Positions 1 to 64,000 of a DNA stretch of 64,000 bases are shown piece after piece; the first letter of the stretch is position 1, and every line of letters begins with the position of its first letter. Under the pieces are notes generated by a model. That model was not told the DNA's origin. It did not search any database and saw nothing but the letters and a program-made list of their open reading frames with translations. Location of the stretch: positions 523,210 to 587,209 of the forward strand of contig CAVRUC010000013.1 in assembly GCA_963724295.1 (NCBI GenBank), given 5' to 3'. The position numbers were made by a program, and so were the translations under genes. Origin of the DNA: an uncultured Chloroflexia bacterium. Lineage in GTDB: Bacteria > Chloroflexota > Chloroflexia > Thermomicrobiales > UBA6265.

Positions 1-13
1 GGCAAGTTATCAG

Positions 14-832
14 TCATTCGCCGCGTGAGAAGTCCGGCATCCAGAATTGCTCTCCCCAGCGGTCCCCTTGCGGAATCAGGCGCTCCTTTCGTTCGGCTCC
101 ATCCAAGATTCTCTTGATGATCGGATGAGTGGGTTTGTGCGGCGTCCGTTCCGCCAGATACATGTAGCCGATTCCGTCTGCGGGAAGCGCATTGAACCGC
201 GTTGTCAGCGTCACAACCATGTCCGCTGCGTGAGGGTCTACGAAGTCACCGAACATTGCTTTGGTCGACCACACCGCAGCAAGCCCTTCGACAGACGAGT
301 CCAAAAGGGCGCGGACGTTTCGTTCACAGCGCTGTATCCAATACGGCCAGATGACGCACTCATCCCCGAAATGCGCTTCAACAGCCTCCTTTCGCACTAA
401 CGGCGACGAAAGGGGCCGAGCGTACTGGGGGATGAAATGCGACGGTCCAACAAACTCGACTAGCACCCGGCGTCTTCCCAGTCTCACGGCGAGATCGACG
501 CGCCTCCTGCCAAACGCAACCTGAGGTTCGACCTGCGCGTCGGGCCAGACGATTTCCACAAGTCGCTTGAGAATCAACTCGTCGAGGCTGCGCGAAGCGG
601 TCCCTATTCGAGGGGCGTGTGGACTTTGAAGTTTGCCTGATCCCCATGCCCGGTGCATATCCAGCTCGCTGACGAACTTCTCTCCGTCGTGCTCCACGAC
701 CTTCAAGTTGCTGAGCGCGGTCTCGTGTACACCGAGGATCTCAGCCGCATCCGGGACGCTGAGACAGGACCCGCACCACTGATCAGAGTCATGCAGGCGA
801 AAGATTCCGTGAGACGCCCCGATCCAAGCCAT
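14..832 (-). CDS. hypothetical protein: HTH-like N-terminus + DUF559/Vsr-like (restriction-endonuclease fold) core + unknown C-terminal domain
   Basis: Part of ORF 14..1057. The first 75 codons look non-coding (they contain repeat copy 0), so the start is placed at Met76 (cat 830-832). 'SVPDAAEILGVHETALSNL' is HTH-like. 'QVAFGRRRVDLAVRLGRRRVLVEFVGPSHF...RKEAVEAHFGDECVIWPYW' resembles the DUF559/Vsr endonuclease core. The family call rests on motif memory only. Confidence 0.5.
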   Translation of the reverse strand: MAWIGASHGIFRLHDSDQWCGSCLSVPDAAEILGVHETALSNLKVVEHDGEKFVSELDMHRAWGSGKLQSPHAPRIGTASRSLDELILKRLVEIVWPDAQVEPQVAFGRRRVDLAVRLGRRRVLVEFVGPSHFIPQYARPLSSPLVRKEAVEAHFGDECVIWPYWIQRCERNVRALLDSSVEGLAAVWSTKAMFGDFVDPHAADMVVTLTTRFNALPADGIGYMYLAERTPHKPTHPIIKRILDGAERKERLIPQGDRWGEQFWMPDFSRGE

Positions 833-999
833 GACGGGTTCTTTTGTCCTCACGCATTGAGTCGTCGCTAGGCAGTTCCAGCCGCACCACGGTGAGGCTG
901 CCGGTTCAGCCGTCGCGGCCCGGGTCTCTGCCCCAACTAACCATCGCCCCAATAGGCGCCCCAAGTGACCCAAGAGGCCATCGCACTGTTCGGTACCTT

Positions 1000-1046
1000 C
1001 ATTGCTTGGGATGACCGACAGCCGAGCTAGATGTTCGGTTTTGGGT
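1000..1046. repeat. island-boundary repeat, copy 0 (partial, most diverged)
   Basis: 'gagctagatgttcggttttggg' (1024-1045) matches 'gacctagatgttcagtttttggg' (10706-10728) with 2 mismatches and one 1-nt indel. Similarity to the left part of the repeat is weak. Confidence 0.45.
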
Positions 1047-1171
1047 GTGCTTGACACACCGTAGCCATCGAGTTGAGATTAGTCGCCAGTGGCCGTGTGC
1101 TCTGCGATTCGCAGCTGCGAAACAGTTGCAAGTTACGCCGCGATTCGGGTCGTTGCAAAGGAGCCTAACCC

Positions 1172-2218
1172 ATGAGAACCGCTCACCGACGATTGTTGCA
1201 GGCCGCCGCGACGGTAATGGTCGTCATGGCGCTTGGCACGTTGCCCCTCTCTAACTCGCTGTGGCTGGTGGCGGCGCAGTCCACTGACGTGGCCTCGGCT
1301 GCGCAACAAACCGGGATACCCGCTGCTCTACACGACGGGAGTTGCCCCGACACCGGCGCGGTTGTCGCCCCTCTTACGAACGCGGTCCTTCCTTCGGGAT
1401 CACCTGTTGGCAACATCGATGCCCTACCCGCAGCTAACTCATTTACGACCGTTCCGCTGTCGCTCGCCACGATCCTTGCATCGGATCACGCGATTGTCAT
1501 CGCAGATCCGATCGACAACGCGCCCATCGCCTGCGGTGAGATCGGCGGTTCCCTTGCTGAGGAAGAGTCGCTGGCCGTCGGACTTGCGGGCCAGCAGTCG
1601 TCCGGAGTTCATGGCATCGCGTTCCTCAGCCCCGGAAGCGATGGTGGGTCGACCGGAGTTTCGTTGTTTGTCACCGTGCCCGGCGACCTGACACAGGCGC
1701 CCGTGCCGAGCCAACCAACACCGGTGCCAGCGGCTGAACAGACTACGGCAGACATCGCTCCCATCGAATCGGGCGGCCTCGGATTACCGATCGAGGAGTT
1801 CTACGCACGTTATGGGGAGGCCGCCCCTGATCCGGTGATGGACGGTGAAGTTATCAGGACGGCCAATGGCCGCATCCGCGTCAGAGCTGCGGGCAACGAC
1901 AAGGTGAACGCTGTCACACGCTACTTCGATGAAGGGGTGACGTTCGACGAAGCGAGGGCTACTGGGCTGGGATTCGCGCCCGCGGATTCGGTGTTGCTAC
2001 AGACCTACACGACGTCCGTCGGCTCAACGGTGGATCTGTACTACAGCCCGTCGTTGGAAGCTCAGTTCTCAGAAACTCACGACGTTGACGGGATGGAGTT
2101 TCCGACTTGGGTCAACGGGGAGCCGGGGCAGTTCATCATCGGCTACGGAGGATATAACCCGGCGAATGAAGTCAACGAAGTCACACGGATCGTGATGGCT
2201 CTTGGGAACAATCCCTGA
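1172..2218 (+). CDS. secreted protein of unknown function (N-terminal domain paralogous to 16234..16833)
   Basis: AAGGAG RBS upstream of the ATG. Signal peptide 'MRTAHRRLLQAAATVMVVMALGTLPLS'. The domain 'GSCPDTGAVVAPLTN...IACGEIGGSL...LAVGLAGQQSSGVHGIAFLSP' aligns with 'GTCGSPGEVVAPLAN...VACGDVGGAL...LAVGMVGMNGSGLSGVAYFTP' of the 16.2-kb gene. Confidence 0.75.
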   Translation: MRTAHRRLLQAAATVMVVMALGTLPLSNSLWLVAAQSTDVASAAQQTGIPAALHDGSCPDTGAVVAPLTNAVLPSGSPVGNIDALPAANSFTTVPLSLATILASDHAIVIADPIDNAPIACGEIGGSLAEEESLAVGLAGQQSSGVHGIAFLSPGSDGGSTGVSLFVTVPGDLTQAPVPSQPTPVPAAEQTTADIAPIESGGLGLPIEEFYARYGEAAPDPVMDGEVIRTANGRIRVRAAGNDKVNAVTRYFDEGVTFDEARATGLGFAPADSVLLQTYTTSVGSTVDLYYSPSLEAQFSETHDVDGMEFPTWVNGEPGQFIIGYGGYNPANEVNEVTRIVMALGNNP

Positions 2219-2313
2219 GCCTTACCGACACCCCGCGATCTCTTGGGACGCATTGGCGCTCCATGTTGCCGCCATAGGCTGAAAGAAGACCACTCCGTGA
2301 GGCTGAGACGCCG

Positions 2314-3024
2314 GTGACTAGGAATCCGAACTGGACCGAGGACGAGGCGATCCTTGCCCTCGACCTCTACATCCGTTCCGGCTACCGCGTTCTGTCCGGA
2401 AACCATCCTGATGTGGTCGAACTCAGCGAGTTCATGAACTCGCTGCCGATCCATCCTCCCGAATTGCGGACGAGCAAGTTCCGCAATCCATCGGGGGTAA
2501 ACACCAAGTTGGCCAATTTTCGCCACGTTGACCCTGACCGACCGGGCGGATTGTCTGGTGCCTCGAAAATGGACTACTTCGTATGGAATGAGTACGCCCA
2601 TGACATTCCTCGCCTGCGAAAGGTGGTCGAGGCCATACGTCGAAACTACCGGCAACCTGAAGTTGAGCGGGAACTCGACGATCCCGACGAAAGTGCGCCC
2701 GAGGGGCGCGTCTTGCTTCGTTCGCACAAACTACGAGAACGGAATCGGACCCTCGTAAAGAAACGAAAAGAGCGAGCTTTAGCGGAGCATGGCAGACTCA
2801 CATGTGAGGCGTGCGGGTTCGATTATCAGGCAACGTATGGAGCGCTCGGCGATGGCTTTATCGAGTGCCATCACACGGTGCCGGTTTCCGAATTGAGTCC
2901 CGGCCACGAGACGAAGGTCAGTGACCTCGCACTTTTGTGCGCTAACTGTCATCGTATGCTCCATAGGAGCAAGACCGCGCTCACCATTGCACAGCTGAAA
3001 AGTCTATTGGTGCATAGTCGGTGA
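2314..3024 (+). CDS. HNH endonuclease (McrA/COG3183-like putative restriction nuclease)
   Basis: C-terminal HNH motif 'CEACGFDY...ECHHTVPVSEL...LALLCANCHRMLHRS' (CxxC...HH...N...CxxCH). GTG start. Confidence 0.85.
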   Translation: MTRNPNWTEDEAILALDLYIRSGYRVLSGNHPDVVELSEFMNSLPIHPPELRTSKFRNPSGVNTKLANFRHVDPDRPGGLSGASKMDYFVWNEYAHDIPRLRKVVEAIRRNYRQPEVERELDDPDESAPEGRVLLRSHKLRERNRTLVKKRKERALAEHGRLTCEACGFDYQATYGALGDGFIECHHTVPVSELSPGHETKVSDLALLCANCHRMLHRSKTALTIAQLKSLLVHSR

Positions 3025-3049
3025 TGCCAATTCTTTTGTCACGGTCTTC

Positions 3050-4117
3050 TTGCCCACACAGAGACCATCTGGCACGATCCCGCCTATGCAACAGCTAGAG
3101 CCTCCACTAACTGCACTCATTGCGACTGCGGTGGAATTGTTCGTCGCGTGGCTGATCTTCCGCGTCGTGCCTAAGTCATGGGGTGAGAACCGAGTCGCGG
3201 CGTACGTCATCGTTTCTGTGTTTCTCGTCGCCGTCAATTGGGCGTTGATTAGTCTCTCTGTCTCGGGATGGCTGGCGAAACCGGAGAACGCGTCCACCGT
3301 TCAAGCGGTCTCAACGGCTGCCCAAGCGATGTTTGCCGTGGTGTTGATCGGCGTTGCGGTCTTCACGCTCCGAGCGAACGCGGATATGGCGCGAGAGACT
3401 AAGCGGATGGCGGAGGTCGCCGTGCAACAGCAGCGCGCTGCGACGAGGCCGGTCCTCGCGTTTCGCATCCATCCGCCAGAAGGTGGCAGTGCTCCCGATG
3501 CAAGCGAGTTCGTGACCGAGGCGTTCAACGTGGGGGCGGGGCCAGCGCTCGACGCACGCGTGTTCTACACCGGACCGTTCAATTTTGCCGAACCGACAGA
3601 CTACGTTCAGCCGTGCACCATCGCGGCGGGTGAAGCAGCGACGTTTACCTTTAAGCTCGACAAGGACTCGCCTTGGCAGGACCAATCCGATCCACTGAAG
3701 TGGCCGCGCACGGAAGAGGACGCCGAACTCGAACAAGAGTCACATGCACTCAGAAACGCTCCCGCAGCGTTGCTACAGGATTCGCCGGAGAATAAACGCC
3801 GGGGAGAAGTTCACAGAAAACTTCAAATCAGGTCGAATCGGTACTTCGCCGACCTGACCGCTCGTATTGCCGAGCGACACGACATCGGCCAGATTCGGGC
3901 CGAATATCGCGATCTGAGCGGGGCCGCGCATGAATCGACCGCTGACTTGCTCGTCATCAATCCCCAATCGCGTCGAGCTGTTGAGCAGAAAGCGGATCAA
4001 TTGGGTGAATTGCCAGAGTCTCCGTCTTTCCATCCGTACTGGCCCGACCTCATGCTTGGGCGATTGTCCGTGGACCCGACTCCAGCACTGCCAGACCTCA
4101 GCAGGAGTGGTCGCTGA
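3050..4117 (+). CDS. membrane-anchored protein, unknown family (paralog set A)
   Basis: TM helices ('ALIATAVELFVAWLIF','VAAYVIVSVFLVAVNWALISL','AMFAVVLIGVAVFTL'), then a helical 'ARETKRMAEVAVQQQ' segment, then a beta-rich domain 'RPVLAFRI...FNVGAGPALDARVFY'. The N-terminal half aligns with the 6074..7246 product. Start uncertain (TTG 3050 or ATG 3086). Confidence 0.7.
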   Translation: MPTQRPSGTIPPMQQLEPPLTALIATAVELFVAWLIFRVVPKSWGENRVAAYVIVSVFLVAVNWALISLSVSGWLAKPENASTVQAVSTAAQAMFAVVLIGVAVFTLRANADMARETKRMAEVAVQQQRAATRPVLAFRIHPPEGGSAPDASEFVTEAFNVGAGPALDARVFYTGPFNFAEPTDYVQPCTIAAGEAATFTFKLDKDSPWQDQSDPLKWPRTEEDAELEQESHALRNAPAALLQDSPENKRRGEVHRKLQIRSNRYFADLTARIAERHDIGQIRAEYRDLSGAAHESTADLLVINPQSRRAVEQKADQLGELPESPSFHPYWPDLMLGRLSVDPTPALPDLSRSGR

Positions 4118-4836
4118 TGTCACTCAGGCTTCCTACACTCAGTGCGCAACGGGGTATTCCGACTCTCGTAGCTGGCGAGGCTTTGCTGATCCTGCTGGCA
4201 ATCGCTCTTGGAAGAGACCCCAACAGAATCGCGGATTACGCGACCATCCTGATCTCGCTGACGACGCTGTTCGCGCTTGCAATCTTCCATCGCGAGGTTC
4301 TGGATACTCAGTCGCGCCTGCACCGGGAAGTCATGGGTGAACAGGCGAATATACGCCGCTTGCAGACCCGCCCACAGGTACTCGTCTATTTCGCTCGCTC
4401 GCGGGATCGGAAGATGCTGGAGATGCTAGTGCTGGTCATCGAGCATTTCGGTGGGGGTCCGGCGCTCGATGTGCAGTTCACCTTCTCTCCTCCGCTCGTC
4501 AACTCCGAGGGCACAACGTTCGCCAACGAGCCACCCTTTTCAACAGGGATTGCGGTGATGGAACCGGGGTTCCGCCGCGAGATCAAATTTGACGACTACC
4601 ACCAGTTTCAAAAGCGTGCCGGAACGACCAGAATCGGCAGCAGGGTTATTAGGGCAGACATCGAAGAAACCCGGCTCGATTTTGAGGCAACCGTGACACT
4701 TCGCGATCCGATCGGTGACGATCTGCGATATGAAACCCGCTACAAACTCGATCTGAGAGACCTCATGCCGTACACGATGGACTTCCTCGCCGAAGCCGAA
4801 CCACAACCAGAGGCATGGATAAGGGGCGAGCCATAA
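4117..4836 (+). CDS. membrane-anchored protein, unknown family (paralog set A)
   Basis: The ATG overlaps the upstream stop (TGATG), implying translational coupling. TM segments 'LVAGEALLILLAIAL' and 'ILISLTTLFALAIF'. 'RPQVLVYF..IEHFGGGPALDVQFTFSPPL..EPGFRREIKFDDY' aligns with 'LPVILVRF..IHNYGGPATDVVFSFDPPL..PPGWDQEVRFDDY' of 6074..7246. Confidence 0.75.
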   Translation: MSLRLPTLSAQRGIPTLVAGEALLILLAIALGRDPNRIADYATILISLTTLFALAIFHREVLDTQSRLHREVMGEQANIRRLQTRPQVLVYFARSRDRKMLEMLVLVIEHFGGGPALDVQFTFSPPLVNSEGTTFANEPPFSTGIAVMEPGFRREIKFDDYHQFQKRAGTTRIGSRVIRADIEETRLDFEATVTLRDPIGDDLRYETRYKLDLRDLMPYTMDFLAEAEPQPEAWIRGEP

Positions 4837-4931
4837 GACCCGCCCCGTTGCCTGATCTGCCGGGTGTGAGGTGTCAGACCGCGCCCTACGCGGCGTGTTC
4901 CGGCGACGGCACATTTCCTGCTGGTGATGGA

Positions 4932-5001
4932 CTCAGGCCGCGATTTCCCGCGCCGCATCGTCAGCGGTGAAGCGGAAGATGATTGGTGCCTGACCTAGAT
5001 G
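4932..5001. repeat. island-boundary repeat, copy 1
   Basis: 58/66 nt identical to 10650-10715 (my manual alignment). It ends at '...ggtgcctgacctagatg'. Confidence 0.85.
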
Positions 5002-5048
5002 GTCCGTCGATGAGGATCATGGGTGTCCGTCTCCAAGTGCTCGCTCTA

Positions 5049-5978
5049 CTAAGCAAAGATGGAAGTAAGTACAGAGAAATCGACGTTACCACTCAGGATT
5101 TGTCGCACTGCCAATTTGAGCGCTTCTTCGCTGATCGTCTTGCCTGCGCTCCCTGCGGCTTCCGACGCCCGTTTGATCCACTGGCCGACGCGACTCTCTT
5201 CACGGTCAACATCTTCAACCCTCGATTCCTCAACAATCGGGGTAAGGTCGTCGACCTCGATTCCTTGCGCACGAAACAGGTCGTTCAATCTGTTGACGAG
5301 GATCAGGCTTTGCTGACTCACCATGTTGCTGGCAATGGGCATGGTTCCGGTCGCGACGCCTACTGTGGGGTTCCCACCGTGAAAAATGAACTGATTGAAG
5401 ACCTGCCCAATCGCTTGATCGGTGTCGGGGTCGTTTGGCAGAGCAGCTTCACTAACCTCCGGGTAGAGCGTCTCGATTTCAAGGACGAACTGGAGCAGGC
5501 CCGTGCAAATAGACGACAGAATCCCTTTGATTGAAGCAAGCGAAACCACCTGACGATCCGATACAAGTGCTTCAAGTCTTTGTTGGAGGACGACTTCGAG
5601 ATGGCGATGCGCTATTCCCGCAGGAAGAAAGCGTACGTCCGTGCCTTCACTCGCCCACGAAACAAGCTGCGCAACACTTTCTCGAACGTCAACGGATGAT
5701 GCCGATTTGTACGCAGCTTCGTCAGTGAACATGTCCCACGGCGCAGTTCTCTGTTGTTGGTACCCCACTCCCGATGCGTGATACCAAATCGAAGCCGGGA
5801 CAACGCGATAGTCTGGAAGTTCGGCGTCCTTCCCATAACCACGAAGTTCACTGTCAACCCACACTCGGAACGGTTCGTAACCCAGTCGCGTCGCGAGGAG
5901 GTATGCCCGTCTCAACGTCTTGTCGAAATCTGGGCCGCACTCGATCGCACCATCGCGGATGGCGTCAAGAAGGGACAT
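5049..5978 (-). CDS. AbiTii-like abortive-infection domain protein
   Basis: The N-terminus 'TLRRAYLLATRLGYEPFRVWVDSELRGYGKDAELPDYRVV' fits my recollection of the AbiTii N-terminal pattern (LLR..a..lA..l....F..Wv..EL.GY....vP.YR). The rest is unassigned. Confidence 0.6.
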   Translation of the reverse strand: MSLLDAIRDGAIECGPDFDKTLRRAYLLATRLGYEPFRVWVDSELRGYGKDAELPDYRVVPASIWYHASGVGYQQQRTAPWDMFTDEAAYKSASSVDVRESVAQLVSWASEGTDVRFLPAGIAHRHLEVVLQQRLEALVSDRQVVSLASIKGILSSICTGLLQFVLEIETLYPEVSEAALPNDPDTDQAIGQVFNQFIFHGGNPTVGVATGTMPIASNMVSQQSLILVNRLNDLFRAQGIEVDDLTPIVEESRVEDVDREESRVGQWIKRASEAAGSAGKTISEEALKLAVRQILSGNVDFSVLTSIFA

Positions 5979-6073
5979 TGCTCACGCCTCCCCAGCGAGG
6001 ACTCGTCTGCTGACATTTGACTCTGTGCAGCCACATTATCGCAAGGTAGAAGGGGCGACCGACGCCGCACTTC

Positions 6074-7246
6074 TTGCCCTCACAGGAACAATCTGGCACG
6101 ATCGAAATCATGTCCGACCTGATGCCCGAGATCACCGCCTTCTTGCTCGCTGCAACTGTAGTCCTGTGGGCGTCCTTCGCGTTCCTCCTCGGTCCGACCC
6201 TCTGGAAGTCGGATCGGCGGGCGTTCTACCTCTGCCTTGGCGTGGGAATCGTCTATGGGTGGCTACTCACCCGCTTTCTTGCGTCCGGGTGGCTGGGGAA
6301 GCCAGAGAACGCGACCACCGTGGAAGCGCTCGCGGCAGCCGCGCAAGCACTCTTCACTGTGGCGCTCATTGTTCTTACGGTGCGTACCGTTCAAGCGAAC
6401 GCCAAGATAGCGGATGAAACAAAGCTGATGGCGGCGGAGACAGCAAGAATGGCTTCGGAGACTGAGAAGATGGCTGCGGTTGCCGCCGAACAGCTTCGGA
6501 ACACCACACTCCCAGTGATCCTTGTGCGCTTTCGCTCCACCTTTGACATGGAGCGTGGTGCCGAGAAAGGGAGAATCTGGATCAACATCCACAACTACGG
6601 CGGTCCGGCAACCGATGTGGTGTTCTCTTTTGATCCGCCGCTAATTCGCTCGAATGGCGAAGACATAGGACTGAGGCCGACGTTCCTCACCGGCGTTCCA
6701 GTCGTACCTCCGGGTTGGGATCAGGAAGTGAGGTTTGACGACTACGACGATTACATTGATGACCTCTTTCTACAGGGAGGACGGACATACCTATTCGACG
6801 CAACCATTACTTCTCGCGATCCGTACTCCGGAGATTTCTTTCCACCAACCACAATCAGAATGGATCTCCGCCACCTCTCTCTTCAGCCGCTCGAAGGCAA
6901 TTGGGATCCGGCCACCGAGTTTAGAGACGAGCGGAACTGGCGAACCGACCCGCGGACTGACGTCGATTCTGCGCAGCTACAACGGGTTCTCGAATCATTT
7001 ACGGAGGAAGAGGTACCGAGAGAAGTGATAGGACCGTTGGATCAGCACTTCCGCCGGTCCTTTCAAAGGGCCGGCTGGTCAGTAGCCATCGGGAAACATG
7101 ACATTTGGTGGCGGGCAGTCGCAACGAAGCAATCAGGTATCCATCAGGGGACTAGTGTCGGGGCGAGCGCTTGGTCTACGCAAGCGACGCTTGCGTTCAC
7201 ACTGAGGAAAGCTCTCGATTTGGACGCGGAGGTGAGCGCGGGCTGA
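6074..7246 (+). CDS. membrane-anchored protein, unknown family (paralog set A, fused architecture)
   Basis: The N-terminal TM region plus 'GWLGKPENATTVEALAAAAQALFTVALIVLTV' aligns with the 3050 product ('GWLAKPENASTVQAVSTAAQAMFAVVLIGVAV'). The C-terminal beta domain aligns with the 4117 product. There is an internal triple repeat 'ETKLMAA/ETARMAS/ETEKMAA'. Start is TTG 6074 or ATG 6110. Confidence 0.75.
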   Translation: MPSQEQSGTIEIMSDLMPEITAFLLAATVVLWASFAFLLGPTLWKSDRRAFYLCLGVGIVYGWLLTRFLASGWLGKPENATTVEALAAAAQALFTVALIVLTVRTVQANAKIADETKLMAAETARMASETEKMAAVAAEQLRNTTLPVILVRFRSTFDMERGAEKGRIWINIHNYGGPATDVVFSFDPPLIRSNGEDIGLRPTFLTGVPVVPPGWDQEVRFDDYDDYIDDLFLQGGRTYLFDATITSRDPYSGDFFPPTTIRMDLRHLSLQPLEGNWDPATEFRDERNWRTDPRTDVDSAQLQRVLESFTEEEVPREVIGPLDQHFRRSFQRAGWSVAIGKHDIWWRAVATKQSGIHQGTSVGASAWSTQATLAFTLRKALDLDAEVSAG

Positions 7247-7265
7247 GAAGGGGCACACTATTCTT

Positions 7266-7293
7266 ATGACAGCGAGGCGGCTCTTAGTATAAG
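7266..7293 (+). promoter_or_regulatory. candidate sigma70-type promoter for the 7319-8767 module
   Basis: 'ATGACA' (7266-7271), a 16-nt spacer, then 'TATAAG' (7288-7293). The small palindrome 'ctcttagtataagag' overlaps the -10. GGGAGGAAG RBS upstream of ATG 7319. Pattern match only. Confidence 0.3.
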
Positions 7294-7318
7294 AGTCGCG
7301 GGAGGAAGACACTCTAGC

Positions 7319-8227
7319 ATGACAAGCACACAAGTCCGGTCTGCTTACATCGTCGCCTCAAAAGGTACGAATGTGGTGCCCCTTGTTGAAGCACTCGATT
7401 CTAGGGGGGTCTCAACGAAAACTAGCCCTCTCATCTTGGGCCAAGCTCGGATCGACCAAGAAATCATATCGGCTATTCGATCAGCAGATATGGTGATCGG
7501 TGTTCTTTGGGAGCGAGGCCCGGATCCCAACGTCATGGTTGAGTTAGGCATCGCGGTCGGGCTAGGTCGATCGCTCCTACTGTTTGGCGGTGAAGGCTCG
7601 AACGTACCTTCCAATCTTCGAAACTCTGTAGTGGTTGTCCGCATGTTGTCATGGAACGAAGCAATATTCCAGACCCACCTAGATCCATTCTTAGAGCAGT
7701 TGTCGTCCCGTCGAGAGCAACCGGAACGTAACACTCAAACCAGTTCGACTACCCAGCCATTGAGTCTTCATGCCTTCGAGGCCGCACTGAACCACTTAGG
7801 TTCCATTGAGTCAGCAGGCCACACTCCGAATGAGTCGGAAGTCGTTGGTCTATTGGCGACCTTTTTTCAGGCGTCCGGCTATTTGGTGTCAATCGAGCAT
7901 CGGCAGCTGCAGACAGGGCGGACGCGGCCAGATCTGGCAGTTTGGGTCGAGGATCTCCCTGCCCGAGTCGGCAGTCCTTTGCTCATCGAAGTTGCTCTTC
8001 GCAACGCGATGATCAACCAGAGACTAGCGCAGTTTCAGCACCTCTTACATGATTTCAAAAGTGAAGGAGGGCTAATAGTCACTTGGAGCGATACGAAAAG
8101 CTCAGGTATTTCAGGCAATCCGAATGACCCAAGAATCCCGATCTTGAGCGTTCGAGATCTAGTCAACGCGTTGAAGTTAGGAGTGTTCGCGGAGGTCTAT
8201 TTGCGTCGTTCTACAGCAAAATCGTAA
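7319..8227 (+). CDS. TIR-like / nucleoside 2-deoxyribosyltransferase-like domain fused to a degenerate PD-(D/E)xK (Mrr-like) domain
   Basis: N-terminal ~125 aa: 'AYIVAS...IISAIRSADMVIGVLWERGPDPNVMVELGIAVGLGRSLLLFGGEGSNVPSNLRNSVVVV'. This has the aD.vi.vl...pNV..ELG.a.glGr...l....vPSnL pattern of TIR-like/NDT-like Rossmannoid domains. C-terminal: 'VVGLLATFFQASGYLVSIEH...RPDLAVWVED...SPLLIEVALRNA...GGLIVTWSD' has an Mrr-cat-like layout, but the E-x-K lysine is replaced (E-V-A). About 53% GC. Confidence 0.6.
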   Translation: MTSTQVRSAYIVASKGTNVVPLVEALDSRGVSTKTSPLILGQARIDQEIISAIRSADMVIGVLWERGPDPNVMVELGIAVGLGRSLLLFGGEGSNVPSNLRNSVVVVRMLSWNEAIFQTHLDPFLEQLSSRREQPERNTQTSSTTQPLSLHAFEAALNHLGSIESAGHTPNESEVVGLLATFFQASGYLVSIEHRQLQTGRTRPDLAVWVEDLPARVGSPLLIEVALRNAMINQRLAQFQHLLHDFKSEGGLIVTWSDTKSSGISGNPNDPRIPILSVRDLVNALKLGVFAEVYLRRSTAKS

Positions 8228-8233
8228 GTTACT

Positions 8234-8767
8234 ATGGGTGACATTGATCCTTCAGTCATCAATGAATATCTGAGTGTTCGAATTGTGGATGGAGATACCA
8301 CGAGTCAGGGCCGAGCGCTCGAAGAGCTAATGTGCTATGTGCTGGAGAAAGTGCCCGGTTTCATTGTCACACATAGGAACACTATGAACGTCTTCCATAC
8401 TGAAGAAGTAGATGTCGCAATTTGGAATGATCCACATGAGCATGGCATCAGAACGTTTCCCGGAGCTTGGCTCGTCGAGTGTAAGAATTGGAGCGGTAGG
8501 GTTGGAAGCCAAGAGGTCGGATATTTCGCGAGAAAGCTTCTGAATCGACGAGTCGATGTCGGAGTGCTTGTCGCGCTGAATGGAATCACTGGTGTTCCGC
8601 AAGAACTTACGAACGCACACTACGAAATGGCGACAGCGCTCAAAGATGGTGCCCGTATTATTGTGCTTGATCGCGACGATTTGCTCAGACTTACTCATGG
8701 GAAAGAGCTTGCTGCGCTTATAAAGGCGAAGATTTGCGAGTTAGTGTTGACTGCCACCAACGCGTAA
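8234..8767 (+). CDS. Mrr-type (type IV-like) restriction endonuclease domain protein
   Basis: 'GRALEELMCYVLEKVPGF...EEVDVAIWND...AWLVECKNWSGRVGSQEVGYFARKL..VGVLVALNGITG'. The D...E-C-K catalytic motif is canonical and the Mrr_cat topology is typical. It starts 6 nt after the upstream stop. About 52% GC. Confidence 0.8.
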   Translation: MGDIDPSVINEYLSVRIVDGDTTSQGRALEELMCYVLEKVPGFIVTHRNTMNVFHTEEVDVAIWNDPHEHGIRTFPGAWLVECKNWSGRVGSQEVGYFARKLLNRRVDVGVLVALNGITGVPQELTNAHYEMATALKDGARIIVLDRDDLLRLTHGKELAALIKAKICELVLTATNA

Positions 8768-8780
8768 CACCCGTCTTTGA

Positions 8781-8860
8781 TTATGCCATCCTGATCGCAT
8801 CCTCCGCCGTGAACCGCAGCACCACCGGTTCCCGACGTAGAGGTTCTGTATATGGGGTTT
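8781..8860. repeat. island-boundary repeat, copy 3 (diverged)
   Basis: The minus-frame translation '...TPYTEPLRREPVVLRFTAEDAIRMA*' parallels copy 2 '...CPKTEHLGQAPLILRFTADDAVREIAA*'. On the plus strand, 'ccgacgtagaggttctgtatatgggg' matches 'ctgacctagatgttcagtttttgggc' at 19/26. Confidence 0.6.
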
Positions 8861-8991
8861 GTGGGTGAGACGCCCAACGTTGTCCGGGTCGGTGGGCGAA
8901 CGGCGACAAGCGGCTACTATCGGGTGTGACCTAATAGATCTCAATCACCCCCGGAGACCTAATCCCTAAGCGGGGCTAACTCGGCTGTGTC

Positions 8992-9336
8992 TCACTCCTG
9001 ACGCTTGGGTGGCCGACCTCGTCGTCGCTGTCCTTCTGGAGATGATGTCTGCTTCCCCTTGCGGGTCCGCGGCTCATCGGTCTTTCTGACGGCGACGAAG
9101 CCGTCCCCCTCGACGGTCTCCACCGTGAGTCCGCGACTTCGTGCAGCCCGACTGATGGCCGCACGCAGCCCCCTCGCGCTCTGCCCCTCCACAAGCGGCA
9201 CCCGCACCGGACTACCAGTTTCGATTTCAGTGAGGAGGGCGACCATCGCCGGATCGGTCTTGCGCATCTTTTGCTGTCGCAGCGAGGCGAACTCTTCTTC
9301 CGAAAACGGCGCAAATGATTCGATCTTGACAGGCAC
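8992..9336 (-). CDS. small hypothetical protein with basic AT-hook-like tail
   Basis: 114-aa ORF with plausible composition and a C-terminal 'GQRRRGRPPKRQE'. Preferred over the overlapping Arg-rich 174-aa frame (8976..9500). Confidence 0.5.
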   Translation of the reverse strand: MPVKIESFAPFSEEEFASLRQQKMRKTDPAMVALLTEIETGSPVRVPLVEGQSARGLRAAISRAARSRGLTVETVEGDGFVAVRKTDEPRTRKGKQTSSPEGQRRRGRPPKRQE

Positions 9337-9638
9337 TCGTGTCTCCTTATTGCCGCATTTCCGATCACTGCGGTGATCCTAGCACGGAGAACATTCGCAG
9401 TTTGAGACAGACGCGTAGCCATAACAACGCACTCTGACCAGAACGGTCTGACGATCCATCCGCCAATCTCCCGCTCGCGAACGTCATTTGCGATTAGCAC
9501 AAGAGCACAATAGCCAAGCGACCATAGGGTCGAGAGCGGCTGAATCGAATTGCCATCTCGCCTAGACTGGTTCAGAACGTTCTATAGGCCGATCCACCTG
9601 ATCTGGCGGCGATCTGCCCATAGGGTAGGGATTGTTGA

Positions 9639-10556
9639 ATGAGCACCTATAAAGAGAAATTCATGAGCAAAGAAGAGTTCATGAGCCAGCCGCCCGATCC
9701 TGAGCGTGAGGAGCGTTGGCGACTTGCACGACGCGATGACCTCGCGAACGTCTTTGGTGTGGTGCTAACCGTTCCAATCCACGGACAGGACGAGCTAGGA
9801 AACTGGCGATATGGGTTACCTCCGCACAGCGGCATACCAAGCCAAGACATCACGAAAGAGTTCGAGGCCGAGATGCGCTCAATTATTGTTGAGAGTGCGT
9901 CTCCTCTAGTCATAGCTGGCATCCTGTCGGAGCAACAAGTCCAACAGATCAAGAGTCACAGCTACGAAACCGGACCGGCGGCGCAGGGTTGGCCCCAGAC
10001 CTTCTTCGAGATCTATCAGCAAGTGGCGCCGATCATTGCCGGATCGGCTGACCTTATTGCTGTAGCCGACTTCGTCAAGCAGGTCGCCAGTCGCATACGG
10101 AGTTGGCAACAGCGAAGTCATGAGGAGATTGAGCGGAATCATGGAGATACGCTAGATCGCACCACACCAGTGGATCTCGATCCTCATATCGTCTGGACAC
10201 TCCCCAATCTGGTAGCCCTGTGCTACACGGATCTGGTTCAGCGCCACCATAGAAGCGGCGACTGCAACATTACCGTCTTCCCTCGAAATCGATGGGCAGG
10301 GTATGGATCTGCGGATCATCCATCGGGAGGCGAAACCTACCTTATCCGCCTCACAACGGGTGCGTCGAGTTACTTCTATCTCGTTGACGGACACGGCGGA
10401 GTCTCCGAGCACTATCGAACCAATGGTGACGATCTGGAACTACTTGCGCTTCCGGACTTACTGCCTAACGACAGGTCAGGCAACCCGTACAGGCAACCGG
10501 AGCAACCCCGGCGATTCGAGGTGCGGGCATCGGTGTCGCTAAACGAGCAAGCGTGA
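9639..10556 (+). CDS. hypothetical protein (no recognisable domain)
   Basis: 305-aa ORF with non-repetitive, balanced composition, divergent from 8992..9336 across a 300-bp spacer. Start ambiguous (several Met in the first 15 codons). Confidence 0.55.
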   Translation: MSTYKEKFMSKEEFMSQPPDPEREERWRLARRDDLANVFGVVLTVPIHGQDELGNWRYGLPPHSGIPSQDITKEFEAEMRSIIVESASPLVIAGILSEQQVQQIKSHSYETGPAAQGWPQTFFEIYQQVAPIIAGSADLIAVADFVKQVASRIRSWQQRSHEEIERNHGDTLDRTTPVDLDPHIVWTLPNLVALCYTDLVQRHHRSGDCNITVFPRNRWAGYGSADHPSGGETYLIRLTTGASSYFYLVDGHGGVSEHYRTNGDDLELLALPDLLPNDRSGNPYRQPEQPRRFEVRASVSLNEQA

Positions 10557-10645
10557 GCGCATACGGGAGCTGTCCGCGCACTGTTGTTACAGGAGCAAAC
10601 TAAGCCATCCTGCAGTGGAACTCCGAGCATGAAATACGACCCCCG

Positions 10646-10730
10646 CTCAGGCCGCAATCTCCCGCACCGCGTCGTCAGCAGTGAACCGGAGGATGAGTGG
10701 TGCCTGACCTAGATGTTCAGTTTTTGGGCA
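10646..10730. repeat. island-boundary repeat, copy 2 (abuts and includes the RBS and start of the LLM gene)
   Basis: See copies 0, 1 and 3. It contains GGAGGA (10688-10693) and GTG 10697/10700, the start of the LLM gene. Confidence 0.85.
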
Positions 10731-11794
10731 TGATCCGGACCGACAACATCTCGGAGATCGACAGCGCCGTCGCCCTGTCTGTCGAGGCCACGATCGATCC
10801 GGACTTCGTGCGTGACTTCGCCCGCGCCCACGAAGCGGCGGGGTTCGACCGGGTCCTCATCGGCTACCACTCCACCGGTCCCGATGCCTGGCTCGTCGCC
10901 GCCCACGCCGCCGCCAATACGGAGCGCCTGCACATGCTGGTGGCGCACCGGCCGGGGTTCCAGGCGCCGACGGTCGCCGCCCGTGCCGCGGTGACGCTGG
11001 ACCATTTCAGCGGGGGCCGGGTCTCGCTCAACATCGTCACCGGCGGCAGCGATAGCGAGCTGGCGCGTGACGGCGACTGGTCCGCGAAGGACGACCGCTA
11101 CCGGCGCACCGATGAGTTCCTCGACATCGTGCGGGCCATGTGGACCAGCGCCGAGCCATTCGACTACGAGGGCGAGTTCTACCAGGTGAAAAACGCCTTC
11201 TCCGACGTAAAACCGCTGCAACGCCCCTCGATCCCGATCTACTTCGGCGGCGCCTCAGGGGCGGCGGTCCCGGTCGGCGCGAAGCATGCCGACGTCTACA
11301 TGTTCTGGGGCGAGCCACTCGCGGACACCACGGCGCGGATGGATGCCGTGCGAGCGGCCGCGCCTCCGGGGCGGTCCCCTGCCTTCAGCGTCTCCGTGCG
11401 ACCGATTCTCGGCGCGACGGAAGCCGAAGCGTGGGACAAGGCGCACGGCTACCTGGAGCGGATCGTCGCCCATCGCGGGAACGGGCCGGGTTCCGCCCCC
11501 GCGGCCGGCTCGCAACGGCTGCTCGATCTCGCGGCACAACGCGAGGTCTTCGACGACCGGCTCTGGATGGCGATCGCCGCGGCCACCGGCGCGGGCGGCA
11601 ATACCTCCGCCCTGGTCGGCACCGCGGAGCAGGTCGCCCAGTCGCTGCTGCGCTACTACGACGCGGGCATCACCAGTTTCCTGATCCGCGGCTTCGAACC
11701 GCTGCAGGATGCCACCGAGTTCGGCCGGGAGCTGATCCCGCTCGTCCGCGAAGAAGTCGCCCGCCGCGACCGCGCCAGCCGGGTCGCCGTCTAG
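10700..11794 (+). CDS. LLM-class flavin-dependent oxidoreductase (SsuD/alkanesulfonate monooxygenase-like)
   Basis: 'VQFLGMI...AGFDRVLIGYHSTGPDAWLVAAHAAANTERLHMLVAHRPGFQAPTVAARAAVTLDHFSGGRVSLNIVTGG' parallels SsuD. GTG start 6 nt after GGAGGA (alternative GTG 10697). Confidence 0.9.
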   Translation: MPDLDVQFLGMIRTDNISEIDSAVALSVEATIDPDFVRDFARAHEAAGFDRVLIGYHSTGPDAWLVAAHAAANTERLHMLVAHRPGFQAPTVAARAAVTLDHFSGGRVSLNIVTGGSDSELARDGDWSAKDDRYRRTDEFLDIVRAMWTSAEPFDYEGEFYQVKNAFSDVKPLQRPSIPIYFGGASGAAVPVGAKHADVYMFWGEPLADTTARMDAVRAAAPPGRSPAFSVSVRPILGATEAEAWDKAHGYLERIVAHRGNGPGSAPAAGSQRLLDLAAQREVFDDRLWMAIAAATGAGGNTSALVGTAEQVAQSLLRYYDAGITSFLIRGFEPLQDATEFGRELIPLVREEVARRDRASRVAV

Positions 11795-11863
11795 CTCTGC
11801 CTGGCTCTAACGGCGGTAACGCCTTGCACTTGCACTAGCGGGAGTCCATCCGGTGACTGCCGT

Positions 11864-11895
11864 CCCCCTCTCCTGTCTCCGACGGGAGAGGGGGG
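11864..11895. terminator. candidate bidirectional terminator hairpin between convergent genes
   Basis: A 10-bp perfect stem, 'ccccctctcc' (11864-11873) pairing with 'ggagaggggg' (11885-11894), with an 11-nt loop. It is followed by G-tract words (GGGGGTAGGGGGGTGAGGG...GGGTAGGGGGTGAGGG) up to 11934. Confidence 0.5.
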
Positions 11896-11934
11896 TAGGG
11901 GGGTGAGGGCCGGTGCGGGTAGGGGGTGAGGGTC

Positions 11935-12447
11935 TCAAAACCGCCAGCGGGTCGCGCCATACGGCTCAGCGGTGGCGAGACCGAAAACCGTGTGGAACGT
12001 GAAGCGGTAGAGGTCCCAGGGTGGCGGTCCCGCGCTGGGAGCGCTGTACGGCGCCGTGAACGCCTCGCCCTCCACTTCCGCCGGCCACCCGCCCTCGCGG
12101 TACAGACCGGCCACCGTCTCCAGCGTCGGCCGATCGGTCACCCGGGTCGCTTCGCCCTCCAGCACGAGGTCGATGCCTTCCCGGCTGATGGAGATCGTGC
12201 AGGCCGGGTTCGCCGCCAGATTGCGCGACTTGCGGGTCCCCGGCCCGCTCGTGAAATAGACATCCCCGTCGTGCCAGCGAGCGCCGACGGGAACGGCGTG
12301 CGGTCGTCCGTCCGGACGCGACGTACCGAGGAAAACGACCGCGGACATCGGTGGCGAGGCGAGGCGGTCGCGTGCCCGGCTCCACGGCATGGCCGCGTTT
12401 CCGTAGCGGTCGAGATTCGTGACGTCGACGGGTTCTCGTTCGGGCAT
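11935..12447 (-). CDS. pyridoxamine 5'-phosphate oxidase (PPOX)-family split-barrel protein
   Basis: 'VVFLGTSRPDGRPHAVPVGARWHDGDVYFTSGPGTRKSRNLAANPACTISI' is a typical PNPOx-like motif. Confidence 0.8.
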   Translation of the reverse strand: MPEREPVDVTNLDRYGNAAMPWSRARDRLASPPMSAVVFLGTSRPDGRPHAVPVGARWHDGDVYFTSGPGTRKSRNLAANPACTISISREGIDLVLEGEATRVTDRPTLETVAGLYREGGWPAEVEGEAFTAPYSAPSAGPPPWDLYRFTFHTVFGLATAEPYGATRWRF

Positions 12448-12489
12448 CGTGCACCTCCAGTTCCTGACCCTGCTGACTTACCCAGACTA

Positions 12490-12894
12490 TCAGGCGCCTG
12501 CCGGGCGCTCCTGCACCACCCAGCCGTTGCCGTCGGGATCGCTGAAAAAGAGGAACGAGTTCCAGTCTCCGCCTCGCCCATCGACCCGGACACTACCCTC
12601 GAAGTGCTGGACCGGGCTGACCTCCACACCCCCCTGCAGCAACTCCGCCCGCGCGGCGTCGATGTCCGGGACGACCAGCTGGATCCCCTGCACCGACCCC
12701 GGCGTCGACGCGGGGAGACCCGTCCCGATGGCGATCGAGCAGGCCGAGCCGGCCGGCGTCAGCTGCACGACCCGCATCTCGTCGCCGATGCGGGTGTCAT
12801 GGTCGACAACGAAACCAACCTGCTCGCCGTAGAAGCGCTTGGCCCGGTCCACGTCCGTCACCGGGATGACCACCAGCTCGAGCTTCCAATCCAT
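12490..12894 (-). CDS. VOC (glyoxalase/bleomycin-resistance/dioxygenase) family protein
   Basis: 'LELVVIPVTDVDRAKRFYGEQVGFVVDHD...FFSDPDGNGWVVQE'. Confidence 0.85.
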   Translation of the reverse strand: MDWKLELVVIPVTDVDRAKRFYGEQVGFVVDHDTRIGDEMRVVQLTPAGSACSIAIGTGLPASTPGSVQGIQLVVPDIDAARAELLQGGVEVSPVQHFEGSVRVDGRGGDWNSFLFFSDPDGNGWVVQERPAGA

Positions 12895-12992
12895 CCACCA
12901 TCATCCTTTCCCGCGCCGGAACAACCGTTGCACTCGATAGTCGGTCGGGAGCGCCCCATATCGACATGCGGCAAGCGGTAGCATTGGTCACC

Positions 12993-14160
12993 ATGGACTA
13001 TCCCTTTCCCAGGACCGAGCGCCAGGCCGAGCTGATCGCCCTCGCCGATTCGCTGGCCGGGCCGTTCGCCGCCCGCGCCGAGAGTGTCGACCGCGACGGC
13101 AGCTTTCCGTTCCAGAACTTCCGCGAGCTGCACGATGCCGGATACCTCGGGCTCACGATTCCCAAAGAGCGCGGCGGTCTCGGCGCCACCCCGCTCGAAT
13201 ATGCGCTCGCCCACGAGCGGATCGCCCGCGCCTGCGGCTCGACCGCGCTCGCCTCGAACATGCACCTCTCGCTGATCGGCCGCATCAACGAGACCGGCAT
13301 GTGGCCGGACCAGATCCTCGATCGCGTGAACGAAGACATCATCACCAACGGCGCGCTCATCAACTCGGTCAACAGCGAGCCCGATCTGGGAAGCCCCAGC
13401 CGGGGAGGCATGCCGACGACGACAGCCGAGCGCACGCCGCGCGGGTGGATCATCAACGGCCGAAAGCGCTGGGCGAGCCTGGCCCCTGCCCTGACCTACA
13501 TGCTGACCCTGGCCACCATCGTCGATGGCGATGCACCCCCGCGGCGCGGCAATTTCCTCGGTGCCGGCGTCCTCTGCCGGCGTACGAATCGACGAGACCT
13601 GGGATAACCTGGGCATGCGCGGCACCGCCAGCGACGATGTCGTCTTCACCGACGTCGAGGTGCCATTGGATGCCCTGGTGCCGGTCGATGGGTCGTCTGT
13701 ACCGGGCGATGGTCTCGGCTGGTCCGCTTTCGGCGGCGCGGCGGTCTTCCTCGGTATCGGGCAGGCCGCGCGTGATGCCGCGATCCAGTTTGCCCACGAG
13801 CGGCGACCCAACGGCATGAACGGATCGATCGCGACGTTGCAAACGATCCAGCACCGTATCGCGGCGATCGAGCTCGATCTACTCCAGGCGCGGACGCTCC
13901 TCTACGCTACGGCCGAGTGGTGGACCGAGCGGCCCCAGGAGCGGCCGGCGAACATGTGGCGGCTGGCGGCGGCGAAGTACGCCGTGACGAACGCGGCCAT
14001 CCGCGCCACGGACGAGGCCCTCCGCGTGGCGGGATCGGCCGGTCTGGCCGCCACCTCGCCGCTGCAGCGCTACTTCCGCGACGCGCGCACCGCCATCGGG
14101 CAGCCTCCCATCGAAGACGTCGCGCTGACGACAATCGGCAAGGCGGCGCTGGGTGTTTGA
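12993..14160 (+). pseudogene. acyl-CoA dehydrogenase family gene with an apparent frameshift near 13555-13565
   Basis: ORF 12966..13607 carries the N-terminal and middle ACAD domains ('...WIINGRKRWASLAP...RRGNFL'). ORF 13525..14160 continues in another frame ('VPASSAGVRIDETWDNLGMRGTASDDVVFTDVEVP...LQRYFRDARTA'). Together they give ~385 aa. This is a real pseudogene or an assembly indel. Confidence 0.7.
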
Positions 14161-14398
14161 GGGGGTGCCGCCTTCGGCTCAGGGGGTGCCAGCCGCTTGC
14201 ACGGCTTCAGGGGGAGCCGGTCGCTGCGCTCCCTCAGGGGGTGGCGTCCGCTGCGCGGACTCAGGGGGGTAGGAGGACGACTAAGATCGCCGTCGTGCTT
14301 CTTCCCCCCTGAGCCGCAGGCGCCACCCCCTGAGGCGGTGAAACCGCCGGCACCCCCTGAGGCGCAGCCGGCACCCCCTTCGTAAAGGAGATCGGGAC
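14158..14398. repeat. nested palindromic array of TCAGGGGG[TA]G words
   Basis: Five direct units (the first overlaps the ACAD stop codon), a central hairpin at 14261-14312, then inverted units 'CACCCCCTGA' x2 plus a partial one. Confidence 0.8.
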
Positions 14399-16060
14399 AT
14401 GGCAGCCGAGATCGGACCTGAGGAACAGATCGACGCATTCTGGGAACTGACCGAAGATCAGATTTCCGTGCTTCGCCGGCATGGCCAGGTCCAGCAGACC
14501 CACGATGGCCAGGTGCTCTTCCATCAGGGCGAGCTCACCTGCGACTTCTACGTCGTTCTCGAAGGGGAGGTCGAGCTCATCGAGCCAACCCTCGTCACCC
14601 CTCGGGTCATCGGTGTGCGCAAGCCGCGCGAGATCGTCGGCGAGCTCAACCTCCTGACCGAGGAAGTCACCTACCTCTCCGCCGTCGTGCGGAAAGGGGG
14701 GAGCGTGCTGGCCATCCCCGCCGACGATCTGCGCACGATCGTCACCGATGACCCGGGGTTCAGCGACTTCCTCCTGCGCGCGTTCCTGCTCCTGCGCTCG
14801 CATCTGGTCGAGCTCGGTGCCGGGCTGAAGATCATCGGCTCCCACTTTTCGCCCGACACCAGACGGCTGCGGCAGTTCGCCGCGCGCAGCCGTCTTCCCC
14901 ACGATTGGATGGACGTTGAGAAAGACCCGCTAGCGGAATCACTGCTGCGCCAGTTCAATGTCAAGCCGGACGAGACGCCGGTGGTGATCTGGAAGGGCGC
15001 CGAGATCCTGCGCAATCCCTCGAACGCCGATCTGGCGCGAGTGCTCGGGATCGGCGACGTCCTCGATCCGGAGGCGCACTACGACTTGATCGTCGTCGGC
15101 TCGGGACCGGGCGGGTTGGCCGCCGCTGTCTACGGCGCTTCGGAAGGGCTCAAGACGCTCATCGTGGAGTCGGTCGCTACCGGCGGCCAGGCGGGAATGG
15201 CGTCCCGCATCGAGAATTACCTCGGCTTCCCGGCGGGGTTGTCCGGGGTCGAGCTGGCGAGCAGAGCGCTGTTGCAGGCCGAAAAATTCGGCGCCAGCAT
15301 CGCGGTCCCCCGCGAGGCCGTCGCCCTGCGTCGTGATGGACACACCTATGCCATCACCCTCGATGACGGGGAAGAGATCGCCGCCGGCAGCGTCATCCTG
15401 GCCCTCGGCGCGCGGTACCGCAAGCTCGACGTCCCGGGCGAGGCCGAGCTGGAAGGCGGCAACGTCTACTACGCTGCGACCGAAGTCGAGGCCCAGGTCT
15501 GCCAGGGGCAGAACATCGCGGTCGTGGGCGGCGGTAACTCCGCCGGGCAGGCGGCGTTGTTCCTGGCGGAGCGCGCGAACAAGGTCTACCTGCTGGCGCG
15601 CTGCGATGATCTGAATGAGGACATGTCTCGCTACCTCATCGACCGCATCGTGGCGACATCCAACATCGAGCTGCTGGTCCAGACGTGCGTCGCCGAATTG
15701 GTGGGCCAGAACGCGCTGACCGGAGTCAAGGTCGAGCACAAGTACACCGGCAAGGGGCGCACGATCGGCGTCGCGGCCCTCTTCATCTTTATCGGGGCGG
15801 ATGCGCCGACGGCGTGGTTGGCGGACACGCTGGCGCTCGACGAGAAGGGCTTCATCTCGACCGGGCTCTCCGTCAAGACCGCTCCCGCGTGGCAAGACGC
15901 GGCTCGCGATCCGTTCCTGTTTGAGGCCAGCCTACCGGGAGTCTTCGCCGTGGGCGACGTCCGCAGCGGAGCCATCCGGCGCGCAGCCTCGGCGGTCGGC
16001 GAGGGATCAATGGCGGTCCGGCTCTGCCACGCCTACCTGGCCGAGACCCGAGGCGCCTGA
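14399..16060 (+). CDS. cyclic-nucleotide-binding domain + thioredoxin-reductase-like FAD/NAD(P) disulfide oxidoreductase
   Basis: AAGGAG RBS. CAP_ED-like 'FHQGELTCDFYVVLEGEVELI...REIVGELNLLT'. Also 'DLIVVGSGPGGLAAAVYGASEGL', 'VVGGGNSAGQAALFLA' and 'GVFAVGDVRSG'. Confidence 0.9.
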   Translation: MAAEIGPEEQIDAFWELTEDQISVLRRHGQVQQTHDGQVLFHQGELTCDFYVVLEGEVELIEPTLVTPRVIGVRKPREIVGELNLLTEEVTYLSAVVRKGGSVLAIPADDLRTIVTDDPGFSDFLLRAFLLLRSHLVELGAGLKIIGSHFSPDTRRLRQFAARSRLPHDWMDVEKDPLAESLLRQFNVKPDETPVVIWKGAEILRNPSNADLARVLGIGDVLDPEAHYDLIVVGSGPGGLAAAVYGASEGLKTLIVESVATGGQAGMASRIENYLGFPAGLSGVELASRALLQAEKFGASIAVPREAVALRRDGHTYAITLDDGEEIAAGSVILALGARYRKLDVPGEAELEGGNVYYAATEVEAQVCQGQNIAVVGGGNSAGQAALFLAERANKVYLLARCDDLNEDMSRYLIDRIVATSNIELLVQTCVAELVGQNALTGVKVEHKYTGKGRTIGVAALFIFIGADAPTAWLADTLALDEKGFISTGLSVKTAPAWQDAARDPFLFEASLPGVFAVGDVRSGAIRRAASAVGEGSMAVRLCHAYLAETRGA

Positions 16061-16072
16061 CCGGACACAGAC

Positions 16073-16216
16073 AGGTGTCATTCCGAACCCGCCGTCACGG
16101 TGTCATCCCGAGCCCGCAGGCAACGTGTCATTCCGAGCCCACAGGCGAGGAATCTCGTCTGCGGCATATGAACGCGGCCTGCGGCCGAGATCCATCACCC
16201 GTTCAGGATGACACCG
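16073..16216. repeat. GGTGTCAT[CT]CCGA[AG]CCC word repeats (3 direct + 1 inverted)
   Basis: Direct units start at about 16073, 16099 and 16134. The third is 'gtgtcattccgagcccacaggcgaggaatc'. An inverted 'gatgacacc' lies at 16207-16215. Confidence 0.75.
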
Positions 16217-16233
16217 GTACGCTGTCGCGGGAC

Positions 16234-16833
16234 TCAGCTTGCTGTCGTGACTGACTCCGTCGTCGTGCCGGCCTCAGTCGCACCCGTGGCCGAGACCGTC
16301 TCGGGGCCGCTGCCCCCGACGAGCAGTACAGTCACCAGGGTGTTCGAGAACGTGTCGATCGGCGTGAAATAGGCGACTCCGGAGAGACCCGAGCCATTCA
16401 TCCCCACCATACCGACGGCAAGCGTGCCATCGGGGTTCAGCGCGCCACCGACATCTCCGCAGGCGACGACCGTGCTCGCCGCGGGCGATTCCCGGACAAC
16501 GACGACGTGATTGGAGGCGAGAAAGTCGGCGATGGCGAATTGCACCACCGTGCCCGATTGCTCGACCGGCGTCGCGCTGGCCTGTCCTTGCAGGTCGCCG
16601 CTGGTAATGACCAGGTTCGCCAGCGGGGCAACCACTTCTCCCGGGCTGCCACAGGTCCCGGCAAGGAGCTCCGCCGGGCGATCGACGGAAGACGTCTGCG
16701 CCAGCGTCGATGGGGTCGTCACGGCGACGACCACCAGGCTCAGGATGACGAGCCAGAGCCTCAGCGGCACGGCAGGGCACCCTGGTCGATGCGAGCCACG
16801 TTCAGCTCGCGGCCGGGAACTCGAACTCTGCAA
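16234..16833 (-). CDS. secreted protein, same unknown domain as the N-terminal half of 1172..2218
   Basis: Signal peptide 'LRLWLVILSLVVVAVTTPSTLAQ'. Domain alignment as described for 1172..2218. Confidence 0.75.
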   Translation of the reverse strand: MQSSSSRPRAERGSHRPGCPAVPLRLWLVILSLVVVAVTTPSTLAQTSSVDRPAELLAGTCGSPGEVVAPLANLVITSGDLQGQASATPVEQSGTVVQFAIADFLASNHVVVVRESPAASTVVACGDVGGALNPDGTLAVGMVGMNGSGLSGVAYFTPIDTFSNTLVTVLLVGGSGPETVSATGATEAGTTTESVTTAS

Positions 16834-17002
16834 TTTGGCCGCCTATCGTGTGGAGCGCTGATAGTAGGGACAGAGTACGGATTAGAACGGCGGAACGCAA
16901 GGTTCGCCACGGGATTCAACTCTCAAGCCCGACACATTGGAGGCGTCGAACGCTCGATCAGGATAGTTGGCTCCAATCGGCCAACGCCCCTTCCAGTTGA
17001 GG

Positions 17003-17989
17003 TTACGAGAACCACGAAAAATCAGGCGGGAACCGTGAGAAGATGAGCAGAAGCAACACGTACAGCGCCACAACAATGGCGATACCGAGCACGGTGCGTT
17101 GCCGCGTCTCGCTGCCGGCCGGCTGCGTCCACCAGCCAAAGCGACCGCTGACCCACGGAGCCACCCAGTTCAGAATCACCACGCTGGAGAGGTTGGCGCC
17201 AAACAAGCCTAGGAAGAATGGCCATCCAAACCGCCCTATCAGAATCGGATTCAGCACGAAATACCCGAAGAGAAAGACGACCGGGTAGAGCGCCAGCAGC
17301 GTCAGCATGTTCAGCTTCCAGATCGGCGCATGGGCGGCGCCCGCTACCCGGAACCACTGATCGAACCCGGTGCGGACCTTGCGGGCGTGCACTCCCGCTG
17401 AGAACCCTGTCGCCTCATCGAGCAGCTTTTGGCGCTCGGGAGAGTTCAACCAGGCGTCGAGGTGGGCCTCGGTGTCGAACGTCAGGATCGTCACCCAATC
17501 ATCCTGGACGCCGGGGATCGGCGGATTGAGCCGGTGGCCCTGGAATCCGGGGTATTGTGTCTCCGCCGCGGTGATGCGCTGGTTCCAGACGCGATATGCC
17601 TCCTCTTGACCCGGTTTGATCTCCATCGAGATGACCGCTGAAACCTCATCGGTCGGCTGCGCTGCCTCATCGCCTTCGATGATGTGCACGTCGTCCCGGC
17701 CGATCAGCATCGGCTGCGCGGTCTCCACCAAGCTGAGTCGCTCTTTGGAGCGGAGCCAGGCTTGCGCCTGCTCGCCGGTCGCAAACTTTTGCAGGATGAC
17801 CCAGTCAACCTGCTTGGGTGGGTCGGGTGGAATCACCTGGTGATCGATGAACCCCGGAAAGCCGGCCACGACGTCGCTGATACGCTGTTGCCATTCGGCA
17901 AAGTCGTCGTTACGGTCCGGCAGTACGCGCGTCTGTGTAACGATGGTGACCGGCCTGGTGGTTGCCGGTGCGGTAGGCGACGAAGCCAC
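17003..17989 (-). CDS. tandem ABM (antibiotic-biosynthesis-monooxygenase-like) domains fused to a C-terminal membrane domain
   Basis: Two 'F..W......v..fpGF......pp.......W..i..F.t...a.aWl.S.eR' repeats, followed by about 4 TM helices ('LNMLTLLALYPVVFLFGYFVL...'). Confidence 0.75.
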   Translation of the reverse strand: MASSPTAPATTRPVTIVTQTRVLPDRNDDFAEWQQRISDVVAGFPGFIDHQVIPPDPPKQVDWVILQKFATGEQAQAWLRSKERLSLVETAQPMLIGRDDVHIIEGDEAAQPTDEVSAVISMEIKPGQEEAYRVWNQRITAAETQYPGFQGHRLNPPIPGVQDDWVTILTFDTEAHLDAWLNSPERQKLLDEATGFSAGVHARKVRTGFDQWFRVAGAAHAPIWKLNMLTLLALYPVVFLFGYFVLNPILIGRFGWPFFLGLFGANLSSVVILNWVAPWVSGRFGWWTQPAGSETRQRTVLGIAIVVALYVLLLLIFSRFPPDFSWFS

Positions 17990-18432
17990 GGGAAATCCTT
18001 TCTGAGTGGCCGCCAGGTCGGCCCAGGTGCCTCCCAGAGCACGATCTGGGCTCTTCCTGGACAGCCCTCGGCCGCGGTCGACGACTCTCCGCGGTCGCGA
18101 CCATCAGCACGGTCCGACGTGTCACGAGTTGTCAGAAACCAGATTGAATCTTGCCGACACGCTACACCGGCACTATCCGTTGTCAAGTCCCAAATATGCT
18201 GCCGCACACTTGCGTTCCGTCAATTTCAGGTGTAGCGTTGCGTCACGTTTCAAATTAGCGGGGCGCACACGCTCGTTGCCGACCTGGTCGGAATCAGGCT
18301 CGTTGCGTGCGACGGCGCCCGCACCCATGTGATGTGGCGGCCGGCGTGGCCCGGAAATCGGGACCACGGTTCGTTGTCGAATGTACGAAGTCAATACACC
18401 GGGCGTTCGACAACACTCCGAGAGGATCAGGC

Positions 18433-19281
18433 ATGAACCTGAATACGATCGAAGAGGTGCGCAGCGCCGCCGCCGTCGATGGCGGCGACGTCCGGTGGCG
18501 GGAGGGGGATAGCTGGCTGGCGGGTGGAACCTGGCTCTTCTCCGAGCCGCAGCCGCACCTGCGCCGCCTGCTTGACCTGCGCGCCCTCGACTGGCCGGCG
18601 CTGGAGGTCGATGACGATGGCCTGCGCATTGCCGCCACCTGCACCGTCGCCGACCTTTACGCGTTCCCCGGGCGACCGGACTGGCCGGCGTCGTTCCTGA
18701 TCGATGAGTGCTGCCGTGCGTTCCTCGCGTCGTTCAAGATCTGGAACACGGCCACCGTCGGCGGCAACATCTGCATGTCCCTGCCGGCGGGTCCGATGAT
18801 CTCGCTCGCGACGTCCCTGGAAGGGATCTACACCCTGAGGTCACTCGACGGCAGCGAGCGCCAGGTCCCGGCCATCGAGTTCGTCATCGGCAATCATCAG
18901 AACGTGCTCCTGCCGGGTGAGCTGCTGCGCACGATCGAGCTCCCCGCCTCGGCGCTGCGGAAGCGTGCGGCATTTCGCCGGGTGTCGCTGACCCACATGG
19001 GGCGCTCGACCGCGCTCGTGATCGGCACGGCCGCTTCGCCGGATGCGACGTTCGTGCTGACCGTGACCGCGGCCACTCCCTACCCTGTGCAGCTGACATT
19101 CCCCGAGGTCCCTGATGCCCGCACCCTGCGGGAGCGCCTCCAGGAAGAGATTCCGGATAGTGGGTACTTCGACGACGTCCACGGATCGCCGGACTACCGC
19201 AAGCACATGACGCACTACTTCGCCGAGCAGATTCGGGCCGAGCTGGCAGGCGAGGGTGGCAGGGTGATGGGTGATGGGTGA
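18433..19281 (+). CDS. molybdenum hydroxylase FAD-binding (medium, CoxM/XdhB-like) subunit
   Basis: ATG 18433 after GAGGA. 'WLAGGTWLFSEPQP...LRIAATCTVADL...WNTATVGGNICMSLPAGPM...SPDYRKHM'. The ORF-track start 18307 was rejected as an upstream extension. Confidence 0.85.
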   Translation: MNLNTIEEVRSAAAVDGGDVRWREGDSWLAGGTWLFSEPQPHLRRLLDLRALDWPALEVDDDGLRIAATCTVADLYAFPGRPDWPASFLIDECCRAFLASFKIWNTATVGGNICMSLPAGPMISLATSLEGIYTLRSLDGSERQVPAIEFVIGNHQNVLLPGELLRTIELPASALRKRAAFRRVSLTHMGRSTALVIGTAASPDATFVLTVTAATPYPVQLTFPEVPDARTLRERLQEEIPDSGYFDDVHGSPDYRKHMTHYFAEQIRAELAGEGGRVMGDG

Positions 19282-19442
19282 TAGGTGTCAGGGTCGCAGG
19301 GTCGCAGGGTCGCAGGGTGGCTGGGTCGCAGGGAGAACCAGCCCGCCACCTCGCCACCCTGCCACCCTGCCACCGTGAGCGCAGCGAACAAATACCCTGC
19401 CACCACGAGCGCAGCGAGTAATCACCACGAGCGGAGCGAGTC
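19262..19442. repeat. composite word-repeat spacer inside the Mo-hydroxylase operon
   Basis: (GGGTGAT)x3 overlapping the stop codon at 19279-19281, (GGGTCGCA)x3-4, 'CCACCCTGCCACCCTGCCACC', and 'CACGAGCGCAGCGAGTAATCACCACGAGCGGAGCGAGTC'. Confidence 0.8.
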
Positions 19443-22175
19443 ATGACCTATCACGTCAACGGCAAGACGTTCTCCGAAGAGCCGGCGGCCGGCCAGTGCC
19501 TGCGCACCTTCCTGCGCGAGCTAGGCTGGTTCGGTGTGAAGAAGGGATGTGACTCAGGCGACTGTGGCGCCTGCACGGTCTGGGTCGACGGTGTGCCGGT
19601 CCATAGCTGTCTCATCCCGGCCTACCGCGCCGAGAATCTGGAGGTCACGACCATCGAGGGGTTGGCCAGGGACGGCGAGCTGCATCCGATGCAGCGCCAG
19701 TTCCTCGAGGCACAGGGGTTCCAGTGCGGGTTCTGCACTGCTGGCATGATCATGACGGCGTCCACCTTCACCGCCGAGGATCTCCAGGATCTGCCCCGGC
19801 ATCTCAAGGGCAACCTCTGCCGCTGCACCGGCTACCACGCTATCGAGGACGCGATCCATGGCGTTCGCACCGTCGAGGTGGATCAGCCCGGCACGGCTGT
19901 CGGATGCGGAGTCGGGGCCCCAGCTGGTCCTCAGGTCGTCACCGGCAAGGCCCGCTACACCCTCGACACCGCGATGGAGGGGATGCTCCACCTGAAGGTG
20001 CTCCGCTCGCCGCACGCCCACGCCCGCATCGTCTCGATCGACAAGAGCGCCGCGCTCGAGGTGCCAGGCGTGCATGAGGTCTTCACCTGGGAGGACGTGC
20101 CGCGCAAGCTCTACACCACCTCCATCCATGAGGACTTCCGCGTCGACCCCAATGACACCTACATGCTCGACAACGTGGTGCGCTTCGTTGGGGAGCGCGT
20201 GGCCGCCGTCGTGGCCGAATCAGAGGCCGCCGCCGAGGAAGGGTGCCGCAAGATCGCGGTCGAGTACGAGCTCTTGCCGGCCGTCTTCGATCCCGAGGAG
20301 GCGATGCGAGTAGGCGCTCCGGCCGTCCATGACAGGGGCGTGGACGCGTTCATTCGCAACCCGGAGCGCAACATCCTGATCGAAGTCCACGGTGGTGTCG
20401 GCGACGTCGACGCTGGTTTTGCCGGGGCGGACGTCATCCACGAAGGGACGTACTCGACGCATCGTGGCCAGCACGCGCACCTGGAGACGCACTGCTCGAT
20501 CGCCTGGGTCGACGAGGACAAGCGGCTGAATGTCCGCACCACGTCCCAGTCCCCGTTCATCTGTCGGGACAAACTCTGCTACTTGTTCGCCCTTGGTCGC
20601 CAAGACGTCCGTGTCTTCTGCGAGCGCGTGGGGGGCGGTTTCGGCGGCAAGCAGGAGGTGCTCACCGAGGATCTGACCGCGCTGGCCGCCATGAAGACCG
20701 GCCGGCCAGTGCAGTGGGAGTTCACGCGCGAAGAGCAGTTCGTGGCCAGCACCTATCGTCACCCGATGCGGACGACGGTCAAGCTCGGGGCGAAGCAGGA
20801 CGGCACGTTGACCGGCATCCAGCTCCGCATCGTCTCCAACACCGGCGCTTATGGGGGCCACGGCGGCGAGACCCTCTACCACGCCTGTAGTGAATCGGTC
20901 GCGCTCTATCGTTGCCCGAACAAGAAGATCGATGCCTACACGGTCTACACCAATACGGTGCCGTCGGGAGCCATCCGCGGCTACGGCGTGACGCAAACGA
21001 TCTATGCCGTCGAGAGCGCGATGGACGAGCTGGCCCGCGCGCTCGGCATGGATCCGTTCGAGCTGCGGCAGCGCAACGTCATCAAACCAGGCGACGCGAT
21101 GGTCTCCCTGAGCGAGGAGGCGAGCGACGCCGAGATCGCCAGCTATGGGCTCGACCAGTGCGTCGACATCGTCCGCGGCGCCCTGGCGCGCGGGAACGGC
21201 GTGACGGCCCCGGACGGAGATGACTGGCTGATCGGGCGGGGGATCGCCTACGCCATGCACGATACCGCGCCCCCCACGGAGCACCGCTCCGAGGCCCGCA
21301 TCACGCTGTTAGAGGACGGGACCTACGAGCTGGCCATCGGCACGGCGGAGTTCGGCAACGGCACCACGACCCAGCATGCGCAGATCACCGCCAGCTTGTT
21401 GGGCACGACGGTTTCCCGGGTACACGTCGTGCAGTCGGATACCGACCGCACCGGTTTCGATACCGGAGCCTTTGCCAGCACCGGCACGTCTGTCGCGAGC
21501 AAGGGGGTCGCTCTTGCCGCCGAGGCGCTGCGCGAGCGCATCCTCGAATTTGCCGCGACGCACACGCGGGTCCCCCGCGAGATGTGCCGGCTCGATGACG
21601 ACGCCGTGATCTGCGGCGAAGTGCGACTATCGCTGGCCGATCTCCACCAGGCGGCGGAGGAAGCTGGGCATCTGCTGGCGCTCTCCCGCAAGGCGTACGG
21701 ATCCCCCCGCAGCGTCGCCTTCAACGTCCATGGCTTCCGCATCGCGGTCCATCGCGTCACCGGCGAGATCACCATCTTGCAAAGCGTTCATGCCGCTGAC
21801 GCGGGCACGGTGATCAACCCGATGCAATTGCACGGACAGGTCGAGGGCGCGATATCGTGGGGGATTGGCTGGGCGCTCTACGAGCGGATCGTGATCGACG
21901 AGACTGGCAAGATCGTCAACCCGCAGTTCCGCAATTACCGCATCCCGGCCTACGCGGACATCCCGCGCAGCGAGGTCTATTTCGCGGATACGTGTGACCC
22001 GACTGGCCCGCTCGGAGCCAAGGGAATGGGCGAGTGCCCCATCAACCCGATCGCCCCGGCCCTGGCCAACGCCCTGGAGGACGCCACCGGCATCCGCTTC
22101 CGCGAACTGCCATTCCGCCCCGATTCCATCTACCGGCCGATCTTCGAGAAGCACGGAGCGGCTGTGGTTTCCTGA
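19443..22175 (+). CDS. fused [2Fe-2S] (CoxS-like) + molybdopterin-binding large subunit of a xanthine dehydrogenase/aldehyde oxidase-family enzyme
   Basis: '[16 protein letters not shown]...[13 protein letters not shown]...CRCTGY' followed by the Ald_Xan_dh large-subunit body ('GGGFGGK', 'KGMGE'). Confidence 0.9.
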
Positions 22176-22365
22176 CGTCGGAGGCTGAGACGGCCTATGG
22201 CGAGGTGAACCGGTCGTCACCGGATCGCATGTGGATTGAGGGGCTTGACGGCCGCCTCATCAGCTGAAATGATCACGCGGCACTTAATTTACTCTTCAGG
22301 GTCAGGCGGGGATCCGCCATGAGCATGTTCCCGTCATGCTGCCCACAATCCGGTGGAGGTGCGTT

Positions 22366-24231
22366 ATGGCTCGGCTGATCTCGCGACTCGTCCTCCTCGT
22401 CTCGCTCGTTGCCGTGCTGCTTGGAGTGGCTCCGGCCTCCACACTCGGCCAGGACGCCACCCCAATGGCGGCTGCCCTGCCAGACGGCGTCACCATTGTC
22501 GCCAACGGCCTGGACAACCCGCGCAACTTCACCTGGGATGAAGCGGGCGAGCTCTACCTGTCCATTGCTGGTATCGGAGGCCCGAGCATGGGCGACGTCG
22601 GCGGCTCACCCAGCGGTTTGACTGGTGGTCCGACCGCCAGCGTCGTGACGGTCGCTGACGGATGCGCCACCGTCGTGAGCGGAGAGCTCCCATCCAGCCT
22701 CTGGGAAGGCGTCGGCTGGGTCTGGGGTACTGCCGACGTCGCATTCCTCGATGGCCAGCTGTACCAGCTTGCCGCCGGCGGTGGTTCGGATTTCGGGAAC
22801 TTCGACACGCCGGCTGGTATTTATCGCATCGAAGACGATGGCTCCTCGACGCTCGTGGCTGATTTCTCCGCCTGGTCGCGCGAGAACATGCCCGAGTTCG
22901 TCCCGCCGGACTTCAACGCGGACGGGTCGTTGATCGACATGGCCGCTGCCGACGGCAAGCTCTGGGTCGCCGACGCGGTCTCCGGGCGGATCATCACCGT
23001 CACACCGGAAGGCGAGATCACGCTATTCAAGGATTATTCTGTCGATCATCCCGTGCCGACGGGCATTGTTCCGGACGGGGAGGGTGGGCTGTACGTCGGC
23101 AATCTCACCGCAATCCCCTATCCGATTGGCGCGGCCAAGGTGGTCCAGATTGCGGCGGATGGAACCGTGGAGGACATCTGGACCGGACTGACCGCCGTGA
23201 CAAGTCTGGCGATGGGACCGGATGGGGCGCTCTATGCGTCCGAGCTGGTTTCGGAAGCGATGGAGGACGACCCCTTCCTGGCGCCAAACACCGGTCGCGT
23301 GGTGCGCCAGACCGGGCCGGACAGCTTTGAAGCGGTGGTCACCGATCTGCCCTACCCCGTTTCGATCGGATTCGATGCGGATGGCGCGCTCTACATTGCT
23401 GTCCCGGCATTCGGGACGGGAACGGGTGAGGGGCAGGGAGCGCTGCTGCGGGTCGATCCCTCGGTCGCGATGCCAGTCTCCCTCGCCGGTGTGGATCTGA
23501 CGACATCGACCTGTGCGGGTCAAGCCGCCGACCAGGCAAGTGCCACGCCCGGGATGGAAGGCGCGGGCGCCACACCTGAGAGTGCAGCCACGGCCACGGA
23601 GATGACCCAACTCCTCAGCGTTCCCCTGGCCGATCAGACGATGAGTGCGGATGAAACCCTTGGCGTCACCCGCATCTCGTTCGACGCTGGGGGAAGTCAG
23701 CAAGCCAGCGCGGGCGGTGGCGCCAGCGTCTACTTTGTCGAAGACGGCACCGTCTCGCTCCTTCCAGCCGAAGACTCGCCCGCATCCCTCGTCGTGCGTG
23801 CTGGCATGGACGCTTCAGCGGCACCGGAGTCGATCGAGGCCGGCGGGGAAGCCACCCTTGAGGCGGGCGACGGGGTCATCCTGCCCGCCGGTAGTAGCGC
23901 AGAACTGCGGAATGCGGGAGATGCGCCGGCCACCGTCCTCCGCTTACTTGCCGCCGGCGATGCCGGCGCCGATGCCGAGACCGGCGTCTCGCGGGCGGTG
24001 CTGGTGCGTGATGTAGAAGCGCCCGGGGCGCCGGCGTCGCTCACGCTCCAGCAGACGACGCTGCCGGCCGGCGGTCAGTTGCCATACCCGCCCGCTCCGG
24101 TGCAAGCGATTGTGGCCGCACTGGACCGGGGGCAGGCGGTCTACCTCAGCATGGGCTCGGCCGGTGTCGCAACCAACCGCAGTCCCAATCCCATGGAGAT
24201 TTATCTGGTGACTCTCGAACCCGCGAAGTAG
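22366..24231 (+). CDS. secreted ScyD/ScyE-like (NHL-type beta-propeller) protein with a C-terminal double cupin-like extension
   Basis: GGTGGAGG RBS. Signal peptide 'MARLISRLVLLVSLVAVLLGVAPASTLGQDATP'. Also 'NGLDNPRNFTW' and 'GPDGALYASE'. The C-terminal 'GVTRISFDAGG...LEAGDGVILPAGSSAELRNAGDAPATVLRLL' resembles the 57878-59194 modules. Confidence 0.75.
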   Translation: MARLISRLVLLVSLVAVLLGVAPASTLGQDATPMAAALPDGVTIVANGLDNPRNFTWDEAGELYLSIAGIGGPSMGDVGGSPSGLTGGPTASVVTVADGCATVVSGELPSSLWEGVGWVWGTADVAFLDGQLYQLAAGGGSDFGNFDTPAGIYRIEDDGSSTLVADFSAWSRENMPEFVPPDFNADGSLIDMAAADGKLWVADAVSGRIITVTPEGEITLFKDYSVDHPVPTGIVPDGEGGLYVGNLTAIPYPIGAAKVVQIAADGTVEDIWTGLTAVTSLAMGPDGALYASELVSEAMEDDPFLAPNTGRVVRQTGPDSFEAVVTDLPYPVSIGFDADGALYIAVPAFGTGTGEGQGALLRVDPSVAMPVSLAGVDLTTSTCAGQAADQASATPGMEGAGATPESAATATEMTQLLSVPLADQTMSADETLGVTRISFDAGGSQQASAGGGASVYFVEDGTVSLLPAEDSPASLVVRAGMDASAAPESIEAGGEATLEAGDGVILPAGSSAELRNAGDAPATVLRLLAAGDAGADAETGVSRAVLVRDVEAPGAPASLTLQQTTLPAGGQLPYPPAPVQAIVAALDRGQAVYLSMGSAGVATNRSPNPMEIYLVTLEPAK

Positions 24232-24363
24232 ACAGTCGTGCGCCAACGGCGCCACTTCATCGGTTAGGCGCGAGGAGCCCTTGAACCATCGTCGTTTCGA
24301 GGCTCCTCGTAGCCCTCGGCGGATGCCGCGCACACGCGAATCGACGATCGGAGTGGATGCGCC

Positions 24364-24789
24364 ATGACCACAGTGCTCGGTGAGCGTGACCCCCGCGCAG
24401 GGGTAATCTCGCAGTCTGATCTCCGATTCCTGCGTATCATGCTGGGACTGCAGGTAGCCCTTGGTCTGCTATGGGGCGTCTCGATGCTCTTCTTTGCCCG
24501 CCAGATCGTGCTGGGCTCACCCGACGGCCCGCATATCGAAAAGATCGCCATGGAGGGCGCGGCCCACATGATGCTCGTCTTCGGCGCCATCCTCGTCTGG
24601 CGAGCCCCACAGCGCTCCCGGGACGTTCTCCTGCTGATGATCTTCCTCAACGGGCTGTGGACGCTGACCGACCTCGTCTACATTCCGCTGCTCGGCCTGA
24701 GCGAGATCGACTTCTACGCGAAGGTGATCGTCAACGCCATCCTCGCCATCGGGCTGGCGCTCTCCGGTCGCCGCGCAGGAATCCTCTAG
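24364..24789 (+). CDS. small 4-TM membrane protein, unknown function
   Basis: 141-aa ORF with four hydrophobic segments. Confidence 0.6.
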   Translation: MTTVLGERDPRAGVISQSDLRFLRIMLGLQVALGLLWGVSMLFFARQIVLGSPDGPHIEKIAMEGAAHMMLVFGAILVWRAPQRSRDVLLLMIFLNGLWTLTDLVYIPLLGLSEIDFYAKVIVNAILAIGLALSGRRAGIL

Positions 24790-24965
24790 CACCCACGGCG
24801 AGGCAATGGGTGACGGGTGATGGGCGATAGAGTAGTCCGAATTCCGGCGAGCGCCCCGGCTCATTCCCTGCCACCCTAGCACCACGAGCAAAGCGAGTAA
24901 CCACCCCGTCACCCATCACCCCGACTCGATTGGGTAACGACGATTGAGCCCAGCTAGCCGCGGCG
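24790..24965. repeat. composite word-repeat spacer between convergent genes
   Basis: 'GGGTGACGGGTGATGGGCGAT' and its inverted partner 'CCCCGTCACCCATCACCCC' lie about 90 nt apart. Between them is 'caccacgagcaaagcgagtaacc', related to the 19.4-kb words. Confidence 0.75.
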
Positions 24966-26059
24966 TCAGCTCGCCGCCACCTCCACGCGGATGATCTCAC
25001 CGGTCCCCTCGTCCGCACCAAACGCGGGCACGGCGACGTAGAGCCCCCATCGGGACCGAAGCCGAGCTCCACCGGGTAGTCGAGCCCGCTCGTCACGACC
25101 TCCTCCGTATCAGGACCGGTCTGACGGAGGATGCGCCCGCTGCCCTCCGTCAGGAATGGCTCGGCGTCGCTGGTCCGCGAGGACATCTCGGCCACGTACA
25201 ACGCGCCATCCGGTCCGACCTCGAGACCGGTGACGGTTGTCAACCCCGTCCAGACGGTAATGGCCGTGCCGTCCGGGTCGACATGCCGGACGGTGGCCGA
25301 TCCTTCGACGTACGGCGCGGGCGTCAGGTCGGCGACGTAGGCGCCTCCGGCGGGATCGGCCGCAATCCCGCTCGGCACTGGATGCCCTTCCGAGAGATCC
25401 ACGATCCGGGTGATCTCACCGGCGAGCGTGACTTGCAGCACCTGACCGTTCACCGAGTCCACGACCCAGAGCGCCTCACCAACCGGCGCCATATCGAAAA
25501 AGGATCCGCCGTTCGGAGCGCCCTCGGGGGGCGTGTGGGCGACGGGGTTCGCGTCGACCCAGGTGCCCAGATCGGCTACGAGCGTGGCCGCGCCATCGGC
25601 GGTAATCAGGTACACACCACTCGGCTGATCGGGATTCCCGGCACCGGCGCCACCACCACCGACCAGGGCGTAGAGCTGATCGCCCAGAATATCGACATCG
25701 TTGACGCCCCAGACCCAGTCGATATCGCGCCAGATGGCCGAGGCAAGCCCAGTAGCGAGCATCGTTACCTCACCGTCGCGGATGGTGGCAACGCCCGCGG
25801 TCGGCCCCCCGTGGAAGGGCGAGCCTTCGGGACCAGGCGTGTCCCCGCCATTGCCGGCCAGACCGACGAACATCGTTCCATCGGCACCCCAGGTAAAGCC
25901 GCGCGGGTTGGTCAGCCCGCTGGCGACCACCTCGACCCCGTCCGGGAGTGCGCCGGCCGTGGGCGTCGCCTCCTGGGCACGGACGGCGAACGGGGCTCCG
26001 CTCATCAGTAGGGTGACGATCAGGACGAGTGACAAGGAAACAGCAGACGTGCGGGACAT
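24966..26059 (-). pseudogene. ScyD/ScyE-like secreted propeller protein with an apparent frameshift in a C5/G5 run (25044-25048)
   Basis: GGAGGA RBS before Met at 26059. Signal peptide + 'AQEATP'. After 'GFGPDG' the listed frame becomes Arg-rich. Removing one G restores 'LYVAVPAFGADEGTGEIIRVEVAAS*' (stop 24966-24968), which matches the paralog's 'ALYIAVPAFGTGTGEGQGALLRVD'. Confidence 0.7.
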
Positions 26060-26230
26060 GGCGAGGTCCTCCATTCAGACGAACACGAGTCCTGCTCGAC
26101 GCCGGGACCGGCCGATCGACTCTGAGATTACGCTGGTATGAATATCCTAGATCCTTTTGATGAACTGTCAATGCCTCCGGCCGCTCAGGTCGACGCCGCG
26201 ACCTTTCAACGCGAGAGCAACAGCAGAGAA

Positions 26231-26635
26231 TCAGGTTGAGATCGTCTTGTGCGGCCGGAACTCCCCATCGACGAAGGCCGGCCCCTCGACGCCCCAGCTC
26301 CACGACATACGCGGCCGGACGACGATGTACTCCATCGGTCCGAACCGGCCGTTGCGATGCTCGATCGCGGCCGTGCCGTGGATCTTCACCGCAACCGGGT
26401 CCATGGGGTCGACGGAGGCGAGGCTGTCGACGATGAGCGACACCATGCCGCCCCCGGCCGCCACGTTCTTGTACTTACGCGACCCGGCGAGGTTCTGGTA
26501 GCTCCCGATCAGGATGTCGTCTCCATCCAGCTCGAAACCGACCACGTCGGCGTCAGGTTGGCCCAAAGGGGAGACGGTGGCGAGCCGGGCGAGGCGTTGC
26601 GAGCTAAGGTAGGCCCGCTCCTTTTCCGTGAACAT
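26231..26635 (-). CDS. PPOX-class (FMN/F420-type split barrel) oxidoreductase
   Basis: Start at the internal Met after GGAAGGAGA. 'FTEKERAYLSSQRLARLATVSPLGQPDADVVGF'. Confidence 0.75.
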   Translation of the reverse strand: MFTEKERAYLSSQRLARLATVSPLGQPDADVVGFELDGDDILIGSYQNLAGSRKYKNVAAGGGMVSLIVDSLASVDPMDPVAVKIHGTAAIEHRNGRFGPMEYIVVRPRMSWSWGVEGPAFVDGEFRPHKTIST

Positions 26636-26688
26636 GGCTCTCCTTCCGCGCCCGGCCGTTTCTCGCCAATGAGTGATGGAAGCGTGGG

Positions 26689-27048
26689 TCAGCCCCGCTT
26701 GGCGAACGTCTCCGCACCCATGATCTCGTACCCCACCACTGGCTCGTCGCCGATGACCCACCCGTCGTGCCCGGGAGGAATCTCGTAGACGTCTCCAGGG
26801 CCGAACTCCATCTCCGTTCCGTCTTCCATGCGGACGCCCAGGCGACCAGAGACCAGGTGACCCATGTGATGCGTCTGGCAGCTATCCGTGCCCGCTAGAG
26901 GCTTGACGTGCTCCGACCACCGCCACCCCGGCTCGAACTGGCTATTGGCGATGGCGAAATCGCCGAGCCGCACGATGTTGAATGACCCATGGGGAAAGCT
27001 CCGGGTCTCGTCGGGAGAACTCACATTTTTTCGCTGCAACGTCGCCAT
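26689..27048 (-). CDS. cupin domain protein
   Basis: Start 'MATLQRKN' after GAAAGGA. 'HHMGHLVSGRLGVRMEDGTEMEFGPGDVYEIPPGHDGW'. Confidence 0.75.
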   Translation of the reverse strand: MATLQRKNVSSPDETRSFPHGSFNIVRLGDFAIANSQFEPGWRWSEHVKPLAGTDSCQTHHMGHLVSGRLGVRMEDGTEMEFGPGDVYEIPPGHDGWVIGDEPVVGYEIMGAETFAKRG

Positions 27049-27080
27049 GATCGTCCTTTCTGTCGTTCCGCGCCGAACAG

Positions 27081-27383
27081 TTACTCTCGGATGCCCCACT
27101 CCATCTCGATGTCCTCCCAGGTCGGTTCGCCCCCGAGGACCTCATTGGCACGCAGGTAAAACTGGTTCTGCTCTGGCAGCTCGGCCATCTGACGGTAGGT
27201 CGCCTCGTCCTGGGTGAGGACGATGAAGACCACCTGCTCAGGCTGCCCGGCGCGATGGCCGAACAGCTCGACAACGGGACCGGGAATCTTGGGCCGAATC
27301 TCCCGTTTCCAGTCCTCCATCAATGCTTCGAACTTGGCCTGATCTCCGGACGTGATCGTTGCGTGGCCGATCGTCCCGAACAT
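27081..27383 (-). CDS. small ABM/Dabb-like monooxygenase-fold protein
   Basis: About 100 aa. Start 'MFGTIGH' after CAGGAGAG. Ferredoxin-like pattern. The family call is weak. Confidence 0.5.
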   Translation of the reverse strand: MFGTIGHATITSGDQAKFEALMEDWKREIRPKIPGPVVELFGHRAGQPEQVVFIVLTQDEATYRQMAELPEQNQFYLRANEVLGGEPTWEDIEMEWGIRE

Positions 27384-27420
27384 TGCTCTCTCCTGTTTCA
27401 CCAGCTAACGACGACATTGG

Positions 27421-28845
27421 TCACGCCCGCGGCGCGATGTTGAGATTCATGCGGAACAGGTTGCCCGGGTCGTATCTGCTCTTGAGCGTGACGAGCCGGT
27501 CGTAATTGGGACCGTACGAGGCGCGGAGCATCGCCTCCTTCTCTTCGCCGAACCCCGGGAAGTTCAGGTACGAGCCGCCTTTGGAGAATGGTTGCATCGC
27601 GGCGAGCGACTCCCGCGCCCACGCGATGTTCTGTTCGGTAGTGGCCGGGTCGGTCCAGGACGCCTCCGTAGCGAGCAGATACGGCGCGTCGCGGCGACCA
27701 TAGGCCGTCTCCTCCGATCCCACCCGGCCCATCGCGCCCCCCAGCTGCCAGAACGTGACCCCGGACATGAACGAGGGTCGCGCCGTCGCGATGTGGACCA
27801 TGGTGTCGATGGCTTCATCGCTCAGGTCGTCGACGTAGGTCGATTTCCAGTAGTAGAGGCGGCCCTCAGGGAAGAAGGGGTCGAAGGCGCCCTGCAGAGC
27901 CGTGTACGGAATCGGACCGCTGAGATCCATTAGCGGTGTCGCCAGTTCCCGCAACGGCTGCATGACCCGCTCGCCCTCCTCGACGGGCCCGATGTAGACG
28001 GCGGCCACGACCACGATTGGCCGCCGCCGCAGCTCCTCCGGAAAATGCTCGTCGTCCGGAACGCTCCAGAGGACCATCAGCGAGTTGAGCTCATCCGGCG
28101 CGGCGGCCGTGAAATCGCGCCAGGCCCGAATCACGGCCGGTCCATCTTCCAGCGCGTAGAAGGGCGCGCACAACTGGACGATCGGGCCGACCGGATGCAG
28201 GCGAAACTCGAAGCTGGTAATCGCTCCGAAGTTGCTGCCGGCCCCACGCACGGCCCAGAAGAGGTCTTCGTTCTCGGTCGCGCTGGCCGTCCGTACCTGC
28301 CCATCCGCGGTCACGATCTCGACGGAGATCAGGCTATCGAGGCTGAGACCGTACTTCCGTCGCAGGTGACCGTATCCACCGTGGATGGTCAGCCCGCCGA
28401 TTCCAGTGCTGGAAACGACGCCTCCCGGAACCGCCAGGCCAAAGAGCTGGGTCTCGCGGTCGATGTCTCCCCAGGTGGCCCCGCCCTGGGCGAGGGCAGT
28501 CCGCGCTTCTGGATCGACGAAGACGCCGCGCATCTGCGATAGGTCGATGACCAGCCCGCCGTCATTGACGGCGTTGCCGGCCACGTTGTGTGCACCGCCC
28601 CGCACGGAGAGCAGGAGACCATGCTCGCGCGCGAAGTTGACGCACGCCACGACGTCGGCGGTGCCGGAGCAGCGCGCGATCAGCGCCGGGCGGCGGTCGA
28701 TCAGACCGTTACGGACGGCGCGAGCCTCGTCATAGCCCGGATCATCAGGCGTCAACAGCGGACCGCGGAGACCGCCCCGGAACTCCTCGATTGTCGCTTC
28801 ATCCAGCATTCCCTCGATCGGAGGGGCAAGCAACTCTGTCGCCAT
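27421..28845 (-). CDS. FAD-linked oxidase (FAD_binding_4 + BBE domain)
   Basis: 'RPALIARCSGTADVVACVNFAREHGLLLSVRGGAHNVAG' and C-terminal 'YLNF...YDRLVTLKSRYDPGNLFRMNLNI'. Confidence 0.9.
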   Translation of the reverse strand: MATELLAPPIEGMLDEATIEEFRGGLRGPLLTPDDPGYDEARAVRNGLIDRRPALIARCSGTADVVACVNFAREHGLLLSVRGGAHNVAGNAVNDGGLVIDLSQMRGVFVDPEARTALAQGGATWGDIDRETQLFGLAVPGGVVSSTGIGGLTIHGGYGHLRRKYGLSLDSLISVEIVTADGQVRTASATENEDLFWAVRGAGSNFGAITSFEFRLHPVGPIVQLCAPFYALEDGPAVIRAWRDFTAAAPDELNSLMVLWSVPDDEHFPEELRRRPIVVVAAVYIGPVEEGERVMQPLRELATPLMDLSGPIPYTALQGAFDPFFPEGRLYYWKSTYVDDLSDEAIDTMVHIATARPSFMSGVTFWQLGGAMGRVGSEETAYGRRDAPYLLATEASWTDPATTEQNIAWARESLAAMQPFSKGGSYLNFPGFGEEKEAMLRASYGPNYDRLVTLKSRYDPGNLFRMNLNIAPRA

Positions 28846-29128
28846 GCATTACTCCTTTCACCGACAGCACCCGTGATGAACTGGCGCCGAACCGCCTGAC
28901 GAGGTTCTCCATCCGACCAGAGCCGGCCTCGTCAGCGCGATACGTGAATCACGTGGCACGCCGGTGGCGTTGAATTGCGCTAAGCGCAACGACATGATGC
29001 TCCCCGGAGCGAGGCTGCACATCGTGGAGTTGGCGGAGGCAGACTCGCGATTTTTAGGGCTAATCGGCGGAAGGGGTCAGTAATTACCGCAATCGGTGAG
29101 AATCGTCAGCTCTGTGTTGCCAAATCGG

Positions 29129-30115
29129 CTACACGGGCGACCAGGTCGTCTCCAGTGCTCGGCGCACGCGCCCAATCCACCAGGCGAGGTCAGCGGCCTC
29201 ACGCGCCCGCTTCGCGGCATCCGGGTGCTCGGCAGCGTCGAGTGCCTTGTTCCAGCCGTACTCGGCGAACGTGGCGATGAAGGAGAGTTGGAGGGCGCGC
29301 TCATCGTGGTCGTCCCCGCAGACGGCGCGGAAGTCGTCGATCAATGCTTCCCGCGTGGCCGCGATCCGAGACCAGGCGCCGGTCAAGAACGTCGTAAACT
29401 CAAAGGCGGCCGGGGCCTGGGTCGCGGTACCCCAATCGAGGATCACCACACGATCTGGTTCGAGCCCGACGTTGGCGAGCCACAAATCCCCGTGGATAAG
29501 CGTCGTCACGCACCGGTCGAGCTCGAAGGCGAGCCGGTCGGGTCGCTCGTGGATGGCGTGGACGGCCGCCGCGACGTCATGAGGCACTACATTCGGGAAT
29601 ACATCCCAGCCGCGCGCAATCCACTCGAAGACCGGGCTCGCTCCACCATGCTCGCTCGCCGCCGTTCGCGGTGTGAAGAGCGACAGGTGGTCGGTGAGGC
29701 TGCACAGCCCCTCGAGAGGCTCTCCTCGGAAGGTGCGGTGCAGCATGGAGGCCGCTTCGAGGATGCGGCGGCTCTCGGCCTGTGTCAGCACTCGATCGTC
29801 CGACAACAGCGCGCCGGAGATGTCGCGCATGATGAGGACCCAGCCGTCATCGGCAGCTTCGACAGCGACGATGGCGTGATCGATTACCGGCGGAAACCGG
29901 TCCATCACCCCGGACGTCCAGAGTCCGGCCACCCGGCCCGTGTCATGTGTGAGCCGCATAGTTGCGTCCCACGCCGGTGAGAGGTGCTTGACGACTAGCG
30001 CTCGACCGTCCGCCAGCACGACCCGCTCCAGCATGGCGCCGGAGTAGCCCTGGCTGGTCTGGCGCAGTGGCGTCCGCTCGACGACGTTGTCAAACAGTCC
30101 TGCCAGAGTCACCAC
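29129..30115 (-). CDS. aminoglycoside/choline-kinase-like phosphotransferase family protein
   Basis: 'TLIHGDLWLANVGLEPDRVVILDWGTA' (Brenner/APH motif). Confidence 0.8.
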   Translation of the reverse strand: MVTLAGLFDNVVERTPLRQTSQGYSGAMLERVVLADGRALVVKHLSPAWDATMRLTHDTGRVAGLWTSGVMDRFPPVIDHAIVAVEAADDGWVLIMRDISGALLSDDRVLTQAESRRILEAASMLHRTFRGEPLEGLCSLTDHLSLFTPRTAASEHGGASPVFEWIARGWDVFPNVVPHDVAAAVHAIHERPDRLAFELDRCVTTLIHGDLWLANVGLEPDRVVILDWGTATQAPAAFEFTTFLTGAWSRIAATREALIDDFRAVCGDDHDERALQLSFIATFAEYGWNKALDAAEHPDAAKRAREAADLAWWIGRVRRALETTWSPV

Positions 30116-30163
30116 ATAACTCCTCCCACCCTCTCTACGGGATGCGGGACAACCGCTCCGCTG

Positions 30164-32545
30164 TTAGACCAGCCCGCGTCGCACGGCGATCGCCGTCACT
30201 TCGACCCGGCTGTTGACGCCGAACTTGGCGAAGAGGCTGGCGACATGCGTTTGGACCGTGCGCGGACTGACGCGCAGAGCCTCGGCGATCTCCCGGTCGT
30301 GATGTCCCACTACCAGCAGCCGCAGGACGTCAAGCTCGCGCGGACTCAGCCGCGGCGACGACCAATCTGAGACAGAGGCGGCAGCCGGCGCCGCCAGCAG
30401 CCGCCGCGCCTCGGCAACGGCCTGCTCGATCGAGAGGGCCTGACCCTCTGTCCACGCGGTTTCGAACGCGTCATCGTCAAGCTGAGATCGAACCGCGGCC
30501 AGCACCCGCTCGGCGTGGACATGGTGCGCCAGGTAGCGAACGCCTAGAGATTCGGCCACTCCCCAGGCGGCGCCAAGCAACCGCGCCGCTCGCTCGGACT
30601 GGCCGCGACGGTTCGCCACGCCGGCGATTCCCGCGAGCGTGCCCGCGATGCCGCGGCCGTCATCGCTGTCGAGCCAGAGCGTCAGCGTCTCGTCGTAGAG
30701 CCGTGCCGCCCGGACCTGATCCCCCCGCTCGCTGGCCGCGGCGGCCGCTGTGCCCAGCGCCTGAGCGAGTCCCCACAGGTAGCCTGCCTCCCGCCAGCCC
30801 GCGACCGCATGTTCAGCCAGGGTCGCCGCCGACGCGGGGTCGCCGCGCAACAGGGCCACGTCCGCGAGATTCGCCACGGGGAGCAGCGTCCAATGCGGAA
30901 GGCGCCCAGCGTCTTCCAGGCTCTCCATGAGACCGCGCGATGCTTCATAGCGCGTGGCGGCGAGGTCGAGGTCGCCCTGCCACTCGGCGGTGATGCCCAG
31001 CGCGAGCAGTGCCCGCGCCTGACCGAAGACATAGTCGTGCGCCCGTGCCAGAGCGAGTCCTTGTTCGCTCAGCGCGGTCGATCGCGAGAAATCGCCGCGC
31101 ACCTGAGCGAGCGCCGATGCCGTAAAGAGCGCATCGACGCGCGTTTCGGGAGGGACAGCGCTTTCGTCCGCCAGCGCCGCCTCGAGCCACTGCTGACCCT
31201 CGTGCGGCTCGCCGCGGGCGTAGGCGAAGGAGAGGATCGTCCCGGCTAGCCGTAGCACCGCGGCGGCGTTACCGGAGCGCAAGGCCCAGGCGACCGCCGT
31301 GTGCAGGTTGTCTCGCTCGATGGCGAGGCGCTCGACCCAGGCAGCTGAACCCGACGCGATGAGATGCGGCTCGGCCTGCTCGGCCAGGGCCAGGTAGTGG
31401 GCCGCGTGGGCCGAGCGAGTGGCACTCTCCTCCCCGCTGGCCGCCAGCCGCTCCAGGCCGAATTCTCGAATCGTCTCCAGCATGCCATAGCGCGGCTCGC
31501 CAGGGGGCGCCTCGGTCTGGATCAGCAGGCTCTGCTCGACCAGTCCGCGCACCCCATCCAGGACGTCCAGACCAATCTCGCCGGCTCCGGACGCGACAGC
31601 CGCGACCGCTCCCAGGCTACCCCCACCGGCCAGCACGGAAAGGCGCCGGAAGAACGCTTGCTCGTCGGCGCCCAGCAGGTCGTAGCTCCAGCCGATCGCG
31701 TCGCGCATTGCTTGCAGGCGGATTGGCTGATCCCGTGGCCCGCCGGTGAGGATTGGCAACGGACGCTCGAGATGACGGAGCAGCGTCGGCGCGGGCAAAT
31801 GCCTGGTGCGCGCTGCCGCCAGCTCGATCGCCAGTGGCAACCCATCCAGCCGCCGGCAGATGGCGACGACGGCCGTGGCATTCGCCGCGGTCAGGACGAA
31901 ATCTGGCCGCGCCGCCTGCGCTCGCGCCACAAACAGCTGCACGGCAGGCGCCGCGCCTACCTCCTCCACTGTCGGCGCTGTCTCGGCATCAGGCAGCGCC
32001 AGGGCGGGGACCGGAAAATCATGCTCGCCGGAGATGCGCAGGACGGCGCGGCTCGTGGCCAGAACGCTCAGTCTGGGGCTGGCCACGAGCAGCTCGGCGA
32101 TGAGCGGTGTCGCGTCGAGCAGATGTTCCAGGTTGTCGAGAACCAGGAGGAGGTGCTTTGTGCGCAGAGCCGACACCAGCGTCTCTGCGAGCGGTCGGCC
32201 ACCAGTCTCGCGCACTCCGACACTTTGGGCGATCGCGGAGGCGACCAGCGCCGGCTCAGGGACGGCGGCAAGCGGGACGAAGACCGCCCCATCAGCGAAT
32301 GCTGTTTCCAGCCTGGCCGTGGCCTCGAGGGCGAGCCGCGTCTTGCCGACGCCGCCCGGACCCGTCAGCGTGACCAGCCGGACATCAGGGCGGCAGAGGA
32401 GGCCGGTCAAGGTCGCGACCTCCTGCTCCCGCCCGACGAGCGCCGTCAGTGGGCTGGGTAATGGTGCCGCGACGTGACCTCGACGCGGGATCGGGGCAAT
32501 CGAGATCGGCTCAGTTGGCGTTCGATCGGGCGGCGGTGCAACCAT
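30164..32545 (-). CDS. large ATP-binding LuxR-family regulator (P-loop NTPase + TPR-like + C-terminal LuxR HTH)
   Basis: Walker A 'LTGPGGVGKTRLALE', 'LLLVLDNLEHLL', and C-terminal 'LSPRELDVLRLLVVGHHDREIAEALRVSPRTVQTHVASLFAKFGV'. Confidence 0.9.
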   Translation of the reverse strand: MVAPPPDRTPTEPISIAPIPRRGHVAAPLPSPLTALVGREQEVATLTGLLCRPDVRLVTLTGPGGVGKTRLALEATARLETAFADGAVFVPLAAVPEPALVASAIAQSVGVRETGGRPLAETLVSALRTKHLLLVLDNLEHLLDATPLIAELLVASPRLSVLATSRAVLRISGEHDFPVPALALPDAETAPTVEEVGAAPAVQLFVARAQAARPDFVLTAANATAVVAICRRLDGLPLAIELAAARTRHLPAPTLLRHLERPLPILTGGPRDQPIRLQAMRDAIGWSYDLLGADEQAFFRRLSVLAGGGSLGAVAAVASGAGEIGLDVLDGVRGLVEQSLLIQTEAPPGEPRYGMLETIREFGLERLAASGEESATRSAHAAHYLALAEQAEPHLIASGSAAWVERLAIERDNLHTAVAWALRSGNAAAVLRLAGTILSFAYARGEPHEGQQWLEAALADESAVPPETRVDALFTASALAQVRGDFSRSTALSEQGLALARAHDYVFGQARALLALGITAEWQGDLDLAATRYEASRGLMESLEDAGRLPHWTLLPVANLADVALLRGDPASAATLAEHAVAGWREAGYLWGLAQALGTAAAAASERGDQVRAARLYDETLTLWLDSDDGRGIAGTLAGIAGVANRRGQSERAARLLGAAWGVAESLGVRYLAHHVHAERVLAAVRSQLDDDAFETAWTEGQALSIEQAVAEARRLLAAPAAASVSDWSSPRLSPRELDVLRLLVVGHHDREIAEALRVSPRTVQTHVASLFAKFGVNSRVEVTAIAVRRGLV

Positions 32546-32655
32546 GGTGGCCCTGCGACAGCAATCCCAACGGGGGTTCGCCGCGCATCATTGCCGCCAC
32601 GAGCGCTGTCGTCAACTTCCTCAGAGCGCCCGCGGTGCGAGACGCCCGTCGCACC

Positions 32656-33108
32656 TCACTTCGCGGCGCGGAGTCGATGCTCGACAGTCGCCAGCGCCGT
32701 GCCGAATACCGCATGGGCCGCGATCATGACCATCTGCCGCTGGTTCGAGTCATCTTCCGCGGCGGGATAGAGATTCAGCGAGGGCATCAGGCCGATGTAG
32801 CTGACGCCCCAGACCGCCGCGCCGAACAGGAGCCCCGCTGCCAGATCGGAGCGCGGTAGCACCGGGCGGATGGCAGAGAAGACCACGCCGCAGGCGGCGC
32901 CATATCCGGTGTGTGCGGCAATCCAGGCTGCCTGGAACTCCGGGCTCTGACGATCTGGATTCTCACCGGCTTGCTCCGCCATGTTCTCCGTGATCTCGAC
33001 CGGTGGAGGCGTGACCATCAGACCAGCCGCGCGGCCGGCGCCGATCACGACCGTCATCGGCACGGTCGCCGCCAGGCCAGCCAGCGCTCCGCGGGCAAGC
33101 GTCTGCAT
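32656..33108 (-). CDS. membrane protein, unknown function
   Basis: Start at the internal Met (cat 33106-33108) after AAGGGAGG. About 4 hydrophobic segments. Confidence 0.6.
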   Translation of the reverse strand: MQTLARGALAGLAATVPMTVVIGAGRAAGLMVTPPPVEITENMAEQAGENPDRQSPEFQAAWIAAHTGYGAACGVVFSAIRPVLPRSDLAAGLLFGAAVWGVSYIGLMPSLNLYPAAEDDSNQRQMVMIAAHAVFGTALATVEHRLRAAK

Positions 33109-33265
33109 CGCCCCTCCCTTCGATCCATCATCGCCCGGCCCATGGCCGCGCGCTAACAGCCGCGCCGATGGTGATCGCCACCATTCGCCCCCGCTCGACC
33201 CATACAGGCACGTACCAGCGCAAGAATCAGACCGCTCGATCCTGTTGCAGCGGCCCACCCATCGG

Positions 33266-33478
33266 TGTGATCCCGAGGGCACGAGCTTGCAGGATCTCGT
33301 CGGTGTCCTTAGCGCGGCGTCTGACCGGTCGGAAGTCGGAGGTCGGAAGTCGGAGGATTGTCCTCCGGCTATCAGCTATCGGCCATTAGCTTCCTACGAC
33401 TCACGACTGATCACGACTCACGATTCGCGGTCTCTCTTCTCCACTTACCGACTAACCGACTTACCGACTTACCGACTG
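33266..33478. repeat. modular word-repeat element, copy A
   Basis: 'gcgtctgacc', (GTCGGAA/GTCGGAG)x4, 'ccggctatcagctatcgg', (CGACTCACGA)-type words, 'ggtctctcttctc', and (CCGACTNA)x4 overlapping the stop of the DinB gene. Confidence 0.85.
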
Positions 33479-33967
33479 GCCGTCTCGCCGTCCACATAGA
33501 CAAGCAGATCTAGCCAACCAGGGGAATGACCGAGCCGGGTCAGCAACAGCGCCGCCTCACTGCGGTGCTGGGTGGCATGGTTGACCTGATGCAGGAGCTG
33601 TTGCCGGAGCGGATAGGACCACGTCTCGCCCTGGAAGTTCACGTAGGAGACGACACGCGCCAGATCGGGCTCATGCAACGTCGAGACGTATTGCGATGTC
33701 GCTGCCTCGACCTCGTCCCAGCGGGTCCAAAGTGCTGCCACGTCTGGAAAGTCGGCCGGGTTCCACAGCCCGTGCGGCGACATTTCCCGCCACCGTTGCA
33801 GCCATAGCCACTGGGCGGACGCCGTGTGAACGAGGGTGTCCCGGATCGAGTCGAAGCCGTCGCCTGGCGGTCGTGTACTGCTCCGGGGTGAGCTGCTCGG
33901 CCGTATCGAGGATGCGGGCGTTGGCCCAGGCGCTGTACGCGTAGAGCTCGCGGATCGCTTCGAGCAT
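33469..33967 (-). pseudogene. DinB-family protein with an apparent frameshift near 33866-33878
   Basis: 'MLEAIRELYAYSAWANARILDTAEQLTPEQYT' (GAAGGAG RBS) is in one frame. 'PPGDGFDSIRDTLVHTASAQWLWLQRW...HQVNHATQHRSEAALLL' is in another. Confidence 0.7.
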
Positions 33968-34110
33968 GGATGCTCCTTCAGTGTCGGCCCTTCGACCGGC
34001 CGTGGCGACGTGGAGTGACTTGACAGAATCTGAGCTAGGTGTAGGGTAGCTGGCGCAACCCAACCCGAGAGTGTCAACCGAATCTCGCCTCAGCGTAGGG
34101 AAGGATCATC

Positions 34111-35631
34111 ATGCGGCTCCATTCGTCCTTTTCCCTCATCTCCCTTCTCGTTCTCGCGATGCTCATTGGTTTCGCCCCGGTCAACGCCGGCCGCGCCCAG
34201 GAGGCAACCCCCGCGGCCACCCCGACGGCGCTCGCCTGGTCGGACTGCGCGGTTGGAGGCGGTTGGGAGTGCGCCACCCTCCCCGTTCCGCTCGACTACG
34301 CCGACCCGACCGGGCCGACCATCGACATCGCGCTGACCCGGCTACCCGCCGGCGACCCAGTTCAGCGGATTGGGGCCCTGCTCCTCAACCCCGGCGGCCC
34401 GGGCGGGCGAGGTGTCCATACCCTGCACCAGCTGGGCACGCTGATGTTTCCAGAGGAAACGCGCGCCCGGTTCGACATCGTCAGCTTCGACCCTCGCGGC
34501 GTGGGTGAGAGCGGCCAGATCGACTGCCAGCCCGACTTCGAGACCTACTACGAGCTCGACCCTTCCCCCGATGACGCTGCCGAACGGGAGGCCTGGCTCG
34601 CCGGAGGGCGTGCCTACGCTGCGGCCTGTGCCGCGAACGGCGGTGAGCTGCTGCCGTTCGTCGGCACCGAGAACGTGGTGAGCGACATGGAGCAGCTGCG
34701 GACAGCCCTCGGCGAGGAGACGATCTCATTTCTTGGCATCTCCTATGGCACCAGCCTTGGCGCCCGCTACGCCGACCGCTACCCGGAGCGCGTGCGCGCA
34801 TTCGCGCTCGACTCCGGCCTGCCCTCGTTCGTCGACCCGGTGACGTTCATCCCACAGTGGGTCGACGCCATCGAGCGCGCGTTCGACGCCTACCTCGCCG
34901 ACTGCGCTGCCGCCGTGACCTGTCCGTTCCATTCTGACGGTGACCCGGCTGCCGCCTTCGACGCGCTCATCGCCCAGGTCGATGCGGCACCGCTGGAGGT
35001 CCCAACCGAAACCGGAACGAGACTGGTCGGTCAGCGCGCCGTCCTGGCCGGTGTCGAGGCGGTGCTGTCGAATGTCGTGGCGTGGCCGCAGCTGGCTACT
35101 GCTCTGCAGGCGGCGGCCAACGGGGACGGTGCGCCGATACTCGCCTTATCGGACATGCGCAACGAACGGATGCCCGACGGTAGCTACGGTCCTGGCAGTG
35201 CCGCGTTCCTGGCCGTCGGCTGCTTGGACTTCCCTATCACCAGGGACCCAGTCGCCTACGAAGCGCTAGCTGCCAAGGCCGCGACCATCGCTCCCCGCCT
35301 CGGCGCCTACTACGCCACCTGGACCCTGCCCTGCGCCTTCTGGCCGGCACCACCGACCCCAGCTCCTCATGCACCTGTAGCCGCCGGTGCGCCGCCGATC
35401 CTCGTGATCGGCGCCACGCTCGACACCCAGGACGCCTACACCTGGTCAGTGGACATGGCCGGACAGCTAGAGTCGGGCGTCCTGTTGCGGCGTGAAGGCA
35501 CCGGGCACCCCTCTTACTTCGAGAGCGCCTGCGTCGTGGAGGCAGTAAACGCCTACTTGATTGACCTGACCCTGCCGCCCCCGGAACTCATCTGCCCCTC
35601 GACCGGCGGGTTGTTCGTAAGGTCCGAGTAG
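34111..35631 (+). CDS. secreted alpha/beta hydrolase (tripeptidyl-aminopeptidase-like)
   Basis: Signal peptide + 'AQEATP'. 'LLLNPGGPGG', nucleophile elbow 'GISYGT', and a TAP-like C-terminus. Confidence 0.85.
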   Translation: MRLHSSFSLISLLVLAMLIGFAPVNAGRAQEATPAATPTALAWSDCAVGGGWECATLPVPLDYADPTGPTIDIALTRLPAGDPVQRIGALLLNPGGPGGRGVHTLHQLGTLMFPEETRARFDIVSFDPRGVGESGQIDCQPDFETYYELDPSPDDAAEREAWLAGGRAYAAACAANGGELLPFVGTENVVSDMEQLRTALGEETISFLGISYGTSLGARYADRYPERVRAFALDSGLPSFVDPVTFIPQWVDAIERAFDAYLADCAAAVTCPFHSDGDPAAAFDALIAQVDAAPLEVPTETGTRLVGQRAVLAGVEAVLSNVVAWPQLATALQAAANGDGAPILALSDMRNERMPDGSYGPGSAAFLAVGCLDFPITRDPVAYEALAAKAATIAPRLGAYYATWTLPCAFWPAPPTPAPHAPVAAGAPPILVIGATLDTQDAYTWSVDMAGQLESGVLLRREGTGHPSYFESACVVEAVNAYLIDLTLPPPELICPSTGGLFVRSE

Positions 35632-35703
35632 AAGGTCTTGGCGGTTGATTGTGAGCTGGAGATCTGCTGACCCAACAAGCCTCATTTGGCAAAGGAGAGG
35701 ACT

Positions 35704-36904
35704 TTGCGTCTCAGTCAAGTCATCGTCTCCGTCCTCGCCCTGGCCACGGCCGGTTTCCTTCCCGTCGCCGCCCAGGAGGCCACCCCGGTCTCACCTCCTG
35801 CAGATGGGCAATTGACGGCGATCGTCGTCTCGGCGATCGGGGGTCCCATCGGCGTGCCGGGTAGCGATGGCCTGCAGCACATCGAGTATGACCTCGTGGT
35901 CACGAACGTCTTCAGTGCCCCCGTCGTGATTGTCGACGATCGAAGTCATTGGGCCTGACGGTAATCCTTTGCTGTCGCTCGCGGGCGACGCCCTCGTGGC
36001 GTCGACACAGCCACTCCTCGGATTGACGCCATTGCAGGAGATTCCCGCGTCTGGCACGGCAGCGGTCCTGATCGATGTGGCCGTTCCGCGCAACGAAGTA
36101 CCCCAGCGCCTCACCCACCGAATGACCTACACGCTTCCCGCCGATGCGCCCGGGGCGAGCCAGATCGAGAGTCTCACCGTCGATGGTCCCGAGCTGGTTG
36201 TCGATAACCGTGCCCCGGTGGTCATCGTCCCGCCCGTGCATGGTCCAGGGTGGCTCAATGCCTTCAGCTGCTGTGACGCATCGTCGATCCACCGCGGGGT
36301 CCGCGCGGCAGCCGATGGAGCCCGCATCGTGAAGTCAGAGACGTTTGCCATCGATTGGATCCTGTTCCAGGACGGTCGCCTCTTCGAGGATGACGGCTCG
36401 CGCAACGAGCAGTGGTTCTCCTACGGCGCCGAGGTCACCGCCGTCGCCCCGGGCACCGTCGTCTCCGCGCGCGACGGCCTGGCAGACGGGACGCCGAAGA
36501 GTCTGCCAGGCACGTTCCAGGAGCCACGTGACGGTGCGGGCAATCACGTCATCGTGCAGATCGAGCCCGGAGTCTGGGCGTTCTACGCGCACCTCCAGAC
36601 TGGGAGTGTCGCCGTCGAGATTGGCGATCAGGTCGTGACCGGACAGCCGCTTGGCCGGCTGGGCAACAGCGGGAACTCGATCGGGCCGCACCTGCACTTC
36701 GGGCTGATCGATGGCCCCAATCCATTGACCGCGAACAGCGTGCCGATGGTGATCGACCACTACAGTTTGACCGGTTCAGTCGACCCGGCATCGCTCTTCG
36801 CCAGCCTCGGCGATCCTGAGGCCTTGTCGCTGCGCATGGAAGCCACCGCACAACCCCAGAGCGGTACGCTGCCACTCAACATGACCATTACCGATTTCAG
36901 ATGA
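35704..36904 (+). pseudogene. secreted M23-family metallopeptidase with an apparent frameshift near 35925-35945
   Basis: AAGGAGAGGA RBS + TTG. The signal peptide 'RLSQVIVSVLALATAGFLPVAAQEATP' frame ends at 35958. The body, in another frame, carries 'HVIVQI..GVWAFYAHLQ' and 'LGNSGNSIGPHLHFGL'. Confidence 0.7.
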
Positions 36905-36931
36905 GTCGACCATGGTGATGGGTGAAGCTCT

Positions 36932-37537
36932 ATGACGCGCTCCCTCGTTATCGTCGTCCTCGCCTCCGGGCTGTCCCTGGGAGCAGTCGGTGGGGTCCTG
37001 GCCGGCTGGCACTGGTGGCAGGCGCCAGGCGGCAATACGCATGAAGTTCTCGCCGATGCCGGGATCGGTCACCCAATCTACGCGCTCGATCCGCGAGACG
37101 ATCGCGCGCTGGCTGCCTATGCGACCGATATCTTTATCGGCCGGGTCCTGGACCAGACGGGCGCCGCCGGCGCGCCGACCTCGGCGCCCGGGCAAGAGCT
37201 GCCGCAGTCGCAGTTCGCCGTAGAGGTCTTGCATGTGGTCAAGGGCCAGGCAGGAGGCGTGGTCACCGTCAACCAGGTCGGCGGCCTGGACACCCAGGTA
37301 GGGGAGCTCATGCAGCTCGAGGGGGACGCGCTCCTCCGTCCAGGGGCCAGCGAGCTGTTCCTGGTCGTGGCCGTTCCCGAGCGCGGCTGGTATCAGATCG
37401 TCGCGGCGGGACACGGCCATCTCCCCGCGGACGACCCCTCGCAGCGCGAGGCCCTGATCGACCGGTTCGCTCAGGCGACCGCACCCTCGGTGAAAGGCGC
37501 GTCTCCTGACGCTCGATCTCTGGGAGAGAGGCTATGA
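36932..37537 (+). CDS. N-terminally anchored hypothetical protein
   Basis: TM 'LVIVVLASGLSLGAVGGVLAG'. All-beta-looking core. The stop overlaps the next start. Confidence 0.6.
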   Translation: MTRSLVIVVLASGLSLGAVGGVLAGWHWWQAPGGNTHEVLADAGIGHPIYALDPRDDRALAAYATDIFIGRVLDQTGAAGAPTSAPGQELPQSQFAVEVLHVVKGQAGGVVTVNQVGGLDTQVGELMQLEGDALLRPGASELFLVVAVPERGWYQIVAAGHGHLPADDPSQREALIDRFAQATAPSVKGASPDARSLGERL

Positions 37538-38316
37538 GCCGCTGGGCGCGATCGGCAGGCATCACGAGTCTCGTCCTGACCTCGATCCTCCTGGTAGCTG
37601 GGACATCCACCCGCACCGGCGCCAGGGCGCAGGCGACCGACGAGCCGATTGATTTCATTCGCTTCAACGGCGCCGTCTATCTCTCGATCGCCTATCTCGC
37701 GGAGGACAGCCCGCCGGCTGCACCCTCGTCGCTTGCTCCCGGGGATCTGGGACCGGCGGTCGGTGAAGTGGTCACCAACTGGATCGACGGGAACGATGAG
37801 GCCCTGTATCCAAACGAGCCCTGCTATTGGGACACTCCCGACGGGACCGCGCCCCTGCTGGCGCCTGGAGACGACATCCACGCGGTGCACGGCTACGCGA
37901 CGACGTTCCGTCTCGCGGCCCGTCACGAAGGCGCCCTGGTCGCCTATCAGGTCTGGTGCAACGACGAGGCGGAGGTCGGCGCCGACCTCTTTGACATCTT
38001 CGACCGGGTGGATCGCATCAGCGTGACCGCTGACCTCTCGGAATCGTCGGGATTCGCCGTCATCGAGGATCGCGCGACGGTCGCGGATTTGGTGAACATG
38101 CTCCTGGAAGGACGGGTCATCCCGGAGGAGCTCTCCTCGGCGGCGCCCGTCACCCACCAGCTGATCTTCCATCTCGACGACGGCAGCACATTCCGCGCCT
38201 CCGCCGCACCGGGAGAGCTCCTCTGGGGGCTCGGAGCGGTCACGGTGCCGGCCGCATTCACCGAGACGCTCGACCACGCGGGGACGAGCGATCCGGGTGA
38301 GGAAGCTCCGGATTGA
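37534..38316 (+). CDS. secreted hypothetical protein
   Basis: Signal peptide 'ITSLVLTSILLVAGTSTRTGARAQA'. ATGA overlap with the upstream gene. The stop overlaps the next start. Confidence 0.6.
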   Translation: MSRWARSAGITSLVLTSILLVAGTSTRTGARAQATDEPIDFIRFNGAVYLSIAYLAEDSPPAAPSSLAPGDLGPAVGEVVTNWIDGNDEALYPNEPCYWDTPDGTAPLLAPGDDIHAVHGYATTFRLAARHEGALVAYQVWCNDEAEVGADLFDIFDRVDRISVTADLSESSGFAVIEDRATVADLVNMLLEGRVIPEELSSAAPVTHQLIFHLDDGSTFRASAAPGELLWGLGAVTVPAAFTETLDHAGTSDPGEEAPD

Positions 38317-39455
38317 GCATGAATGCCAGGCAGTGGGCAGGAACGCGCCCCGCACGAGGCCTCCTCATCGTCCTCTGCCTGCTCTTGCAGGCGCCGCTGC
38401 TCGGGTCCACTGGCGCGAGGGCGACGCAGACCGCGCCGCCGTCCCGGTCGCTGGACCCGGCATGCATCCGCTTTGACGATCCCAACGCGGTGGTCAACGG
38501 TGAGATCGTCTACGCGGCGTTCACCGCCTACGAATTTGGTCTCGACCACGCGGTCGACGCCTGGTCCCCGGCGCGGGGTTTCGCCGTTGCCTTCCGGGAG
38601 GCGGTCCCCATCGGCGACGCGGTTCCTGAAGAAGCAAATCTGATCTACCGCGACGTGGAGATTCCCGGGTCCGCGTTCAAGGGGGTGACCGTGACCTGGG
38701 CTCACGCCCCGGCGACGGTCACGCTCAACCGATCGATGCTCCCATCTCCCGAGACGACCGATCCGCTGGAGCAGGAGCTGATCCGGGCGGTGGTGACCCA
38801 TGAGACCGGGCACGCGCTGGGATTGGGCGACGTTCCGACGCCCGGCGTCAACATCCGTGAGTGCGCGAATATGCTGATGAAGCGGAGTGTCGACAAGGGC
38901 GGCGGGCACTTCACCGCGCCGCAACCGGCGGACATTGCCCTCTACTGCATGCGGTGGGGCGGAGCCATCTGCGGTAATCAGCCGGCGCCGATCGTGACGC
39001 CGGACCCGAAGCAAGGGTCGGAGCTGGAGGCGCACGCTTTCGCCTCACCAGCCCCGGCCGTCCAGAGCCAGACCACGACCGCGTATCGCTATCTCGTCGT
39101 GACGTGCGAATCGATCCCGGAAGGGGTCATCAAGCCCGATCAGGTCGAACGCGACGAGCTGCTCCTGGACTCCGGCAGCCGGTGCGTCCGCGCGCCGGCC
39201 GGCGTCTTGTTCCACGTGCACCTGAGCGATGGCGCCACGTCACTGGCGCTGACCGATCGCCGCGGCGAGTTTGCCGTTCAGAAGCCGAATGGCATCGGCG
39301 TCGAGGTTGACATGCCTGAGGGCGTGAACGGCAGGTTCCCCTCGCTCCTCGGCTACCAGCCGCTGGACGTCTTCGACCGTATCCCCGCCGACGATCCCGC
39401 ATGCCAATCTGAGACAGTGGAGGTCTGCAAGCGCGTCTATGTGCTGGTGCCGTGA
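38313..39455 (+). CDS. secreted zinc metalloprotease (HExxHxxGxxD, matrixin/snapalysin-like) with an unknown C-terminal domain
   Basis: 'RAVVTHETGHALGLGDVP'. Signal peptide 'GLLIVLCLLLQAPLLGS'. Confidence 0.75.
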   Translation: MSMNARQWAGTRPARGLLIVLCLLLQAPLLGSTGARATQTAPPSRSLDPACIRFDDPNAVVNGEIVYAAFTAYEFGLDHAVDAWSPARGFAVAFREAVPIGDAVPEEANLIYRDVEIPGSAFKGVTVTWAHAPATVTLNRSMLPSPETTDPLEQELIRAVVTHETGHALGLGDVPTPGVNIRECANMLMKRSVDKGGGHFTAPQPADIALYCMRWGGAICGNQPAPIVTPDPKQGSELEAHAFASPAPAVQSQTTTAYRYLVVTCESIPEGVIKPDQVERDELLLDSGSRCVRAPAGVLFHVHLSDGATSLALTDRRGEFAVQKPNGIGVEVDMPEGVNGRFPSLLGYQPLDVFDRIPADDPACQSETVEVCKRVYVLVP

Positions 39456-39480
39456 GCGAGGGATCAGTAGGGAGGGAACT

Positions 39481-40674
39481 ATGAGCGTCGTTCAATGCGG
39501 TTGTAATCAGTTTCGCTGGCGGCGGTTGGTCACACGTCGTCATCTCCTCAAGAGCGGCGCGGGTCTGGCCGCGCTCGGGCTGCACCTGCCCGCGTCACGC
39601 TTCGCGGCGCTGGCGCAAGAGGCGACGCCGGACGGAGCGCGCAATGGACTGGCGATGATTCAGGGCCAACATCCGTCCCCGGTCATCAATGGCTCGTACG
39701 TCAGCCCGCTGGTCGAGATCTACGGCGAGGTCGAGATCGGCCAGCGCTCCTTTATCGCCGGGAACACCCTGCTCTACGCCGCCGAAGGTGTTCGCATTCA
39801 CCTGGGTCATGAGAACAATTGCCAGGACAATGCATACCTGTTTGCGCGCGAGCAAAACCTCAGGTTCGGCGACATGGTCTCGATCGCCCATCAGGCGGTC
39901 ATCGAGAACTCGATCGTCGGAGACTTCACCTTCTTCGGTTTCCGCTCCCGCACCCGCAACTGCGAGATCGGCGAGGGCGCGATGGTCATGCACAACACGA
40001 CGGTCGAGAACGTCGTCATCCCGCCGAACCGGATTACTCCGCTCGGGGTCCGCATTACGACGCAGGCCGAGGCGGACGCCCTACCGGAGGTGACTGACGC
40101 CAACGACGAGTTCAAGCACGGGGTTCAGGAGGTCAACATCGCCTTTGTCGAGGGCTACACCGCCCTCTTCGAGCAGCTTGGCCGCGACGGAGTGGAAGGG
40201 ATTGGTCCGAACCCCGTCACGGATTTCAATCCGGTCTCGGTCTCCCCGCAGATCGGCGAGGGCGTCAGTCTCGCTGAGCTCGTCCGCATCACGGGGGACG
40301 TGCGGCTCGGGGAGGGAAGCACCGTCGGCCAGCGCTCCGCGATCCGCGCCGACGAAGGGACGCCGATCGTGATCGGGCGGCGCGCCCGCATCCGGAGCCG
40401 CGTCACGTTCCACGCTCTCGAGCACACCAGTGTCGAGGTCGGCGACAACGCCCAGATTGGAGACGGAAACGTCATCCATGGCCCTGTCAGCATCGGCGAC
40501 AACTTTGTCGCCGAAGACGATTGCGTCGTCTTCCAGGCCACGGTGGAAAACAATGTGACGGTCCGCACTGGCGCCACGGTCGCCGGCGAGTTCGTCCTCC
40601 GCGAGGGCACGATCGTTCCTGAAGGTGCGGTCGTCACCAACCAGGACGAGGCTGACGCGCTGCCTATCCGCTGA
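39481..40674 (+). CDS. Tat-signal-bearing tandem Cam-type gamma-carbonic-anhydrase-like (left-handed beta-helix) protein
   Basis: 'RWRRLVTRRHLLKSGAGLAALGL' then 'AQEATP'. There are two LbH repeats, each ending in a Cam-like 'T.Q.EADALP' motif. Details are given in the findings. Confidence 0.75.
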   Translation: MSVVQCGCNQFRWRRLVTRRHLLKSGAGLAALGLHLPASRFAALAQEATPDGARNGLAMIQGQHPSPVINGSYVSPLVEIYGEVEIGQRSFIAGNTLLYAAEGVRIHLGHENNCQDNAYLFAREQNLRFGDMVSIAHQAVIENSIVGDFTFFGFRSRTRNCEIGEGAMVMHNTTVENVVIPPNRITPLGVRITTQAEADALPEVTDANDEFKHGVQEVNIAFVEGYTALFEQLGRDGVEGIGPNPVTDFNPVSVSPQIGEGVSLAELVRITGDVRLGEGSTVGQRSAIRADEGTPIVIGRRARIRSRVTFHALEHTSVEVGDNAQIGDGNVIHGPVSIGDNFVAEDDCVVFQATVENNVTVRTGATVAGEFVLREGTIVPEGAVVTNQDEADALPIR

Positions 40675-40757
40675 TTGCCGACTCGCTCGAGAAGGCGCGG
40701 AGTCGAAATAGAGTAGTGTTTCACGGGCGGGGTAGTGGAGTTGAGCGTGGTGGGTCA

Positions 40758-41970
40758 ATGGCTGATTTCGATCTCGCGGTGATAGGCGGGGGCATCGTCG
40801 GGTTGTCGACGGCGATGCAGATGACGGAGCGGTTTCCGGGGATCTCCGTCGCGGTGCTGGAGAAGGAGCCCGCGCTGGCGCGCCATCAGACCGGGCGCAA
40901 CAGCGGGGTCATCCACGCCGGTGTCTATTACCAGCCGGGAAGTCTCAAGGCCCAGTTCTGTCGCGAGGGCGTGGAGGCGACGACGCGGTTCTGTCGCGAG
41001 CGGGGCATCGCCTACGAGCAGTGCGGCAAGCTGTTGGTGGCTACCGAGCCCGCGGAGCTTCCCCGCATGGAGGCGCTCTACGAACGCGCCCGCGCCAACG
41101 GCATCGACATCGAGCGCCTGGACAAGGCGGAGGTCGCCCGGCGCGAACCGCGTATTCGCGGGCTGGCTGGGCTCTTCGTCAAGACCACCGGCATCGTCGA
41201 CTACGCCCAGGTCGCCAAGGCGATGGCCGGCGTCGTCGCCGAGCGCGGCGGCGCGATTCTCACCTCGAGCGAGGTGGCCCACGTCGAGGAGACACCTTCG
41301 GGCGTGACCCTCGACGTGGGAAGAGATCGCATCAAGGCCCGGCACGTCATCGCCGCGGCCGGTCTCCAGGCGGACCGGATCGCGCGGTTGTGCGGCGTCG
41401 ACGTCGATTTCCGCATCGTGCCCTTCCGGGGCGAGTACTACCGGCTAGGGGCCGACAAGGACTCGCATCGTCAACCATCTGATCTACCCCATCCCCGACC
41501 CGGAGCTGCCCTTCCTCGGTGTGCACCTGACCCGCATGATCGGCGGCTACGTCACGGTCGGGCCGAACGCGGTCCTCGCCTTCGCGCGGGAGGGCTACGG
41601 CTTCGGATCAGTCAGCCTGCGCGACCTGCGCGAGATGGCGACATTCTCCGGCTTCCGCCGGGTCATCCGGGACAACCTGAAGTCCGGGGCGCTGGAGATG
41701 GCCAACTCGCTGCTGAAGTCACGTTATCTGGCGCTCTGCCGTCGCTACTGCCCGGAGCTGGAGCTGTCAGACCTCTCGCCCTATCGCTCCGGTGTGCGCG
41801 CCCAGGCCGTGCTGGCGGACGGCACCATGGTCCACGATTTTCTGATCGGCGAGACGGACCGCACCATCCACGTCCTGAACGCTCCCTCGCCGGCGGCGAC
41901 CTCCTCCATCCCCATCGGCCGCCACATCACCCGGCTGGCGGAGCAGAAGTTCGCCTGGAAAGCGGCATGA
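40758..41970 (+). pseudogene. lhgO: L-2-hydroxyglutarate oxidase with an apparent frameshift near 41455-41465
   Basis: 'FDLAVIGGGIVGLSTA...RNSGVIHAGVYY...FRGEYYRL' then, in another frame, 'RIVNHLIYPIPDPELPFLGVHLTRMIGGYVTVGPNAVLAF...NAPSPAATSSIPIG', matching my memory of E. coli LhgO. Confidence 0.75.
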
Positions 41971-42125
41971 CGCTGGAACGGCGTCTGACGAGTCGGAGGT
42001 CGGAAGTCGGAAGTCGGAAGTCGGAAGATCGGTCCGCCGGCTATCAGCTGTCAGCTATCAGCTATCGGTCTCTTCTCGTTCTAGCCGTCTAGCCGACTCA
42101 CCGACTCACCGACTCACCGACTTAC
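41971..42125. repeat. modular word-repeat element, copy B
   Basis: Same module order as 33266-33478: 'gcgtctgacg', (GTCGGAA)x4, 'ccggctatcagctgtcagctatcagctatcgg', 'tctcttctc', (CCGACTCA)x3 + CCGACTTA. It overlaps the stop of 42114..43427. Confidence 0.85.
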
Positions 42126-43427
42126 CGACTCTCGTCGCGTCCACGCCGCTGCCGCCTCGACCCGACTGACGTCGTACTCCACCCTCAGAGCCTTCTGGAC
42201 TTCGACCAACAGGGCCGACGCCTGCTCCCGCAATGGCTCTTGTTGGGTAACGGAAACGCGCGCCGCGACCGCCCCCAACGTTGTCATCAGGTGCGTGGCG
42301 ACGAGTGCGTCTCCCGCCCCATAGTGCCGGATCTGGGTGAACGCCACGTCAATCAACCGCGCAAAGGACGGACCTCGTAGCACGACACGCCCGCCGCTGG
42401 GACCTGCTAGCACTTCGGTTTCGTCGCGGCTGGCGGCGCGAACCAGGAGCTGACCGAGACGGTCGATGCACAACGTGGCCGTGGTCGGGTCGTTGACGGC
42501 CGGTGACAGGGCCCGCACCGCGATGTCGGCCAGCTGCCGAATCCCCAGCTCGACGTCTTGCTGGCGCGTTCGCTCAGGGCCGAGCACAAAGGCGGCGCGC
42601 AGCCGCTCCTCCAGGTCCGGCTCGACCATCCCCTGAGGCCAGACGGTCGCCAGGGGTGCGCCGGACAGAAGAAAGCTCCCCACCGGAGCCTCGGTTCGCA
42701 CCACCAGCCCTCGCATCCCGGCTGCCGCCAGTAAGGCCCCGGCGTCGATCGCCTCCAGGTAGCCGTCTCCGTGCGACGCGATGGTCTCCCCGGGCTCCGC
42801 TGGTAGCGCCGGCCCAGCCAACGCGGGAGCGTGGTCGTCATGAGCCTCGCCGGCGAGCGGTTCGGCGAGCAGATCCAGAGTGTCGTGAGTGACACGCTTG
42901 ATGATGACGGCGACCTGCACGGAGCGGGCGACGTGGTTGATGGTGTAGATCATGAAGCCAATGCTGACCAGCGCCAGCACGATGGCGACGGCGACCGCGG
43001 TGACCGGCACGAATCCCGGGCCGCCTCCATTCTCATCCGACGAACGCACGGCCCGCAGAACGATCAGCGCGTACGTGAAGGTGCCCAGGAAGACCCCGAG
43101 CACGACCTGCGTGCCGCGGTCTCCGGTGAGATTGCGCATCACCCGCGGTGTGAACTGAGCGGAGGCGATCTGCAAGACGACGATCGTCAGGGAGAAGACG
43201 ACGCCGAGGACGGAGAGCGTCGTACCGGCGATGGCGAAGAGGACACCCCGAGCCCCATCCGCGCCTCCGACAGCCCAGGCGTCGCGGCCCTGGGTGTCGA
43301 GTCCGAGAGCTCGATCGGCGCGCAGCAGCACCAGGGCCAGCGCGGCATACGCCAGGGCGATCACCGTCGGGGTGAACCAGAGGCTGTCGAGCAGGTCGCG
43401 CTGCAGGGCCCGCAGGCGTGCCGGCAC
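42114..43427 (-). CDS. DUF2254-like membrane protein
   Basis: N-terminal 'LQRDLLDSLWFTPTVIALAYAALALVLL' plus further TM helices and a soluble C-terminal half. The family call is from memory. Confidence 0.65.
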   Translation of the reverse strand: MPARLRALQRDLLDSLWFTPTVIALAYAALALVLLRADRALGLDTQGRDAWAVGGADGARGVLFAIAGTTLSVLGVVFSLTIVVLQIASAQFTPRVMRNLTGDRGTQVVLGVFLGTFTYALIVLRAVRSSDENGGGPGFVPVTAVAVAIVLALVSIGFMIYTINHVARSVQVAVIIKRVTHDTLDLLAEPLAGEAHDDHAPALAGPALPAEPGETIASHGDGYLEAIDAGALLAAAGMRGLVVRTEAPVGSFLLSGAPLATVWPQGMVEPDLEERLRAAFVLGPERTRQQDVELGIRQLADIAVRALSPAVNDPTTATLCIDRLGQLLVRAASRDETEVLAGPSGGRVVLRGPSFARLIDVAFTQIRHYGAGDALVATHLMTTLGAVAARVSVTQQEPLREQASALLVEVQKALRVEYDVSRVEAAAAWTRRESVSR

Positions 43428-43702
43428 GTGGTGCTCCCTCTACGACGAGTCTGGCGGCGCCATGATCCGACGTTGCGAACCATGCCCCAACGCGGCCAGG
43501 TGCCGCAACGACCCGAGCGCGGCATCGGTCATGCGGTCCCCCGCCTCCGGCGCGAGCCGGCTCAAGTGCGACCTATCTTAGAGGGAACGTGGCGATTGAC
43601 GCGGGAGCCTGGCACACAGAGATCTGTGACCAATGTGGGTGGACCGCGCGTTTCTCGAACCCCGCTACCCGCCTACAGTGGGTGACGGACAGGGGAGGCG
43701 AT

Positions 43703-43801
43703 ATGAACACATTGCTATGCCGGGTGCTCGGTCATCGCAGAGCGCGCGTGGTCTTCTCAACCAACCGGTTCTACTGCGCTCGCTGCGGTCTCGACTTATA
43801 A
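43703..43801 (+). CDS. possible 32-aa zinc-ribbon-like small protein
   Basis: GGGGAGG RBS 6 nt upstream of the ATG. 'MNTLLCRVLGHRRARVVFSTNRFYCARCGLDL'. Confidence 0.35.
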   Translation: MNTLLCRVLGHRRARVVFSTNRFYCARCGLDL

Positions 43802-43874
43802 CCGAGAGGGCGCTCGGTGGAGCGTGATCTCTGCAACGGAACCGGTCCACCACGCTCTCCGAGCGTGGTGCGCT

Positions 43875-44711
43875 TTACTCCGCCCGGCGCCGTGAGAAGC
43901 GGCGAATCTGGCTGAGGATGGTCGGGATGAAGAGTGCGCCGACGATGACGAAGGTGATGAGCGTCGTCAGCGTCCCCAGAGCGTAGAGATCCGGCTCGAT
44001 GATCTGCACGGTCAGCATTGCCCACAATTGCAGGGGCAACGTGTTCTGAGAGGTGGCGAGCACGCTCCGCTCGAACTCGTTGAGCGAGAGGGTGAAGCCG
44101 AAGAGCGCGGCGCTGAGAACGCCCGGCCAGATGATCGGGAAGACGACCTCGAAGAACGTGCGCAGCTCGCCGGCGCCGAGATCGCGCGCCGACTCCTCGA
44201 TACCGGGATCGAACCGGTTGAGGACTGCCACCATGACCAGGAACGCGAACGGCAGCGCCCAGACAACGTGCACGCCGAGCAGTGAGAGGTGACCCGGCTG
44301 CATATTCAGGAGCCGCCACCACAGGCTGACCCCCAGACCGAGCAGGATCCCGGGTGTCATCAGTGCCAGCAGCACCGTCGGGAAGAGCAGTCTCGTGCCG
44401 GGCAGCCGCCGCCGGTAGGCGAAGGCGATGACCAGGCTGAAAGCCGCCGCGATCAGGCCCGTCTCGACCGCGACGACGAGCGTGCGTACGATCGCCTCTC
44501 CCAGCTCCGATGCGCGCTCGCCGAAGAGCCGCTGCCACCAATGCAGACTCACGCCCTTCAGCGGGAATGTCATGCCGCCCTGCGGTCCCTGGAAGGAGAG
44601 CACCGCCATGATGATGATCGGTCCGTAGAGGAAAAGCAGGATCAGAGCGAAGTAGAGACCGAGACCGACGTTGAGCCACCTCCCGCCCTGGAGGCTCTTG
44701 GTCCGTCCCAT
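43875..44711 (-). CDS. ABC transporter permease (PotC-like)
   Basis: 6-TM permease. Its start overlaps the upstream stop. Confidence 0.85.
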   Translation of the reverse strand: MGRTKSLQGGRWLNVGLGLYFALILLFLYGPIIIMAVLSFQGPQGGMTFPLKGVSLHWWQRLFGERASELGEAIVRTLVVAVETGLIAAAFSLVIAFAYRRRLPGTRLLFPTVLLALMTPGILLGLGVSLWWRLLNMQPGHLSLLGVHVVWALPFAFLVMVAVLNRFDPGIEESARDLGAGELRTFFEVVFPIIWPGVLSAALFGFTLSLNEFERSVLATSQNTLPLQLWAMLTVQIIEPDLYALGTLTTLITFVIVGALFIPTILSQIRRFSRRRAE

Positions 44712-45634
44712 CAGAGCCCCTCCGCGATCCGCCCATAGCGGAAGAGGACAGCGACCCCGGCCACCGTGACCAGGACCAGGATGCTGGCGGCCGCGGCGGC
44801 CTGCGGAAACTGGATGTAGGTGACGAAGTTCTGGATACCGAGACCGACCGAGCTGGTCTTACCGCCCCCGATCAAGCGCACGGTGGCGAACTCACCCATG
44901 CTCAGCACGAAGACGAAGACCGCGCCGATCACGATCCCCGGTCGCGCCAGGGGCAGCAGAATCTCGGTCAGCATGGCCCACCAGCCGGCGCCGGAATCGC
45001 GAGCTGCCTCCAGGATCGCGGGCTCGATCGTGGAGAGCGAGAAGAAGATCGGCGAGACCATGAAAAGGAGATAGAGCTGGATCATCGCCACCCGCACGGC
45101 AAAGTCCGAGAAGAGCAGGAAGTCGAGCGGCTGCGCGGTGATCCCCAGGTTGAGCAGAGCGGAGTTGAGGAACCCTTCGCGACCCATCATCGGGATCCAG
45201 GCAATCGCCCGGATCAGGAAACTGGTGAAGAACGGAGCCAGCAAGATGATGAACAGCGCGAACTTCCGCCGCAAGTCGGGCACCACCAGCGCCAGGTAAT
45301 ACGCCACCCAGAACCCGAGCAGGAACGTCACCACGGTGGTGATCACGGCGTTGAGGACCGTGTTGCCCAGGGTGCGGATGAAGACGTCCGAGTCCGCCAG
45401 GAGCCGGTAGTTGTCGAGCGTGAAGACGCGGTTGAAGCCGCTCAGCGTCGGCTCGAAAAAGCTGACGACGAGCACGACCACCACCGGGATGATCAGGAAT
45501 GCCAGCAGCCAGGCGACAGGGAAGGCCAGCAGCAGCGCCCAGGCGCTACCCGCCGCCAGGCGTAGGCGGGAGGCTGCAGCCGGGGGCGCGGCGCGGGTAT
45601 CCGCCGCGACGCTAGGCGAGGAGGAGCTGGACAT
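44711..45634 (-). CDS. ABC transporter permease (PotB-like)
   Basis: Start placed at 'MSSSSPS...' (45634), overlapping the ATPase 3' end. EAA-loop-like 'LEAARDSGAGWW'. Confidence 0.8.
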   Translation of the reverse strand: MSSSSSPSVAADTRAAPPAAASRLRLAAGSAWALLLAFPVAWLLAFLIIPVVVVLVVSFFEPTLSGFNRVFTLDNYRLLADSDVFIRTLGNTVLNAVITTVVTFLLGFWVAYYLALVVPDLRRKFALFIILLAPFFTSFLIRAIAWIPMMGREGFLNSALLNLGITAQPLDFLLFSDFAVRVAMIQLYLLFMVSPIFFSLSTIEPAILEAARDSGAGWWAMLTEILLPLARPGIVIGAVFVFVLSMGEFATVRLIGGGKTSSVGLGIQNFVTYIQFPQAAAAASILVLVTVAGVAVLFRYGRIAEGL

Positions 45635-46769
45635 CCTCAGGCTCCCACTCCAGGCGGACCGGCTCGCCTTCCACCAGACCCTCCCAGGCGCGGACGTTCT
45701 CGGCTCGCTTCGCCACGACCGTCCGCCCATTGGCAAGGCGGCAGTGCAGCTTCACGATGTCACCCAGGTATTCCAGGAAAATGAGCGTGGCGAGGACCTG
45801 ATTTGGTCGCTCCCCAGGCACGGCGCCATCGCCGAGCGGCGGCTCGGCGGAGACGCTGCCGGCCCGTACCGACGCGTGGAGGTTCTGCCCGACGGCAATG
45901 CCGGCTCCGTCGTGGCGAGCCAGGAGCCTCAGGCCATCGCCTTCGATCCAGACCTGACCGTCGGCGATCGCGCTGACCTGACCCGGTACGACGTTGTTGT
46001 CCCCCATGAACCCGCTGGTGAAGAGGTTGGCCGGGTGCCGGTAGACATCCTGCGGTCTCCCCACCTGCTGGATCCGCCCGTCCTGCATCACCACGATCTG
46101 ATCGGCGATGGCCAGCGCCTCCTCCTGGTTGTGGGTGACGTGGATGAAGGTGATCCGCAAGCGGCGCTGCAACGCGCGTAGCTCGACCCGCATCCGCAGC
46201 TGGAGCAGGCGGTCGAGGTCGCCCAGCGGCTCGTCGAGGAGCAGCACCGTTGGCTCGGTGACCAGGGCGCGGGCGAGCGCCACCCGCTGCTGCTGCCCGC
46301 CGGAGAGCTGGCGGGGTCGCCGCTCGGCCATTGACCTGAGATCCAGAAAGTCGAGCGCTTCTTCCGCCCGCCGCCGCCGTGCCTCTCGCGGCAGACCCCG
46401 CATCTTGAGACCGAACTCCACGTTGTCCCGCACGGACTTGTGCGGAAAGAGCCCGTAGTGCTGGAAGACGGTCGAGATGTCGCGGCGGGCTGGCGGGACG
46501 TCGTTCGTGCGGATACCGTCCAGGAGGAACTCACCCTCGTCGATCGTGGCATGGCCGCCGAGCATCCGCAGCAGCGTCGTCTTGCCGCAGCCGGAGGGAC
46601 CGAGCAGCACGACGTAGCTGCCGCCAGGCACAGTCAGGTCGACCTGATCGACCGCCGTGATGCCCTCGAACCGCTTGGTGACGCCGCGCAGGACGACCGT
46701 GCCCTTACCGCTCTCCGTGGCAACGGAATCCGCGGCTGGGGTCTGTTCCCGCGTCACGACGGCCGCCAT
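45612..46769 (-). CDS. ABC transporter ATP-binding protein (PotA-like)
   Basis: 'GPSGCGKTT', '[15 protein letters not shown]' and 'LLLDEPL'. Confidence 0.9.
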
Positions 46770-46832
46770 TGCTCGCCTCTCGATGGTTGAGCGCGGGCCG
46801 CGATCCGGCCCGCGCCTCGAAGGTACCGATTA

Positions 46833-48197
46833 TCAGGACGCCAGGAACTCGTTCCACTTGCCGACGAGATACTGATGCTCGTCCATGATCGAGTTCCAGA
46901 CCGCGATGTTGGACATCCGGGTCTCGTAGCTTCCGCCGTCGCGGACCTCGCCCTTCTTGGCCACAACGCCACCGTCCGGCGCCAGCATGTCCTCGGCCGC
47001 CGGCTGGCCACCGTACCAGTAGTCCCACTCGGCCTGGGAGAGATGCTCTTTGGCATTTTCAGGAATCGAGAAGTAGTAGCCCTGGCGCGCAACCAGCGCG
47101 CCGGCCCACCCATTCATCCACCAGTCGATGTACTCGTAGATCGCGTCGAGCGTCGCGCCGGAGGCCTGGGCATTGATCATCATTCCGCCGTGCCAGCCGC
47201 GATAGCCTTCTTGCGGGCTGGCGTAGATGACCGGGATGTCGTTGGTGCGCAGCGCCGTCACCGCCGGCGACCACATGCTCTCGACGACGACCTCGCCGCT
47301 GGCCATCAGGTTGACCGACTCGTCGAAGGAGTTCCAGAAGGCGCGGAACTGCCCGGCCTGCTTCTGCTCGATGAGCAGATCCATAATCGTGTCGATCTCC
47401 TCCCGGGTCATGTTGCCGATGTCGTCGAAGGTGGTGAGCCCGGCGGCCTGCGCTCCGAGGGCCAGGTCCATGAGACCGGTTGAGGGATCGTTGAGGAGGC
47501 CAACCTTTCCCTTGTAATCGGTGTCATAGAAGATCGCCCAGGACTTCGCATCCTCGCTGTCGACAACTTCGCTGTGATAGCCGAAAGCGTCGACATTGTG
47601 GGTCAGCGGCAGCATCGAGACCTGCTCGGTCGGGTCAGAGAGGAGCGAGCCGTCGGGCTGGACGTAGAGGAGCCGCACCGGGGCGTCGCCGGCGCCGACC
47701 TTGGCCTCCTCGTTGATCTTGCCGACCGTGGTCAGGGGCGAGACGTTCTCCCACTGCGGCAAGCGAGTGACGTCGACCGGCTGGCAGACCCCGGCGCCCC
47801 AGACGATCTTGACCGAGTTGAACCACTGGTCATAGATGTCCCAGGCCTGCGGCTGCGTGACGGCGATTTGTTGTGCCGTCAAGCCGTCCTTGACGTCGTA
47901 TTGCAGGGTGATACCCAGATCTTGCTCTGCCTGCGCCTTGATCGGGTCGAGCAGGCTGACGCCGGTGCCGACCACGCGCAGCGTCGTTCCCTGCAGAAAC
48001 GCCGGCGCCGGGAATGTCGACCGCTTCGTTCCAACGAGCGGACTGGCGCCGATCGCGCTCGTGCCGGCGTGGGCGCCAAGCGCCGCCGCGGCGAGAGCCG
48101 CCGAGCCCTTGAGCAACGATCGTCGCGTCACCGCGGGCTGCTCTGGCTGCACGTTGGCGGGATGCGAGGACGTATCCGACGAACTCTTCCTGTTCAC
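46833..48197 (-). CDS. extracellular solute-binding protein with a Tat-type signal (PotD/PotF-like)
   Basis: 'TRRSLLKGSAALAAAALGA'. Size and position in the ABC operon fit. Confidence 0.8.
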   Translation of the reverse strand: MNRKSSSDTSSHPANVQPEQPAVTRRSLLKGSAALAAAALGAHAGTSAIGASPLVGTKRSTFPAPAFLQGTTLRVVGTGVSLLDPIKAQAEQDLGITLQYDVKDGLTAQQIAVTQPQAWDIYDQWFNSVKIVWGAGVCQPVDVTRLPQWENVSPLTTVGKINEEAKVGAGDAPVRLLYVQPDGSLLSDPTEQVSMLPLTHNVDAFGYHSEVVDSEDAKSWAIFYDTDYKGKVGLLNDPSTGLMDLALGAQAAGLTTFDDIGNMTREEIDTIMDLLIEQKQAGQFRAFWNSFDESVNLMASGEVVVESMWSPAVTALRTNDIPVIYASPQEGYRGWHGGMMINAQASGATLDAIYEYIDWWMNGWAGALVARQGYYFSIPENAKEHLSQAEWDYWYGGQPAAEDMLAPDGGVVAKKGEVRDGGSYETRMSNIAVWNSIMDEHQYLVGKWNEFLAS

Positions 48198-48333
48198 GAC
48201 GTTCCTCCTTCTGGTGACTCCGCATCGTCAGCGCGGCTCCCTTGCCGCGCACTCCGACAGCTCCCGCGCAATACCCCCTTTGTCTCGTGCGCGCATCGGC
48301 GCGTCCCGGATCGACCATGCTTCGGTCTCGACA

Positions 48334-49369
48334 TCATACCGCCGCTGCCAGATCCTGGAATGCCTCGAGTGACGCCTCCACCTGAGCCAGATCCAGGTCA
48401 CGCGCGATGAAGACGATCCGGCTGCGGCGGTCCGCGTCCGGCCACTCCCGCAGATGGCGCGGCACGTGGATGACGTGCTGCACGCCCTCCACCAGCAGCG
48501 GTCCTCGTCCCGCGCCGACGTTGAGCAGACCTTTCAGCCGCAGGACGCGGTCGCCGTGCCGGTGGAGCACCATGGTCAACCAGATACCGAACATCTGCCA
48601 GTTGAGCGGGCGGTCGAAGATGAGACACCGGGACGCAACTCGACCGTTCATCCCGTGCACGGCCGCCGGCGCCATCGGGTCACCATTGTCGCGCGTACGA
48701 GACTCCGCCCAACCGGCCAAACCCTACGCCATCGCGTTGCGATTCCTCACCAAGCAATGGCGCGAAATCGATGCTGCCGAAGCTGGCATCGACGACGGTC
48801 GCGGTGGGATTGATCGATCGCAACTTCGCCTTCAGCTCCTCGGTCGCCTCTGGCGTGGCCAGGTCTCGCTTGGTCACGATCACGTGGTCGGCGGCTGCCA
48901 CCTGCCGCAGTGCCTCGCCGTAGCTGTCGAGATTGCTTGCACCGGCGACGGCGTCGATCGTGGTCACTACCCGCTCCACCCGGAAATGGTTGCGGACCAC
49001 CGGCTCGGCGACGATCGTGTGCAGGATCGGCGCCGGATCGGCAAGTCCGGTCGTTTCGATCACGACGCGGCCGAAACGGGGGATCGTGCCGCGCTCCCGC
49101 TGGCTCAGCAGATGGCGCAACGCCTCGGACAGGTCGTCGCGCATCGAGCAGCAGACGCAGCCGTTGCGCAGCAGCGTCGTCCGCACATCCGTCTTCCGGA
49201 CCAGATGGTGATCGATCCCCACCTCCCCGAACTCGTTGACGATGACGGCGATCTCGCCGGCTTCGGGAGCGAGCAGGAGGTTCCTCAGCAACGTCGTCTT
49301 GCCACTGCCGAGGAAGCCGGAGACGACCAGAATCGGGATCGGGCCGTGGTCGTTTGCGAGCGCCATCAA
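48334..49369 (-). pseudogene. COG0523/CobW-family GTPase metallochaperone with an apparent frameshift near 48690-48720
   Basis: 'VVSGFLGSGKTTLL', 'GCVCCS' and 'ETTGLADP' lie in ORF 48680..49369. The CobW C-terminal domain ('LIFDRPLNWQMFGIWL...LRLKGLL') lies in ORF 48334..48720. Confidence 0.7.
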
Positions 49370-49752
49370 CTGCTTTCCGGGACCCCCGATCCACTCCGCC
49401 TCGTACGGGCCCGCACGCGGTCGAGAAATGCCGGCGCCAGCGGGTCGAGCGGCGCTCCCAGAATCTGCTCGGCCGCGGGTAAGAGGGCAGCGAGATCCGG
49501 CGCGATCGCGGTGTTCCCCTTGGCATCGCGCACGATGTAGCTACTCCCCTCCCAATCCTGGTAGTGCAGCCCGTAGCCAGCGAGGACGGCGCTGATCAGT
49601 TGGGCGCGGCTAGCCCGGTCGCGCAGCCGCTGACCGCGCCGGTCGACGTGGATCTCGAGCGCCACCGTGCCGTCTGGCGCTTCGGTCCGCTCGTCGGCCG
49701 CGACCTCAGCCCAATGCTGTTCCGTCCAGAGGGCTCCGCAGAGCACGCACAT
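49366..49752 (-). CDS. hypothetical protein, translationally coupled to the COG0523 gene
   Basis: 128-aa ORF 'MCVLCGALWTEQHW...'. ATGA-type overlap with the downstream gene. Confidence 0.5.
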   Translation of the reverse strand: MCVLCGALWTEQHWAEVAADERTEAPDGTVALEIHVDRRGQRLRDRASRAQLISAVLAGYGLHYQDWEGSSYIVRDAKGNTAIAPDLAALLPAAEQILGAPLDPLAPAFLDRVRARTRRSGSGVPESS

Positions 49753-49759
49753 CAGGAAA

Positions 49760-50695
49760 TCAGTCGGCGGCCTGGCCGGTCGGCCACTGCTCGATCACGC
49801 TCTCCGGGCGGGCGGTGCCGGAGCGCGGATAACGCTCCCTGAAATCGGCGGCGATCTCCTCGAAGGTCGCCCAGCGCACCCCGTCGTGCCCGTTGATGTA
49901 TTCGATCAGGCGCTCCAGCATCAGCAGCACCTGTGGCCGGCCGGAGACATCGGGGTGGATGGTGATGGGGAAGACCGCGTAGTCATACTCGCGGTAGACC
50001 CAATCGAACTGGTCGCGCCAGATCTCCTCCAGATGACGCGGGTTGACGAATCCGTGACTATTCGGCGCCTTCTTGATGAACATCATCGGCGGCAGGTCGT
50101 CGATGTACCAGTTGGCGCCGATCTCGACCAGGTCCGTCTCCTCGCCGCGCACGAGTGGCTTCATCCACGTCTCGGCCGACTGCGAGTAGTCGATCTTCGT
50201 CCAGCTGTCTCCCACCCGCGCGTAGAAGGGATGAAAGTCGTTGTCCATGCGGCTGTGGTCGTAGGTGATGCCATTCTTGAGGAGCAGCGCCACGGTGGCC
50301 GCGCTCAGCTCCCACCACGGCGCCACGTACCCGGTCGGACGCCGCCCGGAGAAGCGCTCGATGAGATCGATGCACTTGTTGAGGACCGTCTCTTCCTGCT
50401 CCGGCGTCATGGCGACCGGGTTCTCATGCGAATAGCCGTGCAGACCGATCTCGTGTCCGGCGTCAGCCACCATCTGCATCTGCCGGGGAAAGGTCTCGAT
50501 CGAGTGGCCGGGGATGAACCAGGTCGTGCGCAGGCCATATTTGTCGAACATCTTGAGCAGGCGAGGGCTCCCGATCTCGCCGGCGAAGAGACCGCGCGTG
50601 ATGTCGCAGGGCGAATCCTCACCGCCATACGATCCCAACCAGCCAGCCACGGCGTCCACGTCGATGCCGACGGTGCAGAAGACCTCCTTCGCCAC
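49760..50695 (-). CDS. polysaccharide-deacetylase-fold hydrolase (PuuE/allantoinase-like)
   Basis: GTG start (cac 50693-50695) after GAGGAGGA. '[15 protein letters not shown]...[13 protein letters not shown]...[12 protein letters not shown]'. Only the last 312 codons of the 775-aa ORF are kept. Confidence 0.8.
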
Positions 50696-50995
50696 GTCTT
50701 CCTCCTCACTGGAATCGAGCGGCTCCGCCGCCCATGTCCGCCTCAACCGGTGACCGGCCGGCACCTTATCACCGCCCGCTGAGGCGGTCAATTCGAGTTC
50801 TACCGACGGGTTGCGTTCAGAAGCCGATCGCCATCCCACGGCTTGGCGAAGTACCAATGCTCCCTCTCCCTGCGCCCAGGGCCGGGTACCGGGTGCCCTC
50901 TGGGCGTGGTGACGTTGGGGTGAGGGTTTTCCGCGTCGATCTCTTATGATCCCGCGCCATACGCAGTACTGGCTGGAACGACAGGAGTCCATGTG

Positions 50996-51841
50996 ATGAC
51001 CGACACGACCCGCTCGTTGCCCCGGGAACCGCTCTTGCTGGCCGATCTCTCCTCGCCCGAAACGCAAGACCTGCTGCCCCACCTCGAGCTGGTGCTGCTG
51101 CCGGTCGGGGCCCACGAGCAGCACGGGCCGAACATCGCCGTCTCGACCGACACCATCAGCGCCGATGCCTTGTGCCGGGCCGCCGCCGCACTGGTGGGAC
51201 CGGCGGTGGCCGTGGCCCCGGTTGTCCCCTGGGGCGTCTCCTGGCACCATCTGCGTTTCCCCGGCACCATCTCTCTCCGGCCGTCCACCCTGATCGCCGT
51301 GCTGGAGGACATCGTCGGTTCCCTCTATGGGCACGGCATGCGCCGCTTCCTGGTGGTCAACGGCCATGGCGGCAACAACGCGGCCATTACCACCGCGGTC
51401 GAGCAGATCAAGCACGACACCGGCGTGCCCTTGATCGCCTCCGTGTTCGGCTACGCCTTGATCGCCGAGCAAGCGAAGAAGCTTTTGCCTCCGGAGGCGA
51501 TCGGTCACGGCGGCGGTGACGAGGCGGCCCTGGTGATGGCCGTCGAGCCGCACCGGGCCAAGCCGTCTGCCTTCGCCGCACCGCGGCCGACGGGTCGTCA
51601 GGTCGAATCGGCGGCACTCCTGCGGGCGTACGGTGGCGTCCTCGCGCGCCGCTACGACGAGGTCACCCACAATGGAGCGACCGGCGACGCCACGTCGGCC
51701 TCGGCGGAAGCCGGCCGCCAGATCCTGGACGGAGCCGCGCGGCGCCTGGCCGAGATCATCGAGGTCTTGCTGCGTGAGGCAGATGCGGCGGAGGAGACCC
51801 AGGCGGGAGTGAACGAGCGAGGCCGCCGGGTGGATGGTTAG
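50996..51841 (+). CDS. creatininase-family amidohydrolase
   Basis: '[20 protein letters not shown]...[12 protein letters not shown]...VVNGHGGN'. Confidence 0.85.
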
Positions 51842-51915
51842 GCGATTGTGGAGCGTCGCCGGCAAGAGCATCGGTAGGGGCACGGCATGCCGTGCCCGGG
51901 CCACGAAGATCGGTA

Positions 51916-52665
51916 TCAACGAAGCGATGCGGACGCCGTCGACTCCTGCCCAACGTTCCGCGTCTGGAACCAGATGATCCCGTTGAGCACCAGCACCCAC
52001 AGCGGAAAGACGACCACCAGCCAGACGTTGAGCGTTGCCACCAGAAAGAGCGCCGCGGCCACGCCGTAACTGCCAAAGACGAACCACCTCGGGAGCAGTT
52101 GCGCCTCGTGACCGAGCTTGGCGGTCGTGGTCACGAAGATCGCTGCCATCCGCATCCCGAAGATCATGAGCAGCGTCCGGCTATAGAGCGGAAACTGGCG
52201 GGCCACGGCCGGATCGACCGGGAGGTTCGCTAGCTCGACGCTACTGGCCACGATTGTGCCCGCCCCGGCCGCGGCGAAGGCGAGGGTGATGAAGCCAACG
52301 CCGCTCAACATCTGAACGGTTGCCAACAGGCGATCGATCCTGCGGGAGCTCATCTCCACTCACTGCCGCAACGCGGCAATGAACCAGAGGAAAGCGACCG
52401 CGGCCAGGGGTAGTACGTAGAGGCCGCTTAGCACGAGGCGGCGCTGGGCGCCGCTGGCATAGAAGGTCACCAGCTCCTGATTGGTTGACCGGGGGCCGGG
52501 TGTCCCGGCCAGCATCGCCAGGCCGCCGAGGAACAGGACGGCAAAGGCGATGCCCAGGACGCTCGTCAGGCGCGCGGCCGCAAGATTCCCCGATGCGGCT
52601 GCCAATCTGCAGTTTTCAGCTTCCGGCACGTTTCGGAGATCGCCAGGAAGGATATCGCTTTCCAA
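51916..52665 (-). pseudogene. multi-TM membrane protein interrupted by one in-frame TGA (52360-52362)
   Basis: ORFs 52360..52665 and 51916..52359 are in the same frame and contiguous: '...LWFIAALRQ*VEMSSRRIDRLLATVQML...'. Confidence 0.6.
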
Positions 52666-52686
52666 GCGAATGGAGGTTCCTCGACG

Positions 52687-55176
52687 CTACAAGACCTTCG
52701 CGCCACCCGTCAGTTCGTCGGCGAGTGCGACCGCCTCGGTAATCGCCTCTTGCAATGGAAGTGCTCGACCGGCGTCTCGGGCTGTGGTGAACGCCTCCTC
52801 TCCGAGCGCTTCCCGCATTCTCGTGATGGCATCCTCACGCGTGGCAGTAATGAGTCCCGGGAGGGCTTGAGCGTGCCCCGCCAGGGCGTCCAATGCCCCA
52901 ACCAGGCGCACGGACCGCGCAAATTGGCCGAAACGGCTCCCGAGCCAGATGAGTCCGTGGAGGTTGTAGGACATACCGACTACGAAGTCCCCCTCCCAAC
53001 CGAGGACCAGACCCTCGCGGTAATAGTCGGCCGCCGACACCAGTTCACCACGTGCCAGGGCCAGCTCACCCCTGAAGGCGAGCGCGGCCGATAGGACTCC
53101 CTTCGAGTCGAGAGCGCGGCCAAGGGCAAGCGCCCGTTCCAGTTGCTCCTCCGCGTGGTGGAAATCCCCTCTCATCAGGGCTAACCAGCCTTGGATCAAT
53201 GCCACGAAGTTCGCCTCGAAGCTATTCGCGTCGCCGAGCGACTCGAGTAACTGCTCACTCTCAGCTATCAACGCTTCGCCCCGCGCCGGATCGCCCCCAA
53301 TTCCGACCGCACCGGCGAGGTAGGCTTGCAGGAACGCCGTCTGCCGGAGGTCTCCCAACTCACGCATGAGTGCCGCCGCCTCCTCAAAGGGCTCTATGCT
53401 GCGCGCGATGTCAACGTGTTGAAATAACACAGATCCCAGCGCCCCTAAGGCGGCGGCGGTTCCGCGCTTGTCACCTGCACTGCGGGCCAGAGCGAGGCTT
53501 TCTGAAAGCCGAGCTTCCGCGGTTCCCATGTCGCCTTCCAGCCCGGCCAGTTCCCCGGCCCATCGCAACGCGACGATGCGGTCCCCGGCTGGCGTGTCGT
53601 CGGCGGTCGGCTGCGCCAGAAACGTCTCCAGCCACGCGCGACCCTCCGCGCTGGCACTGCGCAGACGCCAGAACCCGCCTAGGGCGGCGGCCAGTCGCAA
53701 TCCGGCCCCGGTCTCCTCTCGGTCTCGCAGCCAGGTCAGGGCCACGCGCAGATTAGCCTGCTCGGCCTCCAGACGTGCGAGCCACTCCCCTGGCACCGCG
53801 GCCGCCAGGTCCGCTCCTCCCGCCTGCGCCAGTGCGACGTAGTACTGAGCATGACGATGACCGACCTGGTCCGCCTCGCCATGGATCGCCAGTCGCTCCA
53901 AACCGAACTCGCGTAGCGTCTCGAGCATCGCAAAGCGCCGCTGCCCATTCGGCTGCTCGGTAGCCTGCACCAGGCTGGCACGGGCGAGTGCTTCCAACCC
54001 TTCCAGCACGTCCAAGCCATGGCGTGCGCCACTTACCACTTCTGCCGCCTCGATCGTCCAGCCACCAGCGAAGACCGCCAGGCACCGAAACAGCGTCTGC
54101 TCCTGTGGGGCCAGCAGATCGTAGCCCCAGGCAATCGCGTCACGCATCGTGCGCTGCCGTGGCGGCAGATCCCGGTTGCCACCCGTGAGCAAGAGCAGCC
54201 GTTTCTCGAGGCGGTCCAACAGCGCATCGGGCGGCAAAACACTCGTCCATGCCGCGGCCAGCTCGATGGCGAGAGGGAGGCCGTCGAGGCGGCGACAGAT
54301 GGCGGAGACAGCAGCGGCATTGTCCGATGTGAGCGCAAAGTCCGGGTTATTCGCGGTTGCGCGCTCGATGAATAGCGCGACCGCGGGGATGCGGGCCAGC
54401 ACGTCAATCGACGGAAGGTGATCCGCTCCCGGCAACCGCAGGGGCATCAGCGGAAAGACGCGCTCGCCCCGCACGTGAAGTGCCTCCCGGCTCGTAATGA
54501 GAACAGACACCCGTGGACACCTGGCAAGCAGGGTGGCGACCTCCGCGGCAGCACCGAGAACCTGCTCGAAGTTGTCGAGGAGGAGCAGCGTCTGTTTCGC
54601 CGTGAGATCGCTGCAGAGCGTGTCAATGAGTCGTTGCCCGGCGCGCTCGCGCACACCGATCGCCGTGGCGATGGTAGAGAGAACCAGCGTCGCATCGGAG
54701 AGCGGCGCCAAATCGACAAAGACGACGCTCTCCCGGAATTCGCCTTGCAGGCGTGCTCCGACCTCGAGGGCGAGGCGGGTCTTCCCGCTACCTCCCGCAC
54801 CAGTCAGGGTCAACAGCCGGGTTTCGCCGCTGCCCACCATGGAGGTGAGCGTCGCGACTTCCTGATCCCGGCCGAGGAGCGGAGTGAGGGGTAGCGGAAG
54901 CAAGGGACAGCCACCAGAAGCAGCATCCGCCGTGTCCGGCAGCGCCCCCGGCCGTGCCGCGGCCAGGAGCGCTTGCCGGTCCGCCGGGTCGAGCCCAAGC
55001 GCATCGGCGAGCACGCGCACGGTGGTCAGATGTGGCGCGCGGCGTACCCCCCGTTCCAGGTCGCTGATCCCGCGCAGGCTCAATCCGGAGCGGCAGGCCA
55101 GCTCTTCCTGAGACAAGGCCGCAGTGGTTCGCAGATGTCGCAAGAGATCGGCGAACGAGGTAATGGCGCTGCTCAT
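52687..55176 (-). CDS. XRE-family HTH + P-loop NTPase + TPR-like STAND-type regulator
   Basis: Start 'MSSAITSFADLL' after GGAGGG. 'LSQEELACRSGLSLRGISDLERG', 'LTGAGGSGKTRLALEV' and 'LLLLDNFEQVL'. Confidence 0.9.
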   Translation of the reverse strand: MSSAITSFADLLRHLRTTAALSQEELACRSGLSLRGISDLERGVRRAPHLTTVRVLADALGLDPADRQALLAAARPGALPDTADAASGGCPLLPLPLTPLLGRDQEVATLTSMVGSGETRLLTLTGAGGSGKTRLALEVGARLQGEFRESVVFVDLAPLSDATLVLSTIATAIGVRERAGQRLIDTLCSDLTAKQTLLLLDNFEQVLGAAAEVATLLARCPRVSVLITSREALHVRGERVFPLMPLRLPGADHLPSIDVLARIPAVALFIERATANNPDFALTSDNAAAVSAICRRLDGLPLAIELAAAWTSVLPPDALLDRLEKRLLLLTGGNRDLPPRQRTMRDAIAWGYDLLAPQEQTLFRCLAVFAGGWTIEAAEVVSGARHGLDVLEGLEALARASLVQATEQPNGQRRFAMLETLREFGLERLAIHGEADQVGHRHAQYYVALAQAGGADLAAAVPGEWLARLEAEQANLRVALTWLRDREETGAGLRLAAALGGFWRLRSASAEGRAWLETFLAQPTADDTPAGDRIVALRWAGELAGLEGDMGTAEARLSESLALARSAGDKRGTAAALGALGSVLFQHVDIARSIEPFEEAAALMRELGDLRQTAFLQAYLAGAVGIGGDPARGEALIAESEQLLESLGDANSFEANFVALIQGWLALMRGDFHHAEEQLERALALGRALDSKGVLSAALAFRGELALARGELVSAADYYREGLVLGWEGDFVVGMSYNLHGLIWLGSRFGQFARSVRLVGALDALAGHAQALPGLITATREDAITRMREALGEEAFTTARDAGRALPLQEAITEAVALADELTGGAKVL

Positions 55177-55387
55177 GGCGCCCCTCCAGACAACGCGGGG
55201 CAATCGACTACACACCCCGGCCGGATGAGACCGGATAGTAGCACATGTGAGAGGAAAATTAACAAATCATTGCGTGGGCATTGCGTGGGTAATGCGCGTA
55301 GTGGCGCGGCGACTCACGGCGCAGACTGGCGACTCGGGACTGTCACGCCCGAAGCGACCTGCCCCCGATGCACCCGGAGGACCGACC

Positions 55388-55738
55388 ATGGAGTTCCACG
55401 CCCTGCTCACGCTCTCGCTTCCACTCGTCGTGCAAGACGCACTGATCGTCGTCGTCGCCGGCGTTGTGCTGCTGGCAAGCCTCGCCTTCATCAACCTCGG
55501 GATCCTGCTGCCGGGCTTGCTCACGTCGCTTGGCGGGCCTCAGCCCGACCAACGCGGTGCATACCTGGAGTTCGGCCCGGCCGGCGCACCGATCATCTCT
55601 GAACCCGCGCCGCCTCGGGCAACAGATGCGCCGATGTCCGGTTCTTCGCAGACACCAACGCGACCACAGCTCCGGCACCGCCTCTGGCGCGGCATGGCTC
55701 TCCACCTGGCTCCGCCACGTGAGCCGGTCAGGCAGTAA
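55388..55738 (+). CDS. small membrane protein, hypothetical
   Basis: GGAGGA RBS 7 nt upstream. TM 'ALIVVVAGVVLLASLAFINLGILLPGLL', followed by a Pro-rich tail. Confidence 0.4.
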   Translation: MEFHALLTLSLPLVVQDALIVVVAGVVLLASLAFINLGILLPGLLTSLGGPQPDQRGAYLEFGPAGAPIISEPAPPRATDAPMSGSSQTPTRPQLRHRLWRGMALHLAPPREPVRQ

Positions 55739-55760
55739 GAGGGAAGAGAGGTATCGCACC

Positions 55761-56322
55761 ATGCTTCGATCCGCCACGCATACGCCCAACGTCTCGATTG
55801 CTGAATCGGGACCGACCGGGTTCATCCAGCAGACCATCCCGTACGTGTACGCGTTCGCCCTGGGGGCTGCCCCTGTCCTGGACAGTCGCATGCCACTTGG
55901 CAGGATCGTCACCGTTGCCGTGGCCGATGGCACACGCCCTTCCCATGCTCCTGATGATCTGTTCGCCAGGCGAGTTCCTGGTATCCCGGCCGTCACTGGT
56001 CCAGTCCATGTGACCGGGGTCCGCCGGGGTGACAACCTCGAGATCGAGCTGATCGCACTCGAAGCGAACAACTCAGGATCGATCGGTCAGCTCCTCGCCA
56101 CCATCGGAGTCGCAAGCGGTGACGCGAGGCGAGATGCTGGATCCAGTCCAGACCACTATCCCCGTCGGCGGATTCGTGCGAATGACGGCTCGGCAACCCG
56201 GCGGTCTGTTCCTATTCGGGCCGGTTGTTGCAAGGCGGAACCGTAACGGAGCTCCGTGCGAAGAGCCCGTGGCCGCCCGGATGATGGTCCGCTGCACGGT
56301 CGTTCAGTCTGACAGCGTTTGA
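55761..56322 (+). pseudogene. short, probably degenerate acetamidase/formamidase-like gene
   Basis: 'APVLDSRMPLGRIVTVAVAD...IPAVTGPVHVTGVRRGDNLEIELIALE' resembles the FmdA/AmdA N-terminus. After about 56100 the frame becomes Arg-rich, and a second frame (56119..56322) reads 'IPVGGFVRMTARQPGGLFLFGPV...MVRCTVVQ'. Confidence 0.35.
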
Positions 56323-56324
56323 CC

Positions 56325-56669
56325 ATGGACGCCGTTCGCATTTCCCCCATCTGGGTTGGTTTGCTTGTCGCGTCGATCCTCTGTGACGTGGTTGCCACCG
56401 CCTATCTGAAATGGGCAGGCGACCGGTTTTCCGCCAACTTCCTTCTCGCCAACATCCTGAGCGTCGGCCTTTTCGCGCCGGCCATCGTCACCTTCGGTTA
56501 CGCCTTGCGCGAGGGACCGAGCTATCTCGTGACCACCCTTGTCTGGCTGGTGGGGCTGACGGTTGGCAACACCCTGGTCGGCGTACTGGCCTTCGGCGAT
56601 CCGTTCGGTCTAGCCAAAGCGGCCGGTTTGTGCGCCGCGGTGCTGGCGCTGGTACTGCTCACCGCCTGA
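56325..56669 (+). CDS. SMR/DMT-superfamily small 4-TM transporter
   Basis: About 114 aa with four TM helices. Confidence 0.65.
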   Translation: MDAVRISPIWVGLLVASILCDVVATAYLKWAGDRFSANFLLANILSVGLFAPAIVTFGYALREGPSYLVTTLVWLVGLTVGNTLVGVLAFGDPFGLAKAAGLCAAVLALVLLTA

Positions 56670-56747
56670 CTCGCGGGCCGTCGGGCACTCGGGAAGATTC
56701 CGCGTCGTCGCGGGGCGTGGGTTCGCTCGGCTGCAAAGGGACACCTG

Positions 56748-57881
56748 ATGAACGCGGAGCTGCTGCCAACCACCATCGACCCGCCGCACGCGACTCTTCC
56801 CAGCGCTCCCGCCATCGCGACTCGGTGGCGCTGGCTCGCGATCGCCTCCGTCCTTGCGGCGGCGTGCTGCTGGGCGACGCAGGGCGTCGCCTACGATTTG
56901 ATCCTCGACGGCATCCGGACCGATGGCCTGACCGTGGTGACCCTGCGGGCGATCACGGCCACCGTGCTGCTCTGGGGCTGGCTCGCGATCACCGACCGGT
57001 CAGCCCTCAAGATCCCGCGATCGGATCTCCCCGCGTTTGCCGTGCTCGGGCTCGTCGCCATCACGATCTTCTACCCGGCGCTCTTCTACGCCTACGCGTG
57101 GACGAGTGTCAGCGTCGCGAGCACGCTGCTCTACCTCGCCCCGGCGCTCGTGACCCTCGGTGCGGCCGCATTCCTGGGCGAGGCGCTGACCCGCGGCAAG
57201 AGCGTGGCGCTGGTGCTGACGTTCGTTGGTAGCGCCCTGATCGTCCAGATCACCCAGCCCGCCAACCTGACCGGCAATGCGGCGGGAATCGCGATCGGGC
57301 TCGTGGCCGCGGCCAGCTACGCCACCTACAGCCTGCTCGGCAAACACCTGCTGCGGCGGCACCGCATGGCGACCGTCCTGGCCGCCTACCTCCTGCTCGG
57401 CACCCTGCTGCTCATTGCCCTGAAGCTGGTCGTCGCCCCGCAAACCTGGCCCGCCCCCCGGGAGGCCCTGACGATCGGGCTCTACACCGGCGTGATGACA
57501 ACCCTGGTGCCGATCACGCTCTTCACCTTCGGCCTGAGCCGGCTGCCATCCGGTGACGCCACGATCCTCCTCACCTTCGAGCCAGTAGTGGCCTTTGTCC
57601 TCGCCGCCGCGGTCCTCGGGGAGTCGCTCGACACCGGCCAGTGGCTAGGGGCCGTAGCCGTTCTCGGCGGTGTTCTGCTCCTCACGATCTGCGGTCGAGC
57701 GCCTGTTCGCACTGGCAACGTCAGGCCGCGTCGCTCACATCGTGAGCCGCGACGATGCTGGATCGGCACCAGGATTGGATGCCGGCAGCCACTCCCGCTG
57801 CATCAGCCCCGATGCTTCCTCGAGTGGTCAGCCAGGGGTCGCACCCACGGTCAGTCCGTCGCGTGCCCGCTACCGAGATGA
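56748..57881 (+). CDS. EamA-family (DMT) transporter
   Basis: 10-TM pattern with two EamA repeats. The last ~60 aa are Arg-rich and may not be genuine. Confidence 0.8.
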   Translation: MNAELLPTTIDPPHATLPSAPAIATRWRWLAIASVLAAACCWATQGVAYDLILDGIRTDGLTVVTLRAITATVLLWGWLAITDRSALKIPRSDLPAFAVLGLVAITIFYPALFYAYAWTSVSVASTLLYLAPALVTLGAAAFLGEALTRGKSVALVLTFVGSALIVQITQPANLTGNAAGIAIGLVAAASYATYSLLGKHLLRRHRMATVLAAYLLLGTLLLIALKLVVAPQTWPAPREALTIGLYTGVMTTLVPITLFTFGLSRLPSGDATILLTFEPVVAFVLAAAVLGESLDTGQWLGAVAVLGGVLLLTICGRAPVRTGNVRPRRSHREPRRCWIGTRIGCRQPLPLHQPRCFLEWSARGRTHGQSVACPLPR

Positions 57882-59194
57882 GCTGGCCGCGCATAGTCTT
57901 GCTCCTCGGGACCATGCTCCTCGGTGTGCTGGGAGGGACCGCGCTCCTCCTGGCCGTGGCGATAGAGATCCCGGCGACCGCGCGTGCGGACTCCGTCGCG
58001 GAAAATGCGGCGATTGCGCGTCGGTTCTACGCCGCGGTCAACGATGCCGTGCGCACTGGTGACCTCTCTCTCCTGGACCAGGTGGCGGACACGACGGGAA
58101 CAGGGTGCGACGTGCGCTGCCGCGTGAGCGCCCTCCATCGGCTTGCCCCGGACGTGCGGTTGCAGGTCGACGATCTGCTCGTCGACGGGGACCGGGTCGC
58201 CGTCCACCTCTCCCTCCAGGGCAATGAACGGCCCGTCCTGCTCGGGCTCCCGCTCGAGGGCGACCTCGCGCCGTGGGGTCCGGTCGATTTCCTGCGCGTC
58301 GATGATGGCCAGATCGTCGAGGTGCAGCCGGCTGGCGACCTTCCGTCGCTCGTCGAGCCATTGGGACGCATGACGCTGGAGACGGTTCCTGCCGCTCCAT
58401 ACCGGCTCGGTCTCGTCCGTCTGACCCTCGAACCCAGCGCGGCAATCACAGAGTTGTCCGCGCAGGGACCGGTCTTCTTGCTCGTCGAGAGCGGAACACT
58501 GGTCGTCGACGTCGACCAGCCGTCTCGGGTCCAGAGTGCTGAAGCCGCCGGCAATCCGGGACGCGACGAGCTTCGCGCCGCCGGAGCCATCACGCTCTCT
58601 CCCGGTGAGCGGATTGCCCTTGTCGCCGGCACGGGCTACTCGCTGCGCGGCATCTGGAAACGAGCCAGCCGTCGTTCTGAGCGCCGCCGCTCTGGCGGGA
58701 GACGGGGGACCTACCGAATCGCTGGATTCGGGCGCGGTCCCTCGATGAGATCCTCTTCAATCCGGGGGAACCGGAGCTAGTGGCTCAGACAAGCGAACCC
58801 ACCATATTGGCCCCCCGGCGTGCGGAGCGAATTGATCGCCTCCGGGATCATCAAGACGCGACCGGCGGAATCAGCGACACTCGAGCTGACCCGCCTTACG
58901 CTGGCGCCGAATGCGGCGCTCCCAATCCACGATACATCAGCGGAACTGCTCGCGGTCGATACCGGCGCAGCCGTCGTTGACCTGGTCGCTGGTGATGGAG
59001 CCATGCGTTCCCGAACCCGTGCGCTGCAAGTGACAATCTGGTCCCAAGGGAGCAGCTCAGCGCGAGATTCGAGGCTGACTGAGGGTGGCGCCGCCGTGCT
59101 GCAGCCGGGATCATCCGCTGGCGTCCGCAACGTCAGGGGTGATCCGCTCGTCCTGCTGATTCTCACGATTGAACCGGATTCCGGTCCGGCATAA
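57878..59194 (+). pseudogene. membrane-anchored SnoaL-like + double cupin-like protein, apparently broken by two or more frameshifts
   Basis: 'MSWPRIVLLLGTMLLGVLGG', and 'ENAAIARRFYAAVNDAVRTGD' (SnoaL-like). Module 1 ends in 'GTGYSLR' and then goes out of frame (~58645). Module 2 is in ORF 58820..59194 ('LELTRLTLAPNAALP...LQPGSSAGVRNVRGDPLVLLILTIEP'). Confidence 0.55.
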
Positions 59195-59230
59195 CCGGAG
59201 CGTCAAGCGAAGAGGTTTTGCCAGGCGTTC

Positions 59231-59345
59231 TCAGAACTCGGCGTTGAGCCCCGCGTAGCGGATGGCCTCGTCCCAGTTGATATTGAGCCCGCGGGCCACA
59301 TGGGGCAGCAGCTCGGTCAGCTCCATGGCATACCAGGCGCACCAC
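59231..59345 (-). pseudogene. 3'-terminal gene fragment, duplicate of 63689..63850
   Basis: Minus-frame '...AWYAMELTELLPHVARGLNINWDEAIRYAGLNAEF*' against '...AWYAMELTELLPHVARGLNINWDEATRYAGLNAES*' at 63.7 kb. There is no start codon, and it abuts the DUF1579 stop. Confidence 0.6.
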
Positions 59346-59349
59346 GCGG

Positions 59350-59865
59350 CTACGTCGTCCGCCGATAGTGCGAGGTCATGAACTGCTGCCAGGTCCCATC
59401 GTCGCCCAGCACGTGCGCGGTCAGCACCCGGTGGTCGTCATCCGTGAGCTCAATCACGTCCCGGTACGTCGCCATCGTCCCGTCACCCGCCATGCTGGGG
59501 CCCTCAGCCTCCAGCGTCAGCACCTGCCCCGCCGCATCCAGCGCTCCGTCGTAGACCCAGAGGTGGGTCATCATCGACCCGATCCAGGTGCCGACGTACC
59601 GCCCCTTCTGCGCGTCGTAGCCGAGGGTCATCACCGATTGGTCGATGTCACCGTCGGGCGTTTCCCCCTCCCCCTCGGCCAGCACCCAGAGGTCCCCGAG
59701 CGAGCGCACGCGCTCCCTCCCCGTGAACGTCTCCACGGGCTGGTCTGGCCCCATCGTCGCCTCGCCGTCGAAGGTCCACGCGCCGATGAGCTTCTGCAGC
59801 CAGCGGTGTTCCTCCTGCGGGTTGGTCATCGTCACTGGTAATTGTGGTGCCTCACTCGTCGTCAT
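59350..59865 (-). CDS. DUF1579-like protein
   Basis: 'HRWLQKLIGAWTFDGEATMGPD...LGYDAQKGRYVGTWIGSMMTHLWVYDGALD'. The family call is from memory. Confidence 0.65.
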   Translation of the reverse strand: MTTSEAPQLPVTMTNPQEEHRWLQKLIGAWTFDGEATMGPDQPVETFTGRERVRSLGDLWVLAEGEGETPDGDIDQSVMTLGYDAQKGRYVGTWIGSMMTHLWVYDGALDAAGQVLTLEAEGPSMAGDGTMATYRDVIELTDDDHRVLTAHVLGDDGTWQQFMTSHYRRTT

Positions 59866-60084
59866 CGTTGCGTCTCCTTCTCGCGTGCGTGATGGCCGGC
59901 TGCGGTGCCGGGCGTCGCAGGCGGACAGAGCCCGCGCACATGTTCCTTGACCGGACCCATCCTACCGCCGAATGGGGACAGGCCGCGCCCTGAAATGGGG
60001 TCTGGGAACCGGTTTCATAACCCGAGGACAACGTGGTGAGTGGTCCCTACGGGCGGCCAAACTTTGGACCCAATCAGGACCCCA

Positions 60085-60498
60085 CTAGGCAGCCATTGGC
60101 TCGATTTCCTGCGTGCAGAAGGGGCAGCGGGTCGCGCCGAGCTGGATCTCGGAGAGGCAGAATGGGCACTTGCCGGTGAGAGGATCCGGGGTCGGCTCTG
60201 CACGCAGCCGGGTCATCATCGCGTTCATGGGTTTGACCACCAAAAAGAAGATGGCGACGGCGATGATCAGAAATCCGATCACCGAGTTGAGGAAGGCCCC
60301 GTAGAGGATCTCACTGCCATTCAGCGTGAAACTCAGGCTGGAAAAGTCGGGCTGACCGAAGATGGCCGCAATGATCGGCGTGATAATGTTCGTGACCAGC
60401 GAGGTGACGATCGCCCCGAAGGCAGCCCCGATGACGACCGCCACCGCCAGATCGATGACGTTGCCGCGCAGGATGAACTGCTTGAACTCGGTCAGCAT
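60085..60498 (-). CDS. mscL: large-conductance mechanosensitive channel
   Basis: 'FKQFILRGNVIDLAVAVVIGAAFGAIVTSLVTNIITPII'. C-terminal 'CPFCLSEI...RCPFC'. Confidence 0.9.
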   Translation of the reverse strand: MLTEFKQFILRGNVIDLAVAVVIGAAFGAIVTSLVTNIITPIIAAIFGQPDFSSLSFTLNGSEILYGAFLNSVIGFLIIAVAIFFLVVKPMNAMMTRLRAEPTPDPLTGKCPFCLSEIQLGATRCPFCTQEIEPMAA

Positions 60499-60695
60499 TG
60501 CTTTCTTCTCCTGGCTTCCTTCACCCTGTTCCGGGTGAGCATCCTAGCATTGGCGGCGGATGCCCGGCTGCCGGACGTCGGTTCTAATCATGAAACCTGT
60601 TCAGGGTGGGCACGGTCCGTGCACCGCAAACACCGTCTGGATCAAGCACCTCCGTGTCCCTTGAACCACCATCTGCGATACATAGGAGCTTGCGC

Positions 60696-61928
60696 GTGCA
60701 CTCGCTGACCGCGACCATCGATCGCCTCTTTCGCCGTGATCCCGCCTTCTTGGCTGACCCCTATCCGGTCTACCACGACCTGCGGCGGGTCGCGTCCGTC
60801 TTACGGGTCGACGGAGCGGCGGCTGACCCGCCTTGGCTCAATGCTTGGCACGTCTTCGCCTACGAGGCGGTGGCGAGTTGCCTTCGTGACGAGCGCGTCT
60901 CATCTCAGCGCCACATGGCCATGATGCCCCTTGAGCATTTCGGCATCGATCCCACCACGCCAGCCGCGCGCTTCTTCTGGACCATCCAGGCGCAAACGAT
61001 GCTCACCATGGATGGCTCCGACCACACCCGGTTGCGCCGTCTCGTTCTCAAGGCGTTTACGCCCCGCGTCGTGGAACGCATGCGCGACGACATCCAGGCC
61101 GTCATCGACGCGCTGCTCGATTCGGCCGCGCTGGAGAGCGGCGAGCGGTTCGATCTGATGTCGGATCTCGCCGCGCCCTTGCCAGCCATGGTCATCGCCC
61201 AATTGCTCGGCATTCCCTCGGAGGACTGGGCAAGCTTCAAGCGTTGGTCGGATGGCATCATCGGCTTCACCATCACGCAAGAGAAGCTCGATAACTTCTA
61301 CGCCTTGGGAGAGTACCTGCGTAGCCGCATCGCTGAGCGCCGCAATCAGCCCCGAGACGACCTCATTTCCGGCTTGACCACCGCCCGGGATCAGGACGAC
61401 GCGCTCTCCGAAGACGAACTGGTCGCCCAATGCATCGTCCTGCTCGTCGGTGGCCACGAAACCACGACACACGCCCTGGGCAATGCCGTCTACCGCCTGC
61501 TCGCCGCGCCCCCGTTGTGGGAAAGCCTGGCATCCCTCCCGATCGAACCCGTCGTCGAAGAGCTCCTGCGCTTCGACAGCCCGTTCCAGGCGCTCTCCCG
61601 ACGGGCCCGGACCGATTTCGTTCTCGGTGAGCAGGCAATCACCGCCGGCGACACAATTTGGCTCTGGATTGCCGCCGCAAATCGCGATCCAGCTCAGTTC
61701 CCGCGGCCCGATGACATCGACATGAGGCGTGAGGACAACCGGCACCTCAGCTTCGGCATGGGACCGCATTACTGCCTCGGCGCGGCCCTCGCCCGACTCG
61801 AGCTCCAACTCGCGCTCGCGACGCTGCGCCGCCGCTATCCCAGATTGCAGCTCGCCTCGGCAAACGTGGAGTGGAGGCGCGACGGAGCGATCCGGGGACC
61901 ACAATCGTTGCTAGCGACTACGGGCTGA
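60696..61928 (+). CDS. cytochrome P450
   Basis: GTG after TAGGAG. 'LLVGGHETT', and the haem loop 'FGMGPHYCLGAALA'. Confidence 0.9.
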   Translation: MHSLTATIDRLFRRDPAFLADPYPVYHDLRRVASVLRVDGAAADPPWLNAWHVFAYEAVASCLRDERVSSQRHMAMMPLEHFGIDPTTPAARFFWTIQAQTMLTMDGSDHTRLRRLVLKAFTPRVVERMRDDIQAVIDALLDSAALESGERFDLMSDLAAPLPAMVIAQLLGIPSEDWASFKRWSDGIIGFTITQEKLDNFYALGEYLRSRIAERRNQPRDDLISGLTTARDQDDALSEDELVAQCIVLLVGGHETTTHALGNAVYRLLAAPPLWESLASLPIEPVVEELLRFDSPFQALSRRARTDFVLGEQAITAGDTIWLWIAAANRDPAQFPRPDDIDMRREDNRHLSFGMGPHYCLGAALARLELQLALATLRRRYPRLQLASANVEWRRDGAIRGPQSLLATTG

Positions 61929-61985
61929 TCCCCACGTCTCCCTCCCATCCGTGACCGCTCACCTGCCCACGAACCGCTCGACTGC

Positions 61986-63191
61986 CTAGAGGTCCGCCGC
62001 CGCCTCGGCCATCGGGGTCGTCCCCGCGTGCGGCCCGGCCTCAGCCCGCCGGGCCTGCTCGGCCAGCAGCGCAACCACTACCCCGAGCAGTGCCACCACC
62101 GCCAGCCCTGCTTGCAACCCGCCGAACGCCTCCGAGACCAGCCCGATCGCCGGTGGCCCGACCAGGAACCCGGTGTAGCCAGCGGTGGCCACCGCGGCGA
62201 TCGCTGTGCCGGTTGGTACTCCCGGCGTGCGCCCGGCCGCCGAGAGGAGGACGGGAAAGGCTGCCGCCAGTCCCGCCCCGACGCAGGCGAAGCCGATCAG
62301 CGCAGCTGGCACCGTCCCGACCAGGAGTGCCACCCCCACCCCCAGTGCCACGAGCGTCCCGCCGCCCCGGATCACCCGGACTGGTCCCAGTCGCTGCACC
62401 AGCCCGTCGCCGGCAAAGCGGCCGGCAGCCATCGTCAGCGAGAAGGCGGTGTAGCCCCAGCCCCCTACCGCGGCGGTTGCCCCCAGCACGTCACGCAGGT
62501 AAACGGCGCCCCAGTCCGCCACCGCCCCCTCGGCCAGCAGGACCCCGAAGGCGAGGGCGCCCACACCAGCCAGCGGGCCGACAGGCAGAGCAAATGCCGG
62601 GCCTTCATCGTCGCCCTCGGCCGCGACAAGCACGAGGGACCGGGCGGCCGCCAGCGCCAGCACCGCCAGCGCAACTCCCGTGCAAAGCAGATGGGGGGCG
62701 GGAGGGATACCGCGGCCGGCGACCAGGCCGGCGACGAAGGAGCCGACCAGCGTCCCAGTGGAGAACATCCCATGGAATGACGACATGATCGGGCCACCCC
62801 ATCGCTCCTCAACCGCCACCGCCTGGGCGTTCATCGCCACGTCTAGTGCGCCGTAGGCCGCGCCGAAGACGAAGAGCGCGGCGAACAGCAGTGGCGCCGA
62901 GGGCGCCAGCGCAGGCAGGACCAGAGTGGCACATGCCAGGAGGGCAGTCGCAACTGTGACCCGCCGGCTGCCGAAGCGGGCAATAGTCCAACCGGAGCCG
63001 GTCATCGCCACGACGGAGCCGGCCGCCGTGCCGAGCAGGACCAGCCCCAACGTCGCGTCGTCCAGCCGCAGCTCCGCCTTGACGTCGGGAATGCGCACTG
63101 CCCAGGTACTGAACGAGACCCCTGCCAGGACGAAGTACGCGACGACGGCAGCGCGGGCACCGCCGACCTCTCCCCGGAACCACGGAACCAT
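61986..63191 (-). CDS. MFS transporter
   Basis: 12-TM pattern, 401 aa. Confidence 0.85.
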   Translation of the reverse strand: MVPWFRGEVGGARAAVVAYFVLAGVSFSTWAVRIPDVKAELRLDDATLGLVLLGTAAGSVVAMTGSGWTIARFGSRRVTVATALLACATLVLPALAPSAPLLFAALFVFGAAYGALDVAMNAQAVAVEERWGGPIMSSFHGMFSTGTLVGSFVAGLVAGRGIPPAPHLLCTGVALAVLALAAARSLVLVAAEGDDEGPAFALPVGPLAGVGALAFGVLLAEGAVADWGAVYLRDVLGATAAVGGWGYTAFSLTMAAGRFAGDGLVQRLGPVRVIRGGGTLVALGVGVALLVGTVPAALIGFACVGAGLAAAFPVLLSAAGRTPGVPTGTAIAAVATAGYTGFLVGPPAIGLVSEAFGGLQAGLAVVALLGVVVALLAEQARRAEAGPHAGTTPMAEAAADL

Positions 63192-63688
63192 GCGTGCCCT
63201 TCCCCACTGCCGCCCGGGCGGGCCGGACCACCTGTATCGGAGTGTGCAAGGATCGGGCCGCGGATCGACCCGATGAGAGAACCTGCACGGGGCTTTCGGC
63301 TCCCATAACGCCTATTATCGAGTCCACTACTTACGACTACGCGGGAGAACGCTTCTCGGCCTCGCTAGCGTCGAGTTCCACGAGGTCGTCGAGTCTGGAT
63401 CAGCCGAAGGGGCACCCGCCGACCACATGCTGGACACGCCTCAGCGCGTGACGGCTGGTCATCTCCGATAAAGACCCGGGATGTCAAGCTGAGACACGTC
63501 TCGAACGGAAGGTGTGCCGGCCATGCGCGGAGCCGGGAGATCCTCGTTGTCTCAGAAACGAGAAACTGATCACTCTGCTGCAAGCACGCTGGCGCTCCCG
63601 GCGCAGGAAACCAGGCTTGCGCGGCCGCACCGATGGAAAAGGGGTTCAGGTCCCTGAGCAATAGCCGAGACGATGGTTCTGGGCGTGT

Positions 63689-63850
63689 TCAGGACTCGGC
63701 GTTCAGCCCGGCGTAACGCGTCGCTTCATCCCAGTTGATGTTGAGTCCGCGGGCGACGTGAGGCAGCAGCTCGGTCAGCTCCATGGCGTACCAGGCGCCG
63801 CTGCCGCCGCGCGCCTGCTCGAAGGCGTGGGCGCACCATTTGTGGGTGTA
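63689..63850 (-). pseudogene. 3' part of a gene truncated by the low-GC insertion at about 63851
   Basis: Minus-frame '...HKWCAHAFEQARGGSGAWYAMELTELLPHVARGLNINWDEATRYAGLNAES*'. The coding-like sequence stops where the GC content collapses. Confidence 0.55.
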
Positions 63851-64000
63851 TAAGTAAACAAAATCCTCCGATTGCAGTGTTGAATTTCGACTCGGAATTA
63901 CGTGAACTTGAGTCGTAGTGGCACAGTCCTCAGTTGCGATTTGGCCCCAGTACTATCAGTCCGCCTGACTAGGAATATCTCTCATGGCAGTGCCAACAAT
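63851..64000. mobile_element. probable terminus of an insertion sequence or other mobile element (runs off the window)
   Basis: There is an abrupt switch from ~70% GC to AT-richer sequence starting 'TGTATAAGTAAACAAAATCC...'. A possible ORF start 'ATGGCAGTGCCAACAAT' lies at 63984. No family could be assigned. Confidence 0.4.

Follow-up and report, generated by a model that had tools for sequence, protein, structure and literature searches.

An exported tandem gamma-carbonic-anhydrase-like protein of Chloroflexota with a putative composite metal site

[quoted passage not shown] The metal site of Cam, the enzyme of Methanosarcina thermophila, lies at such an interface: His81 and His122 come from one chain and His117 comes from the neighbour. 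In the window analysed here, a 64,000-nucleotide stretch of DNA from an uncultured Chloroflexia bacterium of the Thermomicrobiales (contig CAVRUC010000013.1), a single gene encodes two Cam-like domains, neither of which contains a full set of metal ligands. A sequence-only reading of the locus had proposed that the two domains lost complementary ligands, and that one complete site could form only where the second domain meets the first. The locus raises the question of whether one exported chain can hold a gamma-CA site that usually requires a trimer.

Two gamma-CA-like domains behind a Tat-like leader

The enclosing open reading frame (ORF) spans 39439-40674 (+). The start at ATG 39481 has support from a Shine-Dalgarno sequence and from ~105 homologues, 395-397 aa long, whose N-termini agree with it (Table 1). 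All peptides quoted in the sequence-only reading were found in the translation, and its identification of two gamma-CA-like beta-helix repeats is confirmed by phmmer, Foldseek and Pfam Hexapep (E 3.5e-22 on the protein), which all agree. Both halves, referred to here as D1 and D2, match gamma-CAs in the PDB by phmmer, with CcmM (3kwc) as the best match (E 1.7e-26) and Cam (1thj/1qrf) at E ~1e-24, and each domain is 32-34% identical to Cam. A Foldseek search with the AF2 model returned 3otm, 3kwc and 1qq0 (Cam and CcmM) as the top matches with probability 1.00; these are matches to single chains and do not address the interface. D2 has no C-terminal helix, the acidic loop is missing from both domains in the seed alignment, and D2 position 84, the proton shuttle Glu84 of Cam, is variable (K/E/L).

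The NCBIfam carb_anhyd and CcmM models match at E ~1e-48, both under their cut-offs: NF040597 (gamma-CA equivalog) at 164.6 bits against 380, and NF053794 (CcmM) at 161.5 bits against 550. Identity as CcmM was rejected, given the sub-threshold NF053794 match, a second half that is a gamma-CA domain and not an SSUL repeat, and the presence of an export leader. Hexapeptide acyltransferases of the LpxA/LpxD/GlmU/SAT type were rejected as well, their NCBIfam matches reaching 20-49 bits against cut-offs of 150-700.

Table 1 Features of the tandem gamma-CA-like gene. Fractions refer, in order, to the Chloroflexota clade, the genome loci in other phyla and the distant representatives; "clade" is the first of these.
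Feature	Position	Strand	Remarks
Shine-Dalgarno GGGAGGG	39470..39476	+	4 nt upstream of ATG; from sequence
Tandem gamma-CA-like gene, 397 aa	39481..40674	+	Stop codon 40672-40674; basis: ORF, 395-397 aa homologues, domain matches
Leader peptide, aa 1-45	39481..39615	+	A43/A45/Q46/E47/T49/P50 conserved; putative cleavage site
C-G-C-(D/N)-(E/Q)-x-R-W-R-R motif, leader n-region, aa 6-15	39496..39525	+	Conserved
Twin-arginine motif T-R-R-H-L-L-K, aa 18-24	39532..39552	+	Sequence and conservation
Domain 1 (D1), aa 60-233	39658..40179	+	Left-handed beta-helix, long C-terminal helix; putative His117-donor half-site; AF2 pLDDT 93-99
D1 N113-C-Q115-D116	39817..39828	+	Cam Asn73/Gln75/Asp76, kept; clade N 105/106, Q 104/106, D 106/106
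D1 F121	39841..39843	+	Cam His81 position, ligand lost; clade L81 I9 T8 F6 M2, never His
D1 H137	39889..39891	+	Cam His117, ligand kept; 106/106, 79/79, 43/46
D1 E142	39904..39906	+	Cam His122 position, ligand lost; clade E88 Q5 T3 K3 V3 H2, elsewhere K/E/R/V
D1 C-terminal helix, aa 206-233	40096..40179	+	Contains N219 (Cam Asn202); AF2 helix, mature residues 161-188
Domain 2 (D2), aa 236-397	40186..40671	+	Cam-like N-terminal segment NPVTDFNP, beta-helix; putative His81/His122-donor half-site
D2 R289-A-D291-E292	40345..40356	+	Cam Arg59/Asp61/Glu62, kept; clade R 105/106, D 106/106, E 102/106
D2 H311	40411..40413	+	Cam His81, ligand kept; 106/106, 79/79, 44/46
D2 D328	40462..40464	+	Cam His117 position, ligand lost; clade D84 E9 N8, distant members F, D, V, N, S, E, Y
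D2 H333	40477..40479	+	Cam His122, ligand kept; 105/106, 79/79, 44/46

The Tat consensus is S/T-R-R-x-F-L-K. In the leader, T18-R-R-H-L-L-K24 is followed by the hydrophobic stretch GAGLAALGL and by A43-L-A45, with a predicted signal-peptidase site between A-L-A and Q-E after aa 45, as in a Tat-like leader; the twin arginines are conserved in the clade (R19 97/106, R20 92/106). From the motif, a Tat leader is plausible for the 397-aa protein. The earlier claim of Tat export thus keeps its RR motif, hydrophobic stretch and A-L-A site, but the Pfam TAT_signal match (16.5 bits, E 0.008) does not reach its cut-off of 22.7 bits, and the Tat-type leader is specific to the Chloroflexota clade. Homologues outside this clade carry Lys-rich Sec or lipobox leaders, and folded export is therefore no requirement of the tandem family. 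The CGC-type motif of the n-region is also frequent in the clade (C6 78/106, C8 92/106, W13 90/106), including in members whose N-terminus has no hydrophobic region.

Partition of the ligands and second-shell residues

HMMER and MAFFT alignments to Cam give F/H/E in D1 and H/D/H in D2 at positions His81/His117/His122. Every His is thus placed as the sequence-only reading had it, and the Cam reference sequence, with H at 81, 117 and 122, matches the PDB chains in the HMMER alignments. The triad is incomplete in either domain and complete only when both are combined. We assessed conservation in the Chloroflexota clade (n=106), in genome loci of other phyla (n=79) and in distant representatives (n=46). 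The pattern x-H-x / H-x-H, whose conservation the earlier reading had left to a homologue search, is present in 214 of the 231 tandem homologues, which come from at least six phyla, and is not a product of chance. It holds in Chloroflexota, Cyanobacteria, Deinococcus, Actinomycetota, Gemmatimonadaceae, Acidobacteriota and Burkholderiales, and persists in representatives at 29-50% identity.

The second shell is divided as well. Cam Arg59, Asp61, Glu62, Asn73, Gln75, Asp76 and Asn202 are all present once per chain, split between D2 and D1, and each domain has lost the residue set of the other. D1 N73/Q75/D76/H117/N202 are 98-100% conserved in the Chloroflexota clade and the genome loci, and D2 R59/D61/E62/H81/H122 stand at 96-100%. 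In other phyla, the D1 equivalents of Asn73/Gln75/Asp76 are found in 79/79, 78/79 and 79/79 loci, the D2 equivalents of Arg59/Asp61/Glu62 in 79/79, 79/79 and 77/79, and N219 (Cam Asn202) is kept in 78/79, next to 104/106 in the clade. In the distant set, 93-98% of the sequences keep D1 Gln75, Asp76, His117 and Asn202; Asn (28) or Asp occupies position 73 in 41 of the 46. This partition matches published gamma-CA subunit assignments: in Arabidopsis complex I, the His117 donor gives the equivalents of N73, Q75, D76 and the Y200 region, and the His81/His122 donor gives R59.

Decay of the reciprocal half-sites (D1 F121 and E142; D2 D328, R303 and S306) points to one site per chain. In gamma-CAs, the R59-D61 salt bridge stays within a subunit, and that of D76 crosses to another. 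Since Arg59 is lost in D1 and Asp76 is lost in D2 of this clade, the sequence speaks against three canonical interfaces, and a single Arg59-Asp76 inter-domain salt bridge is possible, between D2 R289 and D1 D116. Clades outside the Chloroflexota have kept Arg59/Asp61 in D1 and Asp76 in D2, so that a second canonical interface, and through it a higher-order assembly, is possible there.

Domain arrangement and competing explanations

Coevolution was analyzed by mean-field DCA on a shallow alignment of 231 sequences (Neff 122). Pairs were classed by beta-helix corners taken from the hexapeptide register, because Cam departs from a strict 18-residue period through a 4-residue irregularity near residues 64-68 and a long loop. 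Many of the top pairs are 17-19 residues apart, which provides a positive control within the analysis. Between the domains, the top pairs connect the D1 helix (Cam 197-204) with D2 Cam 83-85, 141 and 18-19, and D1 Cam 116 and 135 with D2 Cam 83; the helix coevolves with the His81 corner and the Trp19 segment of D2. Of the top 40 inter-domain pairs, 5 join the D1 helix to the D2 His81 corner where 0.47 would be expected, with residue sets defined after the top pairs were known. For the reciprocal combination, the D1 His81 corner and the D2 His117 corner, there is no enrichment (1 of the top 40 against 1.06 expected). The enrichment thus places the D1 C-terminal helix and His117 corner against the D2 His81 corner. 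The AF2 monomer (mean pLDDT 87, pTM 0.91) is compact and consistent with a defined two-domain arrangement, with a pLDDT of only 65-76 in the D2 N-terminal coils that carry R289, H311 and H333.

We also considered a charge covariation between D1 position 122 (E vs K/R) and D2 positions 73/75 (R vs E) as a sign of a second interface. It was rejected because it essentially separates two clades, has counter-examples (L003, L012, L014, L030) and comes with no DCA enrichment for that interface.

Several hundred bacterial proteins share the tandem design. D1-type and D2-type domains form distinct profile classes across the whole superfamily. Two proteins, P0164 and P0215, carry the domains in reverse order, D2-type then D1-type. 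Fusions of the tandem unit with MCP chemoreceptors and with FG-GAP and DUF4214 domains also occur, and suggest that the module is self-contained.

Together, four independent lines, namely ligand conservation, second-shell partition, reverse-order fusions and coevolution, support the earlier proposal that one complete His3 site arises only where the His81/His122 side of D2 meets the His117 side of D1. The best reading, and in our judgement a fairly likely one, is that the exported protein is a pseudo-heterodimer in a single chain, with one Cam-like site composed from both domains. D1 and D2 would pack side by side as two neighbouring subunits of the Cam trimer do. D2 would contribute His311 and His333 (Cam His81/His122) together with Arg289, Asp291 and Glu292, and D1 would contribute His137 (His117), Asn113, Gln115 and Asp116, plus Asn219 from its C-terminal helix. 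Each chain would then hold one metal site, and the canonical trimer would be unnecessary. The most likely activity would be the reversible interconversion of CO2 and bicarbonate outside the cytoplasmic membrane, to which the twin-arginine leader would target the protein in this Chloroflexota lineage. The analyses show the identity of the domains, the residue pattern with its conservation, the division of the second shell, the coevolution signal and the leader motif; what is given here on geometry, on metal binding and catalysis, on the oligomeric state and on Tat dependence is prediction.

The absence of the acidic loop and of the Glu84 proton shuttle counts against the composite site as an enzyme. 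These same absences fit a module whose composite site would hold metal together with bicarbonate/CO2, or a different small anion, for a sensing, scavenging or structural role instead of turnover. The plant complex I gamma-CA, which binds inorganic carbon at one complete site and has no measured activity, would be a parallel, and so would the MCP fusions, where the tandem unit is N-terminal and its site is complete in P0127 and degenerate in P0140. However, the Cam catalytic set other than Glu84 is conserved (Glu62, Gln75, Asn73, Asn202, Arg59), CcmM is active even though it has no long acidic loop, and an output domain is missing from the exported form that stands alone. We regard a purely non-catalytic role as improbable.

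A layered homotrimer, in which a D2 trimer would bind metal through H311 and H333 of one domain together with D328 of the next and a D1 trimer would be metal-free and structural, appears more improbable still. The Asp at the His117 position of D2, conserved in 84/106 and 70/79 sequences (with Glu in a further 9 and 2), counts against the composite site and, as a matter of sequence, could mark a 2-His-1-carboxylate site between D2 domains. A trimer would also agree with every characterised gamma-CA, with the complete H-H-H found in D2 of seven tandem proteins, and with a cyanobacterial-type clade that keeps Arg59/Asp61/Asp76 in both domains. Yet distant members carry F, V, Y, N, S, E, P or K at D2 position 117, which is thus no general ligand, and the layered arrangement leaves unexplained why D1 keeps a near-invariant His117, Asn73, Gln75, Asp76 and Asn202 after losing His81/His122. 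In this clade, a D2-D2 interface would be without Asp76 (S306), Asn73 and Gln75, and a D1-D1 interface without Arg59. The coevolution signal, which pairs the D2 His81 corner with the helix and the His117 corner of D1, opposes it further, as do the reverse-order fusions.

A canonical heterotrimer, with a separately encoded beta-helix subunit or a domain of a second chain as the third member that hitch-hikes through Tat, would accord with the usual trimeric state of gamma-CAs and other LbH proteins, with the ability of Tat to carry hetero-oligomers, and with the triple gamma-CA chains P0134 and P0138, in which a trimer can be hard-wired in one polypeptide, but it is very unlikely: no LbH gene lies near the tandem gene, the free faces in this clade are without the Arg59 (D1) and Asp76 (D2) needed for canonical interfaces, the D1 His81 corner and D2 His117 corner give no coevolution signal, and most homologues are exported by Sec or as lipoproteins, routes that are closed to partners assembled in advance. 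No conserved neighbour able to supply a third subunit was found in four genomic contexts (the window and three other genomes), where the neighbours are unrelated (RNase III, PRPP synthetase, transposase, RraA). tRNA and Rfam scans of the window found nothing.

Relation to known carbonic anhydrases and implications

The tandem protein shares with Cam (PDB 1thj, 1qrf) the left-handed beta-helix fold with a C-terminal helix and the catalytic residues His81/117/122, Arg59, Asp61, Glu62, Asn73, Gln75, Asp76 and Asn202; Cam is likewise made with an N-terminal leader, and mature Cam likewise begins Q-E. Cam is a one-domain homotrimer with three identical interface sites, an acidic loop and Glu84, whereas the tandem chain consists of two diverged half-set domains with one possible site and has neither the loop nor the shuttle. 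The N-terminal gamma-CA domain of CcmM from the beta-carboxysome, the best PDB sequence match, also does without the long acidic loop. Unlike the tandem protein, CcmM is cytoplasmic (carboxysomal) and homotrimeric, has a full His triad per domain, and continues into RbcS-like SSUL repeats.

The closest parallel in principle is the gamma-CA/CAL heterotrimer of plant complex I (Arabidopsis CA1/CA2/CAL2), where diverged subunits leave a single interface with all three His and the His117 donor and the other donor divide the second shell as D1 and D2 do. Measurable CA activity has never been shown for these one-site heterotrimers. They are built from three distinct CamH-subclass polypeptides, membrane-anchored on mitochondrial complex I, with partial and lineage-variable degeneration. 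The tandem protein instead joins two domains in a single exported chain of bacteria, and the loss between them is cleanly reciprocal. CsoSCA, the beta-class CA of alpha-carboxysomes, is a single-chain pseudo-dimer in which the CA fold was duplicated internally and one copy lost its metal site. Each CsoSCA site lies within one domain and one copy is dead, while the site of the tandem protein would be split and would need both copies. The triple gamma-CA proteins P0134 (828 aa) and P0138 (824 aa) also concatenate Cam-type domains in one polypeptide; each of their three domains has a complete RDENQDHEHHN set, corresponding to a hard-wired canonical trimer with three sites and no D1/D2 specialisation.

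The sequence-only reading had also held the arrangement to be undescribed. This appears right for the single-chain two-domain form, as no published description of such a split-site gamma-CA was found in the literature searched and a tandem gamma-CA is not among the entries of a 2023 review of cyanobacterial carbonic anhydrases; the heteromeric one-site principle, however, is known from plant complex I. For the name CahG, that of a putative cyanobacterial extracellular gamma-CA, the literature searched gave no link to a carbonic anhydrase.

The tandem family would represent a natural single-chain gamma-CA, in which duplication and reciprocal loss cut three sites to one and fixed both halves together. 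As such, it would offer a clean natural experiment on the evolution of interface active sites after duplication, a soluble and tractable bacterial protein to set beside the enigmatic gamma-CA module of plant complex I with its single site, and a compact engineering scaffold. On its sequence, the protein is a candidate extracellular CO2/bicarbonate enzyme or sensor of soil-crust and dryland organisms. More tentatively, and somewhat short of calling it probable, we suggest that D1-D2 is a self-sufficient non-trimeric gamma-CA module, with one chain, one interface and one metal site, that has spread in soil and dryland bacteria and has been recruited as a chemoreceptor input. If true, the trimer-only rule for gamma-class carbonic anhydrases would be broken by a module widespread in crust cyanobacteria, Deinococcus, Rubrobacter, Solirubrobacter and Thermomicrobiales, and its chemoreceptor-fused form could be a direct extracytoplasmic sensor of CO2/bicarbonate.

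Family identity and distribution of the metal ligands

The 397-aa protein consists of a leader and two fused gamma-carbonic anhydrase (gamma-CA) domains, D1 (aa 60-233) and D2 (aa 236-397). The sequence-only reading had placed its start at ATG 39481, which is supported by the Shine-Dalgarno sequence and by ~105 full-length homologues of 390-400 aa that begin at the equivalent Met. Pfam detects hexapeptide repeats (E 3.5e-22). The top NCBIfam model, the Cam-type 'carbonic anhydrase' equivalog, scores 164.6 bits (cut-off 380) and the CcmM model 161.5 bits (cut-off 550), both below threshold, and acyltransferase models score far lower. In the PDB, CcmM (3kwc) is the best match (E 1.7e-26), with about ten entries of Methanosarcina thermophila Cam at E about 1e-24; each entry aligns over two stretches, as expected for a query made of two gamma-CA domains. 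D1 and D2 are 25-29% identical (E 3e-9) and each is 32-34% identical to Cam, slightly nearer to Cam than to one another. By homology, the protein is thus placed in the gamma-CA family. Unlike canonical Cam, it has neither a full triad per domain nor a score above the curated equivalog cut-off.

The Cam reference carries His at positions 81, 117 and 122, consistent with the PDB chains in the alignments. Both HMMER and MAFFT place F121, H137 and E142 of D1, and H311, D328 and H333 of D2, at these three positions. The complementary losses described from the sequence alone are therefore reproduced, and all the peptides quoted in support of them are found in the translated protein.

A first protein search returned >120 near relatives (46-98% identity), for the most part annotated as 'carbonate dehydratase' and from Thermomicrobiales and Chloroflexia MAGs. 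Scanning one genome per species yielded 115 encoding loci; sequences of 80 were retrieved. Many are cyanobacterial (Scytonema, Nostoc, Chroococcidiopsis, Microcoleus, Leptolyngbya and Gloeobacteraceae); others come from Deinococcus, Rubrobacteraceae, Solirubrobacter, other Actinomycetota, Gemmatimonadaceae, Acidobacteriota and Burkholderiales. When 1.84 billion cluster representatives were searched exhaustively with HMMER, 265 proteins passed E <= 1e-10, and many of these are two-domain members at just 29-40% identity.

We counted ligands in 231 alignable tandem proteins, comprising 106 from the Chloroflexota clade, 79 genome loci and 46 distant representatives. Conservation of the pattern among tandem homologues had been proposed as a check, and exactly x-H-x in D1 with H-x-H in D2 (x, non-His) occurs in 214 of the 231. 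Seven have x-H-x / H-H-H and three x-H-H / H-x-H. His is present at D1 position 117 in 106/106, 79/79 and 43/46, at D2 position 81 in 106/106, 79/79 and 44/46, and at D2 position 122 in 105/106, 79/79 and 44/46. His never occurs at D1 position 81, where the two closer sets mostly have Leu and the distant set is varied (Asp, Leu, Arg, Thr, Asn). Four loci, L042 (Burkholderiaceae), L051 (Acidobacteriota), L053 (a bin labelled Klebsiella pneumoniae, apparently a mis-binned contig) and L059 (Polaromonas), combine an x-H-x D1 with a full-triad D2, possibly an intermediate or ancestral condition.

Second-shell residues and domain pairing

In gamma-CA structures, one subunit provides His81 and His122 and the adjacent subunit His117. 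The Arg59-Asp61 salt bridge is intra-subunit, and the inter-subunit bridge is made by Asp76. At the single complete site of Arabidopsis complex I, CA1, the His117 donor, provides the equivalents of Asn73, Gln75, Asp76 and the Tyr200 region, and CA2, the His81/His122 donor, provides Arg59.

The split in the tandem family extends far beyond the three His noticed initially. Asn73, Gln75, Asp76 and Asn202 are kept in D1, where Asn202 sits on the C-terminal helix; all four are 98-100% conserved in the Chloroflexota clade and genome loci. Among distant representatives, conservation of Gln75, Asp76 and Asn202 is 93-98%, and 41/46 have Asn or Asp at position 73. Across the family, Glu62 is lost from D1, and D2 keeps Arg59, Asp61 and Glu62 at 96-100%. 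At the Trp19-equivalent aromatic position of D2, almost every close member has W or F, as do 34/46 distant ones. D2 has lost Asn73 and Gln75, and its C-terminal helix is absent altogether. The Chloroflexota clade, including the window protein, has further lost Arg59/Asp61 from D1 and Asp76 from D2, so that R289 (D2)-D116 (D1) is the sole Arg59-Asp76 bridge still possible. The cyanobacterial-type clade keeps Arg59/Asp61/Asp76 in both domains, and thus further interfaces are possible there. The split of residues between D1 and D2 would be expected if selection acts on the interface between the D2 His81 corner and the D1 His117 corner and not on others.

Profile HMMs made separately from D1s and D2s cleanly sort every domain of distant tandem proteins, while single-domain Cam/CcmM proteins get equal scores from either profile. 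In P0164 (368 aa) and P0215 (402 aa), the order is reversed and the D2-type domain comes first, suggesting that D1-D2 pairing matters and domain order does not.

Mean-field direct coupling analysis (DCA; 231 sequences, Neff 122) captures real contacts, since many top pairs lie 17-19 residues apart, the coil-stacking distance of the beta-helix. The strongest inter-domain pairs (Cam numbering in brackets) are A221 (204, D1 helix) with D248/F249 (18/19, D2), E217 and G214 (200, 197) with E314 (84), and F154 and A136 (135, 116; the D1 His117 column) with L313 (83), which adjoins the D2 His81 equivalent; I220-Q352 and V218-L313 are also among them. Of the top 40 inter-domain pairs, 5 join the D1 helix to the D2 His81 corner, where 0.47 would be expected; the reciprocal corner combination accounts for 1, with 1.06 expected. 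Both counts come from a shallow alignment with residue sets chosen post hoc. AlphaFold2, run on a 106-sequence alignment, gave a mean pLDDT of 87 and a pTM of 0.91, with pLDDT 93-99 for D1 and its 28-residue helix and 65-76 for the first coils of D2. The high pTM indicates that D1 and D2 are predicted to pack in a defined two-domain arrangement. Together, the second-shell split, domain types and DCA support, at the sequence and evolutionary level, the proposal that a complete site would form only at the D2/D1 interface.

Leader and genomic surroundings

The leader reads T-R-R-H-L-L-K, then a hydrophobic stretch, then A-L-A|Q-E; its match to Pfam TAT_signal is weak (16.5 bits, below the 22.7 cut-off). 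The twin Arg is conserved within the Chloroflexota clade. Leaders outside Chloroflexota are Lys-rich Sec-type or lipobox-bearing, with lipobox-like FAGC, LMAC, LSAC and VAVAC in loci L042, L059, L069 and L072, so part of the family probably consists of lipoproteins and not of soluble exported proteins. For stand-alone tandem proteins, an extracytoplasmic location looks universal and Tat use is, judging from these leaders, a lineage trait. A Tat leader therefore does not show that the fold or its metal loading needs Tat. The C-G-C-D-E-x-x-W-R-R motif preceding the twin Arg also occurs in L018-L021, clade members without a hydrophobic signal region; it may bind metal or serve in export proofreading.

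Features of the tandem gamma-CA gene and its surroundings
Feature	Position	Strand	Details
Open reading frame	39439-40674	+	
Tandem gamma-CA gene	39481-40674	+	397 aa
Shine-Dalgarno	39470-39476	+	GGGAGGG, ahead of ATG
C-G-C-D-E-x-x-W-R-R motif	39496-39525	+	aa 6-15; C6 in 78, C8 in 92, W13 in 90 of 106
Four genes directly upstream	35930-39455	+	M23 peptidase, then three without Pfam match
Last upstream gene	38313-39455	+	HETGHALGLGD (HExxHxxGxxD zinc-protease motif)
DAO-family FAD-dependent oxidoreductase gene	40716-41970	+	Downstream; frameshift near 41455-41480; Pfam match resumes in other frame from about 41521
Repeat arrays	41991-42131		Between convergent genes; ~6 AGTCGGA; ~60 nt on, ~5 CCGACTCA
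Similar 7-8-nt arrays	33327-33477; 19289-19448		Intergenic
Lower G+C	1-10000		54-61% (63-70% elsewhere in window)
AT-skew excursions	44001-46000; 56001-58000; 62001-64000		+0.25; -0.17; +0.18 (background near zero)

Upstream, the last two genes have signal-peptide-like N-termini, and the zinc-protease motif resembles that of snapalysin. The DAO-family gene looks like an L-2-hydroxyglutarate oxidase, and its frameshift marks either a pseudogene or an error of assembly (match resuming at ...IYPIPDPELPFLGVHLTRMI...). Folded together, the two arrays beyond it give a single long, interrupted hairpin (-73.8 kcal/mol, z -3.9; 0/200 shuffles as good), and arrays of this kind may be a lineage-specific terminator or repeated extragenic element. 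The G+C-poor segment may be horizontally acquired.

Assembly and function

The canonical gamma-CA trimer contains three domains. As candidates for a third subunit, we found neither a neighbouring left-handed beta-helix gene nor conserved neighbours in four genomic contexts. In the Chloroflexota clade, the free D1/D2 corners lack the Arg59/Asp76 trimer bridge. Among the HMMER proteins, P0127 (1084 aa) and P0140 (1288 aa) carry an N-terminal tandem module followed by 4HB_MCP, HAMP and MCP signalling domains, and P0131 groups with them; P0127 has a complete site, P0140 a degenerate one. Other fusions place the module C-terminal to FG-GAP repeats or DUF4214 (P0150/P0175; P0237). These fusions suggest that the tandem is a self-contained unit. 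The most serious rival is a layered homotrimer in which D2 domains would form 2-His-1-Asp sites between them. It fits the fairly good conservation of Asp328 in the close family, but D2 position 117 is F/V/Y/N/S/E in distant members, and the invariant D1 His117/Asn73/Gln75/Asn202 would be left without explanation.

The CsoSCA enzyme is a duplicated beta-CA fold, which the tandem gamma-CA parallels. The plant complex I CA1/CA2 interface offers an analogy, and the 397-aa protein would share its one-site working principle, although here the two domains are fused in one exported bacterial protein. No description of tandem gamma-CAs was found in open-access full-text literature or in a 2023 review of carbonic anhydrases in cyanobacteria, whose list is confined to EcaA, EcaB, CahB1, CcaA, CsoSCA and CcmM.

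The chemoreceptor fusions, in which the module could be a CO2/bicarbonate sensor domain, and the plant one-site heterotrimer, for which no activity has ever been measured, make binding or sensing a real alternative. Each Cam catalytic residue is nevertheless present once per chain, except Glu84 of the loop, and CcmM likewise lacks this loop yet is active. Single-chain triple gamma-CAs also exist, with a full catalytic set in each of three Cam-type domains in P0134 (828 aa) and P0138 (824 aa) and three degenerate domains in P0162 (819 aa). Since those with three complete sites are single-chain trimers, the gamma-CA trimer has been hard-wired in more than one way. For the tandem proteins, the residues retained point most likely to a single site per chain that reversibly interconverts CO2 and bicarbonate outside the membrane.
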